DNA of 64,000 bases from Deltaproteobacteria bacterium (GTDB lineage Bacteria; Bdellovibrionota_F; JAHFAK01). The stretch covers positions 232-64,231 of the forward strand of contig JAHFAK010000001.1 of assembly GCA_023250585.1 (NCBI GenBank). The letters are read 5' to 3'. Below are positions 1 to 64,000 of the stretch, piece after piece (the first letter of the stretch is position 1; each line of letters starts with the position of its first letter). A program made the translations under genes and the position numbers. The notes under the pieces are model-generated. The model worked only from the letters and a program-made list of their open reading frames with translations, was not told the DNA's origin and made no database searches.

Positions 1-279
1 TTCAGGAATAATTGCTGATTCTCCTTGCATTAGTGAGTATGTTTTATTTCTTTTCTTAACAATAATTTCAATATTTCCCTCTGCAACAAAGAGATCATGT
101 TCGTGATTAGTAAAAAAATTTTTTATTGTAGAATGTAGATTTAATTCAACTTTATAAACACTAAATGCTGGCCTCAGAATAACTAAACGTATCATTCGAG
201 AGTTCTTGCGGTTCAAATAAAACCCAATTAACAACCCTTCCTCTCTCATCCGAGATAGGAACATAAATCCATGCTTCAT
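1..279 (-). CDS. partial cyclic-nucleotide-binding (Crp-like effector domain) protein; N-terminal part only, gene continues past window start
   Basis: Open frame on minus strand from ATG at 279 to the window edge. Translation ...HEHDLFVAEGNIEIIVKKRNKTYSLMQGESA fits the cNMP-binding beta-roll pattern (D-LY-V-SG-V-V ... GE-A). Not in the ORF track because it is truncated at the edge. Confidence 0.35.
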   Translation of the reverse strand, partial: MKHGFMFLSRMREEGLLIGFYLNRKNSRMIRLVILRPAFSVYKVELNLHSTIKNFFTNHEHDLFVAEGNIEIIVKKRNKTYSLMQGESAIIPE

Positions 280-1025
280 TTTTAGTATGTTTATTTTTGT
301 AAGGAAACTCTGTTGAAAGCGTTTTTAAAAATACGAACGATTTGGAAATATCTCTCGTAAATCAATATCTGTACGCTTAACAACCGATGGATGATCAGGA
401 TGTATTGAATTCATCTAGTTTTCAGCAATACTAAGTAAATTCTTACTAGAACCTAGAAGAAGGTTATTTCCTTGTGCAGCCCATGGATAATACACAGGAA
501 TTGTTTTGGTAATAAGAGGTTCTAGTTGTCTTTTTACAAATCTCATTTAATGCCTTCTCTTAAAAAGTCTTGAGCATATCAAGCAATTGATTGAATGTTA
601 GATCCAGTAACAAGAATAGTCTTTTCAGGCTCATTCATAATTAACTCTTCATAATTCAATTCATTAAAGTTTACTGATTGATTCAATACATACGATAATT
701 GGGTCATACCTACTTAAAAGTAAAAAATATAGTATAAGTTGATGATGATCAATGAGAAATAAGTATATACAATGTGAGCGTATCTCAGAGACAAAATTGA
801 AAGAATAGTGAAGTATTTTAGTCAAGATCTTTCTGAGATGCAGATATCAAATTTAAGAGAATTAAGTCGTAATGCAGCCAATAAAATTCTCCGTGTTTTA
901 AGAAAACGTATTGCCTCTCTTTGTGAGCAAGAATCTCCCTTCAAAGGAGAAATCGAGGTTTATGAATCCTTTAAAATCAATATAGTCTAAACGGTTAAAT
1001 TTATATTTCGCATTATATTTTATGG

Positions 1026-3152
1026 TTGCATTTTATGTTATCCCGTTCTATAAAGAAAAGAATGAACCGTATTATCTTATTTTTCTTTGCATTATATTAT
1101 ACGCTTGGTTTTACTTCTCTTAGAGCGCAGGAGCACCAATTAGAATATCCAAAAAATTTTATTGTAAAACATCCTCCTTCTGATGAACCACAAAGTAACT
1201 CTCAAGAAGAGGTACGTAATTACTTAACTGCAAAAAATATACTCGAAATTGTAAAGCTCCCGAAAAGAAATGAAGAACGCGAAGAATTCAAAAAAAAATT
1301 ACTCGAATTATACCATAATGGCTTAATTGATTATCTTGTATTTGCAATTCACTATGCCGGTGATTCAAATTATAAAACAAAACTCAACGAACTCTTAATT
1401 AAGTATGAACAATTTGTCGAAACAGTTCGCCAAGAACTGAAACAAGAAGAATCACAATTGACATTTTCCGAGAAAGAAAAATACGTATTGCAAAACAATA
1501 ATACATTACCAAAGGCACAAGAGTATTTACAAAATCTAGAAACGGAAGATACTTCTTTATATCAAAAAGCTATTGAACTATCATTTAAGTCACTCTTTTA
1601 CGGTCAACGAATTTTCAAAGAATATTTTCAAGGAAAAATACTGAGTTACGACAAATTTGATTGTGATGAAATGTCAGTAATACTTCAAAAATTAATAAGT
1701 GAATTTAGGATAGGCTACAATAGTTACATTGCAAGTAATAAACACGTTTCGTTACGGCTTAATTCTTTTCCGCTCGTTATTGATAGTCACGATATGCGTA
1801 TACGATCACTCGTAGAATTTGCTACAAAGGCAGAATATAAATCGAAAGAAGTCGGTAGTTATTTTTTAAGAGATCATGAGAACCATTATCTTGGAGTATA
1901 TGAAGAAGGTGCTTACCCTAAAAAAATCAAAGGATACACACAAGAAGTGAATAGACCATATCGCGTAAGCAAGGATGAAATGCTCTTGGGACTTATACTT
2001 GATTTAGCAAATCAACAAAAACTTATCTCAGTGCAAATTGATCTTTACGAATTTATTCTGGAACTTAACCCTGACTATTTATTTGCTCATCATAATTATG
2101 CTAATTTACTTTTTAAAAACGGTAAAAATGTGGATGCAAAGAAACATTACGAAAGAGCACTAATGATTAATTCTTATTATGCTGATACGTATTACAATTA
2201 TGCTATTTTATTCTCCTCGGAAAGTAATTTTCAAACGGCAAGGCAGTATTTTGAAATTGCTCTATCAATCGATCCTAATAATGCAGAAGCTCACTATAGC
2301 TATGCAAATTTATTAAATAAATTGGACAAGAAAGAGGAAGCACAGAAGCATTACGAATATGCATTAGAAATTGATCCTCAAAATGCGAATGCTCATAACA
2401 ATTATGCGGTTTTTATGAATTCACAGGGAAATAGAGTAGCAGCACGGGTCCATTATCAAATGGCTTGGATGAATAACCCTAATCATGCAGAAGCTTTTTA
2501 CAATTATGCAAATTTTCTCTTGAAAGAAGAAGACTTTAAGGAAGCCCGATTATATTACACAATAGCACTCGAGATTAATCCTCATTTTGTAGAAGCTCAC
2601 TATAGTTATGCAGCTTCACTATATAAAGAAGGGAAGATTGAAGAAGCTAAAGTACATTACAAAAAAGTACTGGAGCTGAATCCTCTTTATGAAGATGTTT
2701 TATATAGTTATGCATTTTTACTTCAGAAGCTTGGAGATAAAAAAGGAGCGCAAGAATATTACGAAAAAGCTATAGAAAAAAATCCCAATGATGCCCCTTC
2801 TCATAATAATCTTGCAGTTTTACTCAATCAAGTAAGAGATAAAGAAAGGGCCCACATGCATTTCAAAAAGGCTCTTGAAATAGATCCTACAAACGTAGAA
2901 TATATTGGTAATTATGCGGTCAGTCTTGAAGGATTTGGAAATCAAGCAGAAGCGGGAGAATACTTTAGAGAAGCTCTAAGATTAGATGCAAATAACACTG
3001 TTATTAATTATCAATATGCTCAGCACTTGTTTGAATTAAAAAATTATGAAGATGCTCGTAAGCATTTAGATAAATACAGAGAACTCCTCCATAATCACAG
3101 TGATAATAATTTTAGAGAACTTGATGAACAATTGAAAAATAAAGGATTTTAG
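1026..3152 (+). CDS. TPR-repeat protein with N-terminal signal peptide (secreted or lipoprotein)
   Basis: N-terminus MHFMLSRSIKKRMNRIILFFFALYYTLGFTSLRAQ has basic and hydrophobic segments. The C-terminal half holds about 12 consecutive 34-aa TPR units with pattern A-A-YNYA-L---G----A---Y--AL-I-P-N. Confidence 0.85.
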   Translation: MHFMLSRSIKKRMNRIILFFFALYYTLGFTSLRAQEHQLEYPKNFIVKHPPSDEPQSNSQEEVRNYLTAKNILEIVKLPKRNEEREEFKKKLLELYHNGLIDYLVFAIHYAGDSNYKTKLNELLIKYEQFVETVRQELKQEESQLTFSEKEKYVLQNNNTLPKAQEYLQNLETEDTSLYQKAIELSFKSLFYGQRIFKEYFQGKILSYDKFDCDEMSVILQKLISEFRIGYNSYIASNKHVSLRLNSFPLVIDSHDMRIRSLVEFATKAEYKSKEVGSYFLRDHENHYLGVYEEGAYPKKIKGYTQEVNRPYRVSKDEMLLGLILDLANQQKLISVQIDLYEFILELNPDYLFAHHNYANLLFKNGKNVDAKKHYERALMINSYYADTYYNYAILFSSESNFQTARQYFEIALSIDPNNAEAHYSYANLLNKLDKKEEAQKHYEYALEIDPQNANAHNNYAVFMNSQGNRVAARVHYQMAWMNNPNHAEAFYNYANFLLKEEDFKEARLYYTIALEINPHFVEAHYSYAASLYKEGKIEEAKVHYKKVLELNPLYEDVLYSYAFLLQKLGDKKGAQEYYEKAIEKNPNDAPSHNNLAVLLNQVRDKERAHMHFKKALEIDPTNVEYIGNYAVSLEGFGNQAEAGEYFREALRLDANNTVINYQYAQHLFELKNYEDARKHLDKYRELLHNHSDNNFRELDEQLKNKGF

Positions 3153-3187
3153 GCAAGAAAATTGATAAGTCGAAATGTTTTGATTGA

Positions 3188-5104
3188 TTATGTAAACACT
3201 ATATCGAGTTTATTTACCATTAAAATATCTTTTGGAGTGTCCTTCTTAGATTCTGGTTTAGGCACGTAATTTACTAATGACATAAGGAATTCAATTGTCA
3301 TTCTCTCTTTACTATCATGAGCCTTTTCAATGACTATATCAATAGCCTGTTTTAAAACATCCCATTCAAATAATGTCGGGTCAGCTACCATTATTTCTTC
3401 ATACTTTGTTTTTCGATTCACTTCTTCACTATATAGTGATTCATTAATTTTCTCGCCCTCTCGTAAGCCAGTATAGTGTATTTCAATATCTTTATGTGGC
3501 TCTCTACCCATAAGGTATATGAGATTTTCTGCCATCTCTACAATCTTTACAGGGTTACCCATATCGAGAATAAATACTTCCCCTCCTTCACCAATAGATG
3601 CTGCCTGAAGAACTAATTGCACCGCTTCATTCGTCAGCATAAAATAACGAGTAATATCAGGGTGGGTGACCGTAACGGGGCCTCCGTTTTTAATCTGTTC
3701 AATAAATTTTGGAATAACACTTCCTGAACTACCCAGTACATTACCAAATCGGACTGCAACGAATTCCGTTTTTGAATATCTATTAAAGTTTTGTAAAAAA
3801 AGCTCGGCAACGCGTTTTGTTGCGCCCATAATATTTGCCGGCTTTACTGCCTTATCAGTTGAAATGAGTACAAATTTTTCAACGTTATATTTATCAGAAA
3901 TGAGGGCGACATTCTTTGTACCTTCAATATTATTAATAATAGCTTGGCGGGCATTGTCCTCAAGCATATGAACATGCTTGTATGCCGCTGCATGAAATAC
4001 AATATGTGGTTTAAAATCTCGAAAAATACTTTCAAGATAGTCTCGTGATACGATATCGCAGAGTACATACTCAATTCCATTACTATCACTGAATTCTTCT
4101 CGTAAATTGTAGAGACCAACTTCAGATTGATCGAGTGCAATAATCTGTGAAGGATTATGTCTTTTACATTGTCTTACCAGTTCACTACCGATAGATCCAC
4201 CAGCTCCGGTTATTACAATTTTTTTGTCACGTATCAATAGTTCTATAGCCTCCATATCGAGATTACGAGGAGATCTCTTCAAGAGATCAGAAATTTCTAA
4301 ATTTCGTATTTGTGGCTCGATTTCAAGAATCTTCGTAAAATCGGGAATCAGCCTGCACATAATTCCATGACGTCTACAATCTCTAACAATATCACGAAGT
4401 CTTTGGCTTTCCAATTTCGAGATAGCCACAACAAGTTCATCTATTGCATATTTTAAGACAAGTCCATTGAGATCATTCCATGTACCCAAAACGGGAATAT
4501 TATGAATAATATTCTTCCGTTTTCGTATATCATCATCAATGAAACCGACAGGAATATAGGAAACACGATCAGAATACCGTAATTGCCTGAGAGCCATAGC
4601 TCCCAAATTCCCAGCACCATAAACGAGGATTCTTTTTCCTTGCCGAGATTTTAATACATATTCTTGATAGAGTCGTATTGCGAATCGTGAACCACCTACT
4701 AAAAATTGAGTCAGTAATAAATCAATAATGAGAATACGAAATTCAAATGAAGTATTTACAAAATAAAAAATTGGGGCAACAATAATGCTACTCGCTGTCG
4801 TTGCTTTAATAATCGCAAGGACAAAATCAAAACTCGCATAGCGGAGTATAGCTCTATAAAGACCAAGGTTAATGAAAACTGCTATTTTGATAAGAACGAT
4901 AATCAAAAATGATAAAATTGTGTTATGACTAATATTCAGTGTTAAATCTTTACCTGAAAGTAGAGATGCACTAAATAAAGAAACAAATATAATAACACTG
5001 TCTATTATACTAAAAACTATTAAACGCTTGAATTTACTCTTTGGTTTAAATAGTTCTTCAAAAAATGATGCTCTAATCCTATTAAGAGTACTTTTATTAT
5101 TCAT
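3188..5104 (-). CDS. membrane-anchored UDP-N-acetylglucosamine 4,6-dehydratase (CapD/PglF/WbpM/FlaA1 family)
   Basis: Four N-terminal TM helices, then Rossmann motif RILVYGAGNLGAMALRQL, then a second Rossmann motif KKIVITGAGGSIGSELVRQ followed by GNVLGSSGSVIP, typical of the polysaccharide biosynthesis CapD family. Confidence 0.85.
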   Translation of the reverse strand: MNNKSTLNRIRASFFEELFKPKSKFKRLIVFSIIDSVIIFVSLFSASLLSGKDLTLNISHNTILSFLIIVLIKIAVFINLGLYRAILRYASFDFVLAIIKATTASSIIVAPIFYFVNTSFEFRILIIDLLLTQFLVGGSRFAIRLYQEYVLKSRQGKRILVYGAGNLGAMALRQLRYSDRVSYIPVGFIDDDIRKRKNIIHNIPVLGTWNDLNGLVLKYAIDELVVAISKLESQRLRDIVRDCRRHGIMCRLIPDFTKILEIEPQIRNLEISDLLKRSPRNLDMEAIELLIRDKKIVITGAGGSIGSELVRQCKRHNPSQIIALDQSEVGLYNLREEFSDSNGIEYVLCDIVSRDYLESIFRDFKPHIVFHAAAYKHVHMLEDNARQAIINNIEGTKNVALISDKYNVEKFVLISTDKAVKPANIMGATKRVAELFLQNFNRYSKTEFVAVRFGNVLGSSGSVIPKFIEQIKNGGPVTVTHPDITRYFMLTNEAVQLVLQAASIGEGGEVFILDMGNPVKIVEMAENLIYLMGREPHKDIEIHYTGLREGEKINESLYSEEVNRKTKYEEIMVADPTLFEWDVLKQAIDIVIEKAHDSKERMTIEFLMSLVNYVPKPESKKDTPKDILMVNKLDIVFT

Positions 5105-5113
5105 TGGTATAGC

Positions 5114-6859
5114 CTATATCGAAAAATCAATATACCCCTCTTCTTTCAGATAGTAAAGGATATGAGCAACAGCTTCATGAACATCTATAGTTGTTGTATC
5201 AAGAACAATTTCTGGTTGTTTTGGTATTTCAAAAGGATCACTTATTCCCGTAAAATCTTTCAGATCTCCAGAACGGGCACGTGCATAGAGCCCTTTACGA
5301 TCACGCTCTTCACAGATAGTAAGAGGCGTTGAAACGTACACTTCAATATAGGCTCCATAGTGAGAAATAAGTGCCCTATTTTCTTGTCTAATATGTTCAT
5401 GAGGGGCAATGGGAGCACAGAGCACAATACCACCGTTTTTAGTAATTTCACTTGCTACAAATCCAATCCGTCGAACATTGATTTCTCGATGCTCTTTGGA
5501 AAACCCAAGTTCATTAGACAGGTGTTTTCGAACAATATCCCCATCTAAGAGAGTTACATGTCTTCCGCCATTTTCCCGCAATTTTGCATAGAGTGCTTTT
5601 GCTATCGTTGATTTTCCTGAACCAGAAAGGCCCGTGAAAAAAAGAGTAAAACCCTGTTCTTTCTTGGGAACATAGACTTTTCGTAACTCTTCTATAACTT
5701 CAGGATAAGAAAACCATTCTGGTATCTCTTCTCCTCTTTTCAAAAGATTTCGAAATTCTGTTCCGGAAAGTGTAAGCATGGTAGAATTTTTGGGAACTGA
5801 ATTCTTCGGTACACAGCGGTCTAATTCTTTACAGTAAACCATCTCTTGGAAAGGTATAATCTTAATTCCAATTTCTTTCTCACATGTTTTAACGTATTCT
5901 TGGGCTTCATAAGGTTCGTAAAAGTGATCTCCATTTATTTTTTCCCCCGGTTCCGCATGATCACGCCCAACAATAAAATGAGTACACCCATAACTTTTAC
6001 GAATCAAAGCGTGCCATAGGGCTTCTCTTTTACCTGCCATACGTATTGCTAATGGAAGAACTCGTAATAATACTGTATCTTTTAAATATTTTTCTGATAT
6101 GATTCTATAACAACGAACACGAGTATGATAATCAATATCATCTGGTTTTGTTATTCCTACAACGGGATTGAGAAGGACATGTCCTTGTACTTCATCACAT
6201 GCACGGAGTATAACTTCAACATGAGCTCGATGGAAAGGATTACGTGTTTGGAATCCAATCACTCGATTCCATCCATATTTTTGTAATTCCTCTTTTACTT
6301 CTTGTGGAGTCTTTCGCAGATCTTGAATATCGTAATGTTTTGGAAGCTCAACACATTCTATTCTCCCACCGCAATAGTACTCTTGCGTCTGATTAAAAAG
6401 ATATGAAACTCCTGAATGCTCAAGGGACGTTGTTCCAAAAATACACTGAGCTTCTTTAAGTTTATCGGGTTTCCAAATATCCTCTATATGAAATACAGCA
6501 AGAGGAACTCCTTCTTCATCACAAAGGGCAACTTCACTCTTTGTTTTTAGAGAACGTACTGTATCAGATGATATATCAAAAACAATAGGTATAGGCCATA
6601 GAGCTCCGTTATCTAAACGAGCATTGGTCAAAACAGAATAATAATCCTTTTGAGAGAGATACCCTTCCAAGGGATTAAAACTTCCATTCATAAGCATCTC
6701 GAGATCACAGAGTTGCCTTGTATTTAAATGAATTTGTGGAAGTTTCTTCGCGTATGAGAGAAGTTCTTTTCTCGAAGTCATAGTATTTTTGAAAATTTGC
6801 GTTGGTTTTCTTTCAATGCTTTCGATCATTATTCCCCGAGTATTACGATAAATATCCAA
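5114..6859 (-). CDS. bifunctional sulfate adenylyltransferase (ATP sulfurylase) / adenylylsulfate kinase (PAPS synthesis)
   Basis: ATP-sulfurylase motifs FQTRNPFHRAHVE and GRDHAEPG. C-terminal APS-kinase P-loop FFTGLSGSGKSTIAKAL. N-terminal PUA-like region. Start may instead be the Met 10 codons downstream (MIESIERK). Confidence 0.9.
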   Translation of the reverse strand: MDIYRNTRGIMIESIERKPTQIFKNTMTSRKELLSYAKKLPQIHLNTRQLCDLEMLMNGSFNPLEGYLSQKDYYSVLTNARLDNGALWPIPIVFDISSDTVRSLKTKSEVALCDEEGVPLAVFHIEDIWKPDKLKEAQCIFGTTSLEHSGVSYLFNQTQEYYCGGRIECVELPKHYDIQDLRKTPQEVKEELQKYGWNRVIGFQTRNPFHRAHVEVILRACDEVQGHVLLNPVVGITKPDDIDYHTRVRCYRIISEKYLKDTVLLRVLPLAIRMAGKREALWHALIRKSYGCTHFIVGRDHAEPGEKINGDHFYEPYEAQEYVKTCEKEIGIKIIPFQEMVYCKELDRCVPKNSVPKNSTMLTLSGTEFRNLLKRGEEIPEWFSYPEVIEELRKVYVPKKEQGFTLFFTGLSGSGKSTIAKALYAKLRENGGRHVTLLDGDIVRKHLSNELGFSKEHREINVRRIGFVASEITKNGGIVLCAPIAPHEHIRQENRALISHYGAYIEVYVSTPLTICEERDRKGLYARARSGDLKDFTGISDPFEIPKQPEIVLDTTTIDVHEAVAHILYYLKEEGYIDFSI

Positions 6860-7679
6860 GGACGTAAATCACTTTGTGATGGGATACAACCTCTCCGTGT
6901 CTTATAGATTGTGGCTCATAATAGGGAGCCATCATATCATTAATCTCTGAAGGGAGCGGTGCAAGCTTCCCAAAGAAAATTCTTTTTAAAAACTCTTTAC
7001 CTTTCATAGTTTTGGGAACAAGATGAAATCGTACTGCTGTCTGTTTAATTAACGAAATAAGATATGCTTTGAGTGATCCAGTATCTACGGGGTATGCTGC
7101 CTTACTTTCTGCTTTAAAACCAAACTTTTCAAGGAGATCTACAAGCTCAGTCGCAGAAAAATACTTTTTACTAAAGGGACTAGGATTAAAATCTGGCCAT
7201 TCTTTATTTGCCGAGCAAATGATTAAAGTACCTCCTTTACGAAGTACGCGTTTTGCTTCCATTAAAAATTTTTTCGGCTGTTCAAAGTAATAAATTGCTT
7301 CATAAAGAATAAGCACATCAAAGGTATTGTTTTCAAAAGGTAAGTGATGCGCATCTATGCTAACTACCTGAATACTATCCCTGTCTTTATACTGTTTTTT
7401 TGCAATTTCTACATTGCAAGGATCAATATCTCCTCCAACTACTTTTTTTGCCTGTGTTGCCAGATATCCTAATCCCTGCCCAGTACCACATGCAACTTCA
7501 AGAACATCTTTATTCTGACAAAATCGAGCAGCAAAGCGATACCGGGTGTAAAGCATCGAAAGCTGCTGTTCTGATGCGCCAATACCCGGTGCTTCTGTTA
7601 TCGAGTTATAATTGGCGGATATATTACTTGTTTCCATAGAATGTATGTACCTTTTCACAAACGTACGTAACCTGATCAT
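6843..7679 (-). CDS. class I SAM-dependent methyltransferase
   Basis: Motif I VLEVACGTGQGLGYL, an acidic residue after beta-2 (GGDID), and a Methyltransf_11-like layout. Confidence 0.75.
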   Translation of the reverse strand: MIRLRTFVKRYIHSMETSNISANYNSITEAPGIGASEQQLSMLYTRYRFAARFCQNKDVLEVACGTGQGLGYLATQAKKVVGGDIDPCNVEIAKKQYKDRDSIQVVSIDAHHLPFENNTFDVLILYEAIYYFEQPKKFLMEAKRVLRKGGTLIICSANKEWPDFNPSPFSKKYFSATELVDLLEKFGFKAESKAAYPVDTGSLKAYLISLIKQTAVRFHLVPKTMKGKEFLKRIFFGKLAPLPSEINDMMAPYYEPQSIRHGEVVSHHKVIYVLGYLS

Positions 7680-8739
7680 TGGTCAATTCTGTGGTTAGGG
7701 GCAACATCAATACACGTTCAAACATTCGTTCAGTTCGTGGAAGTTTATAGTGAGTAAGGCCGAGTGTTTTAAATTGATGTACTCCCTTTCCTCCCCACGG
7801 GATCATAATTTCAATTCCATTACTGCGTAAATGTTCAACTAAGCCTAAGCGATTTTCGGCTTCGATTTCATAATTTTGGTACATATCAAAATGATCGCTT
7901 TCTTTCGAAGGATTTGGTGGAAGATGAACCTGTTTCAGACGAGAAAGATTATCATAATAGAGTTGTGCAATTTCTCTACGTCTTGTTACCCATTGAGGAA
8001 ATAATTTCAATTTCATATCTAATACCGCTGCTTGAACATTATCAAGGCGACAGTTATATGCCCATGCACTCACTTCTCCGGGAATCCCTCGACCATGATC
8101 GCGAAGCGAACGGACTTTTTGAGCAATCTCTTCGCTATTGGTTGTTAATGCTCCTGCATCTCCAAACGCACCAAGCGCCTTTGCAGGATAGAAACTAAAA
8201 CACCCAGCTACGCCAAAAGATCCTCCTCGCTTTCCTTTAAATTCTCCACCCAGAGCCTGAGCTGAATCTTCAATCACTATGAGATTATGTTTCTGTGCGA
8301 TTGCAAGAATCGTATCCATTGTACATACCCGTCCATTTAAATGAACAGGAATAATTGCTTTCGTTTTTGGAGTAATTGCTTTTTCAATGAGATCTACATT
8401 CATGGTATGATCATCACTAATATCAATTAAAACCGGCGTAGCACCTACCATATGAATTGCTTCAGCTGTTGCTACAAAAGTGTGAGAAACAGTAATAACT
8501 TCATCTCCTGTTTTAATACCTGCAGCTCGCATCGCTAGGTGGAGCGCATCGGTACAATTACTCAAACCAACTGCATATTTTGTTCCTACATATGCTGCAA
8601 GATTTTTTTCAAAATTTTCAAGTTGATGACGAAGCATGAGATCCCCATTTGAAAGACAGGCTTCGATCTCTTTCATCATTTCTTTACCCCATTTTTTATA
8701 TTGCTGTCGATAATCAACAAAACGTACGTTCCATTCCAT
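7624..8739 (-). CDS. DegT/DnrJ/EryC1/StrS-family PLP-dependent sugar aminotransferase
   Basis: NCTDALHLAM, DEVITVSHTFVATAEA, and the PLP-lysine region FSFYPAKALGAFGDAGA. Size 371 aa, typical of NDP-keto-sugar aminotransferases. Confidence 0.85.
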   Translation of the reverse strand: MEWNVRFVDYRQQYKKWGKEMMKEIEACLSNGDLMLRHQLENFEKNLAAYVGTKYAVGLSNCTDALHLAMRAAGIKTGDEVITVSHTFVATAEAIHMVGATPVLIDISDDHTMNVDLIEKAITPKTKAIIPVHLNGRVCTMDTILAIAQKHNLIVIEDSAQALGGEFKGKRGGSFGVAGCFSFYPAKALGAFGDAGALTTNSEEIAQKVRSLRDHGRGIPGEVSAWAYNCRLDNVQAAVLDMKLKLFPQWVTRRREIAQLYYDNLSRLKQVHLPPNPSKESDHFDMYQNYEIEAENRLGLVEHLRSNGIEIMIPWGGKGVHQFKTLGLTHYKLPRTERMFERVLMLPLTTELTNDQVTYVCEKVHTFYGNK

Positions 8740-8742
8740 GTT

Positions 8743-9717
8743 TTATCCCTCCTTATATTTCTTAACGTCTGCACCACTATTGATCATTGGTTTCTTATGA
8801 CCAATAATTTGTTTAATATCTTTTAACATTTTCTCTACAGTTAATCCTTGAATTTTACGCAAATAATCTTGATCTCCAACTATAGTAGTATAAACAGAAG
8901 GAAGTGCAAAACGTTTAAAATGAACTTTAGGAAGATTTGATTCTGCAAGCACTTCAGCAACAGCTCCACCGAGCCCTCCAATGATGCTATGCTCTTCAAT
9001 AGCAAAAATTGCTTCTGTTTCACGAGCTGCGCTTAGGATTGCTTCAGTATCAAGGGGCTTTAAGGTATGCATACTTAAGACTCGTGCATTGATATTATCA
9101 CGAAGAAGTCGTTCTCGAAGTTCGGCTACCAGTTTTAATATCCCTCCAGTCGAAATTAAGGTAATATCCGTTCCTTTGAAAAGCTCTAATGCTTTCCCTA
9201 ATGTAAATTCAATTTTTCCGTTATGAACGACAGGCTCTCCAGCTCTTCCCAATCGAAGATAGCAGGGCCCAGTTCTTTCGACGACGGCACGGGTAGCGTA
9301 TTCGGCTTCGATAGGATCGCCAGGAGCAACGACTGTCATCTCGGGAAGCGAACGCATAATTGCTAAATCCTCAATTGCATGATGAGTCATACCTAAGGAT
9401 CCATAGGCATACCCTCCCCCAACCGAGACAATTTTGACATTGGCTTTATGGTAACAAACATCATTTCGAATTTGCTCAAGGCACCGTATTGTTGGAAAAT
9501 TTCCAATTGAATAGGTAAAAACTGTTTTACCTGAAAGTGCGATTCCTGCTGCTATGCCTGTCATGTTCTGTTCAGCGACTCCTGGATTAAGGTACCTCTT
9601 AGAATATTTTTTAGCAAAAGGTTCAACGACTCCAAAACCAAGATCTCCAACGAGAAGATACACTTGTTCATTTTCTTCCGCTATTTTCATTAAGGCATCA
9701 AAAAAAGCGTTTCTCAT
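8743..9717 (-). CDS. transketolase, C-terminal (pyrimidine-binding) subunit
   Basis: GIAEQNMTGIAAGIALSGK and HHAIEDLAIMRSLP motifs of the transketolase Pyr and C-terminal domains. ATGA-type 4-nt overlap with the N-terminal subunit gene. Confidence 0.8.
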   Translation of the reverse strand: MRNAFFDALMKIAEENEQVYLLVGDLGFGVVEPFAKKYSKRYLNPGVAEQNMTGIAAGIALSGKTVFTYSIGNFPTIRCLEQIRNDVCYHKANVKIVSVGGGYAYGSLGMTHHAIEDLAIMRSLPEMTVVAPGDPIEAEYATRAVVERTGPCYLRLGRAGEPVVHNGKIEFTLGKALELFKGTDITLISTGGILKLVAELRERLLRDNINARVLSMHTLKPLDTEAILSAARETEAIFAIEEHSIIGGLGGAVAEVLAESNLPKVHFKRFALPSVYTTIVGDQDYLRKIQGLTVEKMLKDIKQIIGHKKPMINSGADVKKYKEG

Positions 9718-10562
9718 AGAGTATTTTCCAATTCTTTAAGTGCATTCGTAAACTCATCTCCTTGAGGAGAACGGTAATGCCACAAAAGTAAATTTTCCAT
9801 GAAACTTACCCCTTTACCTTTAATCGTATGAGCGATAATACAACTTGGTTTACCCAAGGTAAATGGAAGAGTATCAAAAGCTTCTTTAATTTCTTTAAAA
9901 TCATGCCCATTGATCTCGTGAACTCCCCATCCAAATGCTTTCCACTTGTCGGCAAAAGGATCAAGATTGAGAACTTCTTTAACGGTTCCTAAACTCTGAA
10001 TCTTGTTGTAATCAACGATTGCAATCAAATTATCGAGTTTATGATGGGGAGCAAAGAGCGCTGCTTCCCAAATTGATCCTTCATCACATTCTCCATCAGA
10101 AAGCATCGTAAAAATTCGATATGATTTATTATCGTGTTTCGCTGCTAAAGCCATGCCAGAAGCTATACTTAATCCATGACCAAGAGCACCCGTTGAGACC
10201 TCAACACCAGGAATACCAGAATGAGTAACATGCCCAGGTAGATGTGATCCATTTAAATAAAAATCATCGAGCCATTTTTTTGGAAAAAAGCCACGTTCAG
10301 CTAGAATTGCGTAGAGCCCTGCACATCCATGTCCCTTACTTAAAATAAAACGATCTCGATCGGGCCATTCGGGTTTATGAGGATCCACTCGAAGCGTATC
10401 AGTATAGAGGACTGCAAGAAGATCTGCCATTGAAAATGAGCTTCCAACATGAGCACTCTTTGCTCGTCCGATCATTTTCAAAACATCAATACGAATTTTT
10501 TTTGCTCTATGCTTATATTTTTCTTCTTCAGCATGTGAAAAAGTTATTCTTCTTTTGGACAT
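9714..10562 (-). CDS. transketolase, N-terminal (thiamine-diphosphate-binding) subunit
   Basis: GHGCAGLYAILAERGF, GALGHGLSIASGMA, and the TPP/Mg site SDGECDEGSIWEA. Confidence 0.8.
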   Translation of the reverse strand: MSKRRITFSHAEEEKYKHRAKKIRIDVLKMIGRAKSAHVGSSFSMADLLAVLYTDTLRVDPHKPEWPDRDRFILSKGHGCAGLYAILAERGFFPKKWLDDFYLNGSHLPGHVTHSGIPGVEVSTGALGHGLSIASGMALAAKHDNKSYRIFTMLSDGECDEGSIWEAALFAPHHKLDNLIAIVDYNKIQSLGTVKEVLNLDPFADKWKAFGWGVHEINGHDFKEIKEAFDTLPFTLGKPSCIIAHTIKGKGVSFMENLLLWHYRSPQGDEFTNALKELENTL

Positions 10563-11164
10563 GACGTTAGCCTACTATCGACAAGTATTCGAAAGGTACG
10601 ATAGATAACTTTAAAATAGTTGCTGATCGAGGGATTGTTCACATACACAAGGCCAAGATGAATTTTTTCTGGCCGAATTAATCGTTTATATGCCTCATGA
10701 GGATCTGCTGCTCCCTTTAGAATTTCGCCTTCATTATGAAATTTAATTGATGCATAGTCGGTAATACCTGGCCTAATTGCTAGAAGTTTTCTTTCTTCTT
10801 CATTATAAAGATCCACCTCTTGTTGAACCTCTGGCCTTGGACCAACAATACTCATATCACCTTTTAACACATTCAATAATTGCGCAAGTTCATCAAGTTT
10901 GTAATTCCGAATAAAATGACCTATTTTCGTAATGCGAGGATCATCATCTGATGTCGATGGCCCACCAATTTTATCAGCATTTATAACCATTGTACGAAAT
11001 TTAAAAATCTTAAATTTCTTTCCATTTTTGCCAACTCTAATACCTCTATAAAATGCAGGGCCTTCTGAAGTGAGTTTAATTCCAATAACAAGAGCTAACA
11101 ATAGTGGAAAACTAATAATAAGACCTGTTAAAGCAAAGATAATATCGAACAAACGTTTTATCAT
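10544..11164 (-). CDS. small bacterial sugar transferase (PglC/WbaP C-domain type undecaprenyl-phosphate sugar-1-phosphate transferase), initiating enzyme
   Basis: Single N-terminal TM (LFDIIFALTGLIISFPLLLALVIGI), then KIFKFRTM and MSIVGPRPE motifs of the Bac_transf family. 206 aa. Confidence 0.85.
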   Translation of the reverse strand: MIKRLFDIIFALTGLIISFPLLLALVIGIKLTSEGPAFYRGIRVGKNGKKFKIFKFRTMVINADKIGGPSTSDDDPRITKIGHFIRNYKLDELAQLLNVLKGDMSIVGPRPEVQQEVDLYNEEERKLLAIRPGITDYASIKFHNEGEILKGAADPHEAYKRLIRPEKIHLGLVYVNNPSISNYFKVIYRTFRILVDSRLTSCPKEE

Positions 11165-11319
11165 GGCCGTGATTTATATTACACTTAAGAAGAATGTGTA
11201 AAGAAAAAAGTATTTGGGGTCTATAATCTCAAAATTCTCGTTAAAAAACAATATATCAATAGTAAACGATCATAATTTATATTCTTGCAAAATCATAGCG
11301 AGTTACCTACTATTTCCTA
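11165..11319. promoter_or_regulatory. divergent AT-rich intergenic region between the minus-strand locus and the only internal plus-strand gene; likely carries promoter(s)
   Basis: 155-nt non-coding gap flanked by divergent start codons. No specific -35/-10 assignment attempted. Confidence 0.3.
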
Positions 11320-12615
11320 ATGTTTACTCGTTTTCTAACTCGTTTAAATTCATCTGTCATGCTCCTTACTTCAACAATATTCGTTATCACCCTTTGTATT
11401 TCATGGAAACATCTACCTATTACAATAGATAATTATGTACCAAACCAAGATCGAAAGTATTACGAAAAAATAGCTCTTGGAAAATATTCTGAAGTTATTA
11501 AACCATTTTCAAAACGCGTTTTGCATCCGATTGTAGCTCGCAGTATAAGCTCTCTTTCCTCGTTGTCACTGAACCAATCATTTTTTATTATTTCTATTAT
11601 TTCGCTGATCATATTTATTTCATTTATTCTATGGATAATTAAAAACGAATCGTCGTTTCCTTTAGCAATGACTATACCCCTCTTAGTCACACCGTATATG
11701 AGTCTTCTCTTTTATGATTATTATATGCACGATCTCTTTTTTTCTACCGTGCTTATTGCCTTTTTTGTTTTTTTTATCAAAAAACTTTGGCCGCTTATGT
11801 TCTTAAGTCTCTATGCACTCTTTCTCATTCGAGAGGCGACAATACTCTTAAGCTTAATACTTATTATTTCATGCATCATAAAAAAAGAACCCCGGATCCT
11901 TTTGGGTGTTATTATAGCCACGGGATTAGGTCTTGTTAGTTCTTCATATTTTGCTGGATTAGGACAAGAGAATCGACATGCCTTAGGAGAACTTATTTTC
12001 ATGATCTCAAAAATTATTCACAACACCTTTTCAAATTTTTTTGGTATTAATTTGTGGGTAAATACTTATAAAGATTGTCATCCTATTTTAGAAATTAACA
12101 TTGTCAGACATCCTGATTGGCTTTCATTTGGTAAAATCACTAATTTTGGCGTATGTGATTTTAATCTTCTCCAACCTCTTCATACTTTGATACGATATCT
12201 TTCGTCATTTGGCCTAATTCCTCTTCTTTTCTTTTATATTATTAAACGCGAAGGGAAAAAGATTATAGAACACAATGATCTATGGTTTATTTCCTGTTTA
12301 CTTTTTGGCTTAGTGAGCTTTGTGATCGGCCCATGCTTAGGGCCAGGAGGATATCGTCTGATGGGTTATGGATGGCCACTATTTTGGATAGTATGTCCTA
12401 TTCTCATGTCGCTTTTTATTCAAAGCGAACCAGCAACGCGAAATAAAATTGTTATAATCCATGTAGTGTTAACATGGATTCTTTCGATAATGGAAATACT
12501 TCTTCCAAAATCAGAATTATTATACCCTCTTACCTTCTCTTTTATTCTTATTCTTTATGTACTTGCGTTTAGTCAGCTAAAAAAGATGAGCTTTATTTTG
12601 AGTAATAACGAATAG
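11320..12615 (+). CDS. polytopic integral membrane protein of unknown function (at least 10 predicted TM helices)
   Basis: 431-aa ORF dominated by hydrophobic helices. It is the only plus-strand gene inside the locus and is convergent with the downstream epimerase gene. No catalytic motif recognised. Confidence 0.5.
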   Translation: MFTRFLTRLNSSVMLLTSTIFVITLCISWKHLPITIDNYVPNQDRKYYEKIALGKYSEVIKPFSKRVLHPIVARSISSLSSLSLNQSFFIISIISLIIFISFILWIIKNESSFPLAMTIPLLVTPYMSLLFYDYYMHDLFFSTVLIAFFVFFIKKLWPLMFLSLYALFLIREATILLSLILIISCIIKKEPRILLGVIIATGLGLVSSSYFAGLGQENRHALGELIFMISKIIHNTFSNFFGINLWVNTYKDCHPILEINIVRHPDWLSFGKITNFGVCDFNLLQPLHTLIRYLSSFGLIPLLFFYIIKREGKKIIEHNDLWFISCLLFGLVSFVIGPCLGPGGYRLMGYGWPLFWIVCPILMSLFIQSEPATRNKIVIIHVVLTWILSIMEILLPKSELLYPLTFSFILILYVLAFSQLKKMSFILSNNE

Positions 12616-13570
12616 CTCGATCAATACCTGCTTGAAAATCAATCGTATATTTGAATCCCATTTTATGTTGTTTTGCAGTATCACCTCCGCGTGCAAAAAC
12701 ACCTTCGGGCTTATCTGACATACCTATCACATCAGGTGAATAACCACAGAACTGTGCTGCTACTCGCGCAAAATCTTTAAAGCTTGTATAGACTCCAGTT
12801 GAGAGATTAAGAGCTTCGCCATTGTCTATTCGGTCCATGGTTTTCAAAATACCATCAACACAATCTTCAATATGAATAAAATCTCTCATTTGGTCGCCAG
12901 TACCCCAAACACGGAGAAGCTTCTCCCCTTTGTGTGCCATAGCTCTTTTACAAATACTTGGAAATGGATATGTATCATTTTGATCTTCTCCATAACCGGA
13001 AAAAGGTCGATAGGTAACTGACTTCAATCCATGTTTTTCATATGCAAGTCGTGCGCAATATTCATGAGTTAGTTTTGCCCAACCATATGACATATCAGGC
13101 ATACCGAGATCTTCAGTAAAATCAATCATATCTTCTTTTAATAATACATAATTATCGTGCTTTTGATATTTAATGGGATATGCAGCTGAAGAACTAAAAC
13201 AGATTGTTTTTTTCGGCTGCGTTTTGACTGCCCATTGCCAATATTCAGAATCGATTGATAAATCATCGGCAACAGCGAGCGGGTTATTTTCAATCATAAG
13301 CCGTCCACCAACCATAGCAGCTAAATGAAAACAATAATCAAAGTCATTATCTAAAATCTTTTTAAAATACGACCGACAATCTTCATAGTGAAATTCAAAA
13401 TTTTTATAATCACGTGGATCAAATAACGGCCATCCTTTTTTTGGATCAATTCCCCCTGTGTAAGGAGCGACATTATCAATGCAAATTACTTTATCTCCAA
13501 AATCAAGAAACCGTCTCACCACATGTCTACCAACAAAACCTGCTCCGCCGGTAACTAATATTTTACGCAT
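12593..13570 (-). CDS. NAD(P)-dependent nucleotide-sugar epimerase/dehydratase/reductase (extended SDR)
   Basis: Start refined to the internal Met (MRKILVTGGAGFVGRHVV), which gives an 8-nt overlap with the upstream gene. Catalytic YGWAKL (YxxxK) is present. Confidence 0.8.
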   Translation of the reverse strand: MRKILVTGGAGFVGRHVVRRFLDFGDKVICIDNVAPYTGGIDPKKGWPLFDPRDYKNFEFHYEDCRSYFKKILDNDFDYCFHLAAMVGGRLMIENNPLAVADDLSIDSEYWQWAVKTQPKKTICFSSSAAYPIKYQKHDNYVLLKEDMIDFTEDLGMPDMSYGWAKLTHEYCARLAYEKHGLKSVTYRPFSGYGEDQNDTYPFPSICKRAMAHKGEKLLRVWGTGDQMRDFIHIEDCVDGILKTMDRIDNGEALNLSTGVYTSFKDFARVAAQFCGYSPDVIGMSDKPEGVFARGGDTAKQHKMGFKYTIDFQAGIDRAIRYYSK

Positions 13571-14486
13571 TTCTAAAATGTCTCCTATAGAGTTCAAAAG
13601 CTGTGATTGATATTTCAGGAAGATACTTCTCAATACTTTCCGGATCTTTTTTCAAATCCTCTACAAGCTTTAAATTATTTTCGTATCCTAAATATTCTTT
13701 TTTCATATCAACAACTAGATCATGTTCATTACGTTCCTGATATACTGTTGGCGCTCCGTAAATAACCTTTGCTCCTTTTGCTTGAACATAATATGCCGCC
13801 CAAATATCATCCATACGGCCAATATGAGGAAACAAAAAGTAATCCTTGAGGAGGCTACTCCGTATAAAAGTATTCTGCGAATTAAAAGGTGAAAGCTGAT
13901 TACTTGTAAACGGAAATGGTTTTTTATCAAACTGACATTCTGGTCGATGTTCCATACGACAAATAGCATCGATATCGGGATCACCATTCCAGAAATCTGC
14001 TTGAACATCAGGTGTAATCGTTGTTGTCTCAACGTGTGAGTAATCTCTTCGAGGGATTAATTGCAAAGGATATCCTCTATGCCATAAATGGTTTTCATTG
14101 GTTACTCCAATAGGATCAAATGCAGGAAGGTCTGTTTTGTAATACGAAACTTTTAATGTCTTACCTACACTAACATTACTACCCCATGTGTCATAGGGAA
14201 TATTATCATCATCAATAACTGCAACGATATCAGCACCCATATCATGAGCCCACAGAAGACCAAAATTTCTGCGTTGTATACAATTCCACCCAATAGCATC
14301 TGATAACTTTTTATCATACTTTTCTTGCATCTCACACGATACGTATAACCCTCGATCGAGTTTATAGTTTGCAGGAGTTTTTTTATCACCAATTACCACA
14401 AGATCCCAATCCGTGAACGATTGAAATTTATGTAAAGCCTTAGTGATGGGATTAATCGTTGTTGTAACAATGACTTTCTTAGACAT
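13563..14486 (-). CDS. RGP / UDP-L-arabinopyranose mutase-like protein (GT75 family homologue)
   Basis: Blocks collinear with plant reversibly-glycosylated polypeptides: VIDDDNIP (RGP TIDDDCF), HRGYPLQLIPRR (RGP VRGYPFSLREG), GRMDDIWAAYYVQ (RGP GRYDDMWAGWCVK), DMKKEY (RGP NLKKEY). Confidence 0.6.
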   Translation of the reverse strand: MSKKVIVTTTINPITKALHKFQSFTDWDLVVIGDKKTPANYKLDRGLYVSCEMQEKYDKKLSDAIGWNCIQRRNFGLLWAHDMGADIVAVIDDDNIPYDTWGSNVSVGKTLKVSYYKTDLPAFDPIGVTNENHLWHRGYPLQLIPRRDYSHVETTTITPDVQADFWNGDPDIDAICRMEHRPECQFDKKPFPFTSNQLSPFNSQNTFIRSSLLKDYFLFPHIGRMDDIWAAYYVQAKGAKVIYGAPTVYQERNEHDLVVDMKKEYLGYENNLKLVEDLKKDPESIEKYLPEISITAFELYRRHFRNA

Positions 14487-14502
14487 GTATCACCTCATGA
14501 AT

Positions 14503-15261
14503 TTATAATGATTGTTTTAAAAATCGAGCTTTTGGCGAAAAACGAACCTTCAATCCAATTTTAAAATAGAGAAAATTTCTGAAGAAAGTATTCTGAGATT
14601 CTCCCTCAACTCTCGCCTTCCATACTGATGGAATTTCGATTACGGGAATATTCAAACGTAACGGTTTTATAAGCGTTTCAAATAAAAATGGATGGCGTAG
14701 CTCTTCCCAATGAATATTCTGAACCACGCTTGTTGGAAACAGACGATAACCATACGTCATATCAGAAAGTTTTGTTTTGTATATTAACGAAAAGAATTTT
14801 TGAAAAACAAAATTGAAAAACCATTTAAGCGAATTATAGCCTTCAAATGTTCCTCCCTTAAGCCAACGGGAAGCGGTAATAATTGAATGAGGATTACTCT
14901 TTGCATGATTAATAAAGTGAACTACATCTTCAGGGTTAGTTTCCAAATCACTAGCCATCATAATAACATGGCTTCCTTGAGATAGATCAAAGGCCTCTCG
15001 AATAGCACCACCTAAAAAAGGAAGTTTTTGATGATGAATTATATAACGTCTGGGATCACAAACTACATAAGATCTACAAATTTCAAGACTCTCTTTCGTT
15101 GTCTTTTGACAAACAATCATGACATATTCCTTCACTGCTACCGATGAACTCTCTTCTATAATTTCTATAGTTTTTTTTAAAGACAAAGTTTCATTAATAA
15201 CAGGAAGCAATACAGTTACTGATTCAAATTTTGTTGCTATCTTCATAGTATCTTCTCGCAT
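14503..15261 (-). CDS. GT2-family glycosyltransferase (polyprenyl-phosphate sugar synthase-like, DPM1/ArnC type)
   Basis: N-terminal VTVLLPVINETLSLKKTIEIIEE glycos_transf_2 signature. 252 aa, soluble. Start may be the Met 5 codons in (MKIATKF). Confidence 0.7.
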   Translation of the reverse strand: MREDTMKIATKFESVTVLLPVINETLSLKKTIEIIEESSSVAVKEYVMIVCQKTTKESLEICRSYVVCDPRRYIIHHQKLPFLGGAIREAFDLSQGSHVIMMASDLETNPEDVVHFINHAKSNPHSIITASRWLKGGTFEGYNSLKWFFNFVFQKFFSLIYKTKLSDMTYGYRLFPTSVVQNIHWEELRHPFLFETLIKPLRLNIPVIEIPSVWKARVEGESQNTFFRNFLYFKIGLKVRFSPKARFLKQSL

Positions 15262-15315
15262 ACTAAGGTGTATTCATCCAATCTCATGATATTTGTCAAT
15301 AATTTAATATATATA

Positions 15316-16302
15316 TTATGCTTCATTATGAATTTCTTGGGTTATAGTAGACGTTGAAACTTCTGATGACAATGCATGCCTCAGAAAAAACATTCCAGTT
15401 ATTCCTTTTAAAAGAAAATTTATCATTTGAGCTGACAGACTTATAAGAATAACCATTTCACTCGCAGATACTTGTCCACTTGAAATAACTTCCCCACTGA
15501 TCTTATCAGCAAAAAAGGTAACAGTAACAAGTTGAACAACTCCTAATCCTCCTGGTGTTAATGGAATAGTTCCCAACAACATAATAATCGGAAGATAGGT
15601 AAGAACTGTTATAAAAGAAATATGCACGCTAAAAGTCCACGCAAAAAAGAAGAATGATGTATTAATAATCATATGAAGTGGGAATCGAATAGAAAGAGTA
15701 TATCCATAATCAGAAAAGTTTCGATCACGAAATGCTGAAAAGATATGAAATCGAGATGTCCAATTAAATAGTCTATTTTTCATGAGAGGTTTTCCCAAGA
15801 AAGCTAAAAGAATAATTCCGATTGTCGTAATAACCCAAAGTATTCGCAGAGACTGAAGAAAATTAAATTTCTCACTACTCAAATCAGAAAAACAAGAGCC
15901 AAAGAATGCGAGACTCACAATCCAATATAAATCTATCAATACAATGAATGAAACGAGGCTCGTACTTTTTAAAAACGGAAGATTTTTTTCTCGTTTGAAA
16001 AACCACGCGAGTGCACCCTGTCCGGCTGCATAGTTCACAAGCATTACAAGGTATGAAGCTAAACGAGGAACAAAAAGCTCACGCGCTGAAGTAATACTCC
16101 CAACTCGAGAAAAGAAACGTGACAGTGCCCAGCAATCAAGCCACCATACTATTACAAAATACATTATTGAAAAGCCAAGAAAATATGGTAACTGAACATA
16201 GGAAAGTGCAACCCCTAAATTAGTAATAGGATATTTCTTAAATAAATAATAAAATATAATAAGAGCAATACCCCAAGGTAATAATCTTTTTAATAAGCCC
16301 AT
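15316..16302 (-). CDS. integral membrane protein, flippase-like / lysylphosphatidylglycerol-synthase-TM-like family (partner of the GT2 above)
   Basis: 328 aa with about 8 TM helices. Positioned immediately upstream of a DPM1-like GT2, as in lipid-linked sugar modification pairs. Confidence 0.4.
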   Translation of the reverse strand: MGLLKRLLPWGIALIIFYYLFKKYPITNLGVALSYVQLPYFLGFSIMYFVIVWWLDCWALSRFFSRVGSITSARELFVPRLASYLVMLVNYAAGQGALAWFFKREKNLPFLKSTSLVSFIVLIDLYWIVSLAFFGSCFSDLSSEKFNFLQSLRILWVITTIGIILLAFLGKPLMKNRLFNWTSRFHIFSAFRDRNFSDYGYTLSIRFPLHMIINTSFFFFAWTFSVHISFITVLTYLPIIMLLGTIPLTPGGLGVVQLVTVTFFADKISGEVISSGQVSASEMVILISLSAQMINFLLKGITGMFFLRHALSSEVSTSTITQEIHNEA

Positions 16303-16317
16303 ATATTTCCTCTCATT

Positions 16318-17205
16318 TTAGAGACTGCGATTTTTATCTTCCCCTTTCAAAAGAGAAAGTAAATATTCACCATACCCGCTTAAGGATTGGGTTGAGGCAA
16401 GTCGTTCGAGTTGTGTATCATCTATCCAACCTTCACGGAAAGCTATTTCTTCTATACAAGCAATTTTTAGTCCTTGTCTTTTCTCAATAGTGGCAATGAA
16501 ATTGCCTGCGTCAAGTAACGAATTGTACGTTCCTGTATCAAGCCATGCAATACCACGACCAAGTTTTTCTACATGAAGTTCACCTAATTTTAAATAGACA
16601 TTATTCACATCAGTGATTTCCAATTCACCTCTTTGCGATGGTTTAAGATCAGCTGCAATTTTCGTAACTTTATTATCATAGAAATATAATCCCGTGATTG
16701 CATAATTCGATTTCGCTTTTTTCGGTTTTTCTTCAATGCTTATTACGGCTCCCTTACTATCAAATTCAACTACACCGTATCGTTCAGGATCCTTTACCCA
16801 ATACCCAAATACTGTTCCTCCAGACTTTTGATTGACTGCACGACGAAGAGATTCAGTAAGACCATGACCAAAAAATATATTATCTCCTAATGCTAAAGTA
16901 CATGAGTCTTCTTTTAAAAAGTTTTTTCCAATAAGAAAACTCTGAGCTATTCCTTCTGGTCTTTCTTGAATAGCATAAGAAAAGTTAACACCCCATTGTG
17001 AACCATCATTTAAAAAATTGTGAAAGAGTGTTTGAGAATCCGGCGTTGTAATAATCAATATATCCTGAATTCCTGCAAGCATGAGCGTTGAAATTGGATA
17101 ATAAATCATGGGCTTATCATAAATAGGTAATAACTGTTTACTTATGCTTCGAGTAATCGGATAAAGCCGAGATCCTGACCCTCCAGCAAGAATAATTCCT
17201 TTCAT
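16318..17205 (-). CDS. rfbA: glucose-1-phosphate thymidylyltransferase
   Basis: [46 protein letters not shown] is nearly canonical RmlA. Confidence 0.95.
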
Positions 17206-18068
17206 GTACGATACCTCTTTTCTTGTAAATAATCAGTCAGCGCTTCTTGCCAAGAACGAATAGATCCAATCTGGGCAGTGAGTTTAGCATTATCTAATAC
17301 ACTATAGCGTGGTCGTATTGCTTTATGAGGATACGTAGTACTTGTAACAACGCTAAGATTTGCATCACTTTTAATGTGTGAAATTATTTCTTGTGCAAAA
17401 TTAAACCAGGTTGCATGCCCTGTATTTACAGCATTATACATTCCAGGCTGTATTTTATTTTCCAAAATTATCCATATCCATTGTGCCAAATCTTTGGTAG
17501 ATGTAGGCGACATGGTTATATCATTAACGACCTCTATTGGTTTTTTCTCTTTTGTTTTATTAATTATGCTTGCAACAAAATTTCCGCCTTTGCCACGAGA
17601 GCCGGCAATACCAAAAAGAGAAGCTGTTCGTAAAATAATATTCTCCGAATATTCAAGTGCAAACACTTCTCCCAATGCTTTTGAAGTTCCATATACGCTC
17701 AAAGGTATAGGTAAATCAGCCTCTATATATGGTGTAGATTTGTTACCCGAAAACACATAGTCGGAACTAATATGTATAAAAATATGTTTTTGTTTTTCAC
17801 AAACTCGAGCAAATTCACGAACTGCGTATGCATTTACAAGGTAGGCTTCATGAACATTACTTTCCGCATCATCAACTCGATTATATGCAGCACAATTGAT
17901 AAGCACATCGAAGGATTGTTCAATAAGCAAAGGATAAATTCTCGCTGTATCGGATAAATCGAGTTGAGAACGATTGATAGAAACTATATCGATTTTGTTA
18001 TGGAGAGGTTTTGTTCTCATAAGATCACTTCCGAGTTGTCCACGAGAACCAATAATTAATATTTTCAA
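17202..18068 (-). CDS. rfbD: dTDP-4-dehydrorhamnose reductase
   Basis: [16 protein letters not shown] start, YGTSKALGE catalytic region. 288 aa. Context between rfbB and rfbA. Confidence 0.85.
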
Positions 18069-19078
18069 CGGTAATTACCTCTCATTCTTTGACCGTACTG
18101 TCGGTTATAATACTCCTCGAAACTTTTTCCCGTCTTAATTGGATGCCACCAATCACGCCTTTCCGTATACCATGAAATCGTATCTTTAAGGGCACCCTGA
18201 AATGATGTTTCTGGCTTCCATCCAAGCTTTTGTATTTTCTTACAATTGAGTGCATACCGTTTATCATGGCCTGGACGATCCTCTATATAGTGTAAAAGTT
18301 CTTTTGGCTTTCCCATAATCGTTAAGATCTCTTCAAATAATGTTTTGTTTTCTATCGAACAGGTTCCTCCAATATTATAAATTTCTCCAGGAACACCTTT
18401 TTCAAGGAGTAAATTTATTGCCCGCACATGATCGACGACATAGAGCCAATCACGAACATTGGTTCCTGTCCCATACAACGGAAATGGTTTATCTTCTAAA
18501 GCATTGGTAATCAAAAGCGGTAAAGCTTTTTCAGGAAATTGATACGGACCAAAGTTATTTGAACATCTAGTGGTAATTACAGGAAGGTTATAAGTTACAA
18601 AATACGAACGAGCAAAAAGATCGGAAGATGCTTTGGAAGCAGAGTATGGACTATTTGGTTCGAGGCTATCTGTCTCAACTGACTCTCCTTCTTCAACTGA
18701 ACCATATACTTCATCAGTACTGATATGAATAAAAAGTTTTATTTTGTTCGAAAGTGCCGTTTTAAGTAAGGTATATGTTCCTGTTACATTTGTTTTTAAA
18801 AATGCTTCTGGATCGAGTACTGATCTATCAACATGTGTCTCTGCGGCAAAGTGCACAACATAGTCGCAGTCTTTCATTGCAGTACTCACAACGTGAAAAT
18901 CAACAATATCTCCCTTAATCCAAGTATAATAGGGACTTGTTTCGATATCTTTGAGATTTTCAGGATTTCCTGAATAGGTTTGTTTATCTAAATTTACTAC
19001 TGCAATATTTTTTTGTATGAGTGAACGAACGAAATGTGAACCAATAAACCCAAGTCCTCCAGTAACTAATACTTTCAT
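18065..19078 (-). CDS. rfbB: dTDP-glucose 4,6-dehydratase
   Basis: MKVLVTGGLGFIGSHFVR, HFAAETHVDRS, YSASKASSD (YxxxK), ISTDEVYG are canonical RmlB. Confidence 0.95.
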   Translation of the reverse strand: MKVLVTGGLGFIGSHFVRSLIQKNIAVVNLDKQTYSGNPENLKDIETSPYYTWIKGDIVDFHVVSTAMKDCDYVVHFAAETHVDRSVLDPEAFLKTNVTGTYTLLKTALSNKIKLFIHISTDEVYGSVEEGESVETDSLEPNSPYSASKASSDLFARSYFVTYNLPVITTRCSNNFGPYQFPEKALPLLITNALEDKPFPLYGTGTNVRDWLYVVDHVRAINLLLEKGVPGEIYNIGGTCSIENKTLFEEILTIMGKPKELLHYIEDRPGHDKRYALNCKKIQKLGWKPETSFQGALKDTISWYTERRDWWHPIKTGKSFEEYYNRQYGQRMRGNYR

Positions 19079-19638
19079 TACAGTAACTCCCGTGCAGCAA
19101 CAAGGTTAGGCCACCCGAGATCTTTTTCTGAAAGAATTGCTTCTTTTTCTGAAACAGGCCATATTATTCCTAATGACGAATCATTCCATAAAATTCCCTT
19201 GTCATGTTCTTTTGAATAATAGTTTGTTACTTTATAAACAACTTCCGTATTTGATTCAAGGGTACAAAATCCGTGTGCAAACCCAATTGGAACAAGTAAC
19301 TGATGCCATTCTGTAGGACTTAATTCTACAGCGACATGTTTACCAAAAGAAGGAGATGCTTTTCTTATATCAAGCACAACATCGAGTATACGTCCTCGAG
19401 TAACTCGCACAAGTTTAGCTATTTCATAAGGAGGCGTCTGAAAATGCAATCCGCGAATCGTCCCTCGTGCTTCGCTCAAAGAATGATTATCTTGAACAAA
19501 TTTTTCAGTAATTCCCGCCTTATGAAATGCCTTTTCATTATATGTTTCAGAAAAAAACCCTCGTGAATCATTAATTTTACGGGTAATAATTAATTTGATT
19601 TCTGGAATTTCGAGTGGAATTACGTCTATCTTATTCAT
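19078..19638 (-). CDS. rfbC: dTDP-4-dehydrorhamnose 3,5-epimerase
   Basis: 186-aa cupin with RGLHFQ and FSETYN motifs of RmlC. Confidence 0.9.
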   Translation of the reverse strand: MNKIDVIPLEIPEIKLIITRKINDSRGFFSETYNEKAFHKAGITEKFVQDNHSLSEARGTIRGLHFQTPPYEIAKLVRVTRGRILDVVLDIRKASPSFGKHVAVELSPTEWHQLLVPIGFAHGFCTLESNTEVVYKVTNYYSKEHDKGILWNDSSLGIIWPVSEKEAILSEKDLGWPNLVAARELL

Positions 19639-21098
19639 TCAAAAACTCTCTTCGTTAAGTCTAGCCAATCCTTATATGCACGCTTTCTACTAAATCCATT
19701 GCGAGTTATCCCGCGTAGCATAGTCACAATAAAAACATAACATAAAGAACCACAAATAAATGCAGGAACATAATGCATAGAAGATTTAATACTCATCATA
19801 ACAACACTCATACAAACACCCGCGCCAAGACCTCTCATTACATTTTTAAGAGCACGATTGATCGAGAAAGGGATAATGTGTGAAGAAAGATAAAGCCCCA
19901 CTCCAAAAAATAAACAGTAACTTATGAGACACGAAACGGCTATCCCAATAACCCCAAAAAAAGGAATGAAGATAACAGTCAAAATTATGTTGAGGATCAT
20001 CGTGATACCTAAGAGTATTGTATGTATAACCTGACGATTACATGCATCAAGAAGACGCCCAATTGGCTGACTTAAAAATAATGGGACAAGAGCAATAGCA
20101 AGTAGCTTCAGTGTAGAGATCGATTCATTATATTCATTACTGAACACTAGGTGAATAATTTCCTCTGAAAAAATTGAAATGACGAGTGAAAAATATACAC
20201 ATATAATGAGTATCAATTCAAAAAATAAATCAAATGTTCTCTCTAACTTTTCTTGAGCAGTATTATAAAATGAACTAAACAGTGGAAAGATTACAGCTTC
20301 TAAAGCACCTGGAATAAAACGAAGAACGCCTACAATACAAGAAGCTGCTCCAAATAATCCCACGATTCTATCACTAGTAAAATATTTCAGTATAAACGTA
20401 TCTGCATAGATCAATTGCCCAAAAAATACCGCAATCATAAAAGGAATCGCTATCTTGGTTAAGGAAAAAATAAGATTCTTTTGAAAAATAAATCTAGGAA
20501 AGATAGCAAGCTCTCGATACAACGTATGGAATGAATACATGAAATGATACAGTTGGTTTAGTAATAGTGCTAAAACTAAAATATAGAGTGATGGATACAG
20601 TAACAATGAAAGCCCTCCAATAACAAGGGTAATCATTTGGCCAATAATATGGGCTCGAGCCTCGAATTTCATTTTTTGATACACTCGTAGACAGCCATAA
20701 AAAGTATCCGCAAAAGATTCAAACGTTATTGTTGCCATAAGCATTATTAACCAATGTTTTGTCGCTACAGGATAGCCCAATATCGTAACAAGTACTAGCC
20801 CCGAGACAAACATTATTACGGTAAAAAGTATTTTTACCGTAATAATGTTTGAAAGATATATCTCTAATTTTTCAGGTGATTTTGAACCTTCACGAATTAA
20901 GGTACTGGAAAGCCCAAAATCATGAAGCGCCGTGATTATTACTGCAAATGAAATGAGCCAAAAATAAAATCCCGTAGTCCAAATATCAGCATATCGAATA
21001 ACCAGGATAAAATAAATAAAGGTAATTACTTTTCTTCCAAAATAAGCTCCCATCATGTTTGTTACGTTGCGGATAAGTTGTCCTGCTGAAACAGTCAT
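19635..21098 (-). CDS. Wzx-type polysaccharide/O-antigen flippase (MOP superfamily, PST family)
   Basis: 487 aa, about 12-14 TM helices. N-terminal region typical of Polysacc_synt proteins. Confidence 0.6.
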   Translation of the reverse strand: MTVSAGQLIRNVTNMMGAYFGRKVITFIYFILVIRYADIWTTGFYFWLISFAVIITALHDFGLSSTLIREGSKSPEKLEIYLSNIITVKILFTVIMFVSGLVLVTILGYPVATKHWLIMLMATITFESFADTFYGCLRVYQKMKFEARAHIIGQMITLVIGGLSLLLYPSLYILVLALLLNQLYHFMYSFHTLYRELAIFPRFIFQKNLIFSLTKIAIPFMIAVFFGQLIYADTFILKYFTSDRIVGLFGAASCIVGVLRFIPGALEAVIFPLFSSFYNTAQEKLERTFDLFFELILIICVYFSLVISIFSEEIIHLVFSNEYNESISTLKLLAIALVPLFLSQPIGRLLDACNRQVIHTILLGITMILNIILTVIFIPFFGVIGIAVSCLISYCLFFGVGLYLSSHIIPFSINRALKNVMRGLGAGVCMSVVMMSIKSSMHYVPAFICGSLCYVFIVTMLRGITRNGFSRKRAYKDWLDLTKRVFE

Positions 21099-21110
21099 AA
21101 GTATATTTTT

Positions 21111-22169
21111 CTAAATTTTAAGAGCAGCTTGTTTACGTGCATAATATTTCTGTTGTAACGCTTTCAGAAGGCCATAAACCGATCCTAAACCATAACTTAC
21201 ATGAAGCGAAAAAAATATACCCGGCATTAAAAAAAAGTAAAGAAGATTCCTCGTTGTTACTGCTCTTTTAAAAGAAAAATAGAGAGTGCAAAAACAGTAG
21301 AGTCCAAAAACAGACAAAAAAATAAAACAACACACATTACTTACTACCGAAAGAAGAATAAATAATACAAAAAATAATACAAAAAATACAGGAACGAGAT
21401 GACGAATGGAAAAATCTGCATTATCTGAACCTAGAGGAAATGTAACAAGAACTCCATTGTTAAAGTTATGGATTAAAAATTCTCGTAAGGTCCCACGAGC
21501 AAAATAAAAACTCTCTATTTTTGGCACAAGAATAATCTTTCCTCCTCGCATTCTAATCCGACTATTTAGCTCAAAATCTTCATTACATCGGCCATGCCAT
21601 TTTGGTAACTGTTCATTATACATTCCTATTTCATCAAATAATTTTTTTCTAAAACATCCAAAAGGAACCGTATCAACTGCTCGAGGGGTTTCATTGTTCC
21701 TTGCTGTTCTAAAACCTCGAGGGCCAACTCCAAAAGGATGAGCCAGAGCTATAGCAATTGACTGCGCGATCAAGGTATTCTTTACAGGAAAAGTCTTTAC
21801 AATTCCGCCCACATTATCTGCATTATACTTTTCGAGATTCGCAATACATTGTGGAATATATTCTTTTGGATAGACGGCGTGCGCATCAATCCGGATAATA
21901 ATATCACCTTGCGCTGCCTGTATTCCTTTATTAAGAGCAGCAGGGGTGAACTTCTTTGGATTGTCTAACAATTTAATGAAAGGATATTTTTTTTGATACT
22001 GTTTTACAATCTGTATTGTTCTATCTTCACTATGTCCATCGACGACAATGATTTCAATGAGATTAATTAGGTAATCGGTATCAATGAGCGAATCAAGACA
22101 TTTTCCAATAAAATATTCTTCATTCAAACAAGGAATAATAACAGAAACCTTTTGATGAGGTACACTCAT
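21111..22169 (-). CDS. GT2-family glycosyltransferase with C-terminal membrane anchor
   Basis: VSVIIPCLNEEYFIGKCLDSL, DxD-like IVVDGHSEDRT, and three C-terminal TM helices. Confidence 0.8.
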   Translation of the reverse strand: MSVPHQKVSVIIPCLNEEYFIGKCLDSLIDTDYLINLIEIIVVDGHSEDRTIQIVKQYQKKYPFIKLLDNPKKFTPAALNKGIQAAQGDIIIRIDAHAVYPKEYIPQCIANLEKYNADNVGGIVKTFPVKNTLIAQSIAIALAHPFGVGPRGFRTARNNETPRAVDTVPFGCFRKKLFDEIGMYNEQLPKWHGRCNEDFELNSRIRMRGGKIILVPKIESFYFARGTLREFLIHNFNNGVLVTFPLGSDNADFSIRHLVPVFFVLFFVLFILLSVVSNVCCFIFLSVFGLYCFCTLYFSFKRAVTTRNLLYFFLMPGIFFSLHVSYGLGSVYGLLKALQQKYYARKQAALKI

Positions 22170-22891
22170 AAATTCAAATAATGAACATTCCTTTCAGTAA
22201 ACGTAAGATCTTCGAGAGTATTGATCTCAAATAATGGTTTATTGGTAGCATCAAGAGAATAATAATCTATTTCTTTAATTGCTTCGTGTATTATGCCAAA
22301 ATAATGCTGATTTTTATCTCCATATTTTATACATTGTTTAATTTTATTCAGCAAAAATTGAGTACTATTTTTTGAAAATTTTGCAAAACCAAATGCCTTT
22401 GCAACACACTCTGATGAATATATATGTGCCATTTTTGTGATTCTATCTTTTGAAAGCGTTACATATTCCATCTTTCCGTTTGGGGTAAAATCTTTTTTAA
22501 TTGCAATTATATTTTCATGAGAACTTACAATAAGCTCTTGTAAAAGATCTGGAGCAAATACAATATCACAATTCAAATGAATATAACTTTCACCCTGTAT
22601 CCAATCACGTGCTAACCATACAGAGAAAGAACTATTACTCGTTGCAAACTCTCTATTCCAGATGTAGTGAATGTGGATCTGAGGAAATTCTTCCTGCATA
22701 AAATGCTGAATTAGTTCTCCATGATATCCAAGAACAATCGCAATATCTTTAATGTCATTTGCTATTACAGATCGTATTTGATAATCTAATATTGGTTTTC
22801 CACCAACAGGTGTTAGAGCTTTTGGCCGATCGGCTGTTATGTATTTTAATCGTGATCCCAGACCAGCAGCAAGGATAAGTGCTTTTGACAT
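22166..22891 (-). CDS. sugar-phosphate / phospho-alcohol nucleotidyltransferase (NTP_transferase family; LicC/IspD-like size)
   Basis: MSKALILAAGLGSRLKYITADRPKALTPVGGKPILDYQI, i.e. the G-x-G-x-R-L ... K nucleotide-binding signature. 241 aa. Confidence 0.7.
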   Translation of the reverse strand: MSKALILAAGLGSRLKYITADRPKALTPVGGKPILDYQIRSVIANDIKDIAIVLGYHGELIQHFMQEEFPQIHIHYIWNREFATSNSSFSVWLARDWIQGESYIHLNCDIVFAPDLLQELIVSSHENIIAIKKDFTPNGKMEYVTLSKDRITKMAHIYSSECVAKAFGFAKFSKNSTQFLLNKIKQCIKYGDKNQHYFGIIHEAIKEIDYYSLDATNKPLFEINTLEDLTFTERNVHYLNL

Positions 22892-22900
22892 ATTCTATTA

Positions 22901-24505
22901 TTAATTATGGCTTGTATTTGTATACGCAACGGTAGGAGGTTTTGTAACAGGAGATATTTCGGGCAGTTGTCTACGTCTAAAGATCATTCGATAAGCAGTA
23001 CGAAGTACTGATTCTATCCTCGTTTCATCAGGTCTTCCCATAATAATATTGTAGAGAGCTTTAAAAAATCTCCACGGACGTAAACTATAGCTCACAATAT
23101 AAAATGAGATCAGTCCAAAGAATTTATATCGATGGAGCGCTCTACTTGAAATATGTAGAGACCATGAAACTGTCTTTTTTACAGTAGATGTCGAAGCTAA
23201 GGACCAAAGATATTCATCGTTATACTCCGGAATACGTCCGGAGGTTCGTAATTGATGAAAAAGTTCAGAACCTGGATATGGAATAAATCCCGTAATAGTG
23301 ATATCCTGAACACCAATTACTGCTAATTCCCAAATAAACCATATAGTTTCCCATATCTCACTATGTTTTTCTTCAGGAAATCCTATAATGATGTTTGCTT
23401 TTACTACAATTCCGCTCCGAAGACTGCTTCTCATTGAACGCTTCATTTTTTTGAGATCAACGGCCTTTTTGATTCTTTTTAGCACTCTAGGTGATCCACT
23501 CTCGGGAGCATAATAAATCGTGCGACATCCTGTGCGGTAAAGAAGGTCCGCTACTTCTTCGTCAATTGCTTCACTACGAGTTCCATTGGGAAATTGATAG
23601 GTAATATCGAGTTTTCTTTCTAATATTGACTTACAATACTCTATTATCCAACTCCGCTTTGTTACCATAGTCAGATCACAGAATCCAAAATTTTGGACTC
23701 CATATAGTTTGTTGTAATGCTCCATTTCATCAAGAATCTTTCTAGGGTCTCTCGTTAAATACGTCGTAGTCCACATTTGAGGACTTGAACAAAAGGTACA
23801 TTGAAAAGGACACCCTCGTGTAGCAAGAAAAGGAAGACTCCGGCGACCCTGGACCCCATGGCCAAAACCATTATCTAAGTACGCTGAAAGCGGGAAAAGA
23901 TCCCATGATGGAGGAGGAATATCATCCACCTTTTGGATACGGAGTGCCCGTAAGTTACGATCAACAGAACCTTGTGTAGGAATATGCCGAACTGGATTTT
24001 TTTGAGAAAGAATTGCTCCCGTTTCAGGCACAGGCTTACCATTATCTAGCAAGGAAATAAGACTTAAAAATGAAAATTCTCCTTCACCAATTATGCAATA
24101 ATCTATCTCAGGATTTTCTTCAAGTGTTATCTGAGCGGTAGCGGTCACATGTTCACCTCCAACGACAATTGGTCGATCTGGAAAATTTTTACGAATTTTT
24201 TTGATGAGATCTCGAGCAATTGGCCATTCATGAGAAAACATACATGAGATTCCAAAATAATCAGTTTTTGGATTGAGCCGCTCCAAAACTTCATCGAGTG
24301 TAAGACCGTGAGCAAAATATTTTCCTTCATGAACAGGATAAATTTGAAAGATTGATTCTCCTACTGAATCAATTGCATCTACAATGTGATCTTCTTTTTG
24401 GAGACAGGCAGCAAGATATGCAAGACCTAGAGGTGGAACACAAGACCGCGAAGGAACAGCCCTTACTACAACCATTGGTGGTCGTATCAGTGTAATATAA
24501 CTCAT
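22901..24505 (-). CDS. B12-binding domain radical SAM enzyme (class B radical SAM family)
   Basis: N-terminal cobalamin-binding region RPPMVVVRAVPSRSCVPPLGLAYLAACL and radical-SAM cluster ATRGCPFQCTFCSSPQMW (CxxxCxxC). Confidence 0.85.
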   Translation of the reverse strand: MSYITLIRPPMVVVRAVPSRSCVPPLGLAYLAACLQKEDHIVDAIDSVGESIFQIYPVHEGKYFAHGLTLDEVLERLNPKTDYFGISCMFSHEWPIARDLIKKIRKNFPDRPIVVGGEHVTATAQITLEENPEIDYCIIGEGEFSFLSLISLLDNGKPVPETGAILSQKNPVRHIPTQGSVDRNLRALRIQKVDDIPPPSWDLFPLSAYLDNGFGHGVQGRRSLPFLATRGCPFQCTFCSSPQMWTTTYLTRDPRKILDEMEHYNKLYGVQNFGFCDLTMVTKRSWIIEYCKSILERKLDITYQFPNGTRSEAIDEEVADLLYRTGCRTIYYAPESGSPRVLKRIKKAVDLKKMKRSMRSSLRSGIVVKANIIIGFPEEKHSEIWETIWFIWELAVIGVQDITITGFIPYPGSELFHQLRTSGRIPEYNDEYLWSLASTSTVKKTVSWSLHISSRALHRYKFFGLISFYIVSYSLRPWRFFKALYNIIMGRPDETRIESVLRTAYRMIFRRRQLPEISPVTKPPTVAYTNTSHN

Positions 24506-24540
24506 ATACTATTATTGTATATACTCTTAAAAAATTCTTA

Positions 24541-25464
24541 TCAAGAAACTTGTTTTTGTAGAATCAAATGAAGTCCATCTTGTTTTCGCTTTGCTCTCTC
24601 TAGCGCAATATCAATAACATCTTTTGCCGAAAACGAATTCTTATGAACTGGAATATTAATTGGCTTATAGTAATATCCTAATGCTCCTAACCACTCCAAA
24701 AGATTTTTTGCACTAGTACCAAATCTTTCTAAACCTGGTGGCCAAAATTCCATAATAATGGTCGGACTGCTTTTTTGCAAAAGTCTTTTTGCTCCTTCTA
24801 ATACCAAACCTTCTGCTCCTTGAATATTCATCTTGAGTACATCCAATTTCATAGTACCAACATGCTGATCAAAATAATCGTCAAGTCTTACTGAGTTGAC
24901 TGAATATTCTCTATACTCGTTTTCATCTCTTTCATTATCTTTACCGTGACTTTTGAGGGATGAAGATAAATTTTCTCGAGAAAGAGAACCTGCAGAAGTA
25001 AAATTGTTGTTTGCATATAAAGTTTGATAACCATTCGAGTTAGAAACTGCCATTTCTAATAGTGAAACGTTTTTATGAGTATTCGCCTCAACATTTTTCT
25101 TGAGGATTGCAAAACACTGAGGATCTGGTTCAAATGCATATACATGTCCTGTTTTACCCACTTGTTCAGCAGCTATTAGAGTGAGATGACCTATATTGGC
25201 ACCGATATCCGCTACAAACATGCCTGGTGAAATAGTCTTACTAAAATAATCGGTTATTGGCTTCACATGATCACCAAAAACAAGCAGACGGCGAGAAACA
25301 CCTAAATCAGTTGGAATAAGAAAAATTCTTTGCCCATGAAATTCCACTGATGGATTTTTTCCCAAGGTACGAATAAATATTAGATATGCCGAACTATAGA
25401 ATGAAAGAAACCCCGGGATTTTACCTATTCCCATTTTTTTAAGAAAACGAAAAAAATTTCTCAT
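24541..25464 (-). CDS. FkbM-family SAM-dependent methyltransferase
   Basis: MFVADIGANIGHLTLIAAEQ...VYAFEP is the Methyltransf_21/FkbM motif. Confidence 0.7.
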   Translation of the reverse strand: MRNFFRFLKKMGIGKIPGFLSFYSSAYLIFIRTLGKNPSVEFHGQRIFLIPTDLGVSRRLLVFGDHVKPITDYFSKTISPGMFVADIGANIGHLTLIAAEQVGKTGHVYAFEPDPQCFAILKKNVEANTHKNVSLLEMAVSNSNGYQTLYANNNFTSAGSLSRENLSSSLKSHGKDNERDENEYREYSVNSVRLDDYFDQHVGTMKLDVLKMNIQGAEGLVLEGAKRLLQKSSPTIIMEFWPPGLERFGTSAKNLLEWLGALGYYYKPINIPVHKNSFSAKDVIDIALERAKRKQDGLHLILQKQVS

Positions 25465-26849
25465 ACTCCTCCTCTTTGTGTATGTACTTCAATCCATTCT
25501 CCATTTTCATGACACTTGAAAAAGGTAAGTGGCTTGATTGATTGACATAAACTTTTGCCTGTTGTTGAGTCAAATCGAAGGCCATGCCAAGGACATAGTA
25601 TTGTTGAATCTTTAATAATTCCAGTAGCAAGATCTGCTCCCTCGTGAGGACAGAAACGATTAAATGCCATAACTCGATCATCGTATCGAGCAACGCAAAT
25701 TGAATCACTTAAAGGTCTAGTCTCATTATGCACAAGATCGGTTGAACGGAATACTATAATTGAAGGATCATTCCCCGAACGCGTTTTGAGATACTGATTT
25801 TTGCTCAGAGGTATTTCTGTTGCAGGAGGAATTATGCCTCGTTTAAAACCTTTGCTTCGGGCTAAGAAAAAACGAGGGTGAGGAAATCTCTGAACTTTGG
25901 CTTTCATCCTATGATTATGCGAAAAAAATTTCACTCGCCGAAAATCGTAATAACAGAAGTTCTTATAGTAATCAGGTTTTTCAAACGTCATTCTCATGCT
26001 GATAATTAAACGTGTTTTATCTGTTTGATTAATAGTTGAAGCATGAATTTGGTCTGCCATGAATAATAAAACATCTCCAGGCTCTAAATTAAACGTAATT
26101 CCTCTACCTAAATGATAATGAGGATCTATCTCTTGTTTTTCATTACAGGCAAGCTGTTTGCCCCACATGGTTGGATAAAATGTCAAACCATTAAATTCAG
26201 AGACATGTCCAATGGCACACCAAAGATTTACAGTATTAAATGCATGAAAAAACCAGGAATCCTGATGAGGCCCGTGAAGGGTTACTTTACCACGACCAAT
26301 TGTTTTTGCTAAATGCCGGAGACTTACTAACTCACGAGACATAACATCATATGGATACATCATTCGTATATTTGGGCCTGTCTCTACATAAAACGGAGTT
26401 CTCCTTGCCAAAGTAAAAAAATTAAACCGTGCCATAATATTGAGGGCAAGCTCGGGAATTACTTTTTCGGTTTCCTCATAAAATTTGCTAAGGCTTTTGG
26501 CAGGTAAAACTTCATGAATTTTTTCTATACCGTGTTTTTTAACATAACTTACAGCGCCTTCATTACAAACGATCATGAGTGCTCGCAAGATTTCAGCAAC
26601 AACGGTATCGTGCATTGCAATATTTTGAAGACACCGGCGGATCACAACGATTTCACCATGTTTAATCCGCTCAATTATTTCTTGAGAAGAAATTAATTCC
26701 ATTGTATCGAAGTTATGTGACTCTAGTAAAACCACGCCTTGAAAATCACGAACATCCCAAGAAAAAACATTAATCTTTTTCAGAAAATAACGTCTCAAAT
26801 ATGCAGGCATTTGTTGTAAACTCATATTATCGTAAAAAAACCTTTTCAA
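25461..26849 (-). CDS. fusion protein: PhyH-like Fe(II)/2-oxoglutarate-type oxygenase domain + C-terminal Rieske [2Fe-2S] domain
   Basis: HGPHQDSWFF (HxD facial-triad motif) and distal IHASTINQTDKTRLIISMRM (H...N-S...R as in PhyH). C-terminal CPHEGADLATGIIKDSTILCPWH is an exact CxH-x16-CxxH Rieske site. Confidence 0.6.
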   Translation of the reverse strand: MKRFFYDNMSLQQMPAYLRRYFLKKINVFSWDVRDFQGVVLLESHNFDTMELISSQEIIERIKHGEIVVIRRCLQNIAMHDTVVAEILRALMIVCNEGAVSYVKKHGIEKIHEVLPAKSLSKFYEETEKVIPELALNIMARFNFFTLARRTPFYVETGPNIRMMYPYDVMSRELVSLRHLAKTIGRGKVTLHGPHQDSWFFHAFNTVNLWCAIGHVSEFNGLTFYPTMWGKQLACNEKQEIDPHYHLGRGITFNLEPGDVLLFMADQIHASTINQTDKTRLIISMRMTFEKPDYYKNFCYYDFRRVKFFSHNHRMKAKVQRFPHPRFFLARSKGFKRGIIPPATEIPLSKNQYLKTRSGNDPSIIVFRSTDLVHNETRPLSDSICVARYDDRVMAFNRFCPHEGADLATGIIKDSTILCPWHGLRFDSTTGKSLCQSIKPLTFFKCHENGEWIEVHTQRGGV

Positions 26850-28395
26850 AAGGATCTTTAAAAATTTTATTAAACAACTTACTGATAAGCGCCTTAAGAG
26901 ATGCCTCCATACGAGACTCTTCTTTTTTTCCCATCACAATATTAAACAGGGGTTTGAAAAATCTTTGTGGACGTCTCACAAAGCTCACTGAATAAAAAAG
27001 CAGAAGACCAAAAATACGATACAAAGCTAGCTCTCTATGAGAAATATCATCCGACCATGATACTGATTTTGAAATATTTGAGGTTGTTGCTAAAGACCAG
27101 AAATACTCATCATGGTATTCGGGTAAACGTCCTGTAGCTCTTAAGTGATCATAGATTTCAGTTCCTGGATATGGAATATATCCTGAGATAGTTGTTTCAT
27201 GTACTCCCAACCATGCTATTTCTACTAAAAACTTCATTGTCTGCCATACTTCTCTATGCGTTTCTCCAGGAAAACCTAATATAGTATTACTCTTGATTAC
27301 CATGCCTTTTTTAAGACATCCTTTCATTGATTTTTTCATAGAATGAAGGTTCACCTTCTTTTTTATTCTCGCAAGTACTGTAGGCGACCCACTTTCTGGG
27401 GCATAATTTAAATTACGGCACCCTGATGTATAAAGAAGTTCTGCAACTTCTTCATCAATCGCTTCTGACCGTGTACCACTAGGCAGTTGCCAGGTAAATT
27501 GGTGTTTTCTTTTAAGAATAAGATTGCAAAATTCTACAATCCAATTTTTCTTAACAATTGCCGTGAGGTCATAAAAACTAAAATTTTCTGCTTTATACCG
27601 ATCAAGATACAATTCCATTTCTGATAAAACTTTTTCAGGTTTTCGTGCAACCCATCGGGTACTCCACATTTGAGGACTAGAACAAAAAGTACATTGATAC
27701 GGGCATCCACGTGTGGCAAGCATCGGCATATTTCGACCACGATTAACGCCGTAACCAAAGTTGTGGTCAAGATATTCTTCTAATCGAATAAGATCCCATG
27801 CAGGTAGGGGTATATCATCAATATCATGTACTCGAAGATTAAAGAGATATTTATCAACGGGACCGGAGCGATGTGGCTTTATAGGATTTGATTTTGTAAT
27901 AACAGCAGGAAGCCCTTCTCCGTTTTCACCTAAAGATAAAGCGCCTACAAGTCGAGTAAAATGCAACTCCCCCTCTCCTAATACACATGCATCGACTTCT
28001 TGAAAATTTTTTAAAATCCATGAAGCAGTAGCCGTTACATGTTCTCCCCCACAAATGATAGGCTTATGAGGGAATCGAAGCTTTAACTTTTTAATGACCT
28101 GATACGCAAGAGGCCACTCTACGGAGAACATAGCTGAAACACCAATGATATCGAAATTATCATCAACCCTTTCAACAATTTCATCAGGGGTAAGACCATG
28201 AATAATATGACGCCCATTATTAATAGGTGTCATTTGAAATATTGATTCTCCAACTGCATCGATAATTTTAACCTCATGTCCTGCTTCTCGTAAACTTGAT
28301 GCAATATACCCAAGCCCAAGTGGTGGACACGTGGATCGAGACTGAACAAGTCTCACAACAATCATTGGAGGACGAATTAAGATAACTCGACTCAT
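26827..28395 (-). CDS. B12-binding domain radical SAM enzyme, paralogue of 22901..24505
   Basis: RPPMIVVRLVQSRSTCPPLGLGYIASSL and ATRGCPYQCTFCSSPQMW. Collinear with the other copy over its whole length. Confidence 0.85.
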   Translation of the reverse strand: MSRVILIRPPMIVVRLVQSRSTCPPLGLGYIASSLREAGHEVKIIDAVGESIFQMTPINNGRHIIHGLTPDEIVERVDDNFDIIGVSAMFSVEWPLAYQVIKKLKLRFPHKPIICGGEHVTATASWILKNFQEVDACVLGEGELHFTRLVGALSLGENGEGLPAVITKSNPIKPHRSGPVDKYLFNLRVHDIDDIPLPAWDLIRLEEYLDHNFGYGVNRGRNMPMLATRGCPYQCTFCSSPQMWSTRWVARKPEKVLSEMELYLDRYKAENFSFYDLTAIVKKNWIVEFCNLILKRKHQFTWQLPSGTRSEAIDEEVAELLYTSGCRNLNYAPESGSPTVLARIKKKVNLHSMKKSMKGCLKKGMVIKSNTILGFPGETHREVWQTMKFLVEIAWLGVHETTISGYIPYPGTEIYDHLRATGRLPEYHDEYFWSLATTSNISKSVSWSDDISHRELALYRIFGLLLFYSVSFVRRPQRFFKPLFNIVMGKKEESRMEASLKALISKLFNKIFKDPFEKVFLR

Positions 28396-29147
28396 TAGTC
28401 AGTTCTTCCTATATGATACCCGCCATCGACGGGTAATGTTACGCCCGTAATCCACGAAGAATCATCGGAAAGTAAAAAAAGTACTGCGCGAGCAATATCA
28501 TGTATTGAACCAAATCTTCCTAAAGCATGACTCTTTTTCAGTGCTTCATGTTCGTCATCTGATAATGCTGATAGATAATTTTCTACCAATGGAGTTTCTA
28601 CATACCCTGGGCAGACACAATTTGCTCTAATATTATGTTTAGCATAGTCAATAGCAATTGATTGAGTCAGCCCAACAAGACCCCATTTACTTGACATATA
28701 CGATGCACGTTCTTTCAGTGCACAAATTCCTGCAATAGATGAAATATTGACAATACTTCCCGCGCCTACCGAAATCATATGCTCAAGCGCTGCCTTAGAA
28801 CAATTAAACACTCCGGTGAGATTTGTCGCAATGGTTTTTTCCCAATCATCAAAACTGGTATTTCCAAGAACATTACGGGATGGGTTAATACCGGCGTTAT
28901 TCACAAGTCCAGTGACAGCATGCCCCTCTTTTTTAAGATGTTCAAAAAGTTTTGTAACATCTTCGGGAATGCTTATATCACATACATTGGTAATAAGTGA
29001 CGAAGATCTTTTGAGAGAAGCTAATTTTTCTTCTGTACGACCAATAGCATAAACAGTTGCTCCTTCATGTACAAGATCATAGGTAATTTGTTTTCCAATA
29101 CCTGAACCTGCACCGGTAACGACGATCGTTTTTTCTTTAAATCGCAT
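28395..29147 (-). CDS. short-chain dehydrogenase/reductase (classical SDR)
   Basis: TIVVTGAGSGIGK, NNAGIN, and the YMSSKWG catalytic YxxxK. Confidence 0.85.
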   Translation of the reverse strand: MRFKEKTIVVTGAGSGIGKQITYDLVHEGATVYAIGRTEEKLASLKRSSSLITNVCDISIPEDVTKLFEHLKKEGHAVTGLVNNAGINPSRNVLGNTSFDDWEKTIATNLTGVFNCSKAALEHMISVGAGSIVNISSIAGICALKERASYMSSKWGLVGLTQSIAIDYAKHNIRANCVCPGYVETPLVENYLSALSDDEHEALKKSHALGRFGSIHDIARAVLFLLSDDSSWITGVTLPVDGGYHIGRTD

Positions 29148-29149
29148 AA

Positions 29150-30274
29150 CTATACATCTTGTTTCAATTTATTCCAATGATCAATCCAAATATTATCATG
29201 AGTATCAAAAAAACGCGTTAGGAAATTTTTTACTCTATCTGGTTCTACCATATAAAAAGGTGAACCATTATTGTTATAGGGTAGTGCAATATCTTTAATA
29301 AGAACAAGACCTATTTTTTCGCTGGATGATTTTTTATCTCCTCGCATAAGCGCTGTTATAGCTTCTGCATCGATTCCTTGCTGAACTCGTCTATTAAGAG
29401 CTAAACGATTCATAAGTATAACAACATAATCTTTGAGTTCTGATGAAATTATACTCTGCTCTACACTAAAAGTAAGAGCCATCATGATACCAGCAGCGAT
29501 CGCATCTCCATGGCTTACCTCGTAATGAGAATATTTTTCAAGCGCATGGCCAAACGTATGCCCTAGATTGCTTGCTAATGGATCTTGTCGTCGTATCTTA
29601 ATTCTCACATTAATTGTTTCTCGTACAATTTCTATCATTACATCATCCGATGGTACTTCTTTATAGGCCATGAGAAGATCAAGAAGACGATGCGATCCGA
29701 GTAATCCATATTTAAATACCTCAGAAAATCCTTGTCTCATTTGATACGGTGAATTCGTATGAAGTAAGGTTACATTGTTGTATACAACACGAGGAAGATA
29801 GAGTGTGCCTAATAAATTTTTTGAGTACTCTGTATTAATACACGTTTTACCTGCAGTCGCTGCATCAGCTTGACCAATTAACGTCGTAGGAATCATCATA
29901 AGAGGAATGCCTCTCATATATACTGAAGCAAGAAATGAAATCGCATCAAGAATTGTTCCACCCCCAAGAGCAACAATTAAATCATCTCGCGAACATTTTA
30001 AATGAGCAAGATGATCAACTAAGAAAGCAAATGATCTAAGATCTTTTGATGCTTCTTCTGCTTTTAGAAATATAATCCCTTCTAAAGGAAAAAAATTGTG
30101 CAATTTTTTTTGTAAAGCGGGTAACCACGTATTTCTCAAAGCTTCGTCACAAAAGACAATCACTTTTCCGGGTTGTTTTGTAAGAATATTAAGCGTAAGT
30201 TCATCAAAGCTTTTTGTTTTATCAAGAATAAAACGCACTGTTTGTGTCTCAGTAACTGATTCTTCAAAAATCAT
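29150..30274 (-). CDS. 3-dehydroquinate-synthase-like sugar-phosphate cyclase superfamily enzyme
   Basis: GGGTILDAISFLASVYMRGIPLMMIPTTLIGQADAATAGKTCIN and HTFGHALE match the DHQS nucleotide and metal sites. Confidence 0.8.
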   Translation of the reverse strand: MIFEESVTETQTVRFILDKTKSFDELTLNILTKQPGKVIVFCDEALRNTWLPALQKKLHNFFPLEGIIFLKAEEASKDLRSFAFLVDHLAHLKCSRDDLIVALGGGTILDAISFLASVYMRGIPLMMIPTTLIGQADAATAGKTCINTEYSKNLLGTLYLPRVVYNNVTLLHTNSPYQMRQGFSEVFKYGLLGSHRLLDLLMAYKEVPSDDVMIEIVRETINVRIKIRRQDPLASNLGHTFGHALEKYSHYEVSHGDAIAAGIMMALTFSVEQSIISSELKDYVVILMNRLALNRRVQQGIDAEAITALMRGDKKSSSEKIGLVLIKDIALPYNNNGSPFYMVEPDRVKNFLTRFFDTHDNIWIDHWNKLKQDV

Positions 30275-30288
30275 ATTTTCTCATGATG

Positions 30289-30999
30289 CTATAAGAGAAA
30301 GAGTTTTTCTCTTTCTCTTTGTTGTTCTATTTCTTTGATTTTATTGACTCGTGTAACAAAAGCATCAAAATTGCCTTGTATAAGATTATGTTCGCCGAGT
30401 ATCGAAAAAAGACGAGGCATTGTACTCATGTATATAGGGTCCATTTTTAAAAAATCAGCAGCAAAGTGGTAGCCTAATTGTTGAGGTTCCATGCATGAAA
30501 AAAAATCTTTTAAAATTTTTTTTTCATGCTCACACGCAAGTGAAAGACGTACATCATAGTAAGAATCTACCCACGGTGGAGTAAAATCAACATAAGCCAG
30601 TTCGACTCCATTCCATACAAAGTTTTTAATGTGAGGATCAAAATTCAATCGAGCGTTTTGTGCTTTACGGAGAATACTAAAAATCCTGTCGAGAACTTTT
30701 TTTTCCGGGAGCAGATCATTAGGTGCTATTTTCCTCATATATTGTAAAATATTTGGACCTTTAAACTCACATATATAGATGAGACGTTCTTGATTTGCTT
30801 CTGATTTATATATTTCTGGTACGGGAATTCCAGCACTTGTTAGTTTTGTAACGTAGTGAATAATAGCTTTCTCAAGATCACACCAGTGAATTCCCAAGTG
30901 AACATTTAGGCGAGTTTCCTTACGGATACATTCACGACCTTCAAAATGTACTGTAGAAAATTTAGAATCTTGAACGCTATAACGATTTAATTCTTCCAT
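30289..30999 (-). CDS. hypothetical protein with weak protein-kinase-like / phosphotransferase fold features
   Basis: RLNFDPHIKNFVW resembles the HxD-x4-N catalytic loop, and AYVDFTPP a DFG-like metal loop, of APH/choline-kinase/Kdo-kinase enzymes. Weak. Confidence 0.3.
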   Translation of the reverse strand: MEELNRYSVQDSKFSTVHFEGRECIRKETRLNVHLGIHWCDLEKAIIHYVTKLTSAGIPVPEIYKSEANQERLIYICEFKGPNILQYMRKIAPNDLLPEKKVLDRIFSILRKAQNARLNFDPHIKNFVWNGVELAYVDFTPPWVDSYYDVRLSLACEHEKKILKDFFSCMEPQQLGYHFAADFLKMDPIYMSTMPRLFSILGEHNLIQGNFDAFVTRVNKIKEIEQQREREKLFLL

Positions 31000-32036
31000 T
31001 GCCCAATATATCTTACTAAATCAACAACACGTGATGAATATCCCCATTCGTTGTCATACCACAAAACCATTTTCAGATAATTGTGTTCATTCATATAAAT
31101 CCATCGGTGATCTATGACAGCTGAATAGCTTGATCCAGTAAAGTCTGTAGAAACAAGCGCTTCTTTATTATTAAAGAATATATTCCATTTCTGATTTTTT
31201 TCTTCCTCTTCAAATACTGATTGAATGGTATCAACATTGACTTTTTCCTCGAGCTCAACGGAAAGATCAGCAGAAGAAACAATCATTGTTGGAATACGAT
31301 ATGACATAGATAAAAATTTTCCCGTAAGGTTTTTAAGTACTTTACATGAAGCAGAAATTGCAGATGTTGTTTTTGGTATTAATGAATTCGTACTTCCTCT
31401 TCCTAACGCATAATGATCATGAATTTTCCCCGGCGTAGCATAAGAAATCGAAGGACCATCAAGGAGATTCTGATAATTTAACCATGGATGTAGGGTAGTC
31501 AAAAATCCATGTTTAATTCCAAATTTTTTATCGAGCACATGTGCTGTCGGTGAAAAAGCATTGGCATCGCAGATACTACTTGAAATAAGAAAATGACGTT
31601 CTGGCTTGAAATCATCATGATTAACTCCTAAGATAATTGCAATATCAACTTCATCTTCTTGAGGAGCATTCGTAACAATGCAATGACGAACTCCTTGTGT
31701 TTTCAGTTTCCGTGCATTGATAAGATTCTGCTTAACCCCAGAAGAATCAATGACAATATCAACTCCTTCTTTATTCCATGGAACATCAGAAATATTTTCA
31801 TGACGATACACGCGCAATTTTTTTTCGTTTCCTATAGTAATTGTATCTCCTGTTACTGCAATACTCTTCTCAAGACGTCCATATGTTGAATCATACTTAA
31901 TAAGATAAGCAATATTATTAATATCTGGGTTAATATCGTTGATACAAACAATATCAATATCAGGATGCTCAAGCGTAATACGTAATACCGCTCGCCCTAT
32001 TCTTCCTAGACCGTTAATACCTACTTTAAAACTCAT
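30987..32036 (-). CDS. glyceraldehyde-3-phosphate-dehydrogenase-family dehydrogenase (divergent)
   Basis: Start refined to the internal ATG (MSFKVGINGLGRIGRAV). C-terminal WYDNEWGYS GAPDH signature. Active-site region SSSICDANAFSP retains Cys but is atypical. Confidence 0.8.
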   Translation of the reverse strand: MSFKVGINGLGRIGRAVLRITLEHPDIDIVCINDINPDINNIAYLIKYDSTYGRLEKSIAVTGDTITIGNEKKLRVYRHENISDVPWNKEGVDIVIDSSGVKQNLINARKLKTQGVRHCIVTNAPQEDEVDIAIILGVNHDDFKPERHFLISSSICDANAFSPTAHVLDKKFGIKHGFLTTLHPWLNYQNLLDGPSISYATPGKIHDHYALGRGSTNSLIPKTTSAISASCKVLKNLTGKFLSMSYRIPTMIVSSADLSVELEEKVNVDTIQSVFEEEEKNQKWNIFFNNKEALVSTDFTGSSYSAVIDHRWIYMNEHNYLKMVLWYDNEWGYSSRVVDLVRYIGQWKN

Positions 32037-32062
32037 ATTAATTCCTTTCGTAAAGAGCATTA

Positions 32063-32764
32063 TTATTGTATATTCTTTGATCGAGGATAATTCAAGAAAC
32101 TCATGCTGAGCCACAGTATTGATGAAATTCCATAAAAAATAGTTACAACAAATGAAATAACTTTTAGATCCCACCCACAAACAATAGTGATTCCTAAAAA
32201 AAGAGGAAGTAAAGCTAACATAAACCGTACTGAAAGAAATGAATATTTGTTATAGTATAAATGAACAAATGTTCCTATAAAACCTTGAGAAGGCATTTCT
32301 TTTACTGCCAGTGGAACAAAAATGATGAGCACTCCGCTTGAAAAAGCTGCGAGTAGAATTAAGTAATAGCTCTCTGTATAAATCCCAAAAAGGACAATGA
32401 GCATCAACCGAGCAAGATTACAGCCCAAATCATCAAGAAGGTGCCCAAGCATACTACAACTGTTTGAAGCTTTAGCTATAGGACCATCAGCAAAATCAAC
32501 AAAGATAAGAAAATAAATGCAAAAGATTCCAATAATGGGAAGCAGAACTACTCCATTCATAGCTGTCACAAGAAAACAATATCCAATGAACACAAGAAAA
32601 ATTGCAGAAACATCAAGCACGTTGGCGGTTATCCCAATTTTGTAAGCAAAAAAAGCAAACTGCAGTGCAATCCATTTCACAAGATTAGTCGTAAAATCAA
32701 ATTGTTTTCTGTCAAAAACTGATCTTTCAGGAAACTGTTTAGCTGTAAATTGAGTAAATGTCAT
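32063..32764 (-). CDS. CDP-alcohol phosphatidyltransferase-family membrane enzyme
   Basis: DFADGPIAKASNSCSMLGHLLDDLGCNLAR contains the D-G-x2-A-R/K...G-x3-D-x3-D signature. 6 TM helices. Confidence 0.7.
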   Translation of the reverse strand: MTFTQFTAKQFPERSVFDRKQFDFTTNLVKWIALQFAFFAYKIGITANVLDVSAIFLVFIGYCFLVTAMNGVVLLPIIGIFCIYFLIFVDFADGPIAKASNSCSMLGHLLDDLGCNLARLMLIVLFGIYTESYYLILLAAFSSGVLIIFVPLAVKEMPSQGFIGTFVHLYYNKYSFLSVRFMLALLPLFLGITIVCGWDLKVISFVVTIFYGISSILWLSMSFLNYPRSKNIQ

Positions 32765-33993
32765 AATGTAGTTCCTTCCATGAGTTCAAGAAAACGATCT
32801 GCTGAAATTGACCATGAATAATGCTTTTCGGTAATCGAACGGATATCTTCTGCTCGCATAACATACCTTTCTCGATTTCGACAAAAATCCTCTATTTTAT
32901 TACCTATGCTTTGAGGATCACATCCATTAATAATCCACTCTTTGTTATAGCGCTTAAGAATTTCTGGAGTTGCCCCATTGTCAGTGCCAAGCACAACAAG
33001 TCCTGAGAGTAATGCTTCAACAGTTGCAAGACCAAATCCTTCAGCACCTTGCGTAGGAAGAATAAAAGCATCCGCAACTTGATAGTAATGAGCTAACTCT
33101 ATTTCAGAAATTCCACTGACAAGGCGGACAGAATCTTTTAGAGAAAGTGAGTCTATGTACTGACGAATTTTCGTTTCCATCACACCTCGTCCAACAATTA
33201 TTATAAAAAATGAAACTCCTTTTTTTTTGAGCCCTGCAAGGGCTTCGACAAGTTTATCAACTCCTGTCCGAGGTTTCAAACCACGTGCTGTTATAAAAAG
33301 AATCTGCTCTAACGGAAGATTAAGTTCCTTACGAAGTTTTATCTTTAATGCATTATTAGTAATCGGAGTATACAGTTTTTCATCTGCTCCACCTGGAACA
33401 ATTTTAATCTTATCTTTAACTCCATTTCGGCCAATTGAAATACAACGATCACGTGCATACTCACTGTGAACCAAAACAAGATCTGCTTTGCTAATAACTG
33501 AAATAGCAATGCGATCGAAAAAATGTCCAATAATCTGTACTACTGGATTTTTTGGATAATTATATAAAAGTTCCGAATAAACATCACTATGAAAATCATA
33601 TATAATTTTTGCACGAGGCCACCATCGTTTTGGATTAAAACCTATCATCCACCATGGATTATGAACCCACACAACATCTATATTTTCATACTGCGATGCC
33701 ATCTTCTTCTGAGCACTATAGGATTGTACTGCAGTAACAAGAGGCCATAACATATGAGTGAGATCGCCTCTTTTAGGAATAGAAACTCGGAAATAGTGCA
33801 TATTTTCGACTATTTCATATGAAGAATATTTATGACTGTATTTCCGGGTAAGTATAATAACTTCATGGTTTCGATATGCTAATTCTCGTGAAATATTGTA
33901 TACAAGCTTAGGTAAGCCGCTATGGCGATCAGGATAAATTCCGGGTGTAAGAACAAGTATCTTCATTCTAGTTATTTTTTTTATGCCCAACAA
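32761..33993 (-). CDS. GT4-family glycosyltransferase (GT-B, retaining)
   Basis: C-terminal PTQGAEGFGLATVEALLSGLVVLGTDNGATPEIL is the EX7E region of Glycos_transf_1. Confidence 0.85.
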   Translation of the reverse strand: MLGIKKITRMKILVLTPGIYPDRHSGLPKLVYNISRELAYRNHEVIILTRKYSHKYSSYEIVENMHYFRVSIPKRGDLTHMLWPLVTAVQSYSAQKKMASQYENIDVVWVHNPWWMIGFNPKRWWPRAKIIYDFHSDVYSELLYNYPKNPVVQIIGHFFDRIAISVISKADLVLVHSEYARDRCISIGRNGVKDKIKIVPGGADEKLYTPITNNALKIKLRKELNLPLEQILFITARGLKPRTGVDKLVEALAGLKKKGVSFFIIIVGRGVMETKIRQYIDSLSLKDSVRLVSGISEIELAHYYQVADAFILPTQGAEGFGLATVEALLSGLVVLGTDNGATPEILKRYNKEWIINGCDPQSIGNKIEDFCRNRERYVMRAEDIRSITEKHYSWSISADRFLELMEGTTL

Positions 33994-35665
33994 AACGGTA
34001 ACTCAATAAAAGTATGCTCACCCATAGTAATAAAATCAATGAGGAAACAGTGAACTTTGTCTCTACCAACCCACAACCGCCGATAGAATCAACGTTCGAG
34101 AATATTGAAAGTCTCTTTATAGAACAGTTGACTTTACAACTTCCTTTAGAACTATTGCCATTAGCCTCTCCATCATCACATTCTTCTTCTCCCGCTTCTA
34201 TAAAACCATCTCCACATATAGCTAACTTACAAGTATTCAAGCATGAATCAGTATTCTCTGCATTACCATCATCACATTCTTCTTCTCCCGCTTCTATAAA
34301 ACCATCTCCACATATAGCTAACTTACAAGTATTCAAGCATGAATCAGTATTCTCTGCATTACCATCATCACATTCTTCACCCACAGCGAGTTTTCCATCA
34401 CTACATCCAAGTTCTATAGCTCCAATATCACATCTGACGCTTTGATCCCCATCACCATCAATTGGCCTAATAAAACCACGCTGATCAAAAGAAGGACAAC
34501 TCACTGGATCTCCTTTATCAATTGCAGGACTTCCGGGCCGAATCACATGAGTATCGGTGGGCCCTCCATTGTTATCAAGCGAACCTAGTTTCACATCCAG
34601 TTCATAATTCGGATAATATCCATAGATATCAGTAGTATTTGAAGGTTTAGGAAGATCATAGGTATTAACACCATTTATCTTACATCCCATGGTTACTTTG
34701 ATGATGTTGTATCCCTCTGAAACAATTGGGCCTCGACAATCATGCGGCGGACTCCCCTGATCAGGACTTGCATCCTTATTCTCCGCTATAATCGTATTCT
34801 TTACTACTATAGTTAATACATCTGTTGGAAAATCACTTGTATAAATTCCCCACGTAAAATCACCTATGGCTATACCACCTGCATGACCACTATCATTTTT
34901 ATCGCTATCGGCAGTATTACTAGAAATTGTACTATTTACTATGGTTGTCTCAGCGTCTAAGGACATTGCCGCACCACTCTCGATTGTAGTATTTCCGCTA
35001 AACGTAGAACTTTCTACAATCATTATTCCCGAAGCATTCCATACTCCACCGCCATAGTCTGCTTTATTACCAGAAATAGTACTCCGATCTATATGTAATA
35101 TCCCATTATTCGTATTTAATATTCCTCCTCCTGTTCCTAGTCCCTCTGATATACCTGTTAAAGAATGAACTGCTACAGGAAAAGTTCCTGAAAGGGTACT
35201 ATTATTTTTGATAGTACAATAGAAAAGAGATAAATTTCCTTCATTGCGAACACCTGCTCCACCCTTATCAACATCCATTCCATTTTGGATTGTCACATCT
35301 CGAATTGTTACTGTTGCACCTGAAGCAACAAAGAAAATTCGTGGAGGAGTATTTCCTCCATCAATGAAAGTACTTCGTGTACCCGATCCCTGAAGTGTAA
35401 TATCTTTATTAATGGTGATCCCATTTTCAATATACGTCCCCTCAGCAATAATAACAACATCAGCATCCTGTGACGCTTCTATCGCTTCTTTAATTGAACA
35501 ATAGGGATTACCATGTATATCATTACAATGGGAATCATTTTTATTAACATTTCGTGTGATACCAGCCCACGTATGAGAAATAAACACTGGACTACTCATT
35601 AGAATTACCATAGCTGTAAGGGAAATATATTTTATTTGGTAGATCTTAATTTTTATACTCAACAT
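33968..35665 (-). CDS. secreted right-handed parallel beta-helix protein with three C-terminal cysteine-rich (Myxococcus-type CGDG...CDDGN) repeats and a C-terminal hydrophobic anchor
   Basis: Signal peptide MLSIKIKIYQIKYISLTAMVILMSSPVFISHTWAG. PbH1-like repeats (NNSTLSG, ISGNKADYGGGVWNASG, FSGNTTIESGAAM, ISSNTADSD). 3x CGDGFIEAGEEECDDGNAENTDSCLNTCKLAI. Ends ...LILLLWVSILLLSYRFVGHKKNN. Confidence 0.7.
   Translation of the reverse strand: MLSIKIKIYQIKYISLTAMVILMSSPVFISHTWAGITRNVNKNDSHCNDIHGNPYCSIKEAIEASQDADVVIIAEGTYIENGITINKDITLQGSGTRSTFIDGGNTPPRIFFVASGATVTIRDVTIQNGMDVDKGGAGVRNEGNLSLFYCTIKNNSTLSGTFPVAVHSLTGISEGLGTGGGILNTNNGILHIDRSTISGNKADYGGGVWNASGIMIVESSTFSGNTTIESGAAMSLDAETTIVNSTISSNTADSDKNDSGHAGGIAIGDFTWGIYTSDFPTDVLTIVVKNTIIAENKDASPDQGSPPHDCRGPIVSEGYNIIKVTMGCKINGVNTYDLPKPSNTTDIYGYYPNYELDVKLGSLDNNGGPTDTHVIRPGSPAIDKGDPVSCPSFDQRGFIRPIDGDGDQSVRCDIGAIELGCSDGKLAVGEECDDGNAENTDSCLNTCKLAICGDGFIEAGEEECDDGNAENTDSCLNTCKLAICGDGFIEAGEEECDDGEANGNSSKGSCKVNCSIKRLSIFSNVDSIGGCGLVETKFTVSSLILLLWVSILLLSYRFVGHKKNN
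34171..34400. repeat. tandem direct repeat, unit 96 bp: two perfect copies (34171-34266, 34267-34362) plus a diverged partial third copy; encodes the 32-aa cysteine-rich repeats of the beta-helix protein
   Basis: Identical 96-nt strings (catcatcacattcttcttctcccgcttctataaaaccatctccacatatagctaacttacaagtattcaagcatgaatcagtattctctgcattac) at 34171 and 34267. Confidence 0.9.
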
Positions 35666-35668
35666 TCT

Positions 35669-36262
35669 TTATACAAGAAAAGAAATTTCTTGAGCTATTC
35701 TATGAGTATCACGTTGACCAATGATACGATTATAAACTAAAGATACTTTCTTGGCAGTTTTTGTCTCAAGATCATAACTAAGACAACCAACAATTGGTTT
35801 ATAATAAACATGAAGCGTACAGGCACGACGATTGTTAATTGCAGGATTCTCTAATTGATGAATCCCGATCTCATCATCAATATAAGAAACGTCTCCCCTA
35901 TTATACGTTTCTTGAAGTAATGGTGTAAGGTCGCCTTTAAAGTCAATGGATTTTACATAAACATAATTTTTACTCTCTATAGTCCCTCGTAGAACAGTCA
36001 TACAACAATGCTGCCCTTCATGATCATGAATTGGTGTTTTTTGCCCTGGTTCCCAACATAGAATAAGTATTTCAAAAAATTCATTTTTAAAAATAAGATT
36101 CCGGGTATAATGAGATTGATGAAAATAATATAAATTTTCCAAGGAACATTCAAAAAGTTTATATTGATGCATGAGTTCTAAAATTCTTTCATTTTCTATA
36201 GCTAAGGATGGAGAGAATAATCGAGAAATTTTCTGAATAAATTCTCTCAGTTGAGTTAGCAT
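35669..36262 (-). CDS. cysteine-dioxygenase-type-I-like cupin (thiol dioxygenase family)
   Basis: ILILCWEPGQKTPIHDHEGQHCCMTVLRG closely parallels mammalian CDO [29 protein letters not shown] (the 3-His iron site HxH...H). Confidence 0.7.
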   Translation of the reverse strand: MLTQLREFIQKISRLFSPSLAIENERILELMHQYKLFECSLENLYYFHQSHYTRNLIFKNEFFEILILCWEPGQKTPIHDHEGQHCCMTVLRGTIESKNYVYVKSIDFKGDLTPLLQETYNRGDVSYIDDEIGIHQLENPAINNRRACTLHVYYKPIVGCLSYDLETKTAKKVSLVYNRIIGQRDTHRIAQEISFLV

Positions 36263-36373
36263 ACAATATTTTCTACAATATTATAGGAAAATTATTGTTC
36301 ATTTTTTATAGCTTTAATTAAAATATCATCAGCGAACAAAGAAATTTTTCTATAACCAAATCCGATCTCCTAG

Positions 36374-38353
36374 TTAATACATTCGGGGAAGAGCATTAAT
36401 AGTTTTTAGCACTTCTTTATGATTAACACGTATCACATCGAGATATTCTAATATAGACTCTTTGCGAGGATAATTTTCTACTTCTATAAGCTTTAATGCA
36501 TCTGACCGATCGATGTGATGTTCACGTATTTGATTTGAACGAAAACAATCATTTTCGCTAAAACCGCATATCGTTCTATACACATAGTTATAGAAAGCAG
36601 CGGTTCCATCACCTATACGCCATGTAGTACTTGTATCTTTCGCTATCTCCCAATTATATTCATTAATTAAGATATCATTTATAATTTTTTCATTCCATGG
36701 AACATATTTATATAAATAAACATGGTCTTGCCGAATAAAATAATAACAAAGATAAGCCCAAAAAGTATCGATGATAGAATTATTAAGATACCGAGGATTA
36801 AGAAGATATTGCTTCATATAGTAATAGAGAATCTTAATCTTATTAAAGTTAGAAATAGTTATATGTCGTCTACCTTGAGACAGATCTTTGACATATCCAA
36901 TATTATTAATTCCTGAAAAACCTGCTTTAAAGCCTACATGCTCTAAGAAATTTTGACAAAAGATTAAGAGCTGTATTCCCGTATCTTTTTTTATCTTGTT
37001 CGCATAATAGAAAAATTGTTTATCTCCTGCCATCAATAATGGGATCATTCCAAGAACTGGCTGATGAATCCAGGCATTAATATTTTTTCTGATATTATCC
37101 CTCTTTTTTTTGATATCGGCTGAAACAAGAATATGCTCAATACCAAGTTTTCCACAGACTCTAGCTTGATTTCGTCTGCCAATATCGGTAATTATCCCCC
37201 AATCATATGAATAGGCAATGGGATTCATACCAAATTCTTTTTTAATAAGATGCAGACCATAACTGCTGTCGCGTCCACCGCTAAAGGCAACAATGCAATC
37301 TGGATTACCGTTATTTTGGCGATGCTCATCTAAAATTTGAAGGAACTTGTCCTTTCCCTGTAATTTGATATTTTTGTAAGAATGACAGTAATTACAAACT
37401 CCTTTCTCATCAAAGCTAATGAAAGGCATAGTTTCTGTAAGTATACAGATGGAACAACGCTTTAAATGGTAATTTTGAGGATAAAGCCATAGATTTTCAT
37501 TATCATTGAACTCCGTATTTTCTACTGCATTTTTAAAAGCATTCCCATTCTTTTGAGAAAATATGCGAGATTGACATTTATTAGAGTTATCTAACAAAAA
37601 ATTCTCTCTATGAAGAGTATCAAGGTTCATGATAATTGCCTGATGAGCACCTACATGAAAAATTTCTAATTTATTTTCAAAAGATTTTAATATCCCACAA
37701 GACTTAATTCGTTTTAGCATTGAGTATTCAGATGCAAAAATGAAGATTTCTTGGTTTGAATCAGCCATATAATAGAGAGATCCATTATTCGTAGCTAGAA
37801 TTAAATTTTTGTTTATACTATCTATCAAAGCAGTAGAAACAGTGCCTTCTATTTCACTATACGTTAAACTAAGTGATTGCGCATAAGAATGATTTCTACA
37901 TAAATGAGAAAAAATTTTCAGAAAGATTTCTGTATCTATGGTGTGTTTTTTTTCTAAAAACGAGTATTTATCCCATAGCATATCATCATTGACAATAATT
38001 CCATTATGAATACAGTAAAAAGAATGTTCTTCAAGGGGTTGATTATTATCTTGATGGATACTGCTCCCATCCGTAACTAATCGTGTATGGCCAATAACGC
38101 AGCTTGGGTGTATATTATCTGTCTTTTTACTGCCTATATTAAATAATTCTTTAAACTCTCGACTCTTAATAAACACAGAGGCCTTTTCTCTAGATTTTTT
38201 AATTGTTACTTTATTATCTTTAAAGATTGCAATTCCGGCAGCATCTTTCCCGCGAGACTGAGAGTATTGAAACAACTTTTGAGTGGTTTCTTGGAAACTA
38301 TCACAAGGAATAATATCTGCTTCTCTTAGTGCTATACCAAATATACCACACAT
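36374..38353 (-). CDS. fusion: class-II (Ntn) glutamine amidotransferase domain + zinc-ribbon/PP-loop N-acetyl-sugar amidotransferase domain (WbuX/WbpG/PseA-like)
   Basis: N-terminal MCGIFGIA (Cys2 nucleophile), GHTRLVTDG, HNGIIVND as in AsnB/PurF. Mid-protein CSICILTETMPFISFDEKGVCNYC zinc ribbon followed by PP-loop IVAFSGGRDSS, as in TIGR03573-type amidotransferases. Confidence 0.75.
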   Translation of the reverse strand: MCGIFGIALREADIIPCDSFQETTQKLFQYSQSRGKDAAGIAIFKDNKVTIKKSREKASVFIKSREFKELFNIGSKKTDNIHPSCVIGHTRLVTDGSSIHQDNNQPLEEHSFYCIHNGIIVNDDMLWDKYSFLEKKHTIDTEIFLKIFSHLCRNHSYAQSLSLTYSEIEGTVSTALIDSINKNLILATNNGSLYYMADSNQEIFIFASEYSMLKRIKSCGILKSFENKLEIFHVGAHQAIIMNLDTLHRENFLLDNSNKCQSRIFSQKNGNAFKNAVENTEFNDNENLWLYPQNYHLKRCSICILTETMPFISFDEKGVCNYCHSYKNIKLQGKDKFLQILDEHRQNNGNPDCIVAFSGGRDSSYGLHLIKKEFGMNPIAYSYDWGIITDIGRRNQARVCGKLGIEHILVSADIKKKRDNIRKNINAWIHQPVLGMIPLLMAGDKQFFYYANKIKKDTGIQLLIFCQNFLEHVGFKAGFSGINNIGYVKDLSQGRRHITISNFNKIKILYYYMKQYLLNPRYLNNSIIDTFWAYLCYYFIRQDHVYLYKYVPWNEKIINDILINEYNWEIAKDTSTTWRIGDGTAAFYNYVYRTICGFSENDCFRSNQIREHHIDRSDALKLIEVENYPRKESILEYLDVIRVNHKEVLKTINALPRMY

Positions 38354-38373
38354 TCGTAACTACCTCCAATCAT

Positions 38374-39564
38374 CTATTTCCCATGAAAGTAGGTGACTTT
38401 TTTTCTCTTACCATCCCAATGAATATCGGGAATGAGAACCTCTTTCTTTGCTTCTATACGATCTCGATATTTAATAAGATCCTGTAACATGATATGAATC
38501 TCTGCTTCCATATCTTTTGTTGGTTGATAGCCTAGTTCTAGTAGCTTTTTATGATCGGGTTTATAGTAATGTTCTTCCGCTTCATACCGTGGATTTTCAA
38601 CATTCTTAACTTCTACTTTTAATCCCAGATCTCTTCCTACACTTTTTACTTTTAAGGCCAATTGTGTAATATCATATACTTCTTCAAACTGATTGAAGAC
38701 TCGATATTCTCCTTGTGCAGGAGGATTTTCAATAACAAGCGTTAAACACTGGATTGAATCTTTCAGAGGCAAGAAACCCCGTTTTTGATGACCCTTTCCA
38801 AATGGAGAAAGTGGTTGATCAACTACAGCTTGGCAACAGAAACGATTGATAGCTGTTCCAAAACACTGGTCAAAATCAAGTCTCGTCAGCAAACGATCAT
38901 CTTCGTTCATTTCAAGAATACGCGAACCATATACTATTCCTTGCATAATATCAGAAGAACGAAGTCCCCAAATACGACAGGCAAGCATGACATTATTGCT
39001 ATCATGTACTTTACTTTGATGGTACCAACTACCCGCTTGCCGAGGAAAAGGAAGATTTTCTTTTCGACCACGATATTCAATCTCAAAAAACCCTTCAGGA
39101 ATATCTATGTTTGGTGTGCCGTACTCCCCCATAGTTCCCAGCTTTATAAGATGACCTTGTGGTGTTATATTCTTCATAGCATAGAGGACATTAAGAGTAC
39201 CTACAATATTGTTTGTCTGCGTCCACGCAGCATGTTTAGCATCAATCATACTGTAAGGAGCAGATGGATTTTCGCCTAAATGGACAATGGCTTCAGGTTT
39301 GAAATCTCTGAATATCTGTTCCACAAAATCGTAATGAATAAGATCCCCCTTAGAAAAAAAGAGTTCCTTTTTAAAGTGATCCTCAAAAGCTTTCAGACGT
39401 TCTGGCATTTCGTGAATAGGGAGAGCAGAATGGGAATCCATTTCACTCACACATTCTCGACGTGAAAAATTATCTATTCCTCCTATGGTATAACCTTTCG
39501 AAGCAAGACGTAGTGCAAGAGACCAACCTAAATATCCATCAATACCTAAAATAAGAACTCTCAT
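38374..39564 (-). CDS. sqdB: UDP-sulfoquinovose synthase
   Basis: Collinear with plant SQD1 and cyanobacterial SqdB: MRVLILGIDGYLGWSLALRL (SQD1 VMVIGGDGYCGWATALHL), GENPSAPYSMID, KLGTMGEYGTPNIDIPEG, YHQSKVHDS, FGTAINRFCCQAVVDQPL, RVFNQF, NPRYEAEEHYY. Confidence 0.9.
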   Translation of the reverse strand: MRVLILGIDGYLGWSLALRLASKGYTIGGIDNFSRRECVSEMDSHSALPIHEMPERLKAFEDHFKKELFFSKGDLIHYDFVEQIFRDFKPEAIVHLGENPSAPYSMIDAKHAAWTQTNNIVGTLNVLYAMKNITPQGHLIKLGTMGEYGTPNIDIPEGFFEIEYRGRKENLPFPRQAGSWYHQSKVHDSNNVMLACRIWGLRSSDIMQGIVYGSRILEMNEDDRLLTRLDFDQCFGTAINRFCCQAVVDQPLSPFGKGHQKRGFLPLKDSIQCLTLVIENPPAQGEYRVFNQFEEVYDITQLALKVKSVGRDLGLKVEVKNVENPRYEAEEHYYKPDHKKLLELGYQPTKDMEAEIHIMLQDLIKYRDRIEAKKEVLIPDIHWDGKRKKVTYFHGK

Positions 39565-39576
39565 GAAAAACTCCTA

Positions 39577-40899
39577 TCACAATTGAACTTGATTACCTTT
39601 GGTTTTAAGAAAATGAGCTTGAAAATATCTCCATACATATGTCATCCCTGCCCCAGCATACAAAGCTAAAAATGGCTCCAAAGGAAGCCGTGCTCGCATA
39701 CTCGATCTTATCAATGTAAATATAAAAACGAGTGAGATACAATAACCCCATATGACTAAATGGCTCCTAAACATTTTTCGTGCTCTTATAAGCCCAACAA
39801 GAGCTAACAACAAAATAGGTCCATAGGTCACTATACTCATTACTTTAAAAGGTGATGCCGTAAAAGAACTTTCTGAAATAGTTTCTTCCGGATAAAACCT
39901 CCACAAATTTAGAAATCGTTCAAGACAAAGGACAAGGAATTGTAGAGGATGAGATCTAATAAAATCTGTTGACTTAGCAGTAAAAATTCTATTTTTTGCC
40001 AAATCATTTTCATCTTTTAGTTCTTCTTCTATTCTAGGTAAAATATTGTTAGTAAACTGTAGAAAGTTTTCCTTTCTATTAAATCCAGATGAAAATTCAT
40101 TATTATGCATATATAAAACTTTTCCTACATTGCTTTTTGTAGTCAAAAACTCCCCAAGAACAAAATAATTACGTATACCCCAGAGACATACCGTTGAATA
40201 AAAAATAAGCATAAATAGCACTGTTTTTGTTACCCTCTTTATTAATGACTCGTGTCTTAAGATATACATTACGATGAAGAAAGCAAGAATGATAAAAGGG
40301 CTTAAGATTGAAATTGTAAAATTGGCCAATCCAAAAAGTAATGCGGATAACCAAAGAAAAGACGGTTTCGTACATGCCAGTGAGAAGCTCAAAATTCCTA
40401 ACACCACAAGAAGAGTAAAAAATGTTTCTGGAAGAATAAGAACAGATGAAAAAATAAGAATAGGATAACAAGCAACAATAAACATAGCACATAGAGCACT
40501 CGTTTTTCCAAAAATATGGCGCGTTAGAAAATATACGCAAGGCATCATACTTGAATTAAGGCATGCTAGGATAATGCGTGTCCATAGAATATCTCCATCT
40601 CCTAAATGAAAATAAATTGAAAGTACATAGGGAAAAAATGGCATGATATTAGTTTTACTCCCCCACCCTTTACCTTCAAATAATCGAAGGGCTGCTGGGT
40701 AATAATCGTTTATTTCATCAGGCCATATAAAACGATCACCTGTAACAAAAACAGCAACAATTATACGAAGGGCACCTCCGATGAAACATATAAAAAGTGG
40801 AATAATCACACTATTTGAGTTATTTCCACCAACTCTTGATAATAGTTTTTCCAAAGTTAAATCCATAATTCCAATCAGTGCCTTTTTTTGTAATACCAT
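39577..40899 (-). CDS. GT-C fold membrane glycosyltransferase (ArnT/PMT-like, GT83/GT39-type)
   Basis: About 11 TM helices. First periplasmic-loop motif FIWPDEINDYYPAALRL (the DE motif of GT-C enzymes). Follows a membrane GT2. Start may be further downstream; 80-nt overlap with the upstream gene as drawn. Confidence 0.55.
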   Translation of the reverse strand: MVLQKKALIGIMDLTLEKLLSRVGGNNSNSVIIPLFICFIGGALRIIVAVFVTGDRFIWPDEINDYYPAALRLFEGKGWGSKTNIMPFFPYVLSIYFHLGDGDILWTRIILACLNSSMMPCVYFLTRHIFGKTSALCAMFIVACYPILIFSSVLILPETFFTLLVVLGILSFSLACTKPSFLWLSALLFGLANFTISILSPFIILAFFIVMYILRHESLIKRVTKTVLFMLIFYSTVCLWGIRNYFVLGEFLTTKSNVGKVLYMHNNEFSSGFNRKENFLQFTNNILPRIEEELKDENDLAKNRIFTAKSTDFIRSHPLQFLVLCLERFLNLWRFYPEETISESSFTASPFKVMSIVTYGPILLLALVGLIRARKMFRSHLVIWGYCISLVFIFTLIRSSMRARLPLEPFLALYAGAGMTYVWRYFQAHFLKTKGNQVQL

Positions 40900-41863
40900 A
40901 TTTTCTTGTATGAATTATTATAGAAACCTCTCCTATACGAAGGCCTTTTTTAGCAGACTCAAGTATTACCTCTGCAGATTGGAATTGATCTTCTTTTAGT
41001 TGAAGACACTTAAGAGCATTAACATTAAAAGCCTTGAGGCCGCTCGAACAATCAGTCAATCGTACATTGGCAAGAAAGTTAATAATTCTTGTAAAAAATC
41101 GAATCCCTATCTTTCTTAATGTACTCCCTCTATAAGCTCCCATCATTCGGGATCCAATCACGAGATCCTTTTCTCCGTTTATAATTGGAGCTACTAATTT
41201 TTCAATTTCAAGAGGAGAATGTTGAAGATCTGCATCCATGGTGACTCCAATAGGAATATTATAGTTAACTAAAACATCGTACCCTAGTCTCGATGCAGCT
41301 CCTTGTCCACGATTAATCTTATTTTTGACAACGACAGCTCCACTCTCACAACTCACTCCCGCAGTGTTATCAGTACTTCCATCATCAATGACAAGAATTC
41401 CTACTGATCTTCTTTGAATCGTGCGAGGTATCTTACTAAGGAGTTCTTGTAAGTTTGCTTCTTCATTGAATGCAGGAATGATAATGACAATTTCCTTATT
41501 AAAAAGTTCCTTGTCCAAAACATTCTTAGCTTCTTCATATCCCAAACGACGAAGGAGAAGATCAATTTGATGTCTCATATCATCAAACAATGATTTTGTA
41601 TAGAAGAAAAAAATCCATATGACAAAATTTGAAGCTATAAGCAAAGCTAATATTCGTCCTCTCTGATGCATTGCCAATTGCAACATTTCTGCAATTGCAT
41701 TGAGAATATTTGGGTTAGAACTTACTAAAAGGAGTGACACACTGAAACACGCGGAAAAAACAAAATTCATCCTTCTCCATTTAGGTCCTCTATAGAAAAT
41801 AAAACTTAAGACAAGACCTATTAGACCTAAACTAAAACCAAATATACGTAGACTTGAAAACAT
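40820..41863 (-). CDS. membrane-anchored GT2 glycosyltransferase (polyprenyl-phosphate sugar synthase, ArnC/DPM1/GtrB-like)
   Basis: Three N-terminal TM helices, then IVIIIPAFNEEANLQELLSKI and GILVIDDGSTDNT GT2 motifs. Confidence 0.75.
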   Translation of the reverse strand: MFSSLRIFGFSLGLIGLVLSFIFYRGPKWRRMNFVFSACFSVSLLLVSSNPNILNAIAEMLQLAMHQRGRILALLIASNFVIWIFFFYTKSLFDDMRHQIDLLLRRLGYEEAKNVLDKELFNKEIVIIIPAFNEEANLQELLSKIPRTIQRRSVGILVIDDGSTDNTAGVSCESGAVVVKNKINRGQGAASRLGYDVLVNYNIPIGVTMDADLQHSPLEIEKLVAPIINGEKDLVIGSRMMGAYRGSTLRKIGIRFFTRIINFLANVRLTDCSSGLKAFNVNALKCLQLKEDQFQSAEVILESAKKGLRIGEVSIIIHTRKYGITKKGTDWNYGFNFGKTIIKSWWK

Positions 41864-41869
41864 ATAATA

Positions 41870-42823
41870 TTATTGAGAAGTATAACTTTCTTTGAAATAG
41901 TCGAACGTTTTTTGTAGACCCTCTCGTAAATTAGTTCTTATACTAAATCCTAAATCTTTTTTAGCTTTTGTACTATCTGCATAATTTCTTACGACTTCCC
42001 ACTCTGATCTTTGCATATGAGCTATTTCTACTCGATATTTACCTTCTCTTTCAATAACCTGCTTGATGAGAATAACCAGATCTTTTATACTTGTTTCTCG
42101 ATTGGTACCAATATGAAAAATTTCTCCACATCCTTTCTTTTGAATTGCACAAAGAATAGCTTCACAAAGGTCATCAACAAATATAAAATCTCTTGTTTGT
42201 GAACCATCTCCGTAAATAATAATAGATTTTTTCTCAAGAACGTTTTTCATACATTTTGCCACGACACTATTTTTATGTAGGGAAAAGGGTCCATAGACAT
42301 TGCTAAATCGAAGAATAGTTGAAGGAATTCCAAAGCTTTTTGTGTAAGCTCGAGTATATCCCTCACACGAAAGCTTCCCCGCCCCATAAGGAGAAGTAGG
42401 TTTTGCTGCAAGCTCTTCATTATAGGGAGGATTAACCTCTCCCAAAGCAGCACCAGATGAGGCAAGAATAAAACTTGAGACTCGCGCCTCACGGGCCGCT
42501 TCAAGCATATTAAGAGTACCTCGAACATTTATTTCAAAATCTACTCGTGGATTATTAAGTGAAGGAGCAATTCCCGTCGAAGCAGCAAGATGAATAACAA
42601 CATTACAATCTGAACAAGCATTTTGACAACTCTTATAATCTAAAATATCTGCCTCGCGTACTTCTATAGATGGATCTATTTTCATTATTGTTTCTCGACG
42701 TCCGATACTAAGATTATCCAGGATACAAAGAGTAAGATTAGGTATTCTTTGACGAAGCATTATAATAAGATTTGTTCCAATAAATCCACACCCGCCAGTA
42801 ATAAGCCATCTTTGAGTTGTCAT
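41870..42823 (-). CDS. NAD-dependent nucleotide-sugar epimerase/dehydratase (extended SDR; UDP-GlcA decarboxylase or 4-epimerase type)
   Basis: WLITGGCGFIGTNLI, catalytic YGAGKLSCE (YxxxK). 317 aa. Confidence 0.85.
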   Translation of the reverse strand: MTTQRWLITGGCGFIGTNLIIMLRQRIPNLTLCILDNLSIGRRETIMKIDPSIEVREADILDYKSCQNACSDCNVVIHLAASTGIAPSLNNPRVDFEINVRGTLNMLEAAREARVSSFILASSGAALGEVNPPYNEELAAKPTSPYGAGKLSCEGYTRAYTKSFGIPSTILRFSNVYGPFSLHKNSVVAKCMKNVLEKKSIIIYGDGSQTRDFIFVDDLCEAILCAIQKKGCGEIFHIGTNRETSIKDLVILIKQVIEREGKYRVEIAHMQRSEWEVVRNYADSTKAKKDLGFSIRTNLREGLQKTFDYFKESYTSQ

Positions 42824-42877
42824 AAATTTTTATAATTGTTTCCTACAAGAAGTATGTTCGTGAATATTTAACTCATT

Positions 42878-44266
42878 CTAAATTTTAATTTGAACTAGAT
42901 CATATTCCTGATATTGAATAGAGTTAAGTTTTATGATCAATCCAGTAATTATAAAAGTACTTGGGGTGAGATAGAAGGTTCTTACAATGCCGGTCATGAC
43001 GAGCGCTAGGTAAATTCCTGTTAGAAACAACGGCAGATGATCAATGGTATCTTTTGGCTGACGAAAATAGGTTCGGAGCCCATACCCTATAGTAAAAATA
43101 ACAATTAAAATTTGAGTTAAGAAACCCCAGATTCCAGTATCACCAAGAAAGATAATAAAATTCGAGTGGGACCCATATTTAACCGGATACCGCTTATAGA
43201 CAAAATCATCAAAATTTTCCGAGCCTCTCCCAAAACCAAGATTGTCAAAACCATGTATCATCGCAAGTTTCATATGACTCGAAAAAAATTCAATCTGAAT
43301 AGATCTCATACTTTCAATAAATGGATTTACTCTTTTAATAAGATGGATTGGCGTCTTAATTGTTGTTGTCTCGCTTAATTTAATTTCTGATCTGTCAAAA
43401 AAAGATGAAGTATTGCTCACATAGAGGCCTATTATAATAAACAATACAATAAATGAAGTTTTATAAAAATTAAATACCAAAGGAAAAAACCGACGATCTT
43501 TCGAACGGTAGAAAATATAAATGAATGATAAGAACGCTCCAAGGCCGAGATATGAACTACGTGAAACCGAAAGCACTATCGTCACAAAGAATAGAGAAGT
43601 TATAAACATAAATTTTAGTGTTTTATATTTATATATACCATATATTGATAAACTGAAAGGAATAATCAACCATGGGCCAAAACCATCTCCAATGAACCCT
43701 GTCATATAGGCAAAGCCAGGGATAGAGAAAGCACCTGTTCCATATCCAAATGCTTTCATCCCAGATTGTCCCCGGAAGAGTTCTTTCAATGGAGGAAAAA
43801 TCATTTCATTAAAAAAATAATATCCAATAAGCTGAGTTAATCCCATAACACAATTGAAAATCCCTCCTAGAATAAAAAACTTAATTGCTTTTTCTACATG
43901 CTGTCTCGTCTTTAGAAAAAAAATCACGTAGAAAAAGCAAAGCATATTTTCGAGGAAATACCCTCCTGCACCACGTAAAGCATCTATAGGACTATCAGCA
44001 ACCACAGCTCCGAACATACAAATAAGAAAGAAAATAAAATAAAGAGCCCCTATTATACTAATCTGGGGTACTTGTTGACGAACACAAGCAATCAGAATTA
44101 CAATGGGTAAAGCAAGGATGACAAGAAGATTAATTGGTGTTAGTCCTACATTCCCAAGTTCAACGGCATAGACACCAAATCCAGAAAGAAAGATTATAAG
44201 ATAAATAAAGCTAGCTCCAGGATTTATTCGTACTATCGGTAATTTAAAGCTTGCTACTTTTTCCAT
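42878..44266 (-). CDS. O-antigen polymerase/ligase-like polytopic membrane protein (Wzy/WaaL superfamily)
   Basis: 462 aa, at least 10 TM helices, with a larger loop near the C-terminal third. Context in an O-antigen locus. No strong motif. Confidence 0.45.
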   Translation of the reverse strand: MEKVASFKLPIVRINPGASFIYLIIFLSGFGVYAVELGNVGLTPINLLVILALPIVILIACVRQQVPQISIIGALYFIFFLICMFGAVVADSPIDALRGAGGYFLENMLCFFYVIFFLKTRQHVEKAIKFFILGGIFNCVMGLTQLIGYYFFNEMIFPPLKELFRGQSGMKAFGYGTGAFSIPGFAYMTGFIGDGFGPWLIIPFSLSIYGIYKYKTLKFMFITSLFFVTIVLSVSRSSYLGLGAFLSFIYIFYRSKDRRFFPLVFNFYKTSFIVLFIIIGLYVSNTSSFFDRSEIKLSETTTIKTPIHLIKRVNPFIESMRSIQIEFFSSHMKLAMIHGFDNLGFGRGSENFDDFVYKRYPVKYGSHSNFIIFLGDTGIWGFLTQILIVIFTIGYGLRTYFRQPKDTIDHLPLFLTGIYLALVMTGIVRTFYLTPSTFIITGLIIKLNSIQYQEYDLVQIKI

Positions 44267-45168
44267 TGCAACCCCATTTTTCCCCGTAATCCATCAAAGA
44301 ATCCTAACCAACAGGTCCATCCATAATGAGGATATCCCTGAAAGGTTCTTATAACAAATTTCATTGGTAATTCTAACAACCCCATGTAAAAAACAGAAAA
44401 GATATAGTTCATTGTTGTTCCATATTTTCGCGCTAGGTAGAGTCTATTTCTTTGAATTAAGTATCCTTGAAACGTATTAAATTGTTGTGGAAGAGATTTG
44501 TGCCGTACACGACACCTGAGATCAACATAGGCTTTTAACCCTGCTGTACGTATTTGAAAACCAAGATCAATCTCTTCCCCATACATAAATAATTTTTCAT
44601 CTAACCGAATTCCCTTTTGCAAAGCTTTTTGAGAAAAAAGAATCAATGCTCCTTGCACATAATCTACCTCTAATACTTCATTGTCAGGCATATTATACGG
44701 AAGAGTTCTTTCCCAATGACCGCGAGCTTTTAAAAATGAAAATCCTTTCCCCCCTATAGTTCGTATTTCTTTTGTTTGATAATTCTCTTCTATAACTCCA
44801 ACCATTCCACAATTGGGCATCTTTTCGGCTGTTTCAACGAGGTGTTGAAGCATATCAGGGCCACAGATAAGATCATGATTACTAATTAAAACATAATTAA
44901 ATCCTTCACGAAGTCCACGATCAAAAGCCCAATTATTACCACCTGTATAACCATGATTTTGATTAAGGACAACAACTTCAAGATCAGGAAAGGTATTTTT
45001 GATAGTTTCTCCAACAGGATTTGGAGATGCATTATCAACAACTTGAAGATAAAAATTCTGATAACTCTGATTTCGAAAGCACTTTACTGCCTCGAGAGTG
45101 TCTTCAACGTTGTTATATGTTAGTATTGATACAAGAACTTTAGGGTCTGTTTTATATTCTCTTTTCAT
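44254..45168 (-). CDS. GT2-family glycosyltransferase (rhamnosyltransferase-like)
   Basis: LVSILTYNNVEDTLEAVKCF, VVDNASPN, and a later DLRCRVRH region typical of soluble GT2 O-antigen transferases. Confidence 0.8.
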   Translation of the reverse strand: MKREYKTDPKVLVSILTYNNVEDTLEAVKCFRNQSYQNFYLQVVDNASPNPVGETIKNTFPDLEVVVLNQNHGYTGGNNWAFDRGLREGFNYVLISNHDLICGPDMLQHLVETAEKMPNCGMVGVIEENYQTKEIRTIGGKGFSFLKARGHWERTLPYNMPDNEVLEVDYVQGALILFSQKALQKGIRLDEKLFMYGEEIDLGFQIRTAGLKAYVDLRCRVRHKSLPQQFNTFQGYLIQRNRLYLARKYGTTMNYIFSVFYMGLLELPMKFVIRTFQGYPHYGWTCWLGFFDGLRGKMGLQWKK

Positions 45169-45204
45169 AAGTTTGATATCTTCCCTAGATAATTTATATC
45201 AGGA

Positions 45205-47136
45205 CTAATTTCTTACTGAGAAATCTTTTACCTTGGGAAATATTTTCTCGCTGACGAAAAAATCAAAATTCTTGGAATGACGAGATATACATTGAATGAG
45301 CTTCTCTTTTAAATTAACATCAATTTTTGATCCGTTTAAATAAATAATGATTCGTTCATAAAATTCACCGCGAGCAATACCATGTCTTTCTTCCTGAAGA
45401 ATATGTATATTTTCAAGGTTAATCCTTGAAGTAGCACGTTCTCGAGAAGAAGCAAACAATATATATCCGCCTAATCGATCAATTATTTTCAGTTGATAAC
45501 TATCAAGATATACTAATTCAGCAATAGCATAATCTTTTTTATTTTGTACTCCATCAGCATCAAATAATGAAGAACCATGTCGGAATGAAACATCATTAAG
45601 ATGATATAAGGATGACAAAGTTGGGAGAAGGTCAATAGATGATTCAAGCAATTCATCGCACTCACCATTCTGAAGAGGAAACTCATTTGAATACAAAAGA
45701 AATGGAGTTCTAATTTCTTCATCAGATAAATTATTTCCTAAAGGATGAGTAAATGAATATCCATGATCCGAAGTAAGAATTACGCTTACATTTTCTCTTT
45801 TTTCAAGAAGACTGAAGACTTCTCCTAACTCTTGATCAACCTCTCGGAGCTTGTCGCGATAGCAATCATCAAGAAATGCAAAATCTTCAGCGTTTAAGTT
45901 GTTTTGAAATGACCTTTTAACGTAATGGTTGATGGTTTCCTGAAAAAGTAAATAGTTTTTTTGTTGTCTTCCCGAACTATGAAGGTAGGGAAAATGTGTA
46001 TCAAAAATATGAACAAATCCAAAAAAAGGAATATCAGAAAAATTCCTTAAATAGTTTTTTAGTTCCCTTAGCTCTAAATATACATTATTTGGTCCTTTTT
46101 CTCCTGGAGAATTATATTTTCCTTCAACAGTTTGGCTAAAACTAAAATGTTCAAACCCTCTATGATGCCCAAGTGCTTGATTACATCGACGATGAGAGAC
46201 AGAAGCATACGTATAAAATCCCTTATTACGGAAAAGCTCAGCAAGTGTAGGGATAGTTCGAGATAATGGAGAGCTATAACGATCGGGATCTACCACATTG
46301 TGATTAGAAGCATAACGAGATAAAGACATAGATGCAAACGTAGGTAAAGTCCAATTACTTTGTGCAAAACTATTTTTATAATAAATTCCTTTTTTAAAAA
46401 AATGATCAATTGCGGGAGTTTCAGTTCTCATGGGATTATAAATACCCAGATCGTTGGGTCTAAGAGCATCGAGAATAAAAACCAAGAGCATTTGTGGTAT
46501 CTGTTTTTTTTTACGAATTATAGGAGATGAAATACAAACGCGGCTATCATTATGATCAACTTTCCAGCTCATTGTAACTGCATCCTCTACATTAAAAGAA
46601 GAAGGAAATTTGAATTCAAAAAGATCCCAATGATTTTCAAGAGACGAAATTTTTTTATGAAGTATCATTTGTTTTTGCTCTTTTTGTTCAAGAAATACCT
46701 GTAATGACCCCTTCCGAGATGAGAGTTTTTGACAACCAATAAAAAGACGAATTGTTTCAATTTCTGATAGATGAACTGTCATTGGGAGATCGCCTTGTGC
46801 GGCATAAGCAGTAGAAAAACTATTCTTAAAAGTATGATCAATAGAATATTTTGCATACATATCAGGTGCTGACGGCAAAAAATCTGGAATCAGTAATATT
46901 TCTTCATTAAGAAACGATGAAAAATTTTTTCTCAAAGCCTGAAGTGTATATTTAAAAGTAGCATAACTAAGAAAATATAATGATCTTGTTTTATTAATTT
47001 TCACTCGTTCACTGGTTTTTATATCAAAGAAAGAAACCAATTCTCCATCTCCATAGCGAAGAATGCGAATAAACCTTAAGATTTGCTCACGGATTTTTTT
47101 TAGTTTTTTTTTCATAAACTTAAGAATAGCATCCAA
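45205..47136 (-). CDS. alkaline-phosphatase-superfamily protein, sulfatase-like fold with Thr in place of the formylglycine Cys
   Basis: MLLVFILDALRPNDLGIYNP...TPAIDHF matches the sulfatase N-terminal metal-site block. The expected C-x-P-x-R is SNWTLPTFA (Cys to Thr, Arg to Phe). About 280-aa N-terminal extension without TM helices. Confidence 0.55.
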   Translation of the reverse strand: MDAILKFMKKKLKKIREQILRFIRILRYGDGELVSFFDIKTSERVKINKTRSLYFLSYATFKYTLQALRKNFSSFLNEEILLIPDFLPSAPDMYAKYSIDHTFKNSFSTAYAAQGDLPMTVHLSEIETIRLFIGCQKLSSRKGSLQVFLEQKEQKQMILHKKISSLENHWDLFEFKFPSSFNVEDAVTMSWKVDHNDSRVCISSPIIRKKKQIPQMLLVFILDALRPNDLGIYNPMRTETPAIDHFFKKGIYYKNSFAQSNWTLPTFASMSLSRYASNHNVVDPDRYSSPLSRTIPTLAELFRNKGFYTYASVSHRRCNQALGHHRGFEHFSFSQTVEGKYNSPGEKGPNNVYLELRELKNYLRNFSDIPFFGFVHIFDTHFPYLHSSGRQQKNYLLFQETINHYVKRSFQNNLNAEDFAFLDDCYRDKLREVDQELGEVFSLLEKRENVSVILTSDHGYSFTHPLGNNLSDEEIRTPFLLYSNEFPLQNGECDELLESSIDLLPTLSSLYHLNDVSFRHGSSLFDADGVQNKKDYAIAELVYLDSYQLKIIDRLGGYILFASSRERATSRINLENIHILQEERHGIARGEFYERIIIYLNGSKIDVNLKEKLIQCISRHSKNFDFFVSEKIFPKVKDFSVRN

Positions 47137-47163
47137 ATAAGTGCTTCATGTTTCTATTCCATC

Positions 47164-48516
47164 TTAATGAGATACAGGCGATTTTCTGAAATGAAATACT
47201 TTGAAATAGTGAATTAGTTTATTCCATCCAAAAGTCCATAAAAACTTAAAGTCCTCCCTTTTTGGGATAAGAAATTCCTTGTATAATCCTGAACTAATTT
47301 TTTTATAAATTATAACAGTGATAACAGATGTTACAAGAAATGAAATTGATACTGCTAGTGCTCCTCCAATAATTCTGAAAGGAGGAATTAACATGAAGCA
47401 GAGTACTATTTGTAAAATGAGAGGAACTATTTGTATGTACATTGGAATCTCTGGTCTACCAATACCAAGAAAATATTGCCGTAAAAGACTTGAAGGACCA
47501 AAAAGAATAAGACCCGGCAAAATTATAAAAAAGGCATCAACACTTGGAAGGAAAGCACGTCCATATAAAATCAAAGTAGCGGGATATATTATCAACGCTA
47601 AAAAGATTCCAGCAATAATAAATGTAATAAAAGATAGTCTAAATACACGTTCCGTTATTTTCCGTGAATCGCAATTCATACCATTTAAGTTTGATACGTG
47701 AGGAAAAAGAATGGTACCAATTGCATTGCTAATGCGATTGAGATATTCCGCTTTTCCTTTTGCCATTGCAAAAAATCCTAATGCCGCAGGAACGAGTAAA
47801 ATAGCCGTCACCATGTTCGAAAAATAAATAGTCAAAAAACCAATCGCTTCAGAAAGGTAGATTTTCATACTATATCTCAGTAATTCTGGAAGGCGAGCAC
47901 AAGACGTTTTCCAACGCCAAGGAATTTTTCTATGTACAACACTTATTCCATAAATCAACGCAATCAAATTGGATACATGAAAAGCAATGGCAACTGACCA
48001 CAGATTCATATTAAAGACTACAAGAAGAACAATATTGACAATACCCTTACAAGAATCGTGGATAAGCATTAACCGATTATACGACTTTACATCTTCCTGT
48101 GAGAGAAAAATATACATATAATTTCTCAAAAGAAAACGAAAAGGTATATAAGCAAAAACAAAACTTATGAAAAATGATGATAAGGTAGTCTTGAAAAAAA
48201 ATTCTGAAAGTATCTCTTGACCCATAGAGAGTAATAAAAAAATGCCGACCCCAAGACCAAAACCAACGTAATTAATAAGACTCAAAAGCTCTGCTGGATC
48301 TATTGTTTTTTTACCTAAAAAATGTACTGCAGCAATCTCTAAACGTGGTCCGCCAAAAACTCGACAGTAATTGATGACAAGCTCAAACATTGCCCATAAC
48401 CCAAAACCAGAAGGTCCTAGCTTACGCGCAACAATTGCTCCAGTTACAATATGGATACCTGTAAAGAGAAGTTCGCGATTAAAGAGACTAAATGATTTAT
48501 CTGCAAGTGATGACAT
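47164..48516 (-). CDS. second Wzx-like polysaccharide flippase (MOP/PST family)
   Basis: 450 aa, about 12 TM helices. N-terminal LFTGIHIVTGAIVARKLGPSGFGLWAMF resembles Polysacc_synt family openings. Confidence 0.6.
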   Translation of the reverse strand: MSSLADKSFSLFNRELLFTGIHIVTGAIVARKLGPSGFGLWAMFELVINYCRVFGGPRLEIAAVHFLGKKTIDPAELLSLINYVGFGLGVGIFLLLSMGQEILSEFFFKTTLSSFFISFVFAYIPFRFLLRNYMYIFLSQEDVKSYNRLMLIHDSCKGIVNIVLLVVFNMNLWSVAIAFHVSNLIALIYGISVVHRKIPWRWKTSCARLPELLRYSMKIYLSEAIGFLTIYFSNMVTAILLVPAALGFFAMAKGKAEYLNRISNAIGTILFPHVSNLNGMNCDSRKITERVFRLSFITFIIAGIFLALIIYPATLILYGRAFLPSVDAFFIILPGLILFGPSSLLRQYFLGIGRPEIPMYIQIVPLILQIVLCFMLIPPFRIIGGALAVSISFLVTSVITVIIYKKISSGLYKEFLIPKREDFKFLWTFGWNKLIHYFKVFHFRKSPVSH

Positions 48517-48522
48517 ATAAAA

Positions 48523-49455
48523 TTATAATAAACCTCCAAGATATTTTATTAAACGTTTCATGAGTCCCGTATAATAATCTTTTCTAAAATTCATTTCACA
48601 TTTAAAAGCCAATAGCCAATTAAAACGATATGATTCCTCATAGCTTTTGACGTGTTTTCTTGTTACAAGATCAATATATCCTGATTCTCTTTTTTTAAGA
48701 TACCTAAAATTCTTTATCGTACAATCCCAAGGAGTAGCAAAATACCAAGCATTGGGAGAATATTGAATTGCAAAATGCTTTCTATCTAATTTATGGCAGA
48801 GTTCAAAAATACGATTAGTACCGACCGCATCAGCAAGTGCCGACGGAAAAGATTGATTACCAATATACAAATTGCATCCTTTTAATATACATGCGTGTTC
48901 ATAATTATCATATGGGCGATAATATTCTACCTGTACATCATCAAATTCTTTCCATTCATCTTCAAGACGCGAAACAAACACAATATTTTTCTTTCCAAGA
49001 ACATCGATAAGTTTTTTCCAATTAAAAAGTGGGTTTGGAATTCTTACTGTTTTCGAAGTTCTGCGATGAATGACTATCTTATCAGAAAATCTATGATCAG
49101 CAGGAACATCGATCCATCCATAAACAGGCTCATTCAATGTGAGCCTATGAGATCTACTCATTACATCGAGAAGTGTCGTACGATATAACGATTTACTTTT
49201 TCGAAATTGATCAAGATTAACATCAATAGGTTCCCCTTTATGAATATTGAAAGAACTAATATAATTTTGAGAACTCACAAGTTTTCCACATGACTCAAGA
49301 ACGCTTTCAAGAGGTTCTTCAAATTCGCCCTTAGTCACAAATACGTTACCCCCTCCCATTGCTTTCACGATATAGAGGGTCATAATGAGATCTCCCTTTT
49401 TACCGGAAGTGATAAAATTATATTTAGTAGGAAACATATTCTTTTTCTTCAACAA
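48523..49455 (-). CDS. GT9-like glycosyltransferase (heptosyltransferase family fold), putative
   Basis: N-terminal FITSGKKGDLIMTLYIVKAMGG (GT9 I-R-SLGD-I-PLL-AL-like). C-terminal NLYIGNQSFPSALADAVGTNRIFEL resembles the GT9 GNDSGPMHLAAALG-P-V-L motif. Confidence 0.45.
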   Translation of the reverse strand: MLKKKNMFPTKYNFITSGKKGDLIMTLYIVKAMGGGNVFVTKGEFEEPLESVLESCGKLVSSQNYISSFNIHKGEPIDVNLDQFRKSKSLYRTTLLDVMSRSHRLTLNEPVYGWIDVPADHRFSDKIVIHRRTSKTVRIPNPLFNWKKLIDVLGKKNIVFVSRLEDEWKEFDDVQVEYYRPYDNYEHACILKGCNLYIGNQSFPSALADAVGTNRIFELCHKLDRKHFAIQYSPNAWYFATPWDCTIKNFRYLKKRESGYIDLVTRKHVKSYEESYRFNWLLAFKCEMNFRKDYYTGLMKRLIKYLGGLL

Positions 49456-49831
49456 GCTCTGAACCTACCTGATCGTTAATTTTTCTTTTAATGCGAGCTC
49501 GTTCATCATTTGAGCGATATTCATCACGAGTTAGCTCAATAAATTCTTTGCCAAATTTTTTTTCAGCTTCTGCGCGACGCATAAAGTCTTCAATATCCCA
49601 CAATCGTTCATTTATTTTTTTTAATGCTATTTGTTCATTTGGATAAGAGATCTTATGCTCCTTTACAAGACTCATTAATATTTCATATTCATGGCGAACA
49701 TTATCTTTTTTATTTTTATCTTTCATTCTTTCGAGTTTGATTTCTAAAATTGTAATTTTGTCAATTAATTCACCAACGGAAACAGGAACCTTGATCATAG
49801 CTACTCCTTTTTTGATTGATAATCTTCCCAA
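49424..49831 (-). CDS. hypothetical charged/coiled-coil small protein
   Basis: 135-aa ORF, Lys/Glu-rich, no motif recognised. Position-based call only. Confidence 0.3.
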   Translation of the reverse strand: MGRLSIKKGVAMIKVPVSVGELIDKITILEIKLERMKDKNKKDNVRHEYEILMSLVKEHKISYPNEQIALKKINERLWDIEDFMRRAEAEKKFGKEFIELTRDEYRSNDERARIKRKINDQVGSELVEEKEYVSY

Positions 49832-50772
49832 TACCAGGAAACTGTTTTTTTTAAACCATCTATGAGAGAAGTTTTTGGTTTAAAACCAAGTTGTTGCAAT
49901 TTAAGCGTGTCAGGACATCGACGAGGTGTCGAACCTAAAAGCCGTTCCGAAGTAAGAACTTTTATAGTATACCCACAAACATCTGAAAGTTTTGCAATTA
50001 GATCTTTAATAGTAATTTCTTCCATAGTACCTATATGGTATATATCATTTTTGTTGGTACCAAGAGTACTCATAATAATAGCTTGTGCGGCATCTTCTAC
50101 GAAAATAAATGATCTCGTTTCCTCTCCGTTGCCTTGAATCGTGATTGTTATTTCTTCTGTAGTCATATTGCTGTGATGTGCTTCAACAATTTTTTTTACG
50201 AGCTCCGGAATTACATGCTCATATCCCATACACGGACCATAGACATTATGAGGACGAAAGATAACCCAGCGAGTATCTGAATTACGAAGATAGTTAATCG
50301 TCAAAAGCTCACTTGCAATTTTACCTCCACCATATGAAAAACGCGGATTTGTTACATCAGGAATTTTCATTTCAACTTCTTCAGTAGTCGGAATATGATC
50401 AGCTTTTTGATACACTTCAGAAGAAGATGCCAAAAAGAAATGAGGAACTTTATTCTTAAGACATGCTTTGAGAATATTATGGGTACCTATAATACCAATT
50501 TCTAAAATTTTGTCGGGAATAGTATAAAAATACTTTGTACCATTAATATATGCAAGATGATAAATCGCTTCAACACCGCAGGTAATCTCACAAAGACCTT
50601 CAAAATCAAGTACATCACCTGTCACTAACTTAATACGCTCATGACCATGAAGCATATCAAGATTACCGCGAGTATTGTTATCAAATGCTAAGACTTCATG
50701 TCCTTGTTCTGCTAAACTATACGTTAAGACACGGCCGATGAAGCCTCCTGCTCCTGTAACAAGTAGCTTCAC
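49801..50772 (-). CDS. NAD-dependent nucleotide-sugar epimerase/dehydratase (extended SDR)
   Basis: MKLLVTGAGGFIGRVL, YGGGKIASE (YxxxK). 323 aa. Confidence 0.85.
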   Translation of the reverse strand: MKLLVTGAGGFIGRVLTYSLAEQGHEVLAFDNNTRGNLDMLHGHERIKLVTGDVLDFEGLCEITCGVEAIYHLAYINGTKYFYTIPDKILEIGIIGTHNILKACLKNKVPHFFLASSSEVYQKADHIPTTEEVEMKIPDVTNPRFSYGGGKIASELLTINYLRNSDTRWVIFRPHNVYGPCMGYEHVIPELVKKIVEAHHSNMTTEEITITIQGNGEETRSFIFVEDAAQAIIMSTLGTNKNDIYHIGTMEEITIKDLIAKLSDVCGYTIKVLTSERLLGSTPRRCPDTLKLQQLGFKPKTSLIDGLKKTVSWYWEDYQSKKE

Positions 50773-52001
50773 ACACGTTCCTTTCTTAATACGACCTGGT
50801 TTTTACCAAGGCAATTCCAAATATCAATGACAAGGGCTTCTGGTTTAAGAGCTTTCCAAATGATATTACTGTTACTAAATTCCTTATGATTAACTGCTAC
50901 AAAAACAATATCCGTTCCTTGCAACGCTTCTGAAATATTTCGGTTAGCATATCGTTCGATCACCTGTGTTTTGAGATTTGGTTCACAAAGAACAATTTCA
51001 TGAGGAACTTTTCTCTCAATATAGCGAATAAGCTTTGGAACAAGACTATCACGTGTATCGTCTGAATCTCTCTTGAAGGTATACCCAAGAACTGCAACCT
51101 TTGCTCCTTTAATCTCAGCATGGCGAGCGGCAAGTTCTATAAGATGATAAGGCATAAATTCATTAATTTTCCATGAAGCAAGTAAAAGATCCGAACCCGG
51201 AGAAAGTTCGTTAATCATACCAAAGTCTTTACGAAGACATGTCCCCGCGGTAAGCCCTGGCCGATAAATAAAACCACGAGGATAATCTTCATTTGCAAGT
51301 CTTAAAATATCATAAATGTTTTGATCGAACTCATTTGCATAAATCGCAAATTGGTTTGCAACTGCAAATTCAATATACCTCGCAGAATTGTTGAAGAGCT
51401 TAACTAATTCAGCAGAAATATAGGTGGTTTTAAACATTTTAACATTAAAGGGAGCGAATATCTCTATTGCTTTTTCATAGCTTAATTCATCTTCACAGCC
51501 AATTATTTGAGGAAGCGTTTTCAATTCTGCCAAAGCTTTGTGCTCTGCCAAACGCTCTGGACAAAATGCAAGCGCTATATTTTTTCCTATACGAAATGAT
51601 GAATGTTCTTCCAAAAAACTTTTCACATATTCAGTTGTACGTGGAGCTACAGTAGAACGTAAAAAAATTGATTGTCCTTTCTGCATGTGAGGAATTAAAG
51701 ATTTTATGACTGCTTCAACGTTTGAAAGATCAGTTTCAATATGAGGCATTAAAGGAGTTCCCACTGTAATAAAGATATAATCGACATTTTTTATTATACT
51801 AATATCATCGGTAAATTGAATCCGTGAATGGGTTAAAAGATCTTGGCAGCCTGGTTCTTCAAAGGGCATAATACGATCTCTTAAAATTTTCAAAAGGGCT
51901 ATGTCTTTATCAATTCCCGTTACAGAAAATCCCAAGGACTCAAGAAAAAGCCCAAAAGGAAGACCCACCCTCCCCGTTCCAATGATTGCTATTTTTTTCA
52001 T
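50769..52001 (-). CDS. UDP-glucose / UDP-N-acetyl-hexosamine 6-dehydrogenase family enzyme
   Basis: MKKIAIIGTGRVGLPFGL Rossmann. Catalytic-Cys block GFIYRPGLTAGTCLRKD. 410 aa. Confidence 0.85.
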   Translation of the reverse strand: MKKIAIIGTGRVGLPFGLFLESLGFSVTGIDKDIALLKILRDRIMPFEEPGCQDLLTHSRIQFTDDISIIKNVDYIFITVGTPLMPHIETDLSNVEAVIKSLIPHMQKGQSIFLRSTVAPRTTEYVKSFLEEHSSFRIGKNIALAFCPERLAEHKALAELKTLPQIIGCEDELSYEKAIEIFAPFNVKMFKTTYISAELVKLFNNSARYIEFAVANQFAIYANEFDQNIYDILRLANEDYPRGFIYRPGLTAGTCLRKDFGMINELSPGSDLLLASWKINEFMPYHLIELAARHAEIKGAKVAVLGYTFKRDSDDTRDSLVPKLIRYIERKVPHEIVLCEPNLKTQVIERYANRNISEALQGTDIVFVAVNHKEFSNSNIIWKALKPEALVIDIWNCLGKNQVVLRKERV

Positions 52002-52010
52002 TTATTCTCC

Positions 52011-52997
52011 TTAATCTAAGGTATGTAAAGCAACTGACTGAACCATTAAAGTTACAAGTTCATCGAATTTTATTGTATGCTTCCATCCAAGCTTTCTATA
52101 TGCTTTATCTGCATTACCAATGAGTTGTGCTTGCCCAACAGAGGTGTAACTGGGTTCAAGCCGAATATAATTTTTCCAGCCTGTAATATTGACTGCTTGA
52201 AAAGCAAGTCGAAGAAAGTCTTCTACCGTGTGTGTAACTCCTGTTGAAAGAATATAATCATCTGGACTATCTGCTTGTGCCATAAGCCACATACCATAGG
52301 CATAATCTTTGGCATATCCCCAATCTTTTTGAGAATCCATATTGCCTAAAACGATTTCCTTTTTTTGTTTTTCTTTTATAAGCACTACTTGTTCTGCTAT
52401 TTTTTGCGTAACAAATGAAGACCCTCTCCGTGGAGATTCATGATTGTAAAGAATTACTGTTGAAAAATGCATATTTTCTGTGTCTCTATAAAAACGTGCA
52501 AGTTCTGCAGCAGCAATCTTTGATAAACCATACAAAGAATTACTTTGATATGGTGTGAGTTCGGTTTGTGGCGACTGAGACGTTCCATCAAACATAAGAC
52601 ATGACCCTGCCAAAACAAGACGAGTTTTTGGAGAGACTTCATTAATTCCATGAATCAAATGAGAAGCAGAACGAATATTATTCTCATATAAGGTACATGC
52701 GATTTTTTTCCGTTCTCCTTGTGATGTTGACGATGAATAATGAGTAGCGGCCAGATGGTAACATTCATCGGGTTTTAATTCAGCAAGTAATTTTACAACA
52801 TCTCTATATTCATTGAGATCAATCTCATGAGTATGAATCTTAATTTCTTTACCAAAAAGATATTGGGCAATCCGTTTGGTATTTTGCGATAAAGGCTTAC
52901 GAATAATGCCATGTACTTCATAGCCTTTGTTGTAAAGAATCTCTGTAAGATAACTTCCATCTTGACCAAAAATACCAGTTACTACTGCTTTTTTCAT
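52011..52997 (-). CDS. GDP-mannose 4,6-dehydratase-like NDP-hexose 4,6-dehydratase
   Basis: KKAVVTGIFGQDGSYLTEILYNKGYEVHGIIR closely matches the Gmd hallmark ITGxxGQDGSYLxExLLxKGYEVHG. Confidence 0.75.
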   Translation of the reverse strand: MKKAVVTGIFGQDGSYLTEILYNKGYEVHGIIRKPLSQNTKRIAQYLFGKEIKIHTHEIDLNEYRDVVKLLAELKPDECYHLAATHYSSSTSQGERKKIACTLYENNIRSASHLIHGINEVSPKTRLVLAGSCLMFDGTSQSPQTELTPYQSNSLYGLSKIAAAELARFYRDTENMHFSTVILYNHESPRRGSSFVTQKIAEQVVLIKEKQKKEIVLGNMDSQKDWGYAKDYAYGMWLMAQADSPDDYILSTGVTHTVEDFLRLAFQAVNITGWKNYIRLEPSYTSVGQAQLIGNADKAYRKLGWKHTIKFDELVTLMVQSVALHTLD

Positions 52998-52998
52998 T

Positions 52999-54279
52999 TT
53001 ATTTCTTTAGTATTGAACTATCGAGACAATGAACTTGAGGCATTGGAACAATAAACTTTCCACCTTCTTTAAGGAATTGAAATTCTCTCTTAATCATTTC
53101 ATCCATAAAGAAGTATGGCAGAACGAGAAAATAATCAGGTTTCTTCATACGAGCTTCTTCTTCTGAAATAATAGGAATGTTCGAACCAACCGTCCAGCAG
53201 CCAGCTTTATGAGAGTTACGATCAGCAGCGTATGGAATATCATGAACGGTTAAACTACAATACTGAAGTATAACATTTCCTTTACTTGAAGCACCATATA
53301 CAAAAGTTTTTTTACCTTTTTTATTTTCAGTTCTAATAAACGTTGTCAGTTTATCGCGAATTCGTTCCGAATTTTCACGGAATTTTTTATAGGGTTCTTC
53401 TTCGTCTAATTTTAGTTTTTTTTCTTCATTAAAAAAAGTATTGAGACGAACGTTTGCTTCCGCTGAAGGTTCAGAGCCCTCTTTTTTACGAAGATAAAAT
53501 CGGTAGCTACTACCATTTACTGTATTTTTTTCCATATCTACAATTTTTAATCCATGACGTTCAACAAGATAACGAAAAGGTCGGATATGATAGTATTCCA
53601 AATGTTCATGAAAAATTTGATCGAACATATTTTGTTCTAGCATCTCAGGAAGGTCAGCCATTTGAACCACCCACACTCCATCGGTATGCAAAATTGAAGC
53701 AATATCAGAAACAAAAGTATTCGGATCATCTAAATCATAAAACATTGCGATACTTGTAATAACTTTTGCTTTTTTTGTAGGACACGCCTTTTCAAATGAT
53801 CTTCTATTAAAAAAATCCACAACTCGTCTGAAATTTTCTTTCTCACCTCGTATATTTTCAACAGGATCAAATCCTATTCGATCGATAAAATTCTGTGTAT
53901 AACTATTTAAAAGTGTCCCATCGTTACAGCCAATATCAACTACCGTATCACCAGGAATAAGGTCCACAAAATGCCCCGCGCCCTCAATAACATCTTTGAG
54001 AGCATCACGCATCGTCTGATTTATACCCGAACGATACCAATATTCTCGGTAGATAAGATCTCCTGGAAACGTATGACGAAGCTGAACAAGCCCACACGCA
54101 TTCTTATTTTTTGCAGGATTACAGCGAACAACTTCAATTGGCACTGCTTGAGAAGGATAACGATCCTGATTCTCATGACTAACGGTGACTGAGGCTAACA
54201 GCTGACTTCCCAAGTTGATTACTGGAGTTAACTCTTTTGATCCGCAAATCCGACACGAATCAATTGCTTTAATATTCAT
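52999..54279 (-). CDS. NDP-hexose C-methyltransferase (TylCIII-like: Zn-ribbon + class I MT + C-terminal C-methyltransferase domain)
   Basis: N-terminal CRICGSKEL...zinc knuckle, MT motif VVDIGCNDGTLL, about 426 aa, as in sugar C3-methyltransferases. Confidence 0.65.
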   Translation of the reverse strand: MNIKAIDSCRICGSKELTPVINLGSQLLASVTVSHENQDRYPSQAVPIEVVRCNPAKNKNACGLVQLRHTFPGDLIYREYWYRSGINQTMRDALKDVIEGAGHFVDLIPGDTVVDIGCNDGTLLNSYTQNFIDRIGFDPVENIRGEKENFRRVVDFFNRRSFEKACPTKKAKVITSIAMFYDLDDPNTFVSDIASILHTDGVWVVQMADLPEMLEQNMFDQIFHEHLEYYHIRPFRYLVERHGLKIVDMEKNTVNGSSYRFYLRKKEGSEPSAEANVRLNTFFNEEKKLKLDEEEPYKKFRENSERIRDKLTTFIRTENKKGKKTFVYGASSKGNVILQYCSLTVHDIPYAADRNSHKAGCWTVGSNIPIISEEEARMKKPDYFLVLPYFFMDEMIKREFQFLKEGGKFIVPMPQVHCLDSSILKK

Positions 54280-55807
54280 AAACCTCCTTAATAAGTTTTG
54301 CTAATCGCACTGATGAACTCACATTTTGTACAAGCCCCGCATGACGGCAATAGAGAACTTGCTTATTTTTCAATTCAGTACGTATATTTTGATCTTCGAG
54401 CAATAAACGAATAGTAGGAATAAGTTTTTCTTTCTTTCTTACTGCCATCGCAGCCTCAAGAGTTGCATAATCCACAAGATCCTCTCTGTTTGTCAAATTA
54501 ATAAAGATTAGAGGTTTCTCAAGTAAAATTGTTTCTAAGCCTGCAGTAGAATGTAACGTAATAACAACATCGGCTGCATTTAAAATTTCTCTTAAAGTTT
54601 TCTTTTGATCAATTAATATTTGTTTATTCTGATTAAGAAAGGATTGATGGACAGAATGATCTTCTTCCGGATGAAATCGTACAAACAATTTTATATCCTG
54701 TATCTTTTTTGGCACTTCATATACCGCTTGAAGGACATTCAGATATTCTGTATGAGTAATATATGATTCTAAAGAACCAATGCCTTCTGGGGCCAAAGGA
54801 ATTGACAAAAAAACGACTAATGGAGTTTGATCAGAAAGACCTAGTTCTTGTCGTATTTTTTTGCGTCCTTCTTCATCATCTTGTTTATATTGATCAAAAC
54901 GTGGATTCCCCGTAACAAAAATTTTATCTTTGGAAATTCCATGCTTTTCGATGATTTCTGCTGACTGCGTGTCAAATGCTGCCACATAATCATGAGCTAG
55001 AAACCTCCATTCACTGTCAGCAGCACAAACACTTCCATACTGAAGACACAGAGAAGGAATTCCAAAAGAACGCCCAATGAGCGCAAAACTTTTTGCCTCA
55101 AAATCTGCGGGATCTGTTGTCACAATTATTGAAGGCTTTGTTTGGCTCAACATGATATCGGCAAGGAGAAGAGATCGTACACAATGGACTGCTTTTTTTC
55201 TAAACCATGCTTCAAAACCTGACCAAATACGTCCATTGAGTTGCAGACGCGCTTTTCGTTTCCAATAACTCATTAACTGCCGTGTTTCTTTTATTAGTCG
55301 TTTTATGTAGGTAACATCTCGAAGCGTAGTCCAATCACTATAATAAGCATTCTGATGAAGAACTTGAGCGTCTTTGGGTAAGGCTGCTTTACTTACGATA
55401 CCGATTTTTAATTTTTCAGATTTCAACAATTCACGGATTACGGGAGCTATACTTTCATGCTGCCGGCTAACGTTACAAACAAAAAGGATGTTAGTCTGTA
55501 ACGATGAATGCTTATGTTCTATACTTTTAGCTGCTAATGCTACTTCACGAATAAACCACATGAGATTGAACAAAAAATATTTTGAAGACGATTCTACATT
55601 CCTACCTAACGCTTCTTCTTTTAATACTTTTCGAAGATAATATATGACGAGAGAAGATGCCCCTGCTTCAAAGACCGTTGTTCCTTGAATATGAGGCGCA
55701 ACGGTATCATTTTTAATTGTATCAAGAAAAGTAAGCATTACATCCTCTGCTTTTCGAGAAAAATCAAACTCAGAAAGAGCATCTTTTATACTAGTCATTG
55801 TAGGCAT
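54269..55807 (-). CDS. hypothetical GT-B-like protein, possibly a CDP-alcohol glycerophosphotransferase (TagB/TagF-like) or capsule KpsC/KpsS-like transferase
   Basis: C-terminal half has KLFVRFHPEE (K-x-HP as in Glyphos_transf) and ITLHSTAGLETILLEKPLI. Weak. Confidence 0.35.
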   Translation of the reverse strand: MPTMTSIKDALSEFDFSRKAEDVMLTFLDTIKNDTVAPHIQGTTVFEAGASSLVIYYLRKVLKEEALGRNVESSSKYFLFNLMWFIREVALAAKSIEHKHSSLQTNILFVCNVSRQHESIAPVIRELLKSEKLKIGIVSKAALPKDAQVLHQNAYYSDWTTLRDVTYIKRLIKETRQLMSYWKRKARLQLNGRIWSGFEAWFRKKAVHCVRSLLLADIMLSQTKPSIIVTTDPADFEAKSFALIGRSFGIPSLCLQYGSVCAADSEWRFLAHDYVAAFDTQSAEIIEKHGISKDKIFVTGNPRFDQYKQDDEEGRKKIRQELGLSDQTPLVVFLSIPLAPEGIGSLESYITHTEYLNVLQAVYEVPKKIQDIKLFVRFHPEEDHSVHQSFLNQNKQILIDQKKTLREILNAADVVITLHSTAGLETILLEKPLIFINLTNREDLVDYATLEAAMAVRKKEKLIPTIRLLLEDQNIRTELKNKQVLYCRHAGLVQNVSSSVRLAKLIKEVYEY

Positions 55808-55812
55808 CTCAA

Positions 55813-57366
55813 TTATTGTTTAGGTAAATACAACTGAAGGCTTTTCATAAAATCACCAGTAGAAATTTCTTCTTTCAATTCATAATTGCGAGTAATTGAT
55901 TCCATCAAAGTTGGAATATAAGGAGCTATTACTTTTGACATGTTCTTTTGTGCAAAAAACCTTCCTTCTTCAAGAACAATGATGGAATATTTTTTAGCTT
56001 CAATATTATTTTTCAAAATTTTTTCGTTTGCCAAATGATGTGTTTCAACAAATGTTTCATCTAAGCTGGGTTTGAACGCATACATCTCCATATTAAGCCG
56101 TGGTTCATTAATTATTGTTTCATTTGCTAAAACTGGAGTAAATGAAAGCATAACTCCTCTTTGGTTGTGTGTATATGAATTAATTTTTGCCCCAACTTTT
56201 CTAATAATTGCAAGGTCAGATTGAAAATAATTAGTTTTTAAAAACTCTCCTGTTGAAGCAAGAGGCGCTCCTAAAAATAGTAAAAAAAACAATATAAAAA
56301 CATTTGGCGTCCGTGGTCCGGATTGATCCATTAATTTATTAATTAAAGCTAAACATAAAATCATGATAAATGGGAAAGTATAGAGTTTTGTTGGCGGATA
56401 ATCAGCTATAGTTTGATAATAAAATGAAAAACTGAGTAAAATCATTATAGAAACATAAGAAAATGCTACGGTATGCTCAGAAGATAATTTTTTTTCGTAA
56501 TTCTCTTTATTTTTTTTGTCTTTCAGCCAGGAAAAAGCGAGATATCCCATAGAAAAAAAGGCCAAAATATTATAAGGATACAAACTGTCAAACTCTTCGA
56601 ATCTTAGATTCAAGAAAGTACGTACTATCGATGAAAGGTTCTTGTTATCTATTTTTACTGAAGACTGATCAATATTAAATCGAATAGTATCGAAGAAAAT
56701 ATTTATATCTCCAAAAAAAATTGAATACTTAAAAATATAACAAAGCCCAATAAACGTTGCTGCAAAAATTGCGCCAAGAATGGCAAAATCCTTTCGAAAT
56801 TTAATACAAAGAATTATAACGAGACCGAGAATAAACATAGTCTGATAATCAACAAGATAACGATTTGAAATAAGGAAAAAATTAATCAGAAGAAACCAAA
56901 ATACTTTCCAATGTTTTTGCCAGGAGCTGAGAAGAACTAATAATGAAAGAGTTCTCAATAAAGCATTCAAAGAATATGTTGTATTTGTTAAAAAACTATA
57001 TAATCCCATCGGAATTAAAAATGAAGTATAACTGAGTATAATCGACTGAATATTGCTAAATAATTTATATACAACAAGAGCCTGAATATTGATGAGTAAA
57101 ATAAAAAATACTAATGAAATAATTCTTCCTGTTAAAAAAGAAGCCCCAAAAATTTTAAATAAAGTTCCATAGAGCTCAATATGTAATGGCAATCGATGAT
57201 AGAAAAAATCGATATAGGGATACATTCCTTTGGAAAATAGCAATGCTCCATGATAATACCAATTTTCATCGTTCCAAAATCGACAATGATAGATCCAGAA
57301 AAAACCAAACAATATAAAAAATAAATTAATCCCTAGAAAAAGAAAAACTTTTGACTGTTTTATCAT
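55813..57366 (-). CDS. large polytopic membrane protein of unknown function (possible GT-C/O-antigen polymerase-like)
   Basis: 517 aa, at least 11 TM helices, soluble C-terminal about 120-aa domain. No motif recognised. Confidence 0.4.
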   Translation of the reverse strand: MIKQSKVFLFLGINLFFILFGFFWIYHCRFWNDENWYYHGALLFSKGMYPYIDFFYHRLPLHIELYGTLFKIFGASFLTGRIISLVFFILLINIQALVVYKLFSNIQSIILSYTSFLIPMGLYSFLTNTTYSLNALLRTLSLLVLLSSWQKHWKVFWFLLINFFLISNRYLVDYQTMFILGLVIILCIKFRKDFAILGAIFAATFIGLCYIFKYSIFFGDINIFFDTIRFNIDQSSVKIDNKNLSSIVRTFLNLRFEEFDSLYPYNILAFFSMGYLAFSWLKDKKNKENYEKKLSSEHTVAFSYVSIMILLSFSFYYQTIADYPPTKLYTFPFIMILCLALINKLMDQSGPRTPNVFILFFLLFLGAPLASTGEFLKTNYFQSDLAIIRKVGAKINSYTHNQRGVMLSFTPVLANETIINEPRLNMEMYAFKPSLDETFVETHHLANEKILKNNIEAKKYSIIVLEEGRFFAQKNMSKVIAPYIPTLMESITRNYELKEEISTGDFMKSLQLYLPKQ

Positions 57367-57986
57367 AGAATAAATTGAATAGAAACGATTTGCGTTTCCA
57401 GATATTTTTCGGGCATTTCTTGAAAAATCTCAATGTTTGCAGATTCTTGTAATTCATGCTCAATCTTCTTAATTTCATCTTGTGCTAAATAAAGCAAAAG
57501 ACGCCCCGTTTTTTTAAGATATTGTGGAGATTGCTTAATAAATAAAAGAATCAATGAAAGCCTTTCTTGTCCAAAGAATAATTTTACAAATGGAATTGCC
57601 ATTCCCACGAGCAGCGGATGTCTTCTTACAAAACTACCTATATGATTTATAAAGGCATTATTCGGAATTCTTGGTGGATTGAAAACAATAAGATCATAAG
57701 TCGCTTTTACATGATCAAAGAGAGAAGAGTAATAGATATTCAAAGCTATACCATTTCTTTGAGCATTCTCTCTTGTATTTTTGAGAGCCTTTTCATTCAC
57801 ATCAACAGCATCTACATCAAAACCAAGCTTTGCAAGATAAATCGCAATATAGCCTGTGCCTGTCCCCATATCAAGAGCTTTCCCACGTGGAAACAGAGAA
57901 GCTGTTTTAGCTAACAGAAAAGTATCTTCTGCCGGTTGGCAGACTCCGGGAAATTCTATAATTTTAATTTCATCTTTGATCGACAT
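57363..57986 (-). CDS. class I SAM-dependent methyltransferase (small-domain / HemK-like, NPP motif)
   Basis: KALDMGTGTGYIAIYLAKLG (motif I) and LIVFNPPR (motif IV (D/N)PP) typical of N-methyltransferases. Confidence 0.65.
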   Translation of the reverse strand: MSIKDEIKIIEFPGVCQPAEDTFLLAKTASLFPRGKALDMGTGTGYIAIYLAKLGFDVDAVDVNEKALKNTRENAQRNGIALNIYYSSLFDHVKATYDLIVFNPPRIPNNAFINHIGSFVRRHPLLVGMAIPFVKLFFGQERLSLILLFIKQSPQYLKKTGRLLLYLAQDEIKKIEHELQESANIEIFQEMPEKYLETQIVSIQFIL

Positions 57987-57991
57987 ACATC

Positions 57992-58837
57992 TTAAATGAG
58001 CGTTACATTAAATTTTCGTACAACGTCTAATGTCTCCTTAGCCGTTATAGCGCGAAGTTCTTCCTCTCGCATGTCGGTCCAAAAATCATACTCTTTAAGA
58101 TCATTATCAACATATCCGGGATGGCAGACTATTTCAGAAACACCTTGAGGGATATTTTTTATATAATGATACAGCGCTTCTTTATAGTATCCCTTAGGAA
58201 CATAGCCCACACCAAAGACATGCCCCGCGTTATTCAAATTACTCATAGGACGCTGTAATGGAGATGCAATTTTAGAAAGAATCAACTGTTTCACAAATCC
58301 AATATATATTCCTTTTCGAAACAGAATTTGTTTTTTATAGAATGATCCTCTCCATAATCCTAAAGAAACACTTCGGATTCTACGGATTCCAAACCGCGAA
58401 GAAAGTCCCAAAAGCACTCGTCCAATTGCAGGATGAAAATGAATATGCCGATGTGAATCTATATGTTCTAGATTAATTCCGCTTTCAATCACTCTTTCAA
58501 TTTGTGCACTGAATTCCTTCTCAACTTCTCTTAATGAAATACGTCCTAAGAAAAGTCGAGACATAAAACGAGAAAGCGAATAAAAAGTATTATTCTTATC
58601 AAGAAGGCTTGAGATTTCTCTAGGAGAAGATAGAGAGCTCCCACACGTAATATTTAAATGAAGACCTACCGATAAATCAGGTTCCTTCTTGAGCAGTTGT
58701 ACACTTTTCTCAAAGCCTGGTATATTAGACATCAATGAAGTACTTCTCACAATTCCATTGCGAAAACATTCAATGATACCTGCGTTAATTCCCTCAGAAA
58801 TACCAAAATCATCTGCGTTTACAATGAGTTTTTTCAT
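57992..58837 (-). CDS. YdjC/ChbG-family carbohydrate deacetylase
   Basis: MKKLIVNADDFGISEGINAGIIECFRNGIVRSTSLM is nearly the family consensus. Downstream HLNIT and HID...H metal ligands. Confidence 0.75.
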   Translation of the reverse strand: MKKLIVNADDFGISEGINAGIIECFRNGIVRSTSLMSNIPGFEKSVQLLKKEPDLSVGLHLNITCGSSLSSPREISSLLDKNNTFYSLSRFMSRLFLGRISLREVEKEFSAQIERVIESGINLEHIDSHRHIHFHPAIGRVLLGLSSRFGIRRIRSVSLGLWRGSFYKKQILFRKGIYIGFVKQLILSKIASPLQRPMSNLNNAGHVFGVGYVPKGYYKEALYHYIKNIPQGVSEIVCHPGYVDNDLKEYDFWTDMREEELRAITAKETLDVVRKFNVTLI

Positions 58838-59580
58838 TTATAATAACCCTGATGATCGTTTCGTTTAACTTTCCAAAGATCTCGCAACATTCTGACTGTA
58901 TCTTGAAAAAAATTCACTGTTGATTTTTCATGAAAATAACGAAATCGTATGGGGACTTGATGAATAATAAATCCTAATTTTTTTGCAACGTACAAAGCTT
59001 CAACGTCGAAACTAAATCTCTCCAACGTTTGTTTTGTAAAAATAGCCTGTGCTGCTTCCTTTCGGAAACCTTTCAATCCCGCTTGTGTATCAAGCAATTC
59101 GGGTAAAAGCCACAGCCGCACTAATAGATTAAAAAAGCGGCCCATTAAATGTCTTGTATAGAGATAACGAAAGAAAACCGGACTGATTTCATAGCGAGAT
59201 TCCGGAAGTACACGGCATGCAATGGCAACATCTGCGCCCTTCTCTAACACCTCCAGAATTCTAAAAATTTGATCGGGCTGATATGCTAAATCTGAATCGT
59301 TAAAGACAAGATACCGTCCACGAGCTTCTCCAAATCCATGTCGAATTGCATATCCCTTACCACGATTTTTTCTGTTAGAAACAACTTTAATGTTTTGGTA
59401 CTTCTCTGTAATACGGTTCAATACAGAAAGAGAATTATCATAACTACCATCATCCACGAGAATCAATTCCCATGGATAATGCTGTTTTTCTAACTGTTCC
59501 ACTAATAAAGCAACATTTCCTTCAATAAACTCTGAAGCATTAAAAACTGGAACTACAACTGATAAGTGTATAGTACTCAT
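58834..59580 (-). CDS. GT2-family glycosyltransferase (small, DPM1/ArnC-like)
   Basis: LSVVVPVFNASEFIEGNVALL and LILVDDGSYDNS. Confidence 0.8.
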   Translation of the reverse strand: MSTIHLSVVVPVFNASEFIEGNVALLVEQLEKQHYPWELILVDDGSYDNSLSVLNRITEKYQNIKVVSNRKNRGKGYAIRHGFGEARGRYLVFNDSDLAYQPDQIFRILEVLEKGADVAIACRVLPESRYEISPVFFRYLYTRHLMGRFFNLLVRLWLLPELLDTQAGLKGFRKEAAQAIFTKQTLERFSFDVEALYVAKKLGFIIHQVPIRFRYFHEKSTVNFFQDTVRMLRDLWKVKRNDHQGYYK

Positions 59581-59590
59581 ACTAATCTAT

Positions 59591-60511
59591 CTAACTCCAA
59601 TCATGATCATTGTAAAAAGATCGAGAGATAGGCTCTACCTCACGTCGAATTCGGTCTATCTCAGCAGCAGTAAGTCTACTTTTCCAAATATCAACTGTTT
59701 TACGACTATCTCTTCTACTATTATCTTTTTTTCCATGAAATTCTACTACATTTAATGGAGAAGTATAAAGATTCATTATCTCTTCTGTTTTCTTTGTAAA
59801 TGATAGATTGAATTTCTCGTAAAGTTTTCTAAATTCCTCAATAGGTGCAGAGGCTAAATCCTCATGTCTAACAAAAATCCATTCAGGATGTTCCCTTGTA
59901 AGAATTTCAACCGTTCCATACAGAGCTTTCCATTGAAGAATTCCCATACCTATAATATCAGGTCTTTGAGGATGATTTTGAATTTCTTTCTCAAATCTAA
60001 ATAAATATCTTTTCATTAAATTTTTCTGATCAAGAAAATGATTAAAGTTAAATCCCCAATTAAGACGTTTTAAGCTACTTACGAAGGATGCTGGGTGTCT
60101 TATAACAACGATAACATGCGTATTAAATTTTTTAGCAAACCATTCGGTAGAAAAAAGACCAATAGGTTCGATAAAAATCTGCGGAAATCTAGAATTAAAC
60201 TGGCGAAACAGAGATCTAAATTTTCTTTTGGTTACACGTCCAAAATCTCGGAGTGATTCTATTTTGCTCAGGCTTTTAAAAAAATCATACTTCATATCCA
60301 CACACTTTTGGATATAGGGATAAAATTGCTTCTCGTTTTCCTGAGAGATATAGGTGTACATCCATGGAAAAGGTTGACATCCAATCTCTGAAGCAACATT
60401 AAAAATTTCCTCATCTCGCATAAGAAATTCTCCTGAGATAGAAAGCATTCTTCCAACCCAGCTTGAACCAGATCGATGTGATCCTGTAATGTAGATATGT
60501 TTTTTTATCAT
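59591..60511 (-). CDS. PAPS-dependent sulfotransferase, Stf0-like
   Basis: 5'-phosphosulfate-binding loop YITGSHRSGSSWVGRML (Mtb Stf0 ICSTQRSGSTWLCELL). 3'-phosphate-binding region VVIRHPASFVSSLKR. 306 aa. Confidence 0.75.
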   Translation of the reverse strand: MIKKHIYITGSHRSGSSWVGRMLSISGEFLMRDEEIFNVASEIGCQPFPWMYTYISQENEKQFYPYIQKCVDMKYDFFKSLSKIESLRDFGRVTKRKFRSLFRQFNSRFPQIFIEPIGLFSTEWFAKKFNTHVIVVIRHPASFVSSLKRLNWGFNFNHFLDQKNLMKRYLFRFEKEIQNHPQRPDIIGMGILQWKALYGTVEILTREHPEWIFVRHEDLASAPIEEFRKLYEKFNLSFTKKTEEIMNLYTSPLNVVEFHGKKDNSRRDSRKTVDIWKSRLTAAEIDRIRREVEPISRSFYNDHDWS

Positions 60512-60530
60512 TACAAAAAAGAGCCTTTGC

Positions 60531-62711
60531 TTATGCTACAAAAATTTCCTCTCCTCTCTCAATTTCCTCTAATAAAAAAGTTGATATCTCTTTTCTCATA
60601 AACCAATCAGGAAGCTCTTTTCCTGATTTGAGCATTTCACGCGCTTCACTGCCACTGATTAAACGCATATTTTTTTCATCATGATTACATTTTTCTACAT
60701 AGCGATTGCACTGCTGACAGTAAGAAATAGTGTCAAAAAATACAGGCGTTATTCCCAAATCCCCCATACTCTTAAATAGTTCTTGAGAAGCATGAGTACC
60801 ATAGAAATTACCAACGCCTGTATGATCTCTTCCCATAATAAAATGAGTACATCCAAAGTTTTTCCTACAAAGAGCAGTAAAAACAGCCTCACGTGGTCCC
60901 GCATATCGTGAATAGGTAGAAAATGCTCCGATCAATACTTTTTCTTTAGGGTAATAAGTATTAAGCAACTTCTCATAACTTTGTATAATAGCATGACTGA
61001 CAAAATCACCTTTCTTTTTGATACCTATTACTGGATGAACAAAAAGGCCATCGCATGAAGTACGTTCCAGCGCTAGAATTTGTAATGTTTCATGGGCTCT
61101 ATGAACAACATTTCTTGTATGGAAACCAACAACTCGGCTCCATCCTTTATGTTCAAAAAGGGCCCGCGTTTGCAAAGGAGTGAATTCATATTGTTTGTTC
61201 ATACGTGGAAGACGTTTTATCAATTCAACTTTTCCACCAATGAAATAATTGTCTTTTCCGAAGAGAGCTGCAACTCCTGGATGCGCTTTATCTTGTGTTC
61301 CAAACATCATTTGAGATAATTCCGTGAGGTCATAGGGGTAAATTTCCTCTATCTCAATCGTAGCAACAATATCCTGCGAGGATTGAAGAGCTAAACTCAC
61401 TATAGTTCCTTCATGAAATTTTGTTGCTTCTTCTTTACTCACTTGCAATAAAATAGGAAGAGGCCATGCAACCCCGTTAGAAAGTTTATAATCATGCAAA
61501 ACACTCGTAAGTTCTTCTCGATTCATAAAACCTTGTAATGGCGAAAAAGAACCAAGAGCAATTTGCTCTGCATCCATCAGTATTTTTTCGTCAACAATTA
61601 AGCGTGGGTACTGATTAAGCAGAGTTTTATCACACTCTTGAGCAATACGATACGTAAGTATTCCTCCATGTGGCTTGATCAAAAATCGAGAATGATCATC
61701 CAGAAGTTTTCCAAAGGAAACTTTTCGATTGGAGCTCTCAAATTCATTTATAAGAGAAACAACAACCGCTGCACAATCAACGGGATGTTGACCAATAGCA
61801 GTTTCAGCAGCGAGGACTAAACCGTCAGCTCCATCAAGTAAAGTATTGATAACATCGTTAACTTCTGCTCGTGTTGGTTTCCTCTTTTGTGTCATAGACT
61901 CTAATAAGTTTGTAGCTACATAAATCGGTTTACCAGCAGAATTTGCTCGTTGAATAAGAAGCTTCTGAAGAAAAGGAATTTTTTCGATGGGAACTTCGCG
62001 AGAGAGATCTCCTCTATCGATGAGGAGCGCGTCAGCAAGCGTCACAATAGCATCAACATTTTTTACACCCTGCCTGCTTTCAATTTTTGCAATAATTCTG
62101 GCCTGTGCACCAACGAGTTCTCTCATTTCCGAAACAGCTTCTTTACTCGATGCAAAGGAAAGAGCAAAATTGGTTATGCCATATTTTTTGGATAACGTCA
62201 TGACTTCTTTGTCTTTTTTAGAAAGAACAGGAAGCATAATATCTTGATCAACAGTAACTGCTTTATTACTTCCGACAATACCTCCGCAAAGCACTCGTGC
62301 TTTTAATGAACCACCATTTTTTTCAATGACCTGTAAAAAGAGAGAATTAAAATCAACATTAATGAGACTACCTATTTCTATTTTTTCTACTACAAATCCT
62401 GGAGTAAGTGAAATAGTATGTTCATCACAAATGATATTTTCACTTACAATATCAACTATATCTCCTTCTTTTAGATAAATTTCTCCGCCTTTTACACTTC
62501 TATTCCTAATTTGAGCTCCTTCGGTATCAATACATATTGGTTTTTTCGTGTATTGACCAATGGTCTGCATCATTTTTTCAGCTACATTGATATCAACATG
62601 TGAAAGATTAATACGAAAGAGATCTACTCCAAGCGCGTCTAAACGTTGAATAACAATTTTATCCAACGAAGCAGGCCCAATAGTTGCTAATATTTGAAGT
62701 TTTTTTATCAT
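60531..62711 (-). CDS. fusion protein: pyruvate-kinase catalytic (A+B) domain lacking the C-terminal allosteric domain + complete ATP sulfurylase (sulfate adenylyltransferase)
   Basis: Start refined to MIKKLQ (ATGA overlap with the upstream SDR). PK blocks: ATIGPAS, FRINLSH, IDTEGAQIR, IIAKIESRQG, LLIDRGDLSREVP, KPIYVATNLLESMTQKRKPTRAEVNDVINTLLDGADGLVLAAETAIGQHP. ATP sulfurylase blocks: FHTRNVVHRAHE, GRDHTGVG. Confidence 0.85.
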   Translation of the reverse strand: MIKKLQILATIGPASLDKIVIQRLDALGVDLFRINLSHVDINVAEKMMQTIGQYTKKPICIDTEGAQIRNRSVKGGEIYLKEGDIVDIVSENIICDEHTISLTPGFVVEKIEIGSLINVDFNSLFLQVIEKNGGSLKARVLCGGIVGSNKAVTVDQDIMLPVLSKKDKEVMTLSKKYGITNFALSFASSKEAVSEMRELVGAQARIIAKIESRQGVKNVDAIVTLADALLIDRGDLSREVPIEKIPFLQKLLIQRANSAGKPIYVATNLLESMTQKRKPTRAEVNDVINTLLDGADGLVLAAETAIGQHPVDCAAVVVSLINEFESSNRKVSFGKLLDDHSRFLIKPHGGILTYRIAQECDKTLLNQYPRLIVDEKILMDAEQIALGSFSPLQGFMNREELTSVLHDYKLSNGVAWPLPILLQVSKEEATKFHEGTIVSLALQSSQDIVATIEIEEIYPYDLTELSQMMFGTQDKAHPGVAALFGKDNYFIGGKVELIKRLPRMNKQYEFTPLQTRALFEHKGWSRVVGFHTRNVVHRAHETLQILALERTSCDGLFVHPVIGIKKKGDFVSHAIIQSYEKLLNTYYPKEKVLIGAFSTYSRYAGPREAVFTALCRKNFGCTHFIMGRDHTGVGNFYGTHASQELFKSMGDLGITPVFFDTISYCQQCNRYVEKCNHDEKNMRLISGSEAREMLKSGKELPDWFMRKEISTFLLEEIERGEEIFVA

Positions 62712-63490
62712 ATAATACTCCATCCTCCATCTACAACTAAATTATGTCCCGTAACATAGGCTGAGGCATCCGAAGCTAAGAAAATTGCTGCACCTACTAT
62801 TTCTTCTGCAGATGCCATTCGTTGTAACGGTGTTTTTTTAATATAATTTTTTACGAAACTTTGAGGTTGTGAATCAAAAATTCCACCAGGAGAAATTGCA
62901 TTTACTCTCACTCCATGGTTACCGTAATATGATGCTAAATATTTTGTAAATTGGATAACACCCCCTTTGATTGCGGCATACGCAGCTGGCATAGTCATAT
63001 CTGTTCCTTCATAGATTGAAAAATCAGGGGCAACAATTCCATAAATTGAAGCAATATTTATAATAGATCCTTTTTTTGCTTCTTTCATTATTTCGGTAAC
63101 TTTTTGGCAGCAGAGGCAATACCCATTTAAATGTTTATTGATATTCTCTTGCCACGAATTAAACGGAATTTTTTCAAATGATACTCCCCAATCTTTTGTC
63201 CGAGGATATGCATTATTTATCCATACATCAATTCGTCCTTCTTCTTTGAGAATTTGTGTTACTCCGTTAATAACAGATTTTTCATCGGCAATATCTAATA
63301 AAAGAAAGCGTGCAGTATAGCCATCTTTTTTTAATTCTTCACAAGCTCTTATCCCCTTTTCTTCATCGATCTCTGCGATGATCACTTGTGCTCCATACGA
63401 AGCAAATCCTCGGGCAAATGCTTTTCCCAAAAGGCCTCCCCCTCCAGTTATGACAGTTACCTTATGAGTTAAATCAAATAAATTTTTCAT
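62708..63490 (-). CDS. short-chain dehydrogenase/reductase (classical SDR)
   Basis: KVTVITGGGGLLGKAFA, NNAYP, YAAIKGG (YxxxK). Confidence 0.85.
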   Translation of the reverse strand: MKNLFDLTHKVTVITGGGGLLGKAFARGFASYGAQVIIAEIDEEKGIRACEELKKDGYTARFLLLDIADEKSVINGVTQILKEEGRIDVWINNAYPRTKDWGVSFEKIPFNSWQENINKHLNGYCLCCQKVTEIMKEAKKGSIINIASIYGIVAPDFSIYEGTDMTMPAAYAAIKGGVIQFTKYLASYYGNHGVRVNAISPGGIFDSQPQSFVKNYIKKTPLQRMASAEEIVGAAIFLASDASAYVTGHNLVVDGGWSII

Positions 63491-64000
63491 AGAGTTGTGT
63501 ATCCTTTCTCGATCAAAAATTCGACAAAGTGAAAATCAATCTCACGGTCTATATCAAAACCTGAAACATCCGGCATACAATACACAATTGAATTATCGGT
63601 GATGACCGATGTATTTTCTTTGAGAAAAAAATTCCGGGAATAAAAATAAATCGAGGCGTTCATATCATAAACTTTCGGAGCATCTTGCCTTCGATGAGTA
63701 GCATGCGTTAATGACTTTGAAAGATGCGCTCGTCCGTTTCGATCAAGTTCTACCATATTAAAATATGGATTTTTATGAGAAGGTACAACGCTAAATAAAT
63801 TTTCAGGTTTTTCTTTAAGAAATAACTGATAACAATTTTCCAAATCCTTTGTAGTTCTTAAAGGAGACGTAGCATCGAGATCAACGACTATATCGTACTT
63901 CTCATTAAATATTTTTTCGGATTCTAATACTGCATGATGAATGACGGCTAATTTATCCGCAGTATCACTTGCCAAATCTTTCGGACGCTCGAAAGGCACT
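63487..64000 (-). CDS. CMP-sugar (acylneuraminate/Kdo-type) cytidylyltransferase, C-terminal part; gene start lies beyond window end
   Basis: VVDLDATSPLRTTKDLENCYQLF and the later dimerisation region resemble the NeuA/KdsB CTP_transf_3 family. The N-terminal P-loop-like block is absent, so the ORF is truncated by the window. Confidence 0.55.
   Translation of the reverse strand, partial: VPFERPKDLASDTADKLAVIHHAVLESEKIFNEKYDIVVDLDATSPLRTTKDLENCYQLFLKEKPENLFSVVPSHKNPYFNMVELDRNGRAHLSKSLTHATHRRQDAPKVYDMNASIYFYSRNFFLKENTSVITDNSIVYCMPDVSGFDIDREIDFHFVEFLIEKGYTTL

Follow-up and report, generated by a model that had tools for sequence, protein, structure and literature searches.

To our knowledge, all members of the 3-dehydroquinate synthase (DHQS) superfamily characterized so far cyclize. 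Cyclitol pathways such as those for validamycin and cetoniacytone also have VOC/glyoxalase partners, the ValD/CetB-type epimerases. Among enzymes that use CDP-activated alcohols, the choline/ethanolamine phosphotransferases use diacylglycerol and DIPPS uses a small alcohol. For polyol phosphates on Gram-negative glycans there is a characterized precedent, the CDP-6-D-glucitol of the Campylobacter jejuni HS:5 capsule (PMC10918830), and the description of such a substituent as unusual in the first-pass annotation of the locus studied here was overstated.

The window analyzed here is a 64,000-nucleotide stretch from a Deltaproteobacteria bacterium (assembly GCA_023250585.1, contig JAHFAK010000001.1). 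Five tightly packed ORFs are present on its minus strand at 28395–32764, as previously annotated, and they lie within a large locus for a surface polysaccharide of this uncultured bacterium. They encode a short-chain dehydrogenase/reductase (SDR), a DHQS-like protein (DHQSL), a small kinase (KinL), a GAPDH-like dehydrogenase (GAPL), and a CDP-alcohol phosphotransferase-family protein. Because genes are separated by at most 35 nt throughout 19635–36262, this whole array looks like an operon.

A recurrent module in glycan loci

The five-gene set forms the core of a module that we find again on over 35 independent contigs from metagenomes or MAGs, and DHQSL, SDR and GAPL co-occur in three architectures (L001–L002 and L082–L119). 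Where a longer context is available, it is in every case a Wzx/Wzy/glycosyltransferase locus with sugar-nucleotide genes and initiating transferases. Literature searches found no characterized members of these enzyme clades, and the cassette enzymes are without any characterized close relative. The module is also carried by DPANN-type archaeal MAGs assigned to the Pacearchaeota (P0115) and Woesearchaeota (L120). In the latter, KinL, the nucleotidyltransferase and the CDP-alcohol phosphotransferase are found together without GAPL or DHQSL, and on this basis the genes for activation and for transfer travel as a set.

We lean, if only slightly, toward a reading in which a single module attaches to a glycan, through a phosphodiester, a non-sugar head group (X) made from a sugar phosphate. 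Its six steps and their order are inferred from family chemistry and from gene-for-gene replacement across related loci. The model is at its least certain on the nature of X, for which a deoxy hydroxy-acid is more likely than a cyclitol.

A chance grouping of the housekeeping genes aroB, gapA, pgsA and fabG might be read from the fact that the top Pfam match of each protein is a housekeeping family, and close relatives of DHQSL are automatically annotated as “3-dehydroquinate synthase.” This explanation is effectively refuted. DHQSL scores 243.8 against the aroB model TIGR01357 (cut-off 305), GAPL scores 277.6 against the GAPDH-I model TIGR01534 (cut-off 367), and the SDR likewise falls under the cut-offs of the FabG models. 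True AroB proteins are only 29–34% identical to DHQSL, key substrate residues are changed in both GAPL and DHQSL, and the same gene set recurs in glycan loci on unrelated contigs.

A new clade of the DHQS superfamily

Both sequence (PF01761, 8e-32; PF24621, 5e-22) and fold place DHQSL (374 aa, 29150..30274, minus strand) in the sugar-phosphate-cyclase superfamily; its AlphaFold model (pLDDT 92.7) gives a TM of ~0.8 to AroB structures. The motifs GGG, IPTT, AGKT and HTFGHALE reported earlier are all found in its translation. Profile searches separate it from glycerol-1-phosphate dehydrogenase (G1PDH, 5e-4, versus 3e-72 for aroB). In a neighbor-joining tree its clade, monophyletic in 99 of 100 bootstraps, falls outside DHQS, aDHQS, EVS, EEVS, DDGS, DOIS and an EboD-like protein. 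A grouping with glycerol or iron-alcohol dehydrogenases, which the first-pass annotation had named as evidence for lipid housekeeping genes, is not what we found. DHQSL belongs to a new clade of the superfamily and is not AroB, glycerol-1-phosphate dehydrogenase or an Fe-alcohol dehydrogenase.

The clade conserves R130, D146, K152, N162, E194, K197, N268, H271, H275, H287 and K356, and DHQSL keeps every metal and phosphate ligand. Its fingerprint is an invariant K250R substitution, the loss of E260, and a 6-residue deletion that takes out R264. The elimination machinery is thus kept, and the part that grips C1–C2 of DAHP is gone. This fingerprint fits no cyclitol synthase class: EEVS and DDGS have M250, D/A268 and P275 where the DHQSL clade has R250, N268 and H275, and DOIS has G264 and E268, in contrast to the deleted 264 loop and N268 of DHQSL.

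These differences, and the position of the clade outside those classes, count against the proposal that DHQSL cyclizes a ketose or aldose phosphate (sedoheptulose-7-P or Glc-6-P) to a carbocycle, which the SDR would reduce and the kinase and nucleotidyltransferase would convert to a CDP-cyclitol for transfer to a glycan by the CDP-alcohol phosphotransferase, as modeled on the di-myo-inositol-phosphate or C7-cyclitol pathways. Membership of the superfamily favors such a route, as do the VOC/glyoxalase proteins that many loci (P0108, P0115, L083, L088, L089, L095) encode either beside DHQSL or as a fusion with it, and which resemble the validamycin and cetoniacytone epimerases. The module also shares its kinase and nucleotidyltransferase logic with acarbose and validamycin biosynthesis, and the nucleotidyltransferase and the CDP-alcohol protein weakly match IPCT/DIPPS and archaetidylinositol-phosphate synthase. 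With the active site against it, however, we consider a cyclitol product unlikely. Of the first-pass annotation, the CDP-alcohol logic is retained (an alcohol is made, phosphorylated, CTP-activated and transferred within a glycan locus), and the cyclitol identity is not. Two further genes that it had tied to this pathway, a split transketolase (8743–10562) and a TagF-like gene (54269–55807; PF04464, 1e-13), are present but are never found beside the cassette in other loci; the lack of a conserved transketolase is a further point against the cyclitol route. Nothing points to the spirochaetal host that it had raised.

In the model that we prefer, DHQSL would instead act at step 2, expelling a terminal phosphate by the same NAD+/metal chemistry as dehydroquinate synthase. 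Transient oxidation would fall on the hydroxyl that lies two carbons away from the carbon bearing the phosphate; the phosphate would then be β-eliminated and the oxidized position re-reduced, yielding an ω-deoxy keto-acid, probably without ring closure. A non-cyclizing DHQSL would be new for its superfamily, which counts against this reading.

GAPL, the SDR, and a syntenic locus lacking DHQSL

GAPL is a divergent GAPDH-family dehydrogenase (357 aa, 30987..32060, minus strand; PF00044 and PF02800). The start listed for its ORF, TTG at 32180, runs into the upstream gene; the true start is either ATG 32060, as in the gene call in L001, or ATG 32036, which has AAGGA 8 nt upstream and gives 349 aa. 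In an alignment to the Bacillus stearothermophilus GAPDH, Cys149 and His176 are retained, as are R231 and the Arg of the S-loop at the anion site, but the inorganic-phosphate site is changed (S148I, T150D, G209S). The clade is marked by the signatures SSSIC-D-A, HPWLxYQNLLDGP and LIPK(T/S)TSA, and xCD is found at the catalytic Cys in 93 of the 150 best library representatives. GAPL is also found fused to a HAD phosphatase (P0276, P0361). These fusions, together with the retained catalytic residues and both anion-site arginines, suggest that GAPL works on a phosphate ester before dephosphorylation. At step 1 it would turn a phosphorylated open-chain aldehyde into the matching acid phosphate. 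Our best guess for the substrate is erythrose 4-phosphate, by analogy with Epd. GAPL scores 194–215 against the Epd models (cut-off 530). A cyclitol route offers no role for this obligatory GAPDH-family partner.

The SDR (250 aa, 28395–29147, minus strand) is of the classical type (PF13561, 7e-59), and its gene directly adjoins that of DHQSL in almost all loci found. At step 3 it would reduce the DHQSL-derived ketone to a deoxy hydroxy-acid; were erythrose 4-phosphate the substrate, this product would be 2,3-dihydroxybutanoate.

Locus L121 is syntenic with 19635–35665 of the window. The two share GAPL (73% identity), KinL (45%), the CDP-alcohol phosphotransferase (52%), the nucleotidyltransferase (54%) and a radical-SAM enzyme (76%), as well as a beta-helix protein (46%), GT4 (52%) and GT2 (56%) glycosyltransferases, and Wzx (41%). 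L121 is without DHQSL and SDR, and a HAD-IA hydrolase sits between GAPL and KinL. This replacement suggests that DHQSL and the SDR fill the dephosphorylation step, and substitution by a plain HAD phosphatase is hard to reconcile with a cyclase.

Activation and transfer of the head group

KinL (236 aa, 30289–30999, minus strand) belongs to no Pfam family, matching only DUF6206 below threshold. Foldseek searches with its AlphaFold model (pLDDT 90.5) returned only protein-kinase-like folds, for example Bud32 and Rio1 (E ~1e-4), and K27, D121xxxxN126 and D138 are invariant in the family. At step 4, KinL would phosphorylate a hydroxyl of the dephosphorylated head group. In at least seven loci (L082, L089, L095, L096, L100, L112, L114) its place is taken by a glycerate-kinase-family gene (TIGR00045, 151–162 bits; cut-off 168). 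In the third architecture, activation instead involves a FadD/MenE-like acyl-AMP ligase and an acyl carrier protein, together with a NeuD/PglB/VioB-type sugar N-acyltransferase and a DegT aminotransferase. The glycerate-kinase replacement and this carrier-protein activation variant point to a head group that bears a carboxylate as well as hydroxyls, again at odds with a cyclitol.

The nucleotidyltransferase (241 aa, 22166..22891, minus strand; PF12804/PF00483) is a proposed CTP:phospho-X cytidylyltransferase that would make CDP-X at step 5. Its NCBIfam matches, all under cut-off, are sugar-1-P nucleotidyltransferases and the IPCT half of IPCT/DIPPS. Since homologs are located within the cassette in other loci (36–54% identity in L085/86, L087, L002, L094, L098, L102, L108 and L121; also in L101), this distant gene is part of the module, as had been suspected.

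The CDP-alcohol phosphotransferase-family membrane protein (233 aa, 32063..32764, minus strand) barely exceeds the PF01066 cut-off (22.1 bits, cut-off 22). A profile of six family members matches AF2299 (2.4e-9), CEPT1 (6.5e-6) and PIP synthase (1e-5) ahead of PgsA from the PDB (3e-3), so that the protein is not the housekeeping PgsA considered earlier. The motif D90xxD93G94xxAK...G107xxxD111 is present. At the presumed fourth catalytic acid of the family (D3+5), however, the window protein has Asn116 (codon AAT) where every other ortholog or paralog examined has Asp or Glu, so that the enzyme of this window could be impaired. Its orthologs adjoin GAPL in L085, L087, L104, L115 and L121. Directly upstream is a GT4 glycosyltransferase gene (32761..33993, minus strand; PF00534/PF13439), which the transferase gene overlaps or abuts both here and at the equivalent position in L121. 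This GT4 probably produces the acceptor sugar for the head group. At step 6, the phosphotransferase would move phospho-X from CDP-X to the glycan or its lipid-linked precursor, which this GT4 would assemble and Wzx/Wzy would export.

The acceptor could also be diacylglycerol or a small alcohol, in which case X would head a novel polar lipid or form part of a soluble phosphodiester solute. All characterized CDP-alcohol phosphotransferases make phospholipids or DIP-type solutes, the top matches listed above are AF2299, CEPT1 and PIP synthases, and the occurrence of the module in DPANN-type archaea would fit. We nevertheless find this distinctly improbable, given that the long contexts all consist of Wzx, Wzy, GT2/GT4, sugar-nucleotide and initiating-transferase genes, that the transferase gene is so closely coupled to GT4, and that in the type-B architecture the same head-group enzymes supply a sugar N-acyltransferase.

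Tailoring genes

In the glycan-decorating model, X is probably tailored further in this window, as judged from the position of four genes, all on the minus strand, between the SDR and nucleotidyltransferase genes. Their products, two B12-binding radical-SAM enzymes, an FkbM-family methyltransferase and a PhyH–Rieske protein, would methylate or hydroxylate X, possibly in its cytidylylated form. The PhyH–Rieske protein, a PhyH-type dioxygenase with a fused Rieske [2Fe-2S] domain (462 aa, 25461..26849; PF05721 and PF00355), is seen in this window only, with no homolog in the other loci; from its place inside the packed operon, it is possible that it hydroxylates X. The FkbM protein (307 aa, 24541..25464; TIGR01444, 2e-34), likewise placed by position, may carry out an O-methylation. 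The first radical-SAM enzyme (522 aa, 26827..28395; PF02310 and PF04055) has the Sden_1168 P-methyltransferase family as its top NCBIfam match, under cut-off, and is a probable C-methyltransferase of the head group; its orthologs adjoin the cassette in L107 (71% identity), L108 (67%) and L121. The second (534 aa, 22901..24505) is its paralog, at 53% identity.

Organization of the Cassette

A glycan biosynthesis locus with a G+C content of ~35% fills the window, and nearly all of its genes lie on the minus strand. Family searches recovered rmlABCD, two Wzx-type flippases, one Wzy-like polymerase, numerous GT2 and GT4 glycosyltransferases, an initiating Bac_transf gene, PAPS-synthesis genes with a sulfotransferase, an LtaS-like gene and a TagF-like gene. 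All five of the contiguous minus-strand ORFs that the first-pass annotation had read as a cyclitol or polyol-phosphate decoration pathway were found at 28395–32764. They encode a classical SDR (28395–29147; PF13561, 7e-59), a DHQS-like protein, DHQSL (29150–30274; PF01761, 8e-32, and PF24621, 5e-22), a small kinase-like protein of 236 aa, KinL (30289–30999), which belongs to no family and was recognized by its predicted fold and invariant residues, a GAPDH-like protein, GAPL (30987–32060; PF00044 and PF02800, Pfam 6e-30 and 8e-32), and a membrane protein resembling CDP-alcohol phosphotransferases, CDPOH (32063–32764; PF01066, at the cut-off). The mechanically called GAPL ORF begins at TTG 32180 and extends into the upstream gene; the start is likely ATG 32060 or ATG 32036.

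From 19635 to 36262 all intergenic gaps are 35 nt or less and several genes overlap. A tRNA scan found none, and a scan for promoters and terminators gave counts equal to the shuffled expectation. An identical 6.7-kb contig occurs in an ENA metagenome. The suggestion of a spirochaetal origin is unsupported, as RmlA matches reach at most 73% identity and the named ones spread over several Gram-negative phyla.

The DHQS-like Enzyme

DHQSL carries the N- and C-terminal DHQ_synthase domains and the DHQS fold. Its AlphaFold model (pLDDT 92.7) gives TM values of 0.77–0.83 to AroB, DOIS, DDGS and ValA structures, and Foldseek confirmed the fold without discriminating among the classes. A tree was built from 24 family members and the reference sugar phosphate cyclases from the supplementary data of PMC4426668, with GldA as a distant outgroup. 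The DHQSL family is monophyletic in 99 of 100 neighbour-joining bootstraps and falls outside DHQS, aminoDHQS, EVS, EEVS, DDGS, DOIS and the EboD-like protein; its sister group is unstable in the bootstrapped tree.

Every NAD, metal and phosphate ligand of Aspergillus nidulans DHQS, whose residue numbering is used here, is kept in DHQSL. The metal ligands E194, H271 and H287 and the phosphate-binding residues R130, K152, N162, N268, H275 and K356 are present in the window protein and in 23 family members. None of the three residues that hold the carboxylate/hemiketal end of DAHP in AroB (K250, E260 and R264) is kept. Position 250 is an arginine, invariant across the family, E260 is replaced by A, V or S, and the loop bearing R264 is gone through a 6-residue deletion.

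Several class assignments were rejected. DHQSL is not AroB proper, as it scores 243.8 bits against a TIGR01357 cut-off of 305 and is 29–34% identical to genomic AroB genes. The fingerprint of the cyclitol synthases that act on sedoheptulose 7-phosphate (EEVS and DDGS), M250, D/A268 and P275, is absent, the family having R250, N268 and H275. DOIS is excluded by the lack of G264 and E268 (BtrC E243), the family having N268 and a deleted 264 loop; in the PDB search the DOIS structure 2d2x scored only 2.6e-20, compared with 2.5e-39 for a DHQS. Kinship with glycerol-1-phosphate or glycerol dehydrogenases, which the first-pass annotation had named as the finding that would overturn its reading, is likewise contradicted by the scores for the NF002022 G1PDH model (4.9e-4, 19 bits) and for PF00465 (3.6e-4, below cut-off).

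Natural fusions of DHQSL to a VOC/glyoxalase domain (PF00903) were seen in P0108 (524 aa) and in the Pacearchaeota proteins P0115 and P0123 (461–527 aa). These fusions suggest that the VOC protein acts on the DHQSL product, probably as an alpha-hydroxy-ketone epimerase.

The GAPDH-like Enzyme

GAPL has both the Gp_dh_N and Gp_dh_C domains and the catalytic Cys149 and His176, and it also keeps R231 and the S-loop arginine. It is not a glycolytic GAPDH (TIGR01534, 277.6 against a cut-off of 367), nor is it an Epd orthologue (193.8 and 214.7 in the Epd models against cut-offs of 530 and 539). The motif SICDAN stands in place of SCTTN and is accompanied by T179L, D181Y and G209S; the phosphate sites of the canonical enzymes have T179, T208 and G209. 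The clade-wide signature comprises SSSIC-D-A, HPWLxYQNLLDGP, an S-loop insertion and LIPK(T/S)TSA. The homologue search was exhaustive over 1.84 billion representatives; among the best 150 matches, which were inspected, 93 have xCD at the catalytic cysteine and 53 have the canonical SCTTN.

KinL, CDPOH and the Nucleotidyltransferase

No sequence family was found for KinL: a PDB profile search gave chance matches only, so that a structure model was needed for fold assignment, and DUF6206 fell below its cut-off. The AlphaFold model (pLDDT 90.5) matches protein-kinase-like folds only, all of the top Foldseek matches being PK-like kinases at TM values of just 0.4–0.5. K27, D121, N126 (D-x4-N) and D138 are invariant. 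KinL thus combines the bilobal kinase fold, ATP-binding lysine, catalytic D-x4-N and metal-binding aspartate that define the protein-kinase-like (ELK) group.

CDPOH scores 22.1 against the PF01066 cut-off of 22. A profile of six members searched against the PDB matched the AF2299 CDP-alcohol phosphotransferase best (2.4e-9), and also CEPT1 and PIP synthases. The signature residues D1, D2, G, A-K, G and D3 are present and D4 is out of register; orthologues have an acidic residue at D3+5, shifted by one in most members. At this presumed fourth catalytic acid the window protein alone has an asparagine, Asn116 (AAT, in LDDLGCN). The closest orthologues, in the syntenic locus L121 (LLDSLGCD) and in L087 (LDDIGCD), and the paralogues have Asp or Glu. 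The second assembly of the window sequence contains the same CDPOH sequence with Asn116. Judged from its sequence, the window enzyme may be impaired; alternatively, the neighbouring D112 may serve in place of Asn116.

The possibility that CDPOH is a housekeeping PgsA or PssA, also raised in the first-pass annotation as a counter-case, does not agree with the weaker match to PDB PgsA 7drj (2.8e-3, compared with 2.4e-9 for AF2299), the lack of an NCBIfam PgsA match or the position of the gene in a glycan locus. A product serving as a lipid head group or soluble solute would agree with the known roles of CDP-alcohol phosphotransferases, but this reading conflicts with the context of the cassette, which is invariably of the glycan type. 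The nucleotidyltransferase (22166–22891), proposed to be a CTP:phospho-X cytidylyltransferase where X is the head-group alcohol or acid, is not an IPCT/DIPPS enzyme, as it scores 41.7 bits against an NF041135 cut-off of 580 and the genes are separate and unfused.

Recurrence of the Gene Set

Uncharacterized metagenomic relatives of DHQSL are plentiful at 43–58% identity. Gene contexts were taken from seven look-ups and from thirty further contigs retrieved via a DNA pattern for the motif DPLASNLGHTFGHA, which is specific to the DHQSL family. A tblastn matrix of these loci (L-numbers designate contigs) revealed three recurring architectures around an invariant core of DHQSL, SDR and GAPL. Type A1, that of the window, consists of GAPL, KinL, DHQSL, SDR, nucleotidyltransferase and CDPOH, and is found in L085/86, L087, L002, L094, L098, L101, L102, L104, L108, L115, L117 and L118. 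Type A2 contains GAPL, a glycerate-kinase-family gene in place of KinL, nucleotidyltransferase, SDR, DHQSL and either a VOC/glyoxalase protein or a TIM-barrel epimerase (L082, L089, L095, L096, L100, L112–L114 and L119). Type B is distinguished by a DegT aminotransferase, SDR, DHQSL, VOC, acyl-AMP ligase, acyl carrier protein, GAPL and a sugar N-acyltransferase of the NeuD/PglB/VioB type (L083/84/103, L088, L093, L099 and L109). A scan of the genome collection with back-translated patterns matched ordinary AroB, with one true relative (L002) among 80 loci and no cultured carrier, and tblastn against the plasmid collection gave AroB-level matches only (~30% identity) and no member of the DHQSL family.

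A chance cluster of housekeeping genes is excluded by this recurrence of the gene set across loci, together with scores under the curated cut-offs and the altered substrate residues. The inclusion of the distant nucleotidyltransferase in the pathway is borne out, as it is 36–54% identical to nucleotidyltransferases embedded in Type A1 cassettes. In the window it is parted from the SDR gene by four inserted genes, encoding two paralogous B12-radical-SAM enzymes, an FkbM methyltransferase and a PhyH-Rieske fusion; a radical-SAM enzyme also adjoins the cassette in L107, L108 and L121. Two other proposed participants fall away: no transketolase like that encoded by the split gene at 8743–10562, suggested as a precursor supplier, is adjacent to the cassette in any other locus, and the TagF-like gene (54269–55807) never accompanies the cassette in other loci.

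A separate arrangement occurs in L120, from the Woesearchaeota MAG GCA_016185625.1. The region 6706–14675 has neither GAPL nor DHQSL; it encodes two nucleotidyltransferases, of which one is fused to an AAA_33 kinase domain, along with a CDP-OH transferase and a homologue of KinL (41% identity). The companions are two genes of the histidine-phosphatase/phosphoglycerate-mutase family, a HAD hydrolase, an IolG-like dehydrogenase and a radical-SAM gene. From this gene set, the genes for activation and transfer seem to be a portable unit that serves other head-group pathways.

Natural Variants and Proposed Chemistry

The locus L121 is syntenic with the window over eleven genes, at identities from 41% (Wzx) to 76% (radical-SAM), and has neither DHQSL nor SDR; a HAD-IA hydrolase stands between GAPL and KinL. 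HAD phosphatase domains are also fused to GAPL in the related proteins P0276 and P0361. This swap and these fusions therefore point to a GAPL product that is a phosphate ester and is dephosphorylated next, which is the step of DHQSL and SDR. In at least seven loci a glycerate-kinase-family protein, scoring near the curated cut-off, substitutes for KinL, and in Type B the product of the core enzymes goes to an adenylating enzyme resembling acyl-CoA ligases, together with a carrier protein and a sugar N-acyltransferase. The glycerate-kinase swap and the acyl activation of Type B imply a carboxylic hydroxy-acid.

GAPDH-family enzymes oxidize an aldehyde by way of a thiohemiacetal. In DHQS, the hydroxyl two carbons from the phosphate-bearing carbon is oxidized by NAD+, the phosphate is lost by beta-elimination, and re-reduction follows. 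From these established mechanisms and four independent kinds of natural variation we infer a six-step pathway as the most economical and most likely scheme. GAPL would oxidize an aldose phosphate to an aldonate phosphate, from which DHQSL would eliminate the terminal phosphate to give an omega-deoxy keto-acid, and SDR would reduce the ketone to a deoxy hydroxy-acid. KinL would then phosphorylate a hydroxyl, the nucleotidyltransferase would form CDP-X, and CDPOH, beside a conserved GT4, would move phospho-X to the glycan or a lipid-linked precursor.

Since GAPDH-type enzymes need a free aldehyde and Epd provides a precedent within the family, our best guess for the GAPL substrate, by analogy, is erythrose 4-phosphate. 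The window would then have 2,3-dihydroxybutanoate as X, and L121 would have erythronate. Glyceraldehyde 3-phosphate is, in our judgement, an unlikely substrate: DHQS-type elimination is impossible on 3-phosphoglycerate, and central metabolism already supplies 2- and 3-phosphoglycerate, making dedicated genes needless. Loss of the loop that binds C1/C2 of DAHP, together with K250R, would fit a shorter substrate with its carboxylate nearer the reaction centre. A reaction without aldol ring closure would fit the DHQSL changes as well, since carboxylates are not electrophilic.

Tailoring of the head group is the probable task of the radical-SAM pair, the FkbM methyltransferase and the PhyH-Rieske protein. 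Fom3, of fosfomycin biosynthesis, acts at the cytidylylated stage, and the tailoring enzymes may do likewise.

The original proposal of a cyclitol retains some support in the membership of DHQSL in the sugar phosphate cyclase superfamily, the VOC partners and the logic of a kinase followed by a nucleotidyltransferase. It leaves unexplained, however, the DHQSL fingerprint, the obligatory GAPL, the HAD phosphatase swap and the acid-type variants. The boldest form of the proposed scheme would make DHQSL a non-cyclizing NAD+-dependent "eliminative phosphatase" that acts on an aldonate phosphate from a new GAPDH-family clade and, with SDR, yields a deoxy hydroxy-acid such as 2,3-dihydroxybutanoate. 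This acid would be phosphorylated, cytidylylated, C-methylated by the B12-radical-SAM enzymes and put on surface glycans by the CDP-alcohol phosphotransferase. Taken jointly these claims are tentative, and it is rather doubtful that all of them will hold.

Comparison with Known Systems

Searches of the PDB, NCBIfam and the searchable literature turned up no characterized homologue; the literature covered included work on glyceramide O-antigen genes, on capsule or O-antigen clusters with DHQS and GAPDH, and on CDP-alcohol transferases encoded within polysaccharide loci. The core reactions of DHQSL, namely oxidation, elimination of phosphate and reduction, are very probably those of AroB and the other sugar phosphate cyclases (aDHQS, DOIS, EEVS, EVS and DDGS), because the fold and the NAD, metal and phosphate ligands are the same. 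Unlike those enzymes, DHQSL always has a GAPDH-like enzyme and an SDR as partners, and it is interchangeable with a HAD phosphatase in L121. Like the module, the C7-cyclitol pathways of validamycin and acarbose draw on an enzyme of this superfamily, a reductase, a kinase, a nucleotidyltransferase and in some cases a VOC protein; their end product is an NDP-activated pseudo-sugar. The present module differs in the DHQSL fingerprint, which is unlike that of EEVS, in the obligatory GAPDH-like enzyme and in having no pseudo-glycosyltransferase; the window-type cassette also lacks a VOC gene.

The sequence of Epd and PdxB in pyridoxal phosphate synthesis shares with the proposal the GAPDH-family oxidation of a non-triose aldose phosphate to an acid phosphate. 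PdxB then oxidizes the 2-hydroxyl, and elimination of phosphate would need activation of just this kind. GAPL differs from Epd around the catalytic cysteine (I148 and D150), and the suggested parallel concerns the chemistry only. Coenzyme F420 biosynthesis (CofC/FbiD and CofD) proceeds through lactyl-2-diphospho-guanosine or an analogue derived from 3-phosphoglycerate. That route sets a precedent in which a 2- or 3-hydroxy-acid carrying a phosphate is joined to a nucleotide and the phospho-acid is then passed to an alcohol, but it uses unrelated enzyme families, a guanine nucleotide and a cofactor-precursor acceptor instead of a glycan.

In the CDP-polyol capsule and teichoic pathways (CDP-6-D-glucitol, CDP-2-glycerol, CDP-ribitol and CDP-glycerol), as is proposed for the module, polysaccharide-locus genes are dedicated to making the phosphate of a small alcohol, which a cytidylyltransferase then activates and a phosphotransferase attaches to the glycan as a phosphodiester. 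Those pathways reach the head group in one or two steps, by a reductase and in some cases a kinase, from F6P, Ru5P, DHA or G3P and use TagF, LicD or WchX-type transferases, whereas the module has GAPDH-like and DHQS-like enzymes before the reductase, a kinase with a protein-kinase fold and a membrane enzyme that probably belongs to the CDP-alcohol phosphotransferase family. The likeness of pneumococcal Gtp1, Gtp2, Gtp3 and WchX to the module is one of pathway logic only. The enzymology of the pneumococcal CDP-2-glycerol pathway was reportedly described by Wang et al. in 2010.

In IPCT/DIPPS and AF2299-type systems, as is proposed for the module, a cytidylyltransferase is paired with a small CDP-alcohol phosphotransferase of six helices whose donor is a soluble CDP-alcohol. 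IPCT/DIPPS is a fusion, whereas the module has two separate genes, a glycan-locus context and no inositol-phosphate synthase. CDPOH scores 24.9 against a cut-off of 180 in the archaetidylinositol-phosphate synthase model, and the fourth aspartate of AF2299-type enzymes is displaced by one residue in its family and is asparagine in the window protein.

A phospho-alcohol on a Gram-negative glycan, which had been considered unusual, is not surprising in itself, because CDP-6-D-glucitol decoration has been characterized in Campylobacter jejuni HS:5 (PMC10918830), CDP-2-glycerol genes (gtp1–3 and wchX) are known in pneumococcus (PMC1391919), and the module resembles IPCT/DIPPS. The novelty is in the enzymology, with a small kinase of no known family and a probable CDP-alcohol phosphotransferase located in a glycan locus, and in place of a polyol the pathway probably yields an acid. 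If the model is true, DHQS chemistry used only for phosphate removal and deoxygenation would be a new reaction type in a textbook family; the GAPDH family would gain a new substrate class and the family-less kinase a function, and CDP-alcohol phosphotransferases would have their first glycan-decorating role. The model would also add a class of glycan substituent, and of CDP-activated donor, that is new to the literature and would be widespread among uncultured bacteria and archaea of the DPANN type. It predicts an acidic, phosphodiester-linked substituent on the surface polysaccharides of many uncultured organisms, which would matter for antigenicity, phage receptors and cation binding.

Other Genes of the Locus

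The PhyH-Rieske protein (25461–26849, minus strand; 462 aa) is a PhyH-type Fe/2-oxoglutarate dioxygenase fused to a C-terminal Rieske [2Fe-2S] domain, and no homologue of this fusion was found in any related locus. Amid the biosynthetic operon, 33968–35665 (minus strand) encodes a secreted or anchored protein of 565 aa. Along with a right-handed beta-helix and a "choice-of-anchor Q" domain, this protein has two acidic, cysteine-rich repeats of the myxo type and a hydrophobic tail at its C-terminus. It is kept at the same position in L121 (4388–6289) at 46% identity. Directly upstream of it is a cysteine-dioxygenase-type cupin (35669–36262, minus strand; PF05995, 2e-23).

At 60531–62723 (minus strand) a 730-aa fusion joins a pyruvate-kinase barrel (PF00224, 1e-69) to PUA_2 and ATP-sulfurylase domains, and the gene adjoins an SDR (62708–63490) and a sulfotransferase (59591–60511). 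A second, conventional ATP-sulfurylase/APS-kinase is encoded at 5114–6859. Upstream of its cassette, L085 opens with a PK-domain gene, after which come a CTP_transf_3 gene and an SDR.

The window also encodes an LtaS/EptA-like membrane protein of sulfatase fold (45205–47136, minus strand; PF00884, 6e-34) and an LPG_synthase_TM/flippase-like protein (15316–16302, minus strand). It is possible that these are alternative phospho-group transferases or flippases. In L082 an LPG_synthase_TM gene adjoins the cassette.

Follow-up and report, generated by a model that had tools for sequence, protein, structure and literature searches.

The gene under study occupies positions 33968–35665 on the minus strand of the window (the whole 64-kb stretch of DNA that was analysed) and encodes a protein of 565 aa followed by a stop codon (33968–33970); the product is identical to P0248 of an NCBI MAG contig (88,053 bp). 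Immediately upstream is a gene for a cysteine-dioxygenase-type cupin (35669–36262, minus strand), whose stop codon lies 3 nt ahead of the target ATG, and downstream is a GT4 glycosyltransferase gene (32761–33993, minus strand), whose ORF, counted from a TTG codon, shares 26 nt with the target. In two further assemblies, L001 and L017, this glycosyltransferase is called from an ATG that corresponds to window position 33966, 1 nt past the target stop. A terminator scan found no terminator between the target and its neighbours, and beyond this the promoter and terminator scans gave signals at background level. The 3-nt spacing upstream, the overlap or 1-nt gap downstream and the missing terminator bear out the preliminary description, which had placed the gene within a biosynthetic operon; its further assignment of this operon-like run of polysaccharide genes to O-antigen synthesis is not established, as the locus carries no feature separating O-antigen from capsule or EPS. 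The locus is a Wzx/Wzy-type heteropolysaccharide cluster, and its polymer is probably sulfated. The best non-self matches of its Sat and CysC proteins (58–60% identity) are scattered across many phyla, and the PRPP synthetase (Prs) is 64–68% identical to proteins of "Deltaproteobacteria", Myxococcota and KSB3 MAGs, a loose signal only.

The N terminus of the protein carries a predicted Sec signal peptide (~aa 1–34, 35564–35665, minus strand, as are all features of the protein given below), read from the sequence as a Lys-rich n-region and a hydrophobic core ending in HTWA/G. This region is modelled by AF2 as a helix over residues 2–24, agrees with the hydropathy profile used, and is only 21% identical to the corresponding part of P0002, the single close orthologue. 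A CSLREA-like cap motif, CSIKEAI, follows at aa 56–62 (35480–35500); despite this motif the target has no match to the CSLREA model TIGR04214 at E ≤ 0.05, while 10 of 21 relatives do match. The bulk of the protein (~aa 35–335, 34661–35563) is a right-handed parallel beta-helix, modelled by AF2 with pLDDT above 90 and having a pectin-lyase fold, so that the fold named in the preliminary description is borne out by both the model and its fold matches. The HMM check suggested alongside it for PbH1 repeats was less successful: PF13229 gave no match at E ≤ 1, and only Chlam_PMP appeared, at E 0.41; precomputed PF13229 matches are present in some relatives. Two blocks of the helix are strongly conserved in P0002. 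The first, at aa 258–282 (34820–34894, DSGHAGGIAIGDFTWGIYTSDFPTD), has many Asp, His, Trp and Tyr residues, is 80–93% identical to P0002 in 15-aa windows, and contains a 15-aa loop insertion (the GDFTWGIY loop) shared by the target and P0002 alone among the 21 relatives; it is modelled with low pLDDT and is a candidate ligand site. The second, at aa 305–318 (34712–34753, SPPHDCRGPIVSEG), lies in the last helix coils and is 100% conserved between the two proteins.

The helix is followed by a choice-of-anchor Q domain (aa 357–419, 34409–34597), which scores 79.1 bits on NF041518 (cut-off 25) over profile positions 1–57 of 58, a match also found in all 21 relatives. Three Cys-rich modules with four Cys each then form a disulfide-rich stalk (aa 421–517, 34115–34405). 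These were described earlier as repeats of Myxococcus type, and both relevant models recognise them in three stretches above their curated cut-offs: PF13948 (DUF4215) with 55 bits against 27, and TIGR02232 with 50.3 bits against 20.8. The number of such modules in full-length relatives ranges from 2 to 12.

Within the stalk the DNA forms a perfect tandem tract of 209 nt with a period of 96 nt (34170–34378; 2.2 × 96 nt), which begins in frame at aa 430 and comprises a first unit (34283–34378), an identical second unit (34187–34282) and a partial third copy of 17 nt (34170–34186). The sequence is represented by three alleles in three assemblies, compared at the level of assemblies that may share one study and may each mix alleles. 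The window, and with it the NCBI contig, has two identical units with G at nucleotide 76 of each, that is, at 34303 in unit 1 and 34207 in unit 2 ([G][G]). L017 (ERZ27280021) has two units that are one SNP apart ([G][A]); the A at 34207, which turns Gly into Ser (CGDG to CGDS), is its sole mismatch to the window in 6,751 nt. Only one unit, [A], is present in L001 (ERZ27276474), which differs from the window in 11,776 nt by this indel and the SNP alone. The flanks of the three alleles (6.7–11.8 kb) are otherwise 100% identical, and it is from this that recent duplication and ongoing recombination follow. An origin of the perfect repeat as an assembly artefact was rejected, given that three independent assemblies carry three alleles. 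A k=31 contig of SRR14366783 ends exactly 30 nt (k−1) inside the tract, as would be expected if the duplication junction were present in those reads. Seven hypothetical alleles with 0, 1, 2 or 3 units in various G/A combinations were absent from the record in an exact-sequence look-up, and the equivalent repeats of relatives are only 71–82% identical at the DNA level.

One stalk module has thus very recently been duplicated in frame to give the perfect 96-bp repeat, which is still recombining, and in this the preliminary description, which had noted a perfect repeat and proposed a very recent or ongoing expansion, was correct. The duplication arose between 17-nt direct repeats corresponding to the EECDDG codons of adjacent modules. 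The same description had considered the region potentially phase- or length-variable; since the unit is 32 codons long and the frame is kept in all three alleles, only length varies. The protein has 533 aa with one unit and 565 aa with two, and the stalk therefore has two or three modules. In-frame, near-identical units whose number differs between close strains are what characterises length-variable tandem-repeat surface proteins; such in-frame variation of stalk length is well known, and current understanding is not overturned by it. What the repeat does offer is a clear natural example of how tandem repeats change, since a duplication or deletion and a unit-specific SNP are all that separates near-clonal uncultured populations over as much as 11.8 kb. 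On the opposite strand, an antisense ORF (34014–34445, plus strand) is likely a by-product of the repeat codons.

The last 37 residues (aa 529–565, 33971–34081) were initially recorded as a hydrophobic C-terminal tail. The hydrophobic helix is indeed there (aa 541–556, 33998–34045, SSLILLLWVSILLLSY; AF2 helix 541–562), and a better description of the whole tail is a sorting signal in three parts that includes a Cys and is conserved across the family, in which a GGCG signature is followed by a 9-aa spacer containing charged residues, the helix, and a basic end, RFVGHKKNN. The signature Cys531 (34073–34075) is invariant in 21 sequences, and G529, G530 and L533 are at least 90% conserved in the relatives. 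A G-C-x-[LI] signature is present in 21 of 21 full-length relatives, and in 14 of them it is followed by a hydrophobic helix and basic residues; other tails lack the helix and end 4–27 residues past the Cys, so that the Cys-type tail of choice-of-anchor Q relatives occurs with or without a transmembrane helix. P0002 is one of the latter, ending six residues past its Cys (confirmed in the DNA), and helix-based membrane anchoring is therefore not conserved within the orthogroup. Relatives without DUF4215 repeats (e.g., P0022, P0024, P0031) have different C-terminal regions. The arrangement has the layout of a MYXO-CTERM signal, with an invariant Cys, a transmembrane helix free of charged and Pro residues, and a basic cluster; the corresponding model, TIGR03901, described by its author as short and lineage-sensitive, does not match. 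No NCBIfam tag model matched the 61-aa tail at E ≤ 10, and neither TIGR03901 nor GlyGly-CTERM nor the other tag models matched any of the 21 relatives at E ≤ 0.05. Identity as a GlyGly-CTERM (TIGR03501) rhombosortase target was rejected, there being no model match and a 9-aa spacer parting GGCG from the helix. CPBP, rhombosortase and exosortase genes are absent from the window, its short flanks likewise contain no CPBP protease of the type to which the myxosortases belong (MrtX/MrtC/MrtP, NF040914), and no other ORF of the window or of L010 bears a similar tail. The invariant G-C-x-L tail, which current models do not recognise, is a candidate addition to the Cys-dependent C-terminal sorting signals.

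In an exhaustive HMMER search P0001 and P0002 were the only sequences above 50% identity, and a search of species genomes and JGI metagenomes returned no close orthologues, only distant relatives at 27–36% identity. P0002 is 48% identical to the target and is encoded in a 58% GC genome (L002), compared with 35% GC for the genome of the target. Although this second genome is the only one on which synteny rests, P0002 occupies the same slot in it, with Wzx, sulfatase-like, GT2 and Wzy genes on one flank and GT4, CDP-alcohol transferase, GAPDH-like and B12-radical-SAM genes on the other; the neighbours are 41–76% identical between the two loci, and the GT4 partner keeps its position next to the target.

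Taken together, the target is probably a surface-anchored protein inside a polysaccharide cluster. We propose, with moderate confidence, that it is tethered to the cell surface and binds the polymer of its own locus while carried on a recombination-prone stalk. It would be a Sec-exported cell-envelope protein in four parts, in which a beta-helical head capped by the choice-of-anchor Q domain is borne on the short disulfide-rich stalk of DUF4215/TIGR02232 modules, and the C terminus is a putative sorting signal where GGCG with its invariant Cys precedes a transmembrane helix and a basic end in the cytoplasm. MYXO-CTERM proteins suggest by analogy that the tail probably keeps the precursor in the inner membrane up to the point at which the Cys is modified and the helix removed, after which the protein would stay attached to the cell surface. 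Because the gene is a constant part of its Wzx/Wzy polysaccharide locus, the polymer made there is the most likely ligand of the head. The protein would tether or organise this polymer at the surface through the orthogroup-specific Asp/His/Trp/Tyr-rich loop, as CdrA does for Psl. The operon slot beside the GT4/CDP-alcohol transferase/GAPDH-like/B12-radical-SAM module makes for a testable prediction, namely that the protein binds or processes that polymer. The roles put forward in the preliminary description, those of a chain-length modulator, a surface adhesin or a glycan-processing enzyme, are candidates only.

Processing, which the protein possibly performs, is the subject of the strongest alternative, in which the beta-helix is a depolymerase or lyase, an epimerase or an esterase that trims, modifies or releases the polysaccharide, and the stalk and tail would merely position the enzyme. 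The closest relatives of known function in both sequence and fold are in fact enzymes, namely alginate epimerases and lyases: the family profile matches the mannuronan C5-epimerases AlgE4 and AlgE6 (E 1e-7 and 3e-7), a PL6 alginate lyase (2e-6) and AlgG-type epimerases (4e-6). The operon position is common to two very different genomes, Asp and His are frequent in the conserved loop that sets the orthogroup apart, and locus-encoded precedents exist in WceF (stewartan), VexL (Vi-type capsule), RbmB (VPS) and AlgG (alginate) (PMC7949094, PMC6003464, PMC11637428). The sequence similarity, however, is limited to the N-terminal cap and first coils, the CSLREA-like cap being the part that aligns to the AlgE4, AlgE6 and PL6 N-caps. 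In the AlgE4 alignment the catalytic YGFDPHE falls on an unconserved, low-confidence stretch of the target, which lacks a DPH motif and any lyase or epimerase catalytic motif, including the YG[FI]DPH[DE] of AlgE/AlgG-type epimerases, and the residues of the helix that are invariant family-wide are structural Asn and Gly. The adhesins PfbA, SRRP, pertactin and RbtA fit the fold about equally well, the module is repeated many times in giant adhesin-like proteins, and known locus-encoded depolymerases are soluble and carry neither a Cys-rich stalk nor a sorting tail. An enzymatic role is accordingly judged rather unlikely, if a serious contender.

A bolder extension of the surface-binder proposal, which we consider doubtful, is that the G-G-C-[SG]-L tail is an uncatalogued Cys-type, MYXO-CTERM-like sorting signal on a surface-tethered partner dedicated to a sulfated Wzx/Wzy polysaccharide, with a reach-tuning stalk. 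The tail would then be processed by a CAAX protease in an uncultured lineage of low GC content, beyond those groups for which tags are curated, and the helix-less tails ending 4–27 residues after the Cys may hint at a CAAX-box-like minimal form. If true, stalk recombination would tune how far the protein extends compared with how thick the glycan layer is, and the choice-of-anchor Q/CSLREA family would gain its first functional handle.

It is improbable that the target is instead the acceptor of the glycan, a dedicated surface glycoprotein serving as substrate of a locus-encoded protein-glycosylation branch. Such a branch would consist of a Wzy_C/PglL-like protein and a PMT_2-type GT-C enzyme, in the manner of S-layer or pilin genes that lie beside glycosylation genes. 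Both candidates are in the same operon-like run (Wzy_C family, 42878–44266; PMT_2, 39577–40899), but the Wzy_C match, at 27.9 bits, is under the Pfam threshold of 31.7, and given the Wzx flippases that protein could equally be a polymerase; the whole PMT_2 block (35669–41863) is missing from the syntenic L002 locus, which retains the target. In the mature protein there are 11 N-x-S/T sequons, of which only two satisfy the D/E-x-N-x-S/T rule, and the helix faces are rich in Ser and Thr. In exosortase systems, proteins with C-terminal tags show genetic linkage to EPS loci (PMC11980579).

We think it similarly improbable that the gene is a passenger, co-transferred with the polysaccharide island from a very large surface-protein family, with a function that has nothing to do with the polymer and a neutral repeat polymorphism. 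The family is certainly large, the beta-helix/choice-of-anchor Q module occurring in 49,877 representative proteins at E ≤ 1e-3 and in up to 24 copies in giant, adhesin-like proteins; its distant members (30–34% identity) are stand-alone genes in unrelated contexts outside polysaccharide loci, synteny is seen in one other genome only, and the cluster may have been transferred whole between genomes of 35% and 58% GC. Yet neighbour identities of 41–76% imply loci old enough for a useless gene to have been lost, and the exact slot is kept; the target (48% identity) has diverged at the rate of its neighbours, its coupling to the flanking genes is tight, and a strongly conserved loop distinguishes the orthogroup. 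A phage tailspike or depolymerase was rejected, with no PHROG match at E ≤ 0.01, a polysaccharide-operon context, and a likeness to tailspikes at the level of fold only, without sequence similarity to phage tailspike families.

Among known systems the preferred reading, a surface-tethered glycan binder, is closest in domain order to the choice-of-anchor Q/CSLREA proteins (NF041518, TIGR04214), including their DUF4215/TIGR02232-bearing subset. The shared order is a signal peptide, CSLREA-type cap, PMP-like beta-helix, choice-of-anchor Q domain, Cys-rich repeats and G-C-x-L tail, and both NF041518 and TIGR02232 are above cut-off in the target and 21 of 21 relatives. The target differs in its lack of a TIGR04214 match, in the orthogroup-specific 15-aa loop, and in its position within a polysaccharide operon, which none of the other examined members shares. 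Rhombotarget A (RbtA; TIGR04212; PDB 9cdv/9cdu), crystallised as a target for binder design (PMC12643943), carries GlyGly-CTERM (rhombosortase) in place of a Cys signature, lacks a DUF4215 stalk and was not retrieved by the target sequence profile against PDB. The MYXO-CTERM system has a Cys-dependent layout, is cleaved by the CPBP protease MrtX, and serves T2SS-dependent surface display (10.1101/2023.06.07.544157; PMC11980579); its signature is GCGC as opposed to GGC[SG]L in the target family, the basic end of the target is Lys-rich and not Arg-rich, and curated MYXO-CTERM is limited to Myxococcota and Bradymonadales, whereas the present host is placed only loosely near "Deltaproteobacteria"/Myxococcota MAGs by its Prs protein. 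TraA of Myxococcus xanthus combines a head, a Cys-rich stalk and a tag (PMC3325183) and is polymorphic between strains, as is the target (PMC3325183, PMC11980579). The two proteins share a globular head, a Cys-rich tandem-repeat stalk that is proposed to be rigid, and a tripartite Cys/spacer/TM/basic tail; the TraA head is PA14 where that of the target is a beta-helix, and the idea that the stalks belong to the same repeat family was rejected, TraA having TIGR04201 repeats and the target TIGR02232, so that the analogy is architectural only.

WceF, VexL, RbmB and AlgG/AlgE have no catalytic motif in common with the target and are soluble proteins without a stalk, choice-of-anchor Q domain or sorting tail. 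The alpha C/Rib proteins of group B streptococci and the Als adhesins of Candida are length-variable tandem-repeat surface proteins, in which copy number shifts by recombination or slippage between close strains and alters the reach of the protein. As in the target, in-frame, near-identical DNA repeats encode whole modules; the target differs in having only one or two units, disulfide-rich DUF4215 modules and an uncultured host of Gram-negative type. The functional model proposed for the target is the pairing of the beta-helical protein CdrA with Psl in Pseudomonas aeruginosa. CdrA is a large cell-associated adhesin that binds the Psl of its own producer and fastens it to the cell (PMC2847200, PMC7484184). 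Unlike the target, CdrA is exported by two-partner secretion; CdrB retains it and LapG releases it. It is encoded outside the psl operon, while the target gene lies within the locus whose polymer its product would bind.

The 565-aa minus-strand ORF at 33968–35665, a single ORF, contains a tandem array at 34170–34378 (period 96, 2.2 copies, 100% identity by Tandem Repeats Finder), the sole array with a score of at least 80 across the 64-kb window, in agreement with the perfect repeat reported in the preliminary description of this gene. In coding-strand order, two identical 96-nt units (34378–34283 and 34282–34187) are followed by a 17-nt partial third copy, GAAGAATGTGATGATGG, which is the same as the start of the unit. 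The tract is in register with the codons from its start at aa 430, and one 96-nt unit accordingly encodes exactly one 32-aa module. Consecutive modules share the EECDDG motif encoded by the 17-mer; even a one-unit allele therefore has two direct copies of these 17 nt at a distance of 96 nt, on which slippage or unequal exchange could readily act, and the duplication probably arose in this way. Corresponding modules in relatives are just 71–82% identical at the DNA level, and the perfect identity seen here thus marks a recent event.

The copy of this protein in NCBI (P0248) is 100% identical and comes from the 88,053-bp MAG contig that includes the window; two other assemblies cover the repeat. 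The first (L001, ENA ERZ27276474, 11,776 bp) aligns to window 29684–41555 and has one 96-nt unit fewer, its single unit bearing A rather than G at unit position 76 (Gly to Ser, CGDG to CGDS). The second (L017, ENA ERZ27280021, 6,751 bp) is collinear with window 35139–28389 and has its sole mismatch at 34207, giving G in unit 1 and A in unit 2. The three alleles, [G][G], [G][A] and [A], lie in 6.7 to 11.8 kb of sequence otherwise without difference, a pattern that cannot be explained by one true sequence collapsed or expanded in assembly. Contig names containing "k141_", presumably MEGAHIT's final k, imply a k of 141, which exceeds the longest exact repeat of 113 nt. A k=31 Logan contig from SRR14366783 (L007) stops at window 34349, exactly 30 nt (k-1) into the tract, which is the point where a 30-mer first gains two left contexts given a duplication junction in the reads; the 17 nt common in the one-unit allele would be insufficient to break a k=31 graph. 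These observations rule out the assembly artefact that the preliminary description had raised as a possible source of the repeat, and its central proposal of recent and ongoing repeat change is borne out by the direct comparison of alleles. Of the phase- or length-variable module that it suggested, only the second holds, as every allele is in frame and the variation is therefore one of length. The series fits a point change from [G][G] to [G][A] followed by unequal exchange 5' of position 76 to yield [A]; alternatively, [G][A] may be the hub, from which gene conversion would have produced [G][G] and deletion [A]. An exact-sequence look-up found none of seven further hypothetical alleles on record. 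In-frame variation of stalk repeats is a familiar phenomenon in surface proteins.

NCBIfam models identified three TIGR02232 repeats and a choice-of-anchor Q domain at aa 357–419 (79 bits, cut-off 25), and Pfam also found DUF4215; of the two models expected beforehand, TIGR02232 was thus recovered, and PF13229 (Beta_helix) had no match in the Pfam scan of the protein. The beta-helix itself is well supported by an AlphaFold2 model built with 21 aligned relatives (mean pLDDT 74.9), in which the helix, at about aa 36–335, is mostly above 90, choice-of-anchor Q is at ~75, the Cys modules are at ~65, and a terminal helix spans 541–562. Of the 20 Cys residues in the mature protein, each of the three modules contributes four (12 in all), and C531 belongs to the tail. 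With regard to a phage origin, the protein has no PHROG match. It belongs to a large, uncharacterised but already catalogued protein class: at E≤1e-3, 49,877 representatives of the module family are counted, including many giant proteins with multiple modules, and only P0001 and P0002 among these exceed 50% identity. Family members at 30–34% identity are stand-alone genes elsewhere.

The whole window is one minus-strand polysaccharide supercluster of 31–40% GC, with Wzx-type flippases, a Wzy_C protein, many glycosyltransferases, an initiating phosphotransferase, dTDP-rhamnose genes and an LtaS/sulfatase-like protein. As previously proposed, the gene is packed with its neighbours as in a biosynthetic operon: the upstream gene's stop is 3 nt before its ATG, the downstream GT4 gene either overlaps it or begins 1 nt after its stop, and no terminator was found between it and the flanking genes. 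Its sole close relative, P0002 (48% identity), occupies the same slot on a metagenomic contig of 58% GC, with neighbours 41–76% identical to the window genes. The blocks best conserved between the two orthologues are aa 258–276 and aa 305–318, and a 15-aa loop within the former, GDFTWGIYTSDFPTD, is inserted in these two proteins only. A PRPP synthetase on a same-strain contig shows 64–68% identity to MAGs labelled Deltaproteobacteria, Myxococcota and KSB3.

Several other features of the cluster stand out; those given by window coordinates are on the minus strand unless stated. A module conserved with the P0002 locus (window 26827–33993; L002 11912–17878) encodes a GT4, a CDP-alcohol phosphatidyltransferase, a GAPDH-like protein (73% identity between genomes), a DUF6206-like protein and a B12-radical SAM enzyme (76%), with an additional DHQ-synthase-like protein and SDR in the window, and looks like a source of an unusual phospho-linked or cyclitol-type decoration. 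C-methylation or some other uncommon modification of sugars is suggested by two B12-binding radical SAM enzymes and a PhyH-dioxygenase/Rieske fusion (22901–24505, 25461–26849, 26827–28395). A sulfotransferase and two separate genes for ATP-sulfurylase, one an APS-kinase fusion (5114–6859, 59591–60511, 60531–62723), suggest a sulfated polysaccharide. The 730-aa product of 60531–62723 fuses a pyruvate-kinase barrel (PF00224) to PUA_2 and ATP-sulfurylase, and such a barrel is unusual in combination with sulfate activation among glycan genes; the syntenic L002 locus has a stand-alone 338-aa barrel gene (L002 2787–3803) adjoining the sulfatase-like gene. The five genes directly upstream of the beta-helix gene (35669–41863) encode a cysteine-dioxygenase-type cupin, a 659-aa GATase/amidotransferase, an epimerase, a PMT_2 GT-C protein and a GT2, and are missing from the otherwise syntenic L002 locus; a cysteine dioxygenase among glycan genes hints at a sulfinate- or taurine-type substituent. 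A split transketolase (8743–10562), its N- and C-terminal halves in separate genes, adjoins a PseC-like aminotransferase and the initiating phosphotransferase. ORFs of 307 aa (13563–14486), 310 aa (48523–49455) and 517 aa (55813–57366) have no Pfam match, and one of 431 aa (11320–12615, plus strand) has no Pfam or NCBIfam match; the last is one of two long plus-strand ORFs clear of longer minus-strand ORFs.

By analogy with CdrA, which binds Psl (PMC2847200, PMC7484184), the beta-helix head would most likely bind the polymer made by its own locus, and the length of the stalk may have a functional effect. The main alternative is a glycan-processing enzyme encoded in the locus, comparable to WceF, VexL or RbmB (PMC7949094, PMC6003464, PMC11637428), which the fold and operon position favour. 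At sequence level the family profile hits AlgE4/AlgE6, epimerases of the AlgG type and a PL6 lyase (E 1e-7 to 4e-6), with the alignment limited to the N-terminal cap (CSLREA-type motif, "GDTI.L.AGTY") and first coils. However, the catalytic motif is missing, as the AlgE4 YGFDPHE has no counterpart in the protein and DPH is absent from its sequence, and both the adhesin-like family and the stalk-plus-anchor design also weigh against an enzyme. That the protein is a glycoprotein substrate of the locus, or a passenger gene, are lesser alternatives to a polymer-binding surface protein.

An invariant Cys (C531) lies in a G-C-x-[LI] signature at the C-terminal end of all 21 full-length relatives, with G529, G530 and L533 conserved in at least 90%. 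In 14 of the 21, several spacer residues separate the signature from a hydrophobic helix with basic residues after it, the same tripartite arrangement as in Cys-type sorting signals. The other seven (P0002, P0038, P0044, P0045, P0067, P0078 and P0083) stop 4–27 residues after the Cys; they keep G-C-x-L, have no transmembrane helix, and end in tails such as GGCSLIR* and GCNLITIH* that resemble a CAAX-like terminus. Among these the stop codon was confirmed in DNA for P0002 only, where the next gene begins 10 nt after it. The protein would be tethered at the surface once Cys531 had been modified and the helix removed. This tail, which lacks a matching model, and the conserved slot in a polysaccharide locus are the features worth pursuing. 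In MYXO-CTERM proteins, an invariant Cys is likewise present, cleavage by the CPBP protease MrtX is Cys-dependent and surface display depends on the T2SS (10.1101/2023.06.07.544157; PMC11980579). Curated MYXO-CTERM is confined to Myxococcota and Bradymonadales, and P0004, a DUF4215 protein from a Myxococcota MAG, has the canonical GCGC...RRRR tail. NCBIfam tag models matched neither this tail nor that of any relative, no sorting protease is encoded within the 64-kb window, and no other ORF in the DNA examined has a comparable tail; the design is therefore MYXO-CTERM-like rather than that of a member. With TraA, whose repeats belong to TIGR04201, the resemblance is likewise one of architecture alone.

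What the first reader, a model, noticed from the sequence alone, without database searches (positions are those of the whole stretch)
35669..36262. Cysteine-dioxygenase-like cupin next to SqdB: candidate sulfite supply
The 197-aa protein carries the CDO type-I iron site block (LILCWEPGQKTPIHDHEGQHC) almost residue-for-residue. Cysteine dioxygenase yields cysteine sulfinate, which decays via transamination to sulfite. Sulfite is the obligate co-substrate of SqdB, encoded 2 kb upstream, and no APS/PAPS reductase is visible in the window. A thiol dioxygenase inside an O-antigen locus is otherwise hard to explain. An alternative role would be oxidation of a thiol-containing sugar substituent.
Basis: inference. 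Interest (0 to 1): 0.6.

Follow-up and report, generated by a model that had tools for sequence, protein, structure and literature searches.

The report
Cysteine dioxygenase beside sulfoquinovose synthase gene
A canonical-looking cysteine dioxygenase gene sits one gene away from a sulfo-sugar synthase inside a huge surface-sugar gene cluster, where it may make the sulfite that the synthase needs; that role is plausible but unproven.

Summary
Window 35669-36262 (minus strand) encodes a 197-aa protein that matches Pfam CDO_I (83.5 bits). It keeps every mammalian CDO active-site residue: the three iron-binding histidines, Tyr58/Arg60, the Ser(Thr)-His-Tyr triad and the Cys93/Tyr157 crosslink pair. 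Its predicted fold is closest to mammalian CDO (TM about 0.8). It is an Arg-type L-cysteine dioxygenase, not a 3-mercaptopropionate dioxygenase.

A UDP-sulfoquinovose synthase gene (SqdB) lies 2.1 kb upstream on the same strand. The window has no APS/PAPS reductase.

The sulfite-supply idea is partly supported.
- None of 75 genomes with the nearest CDO relatives has SqdB nearby; 25 of them pair CDO with a PLP decarboxylase instead.
- None of 80 sister SqdB loci has a CDO.
- A syntenic SqdB module (L166) lacks CDO, so CDO is a lineage-specific addition.
- At least 7 sister SqdB loci carry CysH, with or without Sat, right beside SqdB. A dedicated sulfite-source gene is therefore a recurring accessory of this module, and CDO could replace it here.

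The main rival is ordinary cysteine homeostasis, as reported for Bordetella pertussis. The source organism and the rest of its genome could not be examined.

The parts
35669..36262 (-). Cysteine dioxygenase (Arg-type, with the Cys-Tyr crosslink pair), 197 aa
   Evidence: Pfam CDO_I scores 83.5 bits. PDB phmmer gives mammalian CDO1 at E about 1e-20. Y52, R54, H79, H81, C86, H135, T149, H151, Y153 and C160 align with human Y58, R60, H86, H88, C93, H140, S153, H155, Y157 and C164. The AF2 model has pLDDT 82, and its best fold matches are mammalian CDO at TM 0.78-0.84 and rmsd 2.1 A.
36263..36373 (-). 111-bp intergenic spacer upstream of the CDO gene, the largest gap in this part of the cluster
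   Evidence: ORF coordinates are. The consensus scan finds no promoter or terminator signal above the shuffled background.
36374..38353 (-). Fusion of a class-II glutamine amidotransferase (MCGIFGI) and a WbuX-like PP-loop (SGGRDSS) N-acetyl-sugar amidotransferase, 659 aa
   Evidence: Pfam GATase_6/7 and NCBIfam TIGR03573 WbuX at 131 bits over residues 298-652. The family has more than 6600 members. It is part of the module conserved in L166 at 52% identity.
38374..39564 (-). UDP-sulfoquinovose synthase (SqdB/Agl3 type), 396 aa
   Evidence: NCBIfam NF041015 scores 579.1 against a cut-off of 575. It has GTMGEYG and SWYHQSK, the [ST]MGxnYx3K signature (PMC8987622). Relatives at 65-72% identity are common in metagenomic glycan loci.
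39577..40899 (-). GT-C type (PMT_2, ArnT-like) membrane glycosyltransferase
   Evidence: Pfam PMT_2. It is 42% identical to its L166 counterpart. The gene call on L001 starts 11 codons further in.
40820..41863 (-). DUF2304 + GT2 glycosyltransferase, read here as a polyprenyl-phosphate sugar transferase by analogy with ArnC/GtrB
   Evidence: Pfam Glycos_transf_2 and DUF2304. It is 57% identical to L166, and homologues lie next to SqdB in 18 of 80 sister loci.
41870..42823 (-). NAD-dependent nucleotide-sugar epimerase/dehydratase of the SqdB module
   Evidence: Pfam Epimerase scores 183 bits. Homologues occur in 45 of 80 SqdB loci and in L166 at 49% identity.
33968..35665 (-). Exported beta-helix protein with a choice-of-anchor-Q domain and Cys-rich repeats. 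Its start lies 3 nt after the CDO stop codon.
   Evidence: NCBIfam NF041518, TIGR02232 and NosD-like hits, and Pfam DUF4215. The repeat copy number differs in L001.
5114..6859 (-). ATP sulfurylase + APS kinase (PAPS synthase)
   Evidence: Pfam PUA_2, ATP-sulfurylase and APS_kinase.
60531..62723 (-). Fusion of a pyruvate-kinase barrel, PUA_2 and ATP sulfurylase
   Evidence: Pfam PK (235 bits), PUA_2 and ATP-sulfurylase (262 bits).
59591..60511 (-). Sulfotransferase (user of PAPS)
   Evidence: Pfam Sulfotransfer_3 and Sulfotransfer_1.

Best explanation
Shown: the gene encodes a cytoplasmic, iron-dependent L-cysteine dioxygenase of the Arg type. It has the complete mammalian-style active site, including the Cys/Tyr pair that can form the thioether cofactor. 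It lies on the same strand immediately after a conserved five-gene sulfoquinovose module: epimerase, DUF2304-GT2, GT-C transferase, SqdB and a GATase-WbuX amidotransferase. All of this sits inside a roughly 60-kb surface-polysaccharide cluster. Inferred: the enzyme oxidises free L-cysteine with O2 to cysteine sulfinate. Housekeeping PLP enzymes then release sulfite. One route is aspartate aminotransferase giving beta-sulfinylpyruvate, which decays spontaneously to pyruvate and sulfite. The other is a NifS/CsdA-type cysteine sulfinate desulfinase giving alanine and sulfite. SqdB adds that sulfite to its UDP-glucose-derived 5,6-ene intermediate to make UDP-sulfoquinovose. The GT2 and GT-C enzymes then place the sulfoquinovose on a surface glycan. 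In this reading CDO does the job that CysH (with or without Sat) does in sister SqdB loci, giving a cysteine-fed, O2-dependent sulfite source in place of APS/PAPS reduction.
For: Enzyme identity rests. The protein has Arg, not Gln, at the position that defines the subtype (PMC8050391). The genes are co-directional and close: SqdB is separated from CDO by one gene, and gaps are 20 bp, 111 bp and 3 bp. The window lacks CysH and TauE but has two Sat genes. In sister loci whose SqdB is 65-72% identical, at least 7 of 80 have a PAPS_reduct gene on the same strand 78-1704 bp from SqdB. L091 reads CysH-Sat-SqdB-GT2. L093 reads TauE-Sat/CysC-CysH-x-SqdB. L113, L131 and L101 read CysH-epimerase-(GT2)-SqdB. 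A sulfite-source gene is therefore a recurrent accessory of this module. L166 shares the module but has no CDO, so CDO is an add-on placed at the end of the module. SqdB needs sulfite and forms UDP-Glc-5,6-ene without it (PMC8987622). CDO-driven cysteine conversion yields sulfite in vivo in a bacterium that lacks sulfate assimilation (bioRxiv 10.64898/2026.04.22.720190). No PLP decarboxylase or other enzyme that would consume cysteine sulfinate is encoded in the window.
Against: The CDO-SqdB adjacency was found only in this lineage. Beyond the window it appears only on near-identical metagenome contigs covering the same locus (L001-L003). None of the 75 nearest CDO loci has SqdB within the fetched flanks of up to 10 kb. 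None of 80 SqdB loci has a CDO. L166 makes do without either CDO or CysH in 22 kb. Whether the genome has cysH elsewhere is unknown, because the organism could not be identified. The step from cysteine sulfinate to sulfite relies on enzymes not encoded here. The CDO gene has somewhat lower GC3 than its neighbours (0.182 against a mean of 0.240, sd 0.022), which fits a separately acquired passenger. By a rough estimate, a gene placed at random among about 55 cluster genes would land this close to SqdB about 7% of the time.
Confidence: 0.4

Rival explanations
1. The CDO does ordinary cysteine homeostasis or catabolism. It removes excess cysteine or uses it as a sulfur and carbon source, and its place in the glycan cluster is accidental: a horizontally acquired passenger that is merely co-transcribed. 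Any sulfite it produces is a by-product, not a dedicated feed for SqdB.
For: This is the reported role of C93-type CDOs in Bordetella pertussis, which pairs them with a sulfite exporter (bioRxiv 10.64898/2026.04.22.720190). The pairing with SqdB is not conserved. GC3 is 2.6 sd below the window mean. A 111-bp gap separates the gene from the conserved module.
Against: The gene lies inside a tightly packed, co-directional run of glycan genes and is followed 3 nt later by the next gene. No cysteine or sulfite transporter or regulator lies beside it. None of the 75 relatives sits in a glycan cluster, so the location is unusual. It is also exactly where sister loci keep a sulfite-producing CysH.
Confidence: 0.3
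2. Cysteine sulfinate is not broken down to sulfite. It is used as such, or after conversion to hypotaurine, taurine or cysteate, as a substituent of the polysaccharide, for example amide-linked to a uronic acid.
For: The conserved partner of the nearest bacterial relatives is a PLP decarboxylase that looks like cysteine sulfinate decarboxylase. It is directly adjacent in 25 Bacteroidota genome loci plus the metagenome contig L004. The window encodes a UDP-glucose-dehydrogenase-family enzyme at 50769-52001, which could supply uronic acids.
Against: No PLP decarboxylase was found by Pfam scans of all ORFs of at least 120 aa or by tblastn with the L004 decarboxylase against fetched loci. No ATP-grasp or amino-acid ligase appeared in the Pfam scans. 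The adjacent amidotransferase has an intact glutaminase domain, so it delivers ammonia, not an amino acid.
Confidence: 0.15
3. The protein is a thiol dioxygenase for a substrate other than free L-cysteine. Candidates are 3-mercaptopropionate, cysteamine, or a thiol carried on a sugar or glycan intermediate.
For: The CDO_I family includes enzymes with other substrates, such as 3MDO and ergothioneine dioxygenase, and these appear among the weaker structural matches. The protein is an orphan with at most 44% identity to anything in the libraries searched, which represent about 15 billion proteins.
Against: Tyr58 and Arg60, which bind the cysteine carboxylate and underlie CDO's high specificity, are kept, along with every other first- and second-shell residue (PMC8050391). 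Gln-type enzymes have Gln at this site. Sequence and fold similarity are both much stronger to cysteine-specific mammalian CDO than to 3MDO.
Confidence: 0.07
4. Cysteine sulfinate itself, rather than sulfite, is the sulfur nucleophile that SqdB adds to the UDP-glucose-5,6-ene, giving a sulfone-linked cysteinyl sugar.
For: This rests only on chemical plausibility, since sulfinates are good S-nucleophiles, and on the gene adjacency.
Against: SqdB is about 70% identical to relatives that sit next to CysH, a sulfite producer, and to the L166 copy that has no CDO. It passes the equivalog model for UDP-sulfoquinovose synthase.
Confidence: 0.02

Closest known systems
Mammalian cysteine dioxygenase type 1 (CDO1; e.g. 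PDB 2IC1, 6BGF, 2B5H)
   Same: Same cupin fold (TM 0.78-0.84, rmsd about 2.1 A). It shares the three-histidine iron site, Tyr58/Arg60 substrate anchors, the Ser/Thr-His-Tyr triad, the Cys93/Tyr157 pair and Cys164, and has a similar length.
   Different: Only 26-27% identity in the structural alignment. Ser153 is replaced by Thr. The Ser158-Pro159 positions are Tyr-Lys here. The protein is bacterial and sits in a polysaccharide cluster.
Bordetella pertussis BP2871/BP3011 'mammalian-like' CDOs with a sulfite exporter (bioRxiv 10.64898/2026.04.22.720190)
   Same: Both are bacterial CDOs with the Cys equivalent to C93, and in B. pertussis cysteine conversion yields sulfite. That organism lacks sulfate assimilation, the physiological setting in which a CDO-based sulfite supply would make sense.
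   Different: In B. pertussis the sulfite is a toxic by-product that is exported, and the role is cysteine homeostasis. No link to SqdB or to a glycan is reported. The sequences were not compared here.
CDO + PLP-decarboxylase (CSAD-like) gene pairs of Bacteroidota
   Same: These are the closest bacterial sequence relatives with organism names, at 30-40% identity, with the same Arg60 and mostly Cys93.
   Different: Those genes sit next to a decarboxylase, often with an SSF transporter as well. The window has neither, and those loci have no SqdB.
CysH(+Sat/TauE)-SqdB cassettes in sister glycan loci, and the plant/cyanobacterial route APS reductase to sulfite to SQD1
   Same: They have the same SqdB clade, the same epimerase-GT2-SqdB module and a gene for a sulfite source placed within 2 kb of SqdB.
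   Different: There the sulfite source is reductive, from APS or PAPS. Here it would be oxidative, from cysteine and O2. The window has Sat but no CysH.
3-Mercaptopropionate dioxygenase (Gln-type thiol dioxygenase; PDB 4TLF, 6XB9)
   Same: Same family and fold, and the same three-histidine site and S-H-Y triad.
   Different: 3MDO has Gln in place of Arg60 and uses a relocated Arg (PMC8050391). The window protein has Arg at that position, and it matches 3MDO far more weakly (E 7e-8 against 1e-20).

Membership tests
Cysteine dioxygenase type I (Pfam PF05995), Arg-type CDO | Scores above the curated family threshold over nearly the whole domain | tested here: met
   83.5 bits against a cut-off of 23, profile positions 16-168 of 170.
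Cysteine dioxygenase type I (Pfam PF05995), Arg-type CDO | Three-histidine iron site (human H86, H88, H140) | tested here: met
   H79, H81 and H135 align with these residues and are invariant among 30 relatives.
Cysteine dioxygenase type I (Pfam PF05995), Arg-type CDO | Tyr58/Arg60 anchoring the substrate carboxylate (Arg-type, not Gln-type) | tested here: met
   Y52 and R54 lie in the HYTRN motif. The definition is from PMC8050391.
Cysteine dioxygenase type I (Pfam PF05995), Arg-type CDO | Ser-His-Tyr second-shell triad (S153-H155-Y157) | tested here: met
   The triad is T149-H151-Y153. Thr occupies the Ser position in 36 of 91 aligned sequences.
Cysteine dioxygenase type I (Pfam PF05995), Arg-type CDO | Cupin fold superposable on solved CDO structures | tested here: met
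   AF2 model with pLDDT 82.3. Foldseek top 23 hits are all mammalian CDO, E about 2e-15, TM 0.78-0.84.
Cysteine dioxygenase type I (Pfam PF05995), Arg-type CDO | Cys93-Tyr157 thioether crosslink actually formed | not testable with these tools
   Both residues are present (C86, Y153). Crosslink formation needs mass spectrometry or a crystal structure.
Cysteine dioxygenase type I (Pfam PF05995), Arg-type CDO | Catalyses L-cysteine + O2 to cysteine sulfinate | not testable with these tools
   This needs an enzyme assay.
3-Mercaptopropionate dioxygenase (Gln-type) | Gln at the position of Arg60 | tested here: not met
   Arg is present.
UDP-sulfoquinovose synthase (SqdB/SQD1/Agl3), neighbour gene 38374-39564 | Equivalog HMM score above the cut-off | tested here: met
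   NF041015 scores 579.1 against 575, only just above.
UDP-sulfoquinovose synthase (SqdB/SQD1/Agl3), neighbour gene 38374-39564 | [ST]MGxnYx3K signature | tested here: met
   GTMGEYG and SWYHQSK are in the translation. The signature is from PMC8987622.
UDP-sulfoquinovose synthase (SqdB/SQD1/Agl3), neighbour gene 38374-39564 | Uses sulfite and UDP-glucose | not testable with these tools
   This needs an enzyme assay.
CDO-CSAD hypotaurine/taurine pathway | PLP-dependent cysteine sulfinate decarboxylase encoded beside CDO | tested here: not met
   It is present in 25 relatives' genome loci plus L004. No PLP decarboxylase was found among the window's ORFs.
Dedicated sulfite-supply cassette for SqdB (CysH with or without Sat, as in L091 and L093) | APS/PAPS reductase near SqdB | tested here: not met
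   There is no PAPS_reduct hit in the window by Pfam or tblastn. CDO would be a non-homologous substitute.
Dedicated sulfite-supply cassette for SqdB (CysH with or without Sat, as in L091 and L093) | The CDO-SqdB association recurs in independent lineages | tested here: not met
   0 of 75 CDO loci and 0 of 80 SqdB loci show it, and the L166 module lacks CDO.

The most novel reading that the evidence does not exclude
This bacterium feeds its sulfoquinovose-glycan pathway with sulfite made oxidatively from cysteine. The route is CDO to cysteine sulfinate, then a housekeeping PLP enzyme to sulfite, then SqdB. It would be a non-homologous replacement of the CysH found in sister clusters, and the first case of a thiol dioxygenase recruited as a biosynthetic sulfite donor for a sulfonated sugar. 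It would also suggest an organism without assimilatory sulfate reduction that builds sulfonated surface glycans from acquired cysteine.
Probability: 0.4. Interest if true: 0.55.

Novelty: new member of a known kind. Interest (0 to 1): 0.42.

Why it matters
If the coupling is real, it shows a second, oxygen-dependent way to provide sulfite for sulfoquinovose synthesis. It would explain how a bacterium lacking APS/PAPS reductase could still make sulfonated surface sugars. It would also add a biosynthetic role to an enzyme family known for cysteine catabolism and homeostasis. Independently of CDO, the comparison shows that this SqdB clade lives in polysaccharide clusters rather than sulfolipid operons, and that it often carries its own sulfite-supply gene. 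That is useful for annotating sulfoquinovose-containing bacterial glycans. If the coupling is not real, the gene is an ordinary though divergent cysteine dioxygenase.

Tried and rejected
- **Alignment too divergent for scanning.** A 30-sequence alignment of relatives had no stretch conserved enough to scan genomes with, so a 5-sequence alignment was used instead.
- **Source organism not identified.** The look-ups by exact protein returned only metagenome contigs, not the 88-kb NCBI contig. The window's genome was not among the loci returned from the species-representative collection. Run accessions are not in the literature library. The best named RmlA hits are mixed Gammaproteobacteria, Desulfobacterota and Myxococcales at about 67% identity. 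The presence of cysH elsewhere in the genome therefore could not be tested.
- **Promoter and terminator scan.** It found nothing above the shuffled background.
- **GC and GC3 of the CDO gene.** The values are low but not decisive, since another module gene has a similar GC3.
- **Strain variants.** L001-L003 are at least 99.98% identical in the aligned DNA, so they give no evolutionary information.
- **Literature search for CDO together with sulfoquinovose.** Nothing relevant was found.
- **Readings rejected.** The 3MDO/Gln-type reading fails because Arg is present. The taurine-pathway reading fails because there is no decarboxylase in the window. The idea that the adjacent GATase-WbuX enzyme ligates cysteine sulfinate fails because its glutaminase domain is intact and the family is widespread in loci without CDO.
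Full report
**Observation.** The window has an ATG-started ORF at 35669..36262 on the minus strand. It encodes 197 aa and contains the quoted block LILCWEPGQKTPIHDHEGQHC. It matches Pfam CDO_I at 83.5 bits (cut-off 23, E 1.6e-23) over nearly the whole profile. No NCBIfam model matches it. Among solved structures the best sequence matches are mammalian CDO1 at E about 1e-20. Pseudomonas 3-mercaptopropionate dioxygenase and Bacillus CDO reach only about 1e-7.

**What the protein is.** I aligned it to human CDO1 together with 90 single-domain relatives. It keeps the following:
- the iron ligands H86, H88 and H140;
- the substrate-carboxylate anchors Y58 and R60;
- the second-shell triad, with Thr in place of S153, then H155 and Y157;
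- C93, the partner of Y157 in the thioether cofactor;
- C164.

In its own numbering these are H79, H81, H135, Y52, R54, T149, H151, Y153, C86 and C160. Arg at position 60 separates cysteine-specific 'Arg-type' enzymes from 'Gln-type' 3-mercaptopropionate dioxygenases. The multi-point binding through Arg60 and Tyr157 is held responsible for CDO's high specificity (PMC8050391).

An AlphaFold model (pLDDT 82.3, pTM 0.81) is closest to mammalian CDO structures: Foldseek E about 2e-15, TM 0.78-0.84, rmsd 2.1 A. These rank ahead of 3MDO, Bacillus CDO, ergothioneine dioxygenase and plant cysteine oxidase. The retained alpha-carboxylate anchors argue for free L-cysteine as substrate and against a sugar-bound thiol.

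The Cys93/Tyr157 pair is usually described as eukaryotic, but it is not rare among this protein's relatives. Cys is at that position in 68 of the 91 aligned sequences (90 relatives plus human CDO1) and in 64 of 75 loci from named MAGs of Acidobacteriota, Bacteroidota and Planctomycetota. A recent preprint reports such 'mammalian-like' CDOs in Bordetella pertussis.

The protein is nearly an orphan. In libraries representing about 15 billion proteins, the best non-self single-domain match is 44% identical.

**Surroundings.** From 3188 to the window end, nearly every gene is on the minus strand. Together they form a very large surface-polysaccharide cluster. It includes:
- a WbpM-like dehydratase, an initiating sugar transferase and rmlABCD;
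- two Wzx-type flippases and a Wzy-like protein;
- many glycosyltransferases and methyltransferases;
- a sub-cluster resembling cyclitol biosynthesis.

Upstream of CDO in the direction of transcription lie five genes:
- an epimerase (41870-42823);
- a DUF2304-GT2 (40820-41863);
- a PMT_2/GT-C transferase (39577-40899);
- SqdB (38374-39564; NF041015 at 579.1 against a cut-off of 575; TMG...YHQSK signature);
- a fusion of a class-II glutaminase with a WbuX-like PP-loop amidotransferase (36374-38353).

A 111-bp gap precedes CDO. The next gene, an exported beta-helix protein with a choice-of-anchor-Q domain, starts 3 nt after the CDO stop codon.

The window contains no APS/PAPS reductase, sulfite reductase or TauE (Pfam scans; tblastn). 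It does contain a Sat-APS kinase fusion (5114-6859), a pyruvate-kinase-barrel-Sat fusion (60531-62723) and a sulfotransferase (59591-60511). The cluster can therefore activate sulfate for sulfate esters, but it shows no reductive route to sulfite.

**Comparative tests of the CDO-SqdB link.**

From the CDO side, I fetched 75 loci from species-representative genomes that encode the nearest relatives, with up to 10 kb of flank on each side. None has an SqdB homologue. The only strongly recurrent neighbour is a PLP decarboxylase that resembles cysteine sulfinate decarboxylase. It is adjacent in 25 of these Bacteroidota genome loci and in the metagenome contig L004, often together with an SSF transporter. 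No locus lies in a glycan cluster.

From the SqdB side, I fetched 80 metagenome loci whose SqdB is 65-72% identical. None has a CDO homologue.

The closest relative of the neighbouring amidotransferase lies on a 33-kb contig, L166. That contig is syntenic with window 36374-44266: Wzy-like protein 41%, epimerase 49%, DUF2304-GT2 57%, PMT_2 42%, SqdB 71% and GATase-WbuX 52% identity. There the module is followed by a flippase, not by CDO. CDO is therefore a lineage-specific addition at the end of a conserved sulfoquinovose module.

The metagenome contigs that carry the same CDO (L001-L003) are at least 99.98% identical in the aligned DNA to the window, so they are the same population.

**Indirect support for a sulfite-supply role.** In at least 7 of the 80 sister SqdB loci, a PAPS_reduct (CysH) gene lies on the same strand 78-1704 bp from SqdB.
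- L091 reads CysH-Sat-SqdB-GT2.
- L093 reads TauE-Sat/CysC-CysH-x-SqdB.
- L113, L131 and L101 read CysH-epimerase-(GT2)-SqdB, and L157 reads CysH-SqdB.

Only 50 of the 80 loci have at least 3 kb of flank on one side, so this count is a lower bound. A gene that makes sulfite is thus a recurrent accessory of exactly this module. The window has the module and Sat genes but lacks CysH, and carries CDO next to the module instead.

SqdB needs sulfite and otherwise yields UDP-Glc-5,6-ene (PMC8987622). Conversion of cysteine sulfinate to sulfite by aspartate aminotransferase, through beta-sulfinylpyruvate, or by NifS/CsdA-type desulfinases is established biochemistry. Papers listed deal with this chemistry, but I did not read them in full. 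In B. pertussis, which has lost sulfate assimilation, CDO-dependent cysteine conversion produces sulfite that has to be exported.

**Most likely mechanism and rivals.** I take the enzyme assignment, an L-cysteine dioxygenase, as about 85% secure.

For its role here, my best explanation (0.4) is that it supplies sulfite to SqdB through cysteine sulfinate and housekeeping PLP enzymes. In this reading it functionally replaces the CysH seen in sister loci.

The rivals are:
- **Cysteine homeostasis or catabolism (0.3).** The location would be fortuitous. Supporting points are the lack of any conserved association, the low GC3 (0.182 against 0.240 +/- 0.022) and the known B. pertussis role.
- **A glycan substituent derived from cysteine sulfinate (0.15).** This could be taurine, hypotaurine or cysteate. 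The decarboxylase pairing in relatives suggests it, but the window has neither a decarboxylase nor a ligase.
- **A substrate other than cysteine (0.07).**
- **Direct addition of cysteine sulfinate by SqdB (0.02).**

By a rough estimate, a gene dropped at random into about 55 cluster genes would fall within one gene of SqdB about 7% of the time. Adjacency alone is therefore weak evidence.

**Novelty and verdict.** The protein is a new, divergent member of a well-known enzyme family. Its context is unusual, and I found no paper linking CDO to sulfoquinovose synthesis. The pathway-level idea would be a new variant of sulfite provisioning if confirmed, but it rests on one lineage and on analogy. 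Interest is moderate.

**Limits.** The source organism and the rest of its genome could not be identified. The key question, whether cysH exists elsewhere in the genome, therefore stays open. The neighbourhood surveys cover the 75 nearest CDO loci and 80 nearest SqdB loci, not all known ones.

Noticed in passing
window 60531-62723 (-): A 730-aa fusion of a pyruvate-kinase barrel domain, a PUA_2 domain and ATP sulfurylase lies directly upstream of a sulfotransferase (59591-60511). This architecture is unusual. It could couple PEP-driven ATP regeneration to sulfate activation.
   Followed up: no
window 36374-44266 (-) and L166 1-11968: A conserved module of a Wzy-like protein, epimerase, DUF2304-GT2, PMT_2 (GT-C), SqdB and a GATase(II)-WbuX-like fusion. 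It suggests an Arn/Gtr-like route that loads sulfoquinovose onto a lipid carrier and transfers it in the periplasm. The sugar may also be modified by the amidotransferase.
   Followed up: partly
window 36374-38353 (-): The fusion of an Ntn-type glutaminase with a WbuX-like PP-loop amidotransferase belongs to a very large family. More than 6600 hits were found, in bacteria and archaea, and they are mostly labelled 'hypothetical' or mislabelled as asparagine synthase or GlmS.
   Followed up: partly
L091, L093, L096, L101, L113, L131, L157: Sister SqdB loci carry CysH inside the epimerase-GT2-SqdB module, sometimes with Sat, Sat/CysC or TauE as well. This amounts to a self-contained sulfite-supply cassette for sulfoquinovose glycans.
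   Followed up: yes
window 22901-32764 (-): A sub-cluster holds two B12-binding radical SAM enzymes, an FkbM methyltransferase, a Rieske+PhyH fusion, an SDR, a DHQ-synthase-like sugar-phosphate cyclase, a DUF6206 protein, a GAPDH-like protein and a CDP-alcohol phosphatidyltransferase. It looks like synthesis of a methylated cyclitol or carbasugar phosphate substituent.
   Followed up: no
window 33968-35665 (-); L001 5891-7492: This is an exported beta-helix protein with a choice-of-anchor-Q domain and two Cys-rich acidic repeats. The metagenome variant L001 lacks one 96-bp repeat unit. The C-terminus reads as Gly-Gly, a hydrophobic helix and a basic tail, which resembles a sorting signal.
   Followed up: partly
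proteins P0006-P0025: The highest-scoring matches to the CDO in the 1.8-billion representative library are proteins of about 600-920 aa that carry three to five tandem CDO domains. Their origin and function are unknown.
   Followed up: no
L004, L013, L014, L016 and 22 other Bacteroidota loci: CDO lies directly beside a 455-459-aa PLP decarboxylase, often with an SSF-family transporter as well. This is consistent with a hypotaurine/taurine branch in Flavobacteriales and Crocinitomicaceae.
   Followed up: partly
whole window: All seven window proteins found in the collection are singletons at 90% clustering, and three others are absent as exact sequences. GC is about 35% and GC3 about 24%. The contig comes from a poorly sampled lineage whose taxonomy could not be determined.
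   Followed up: partly
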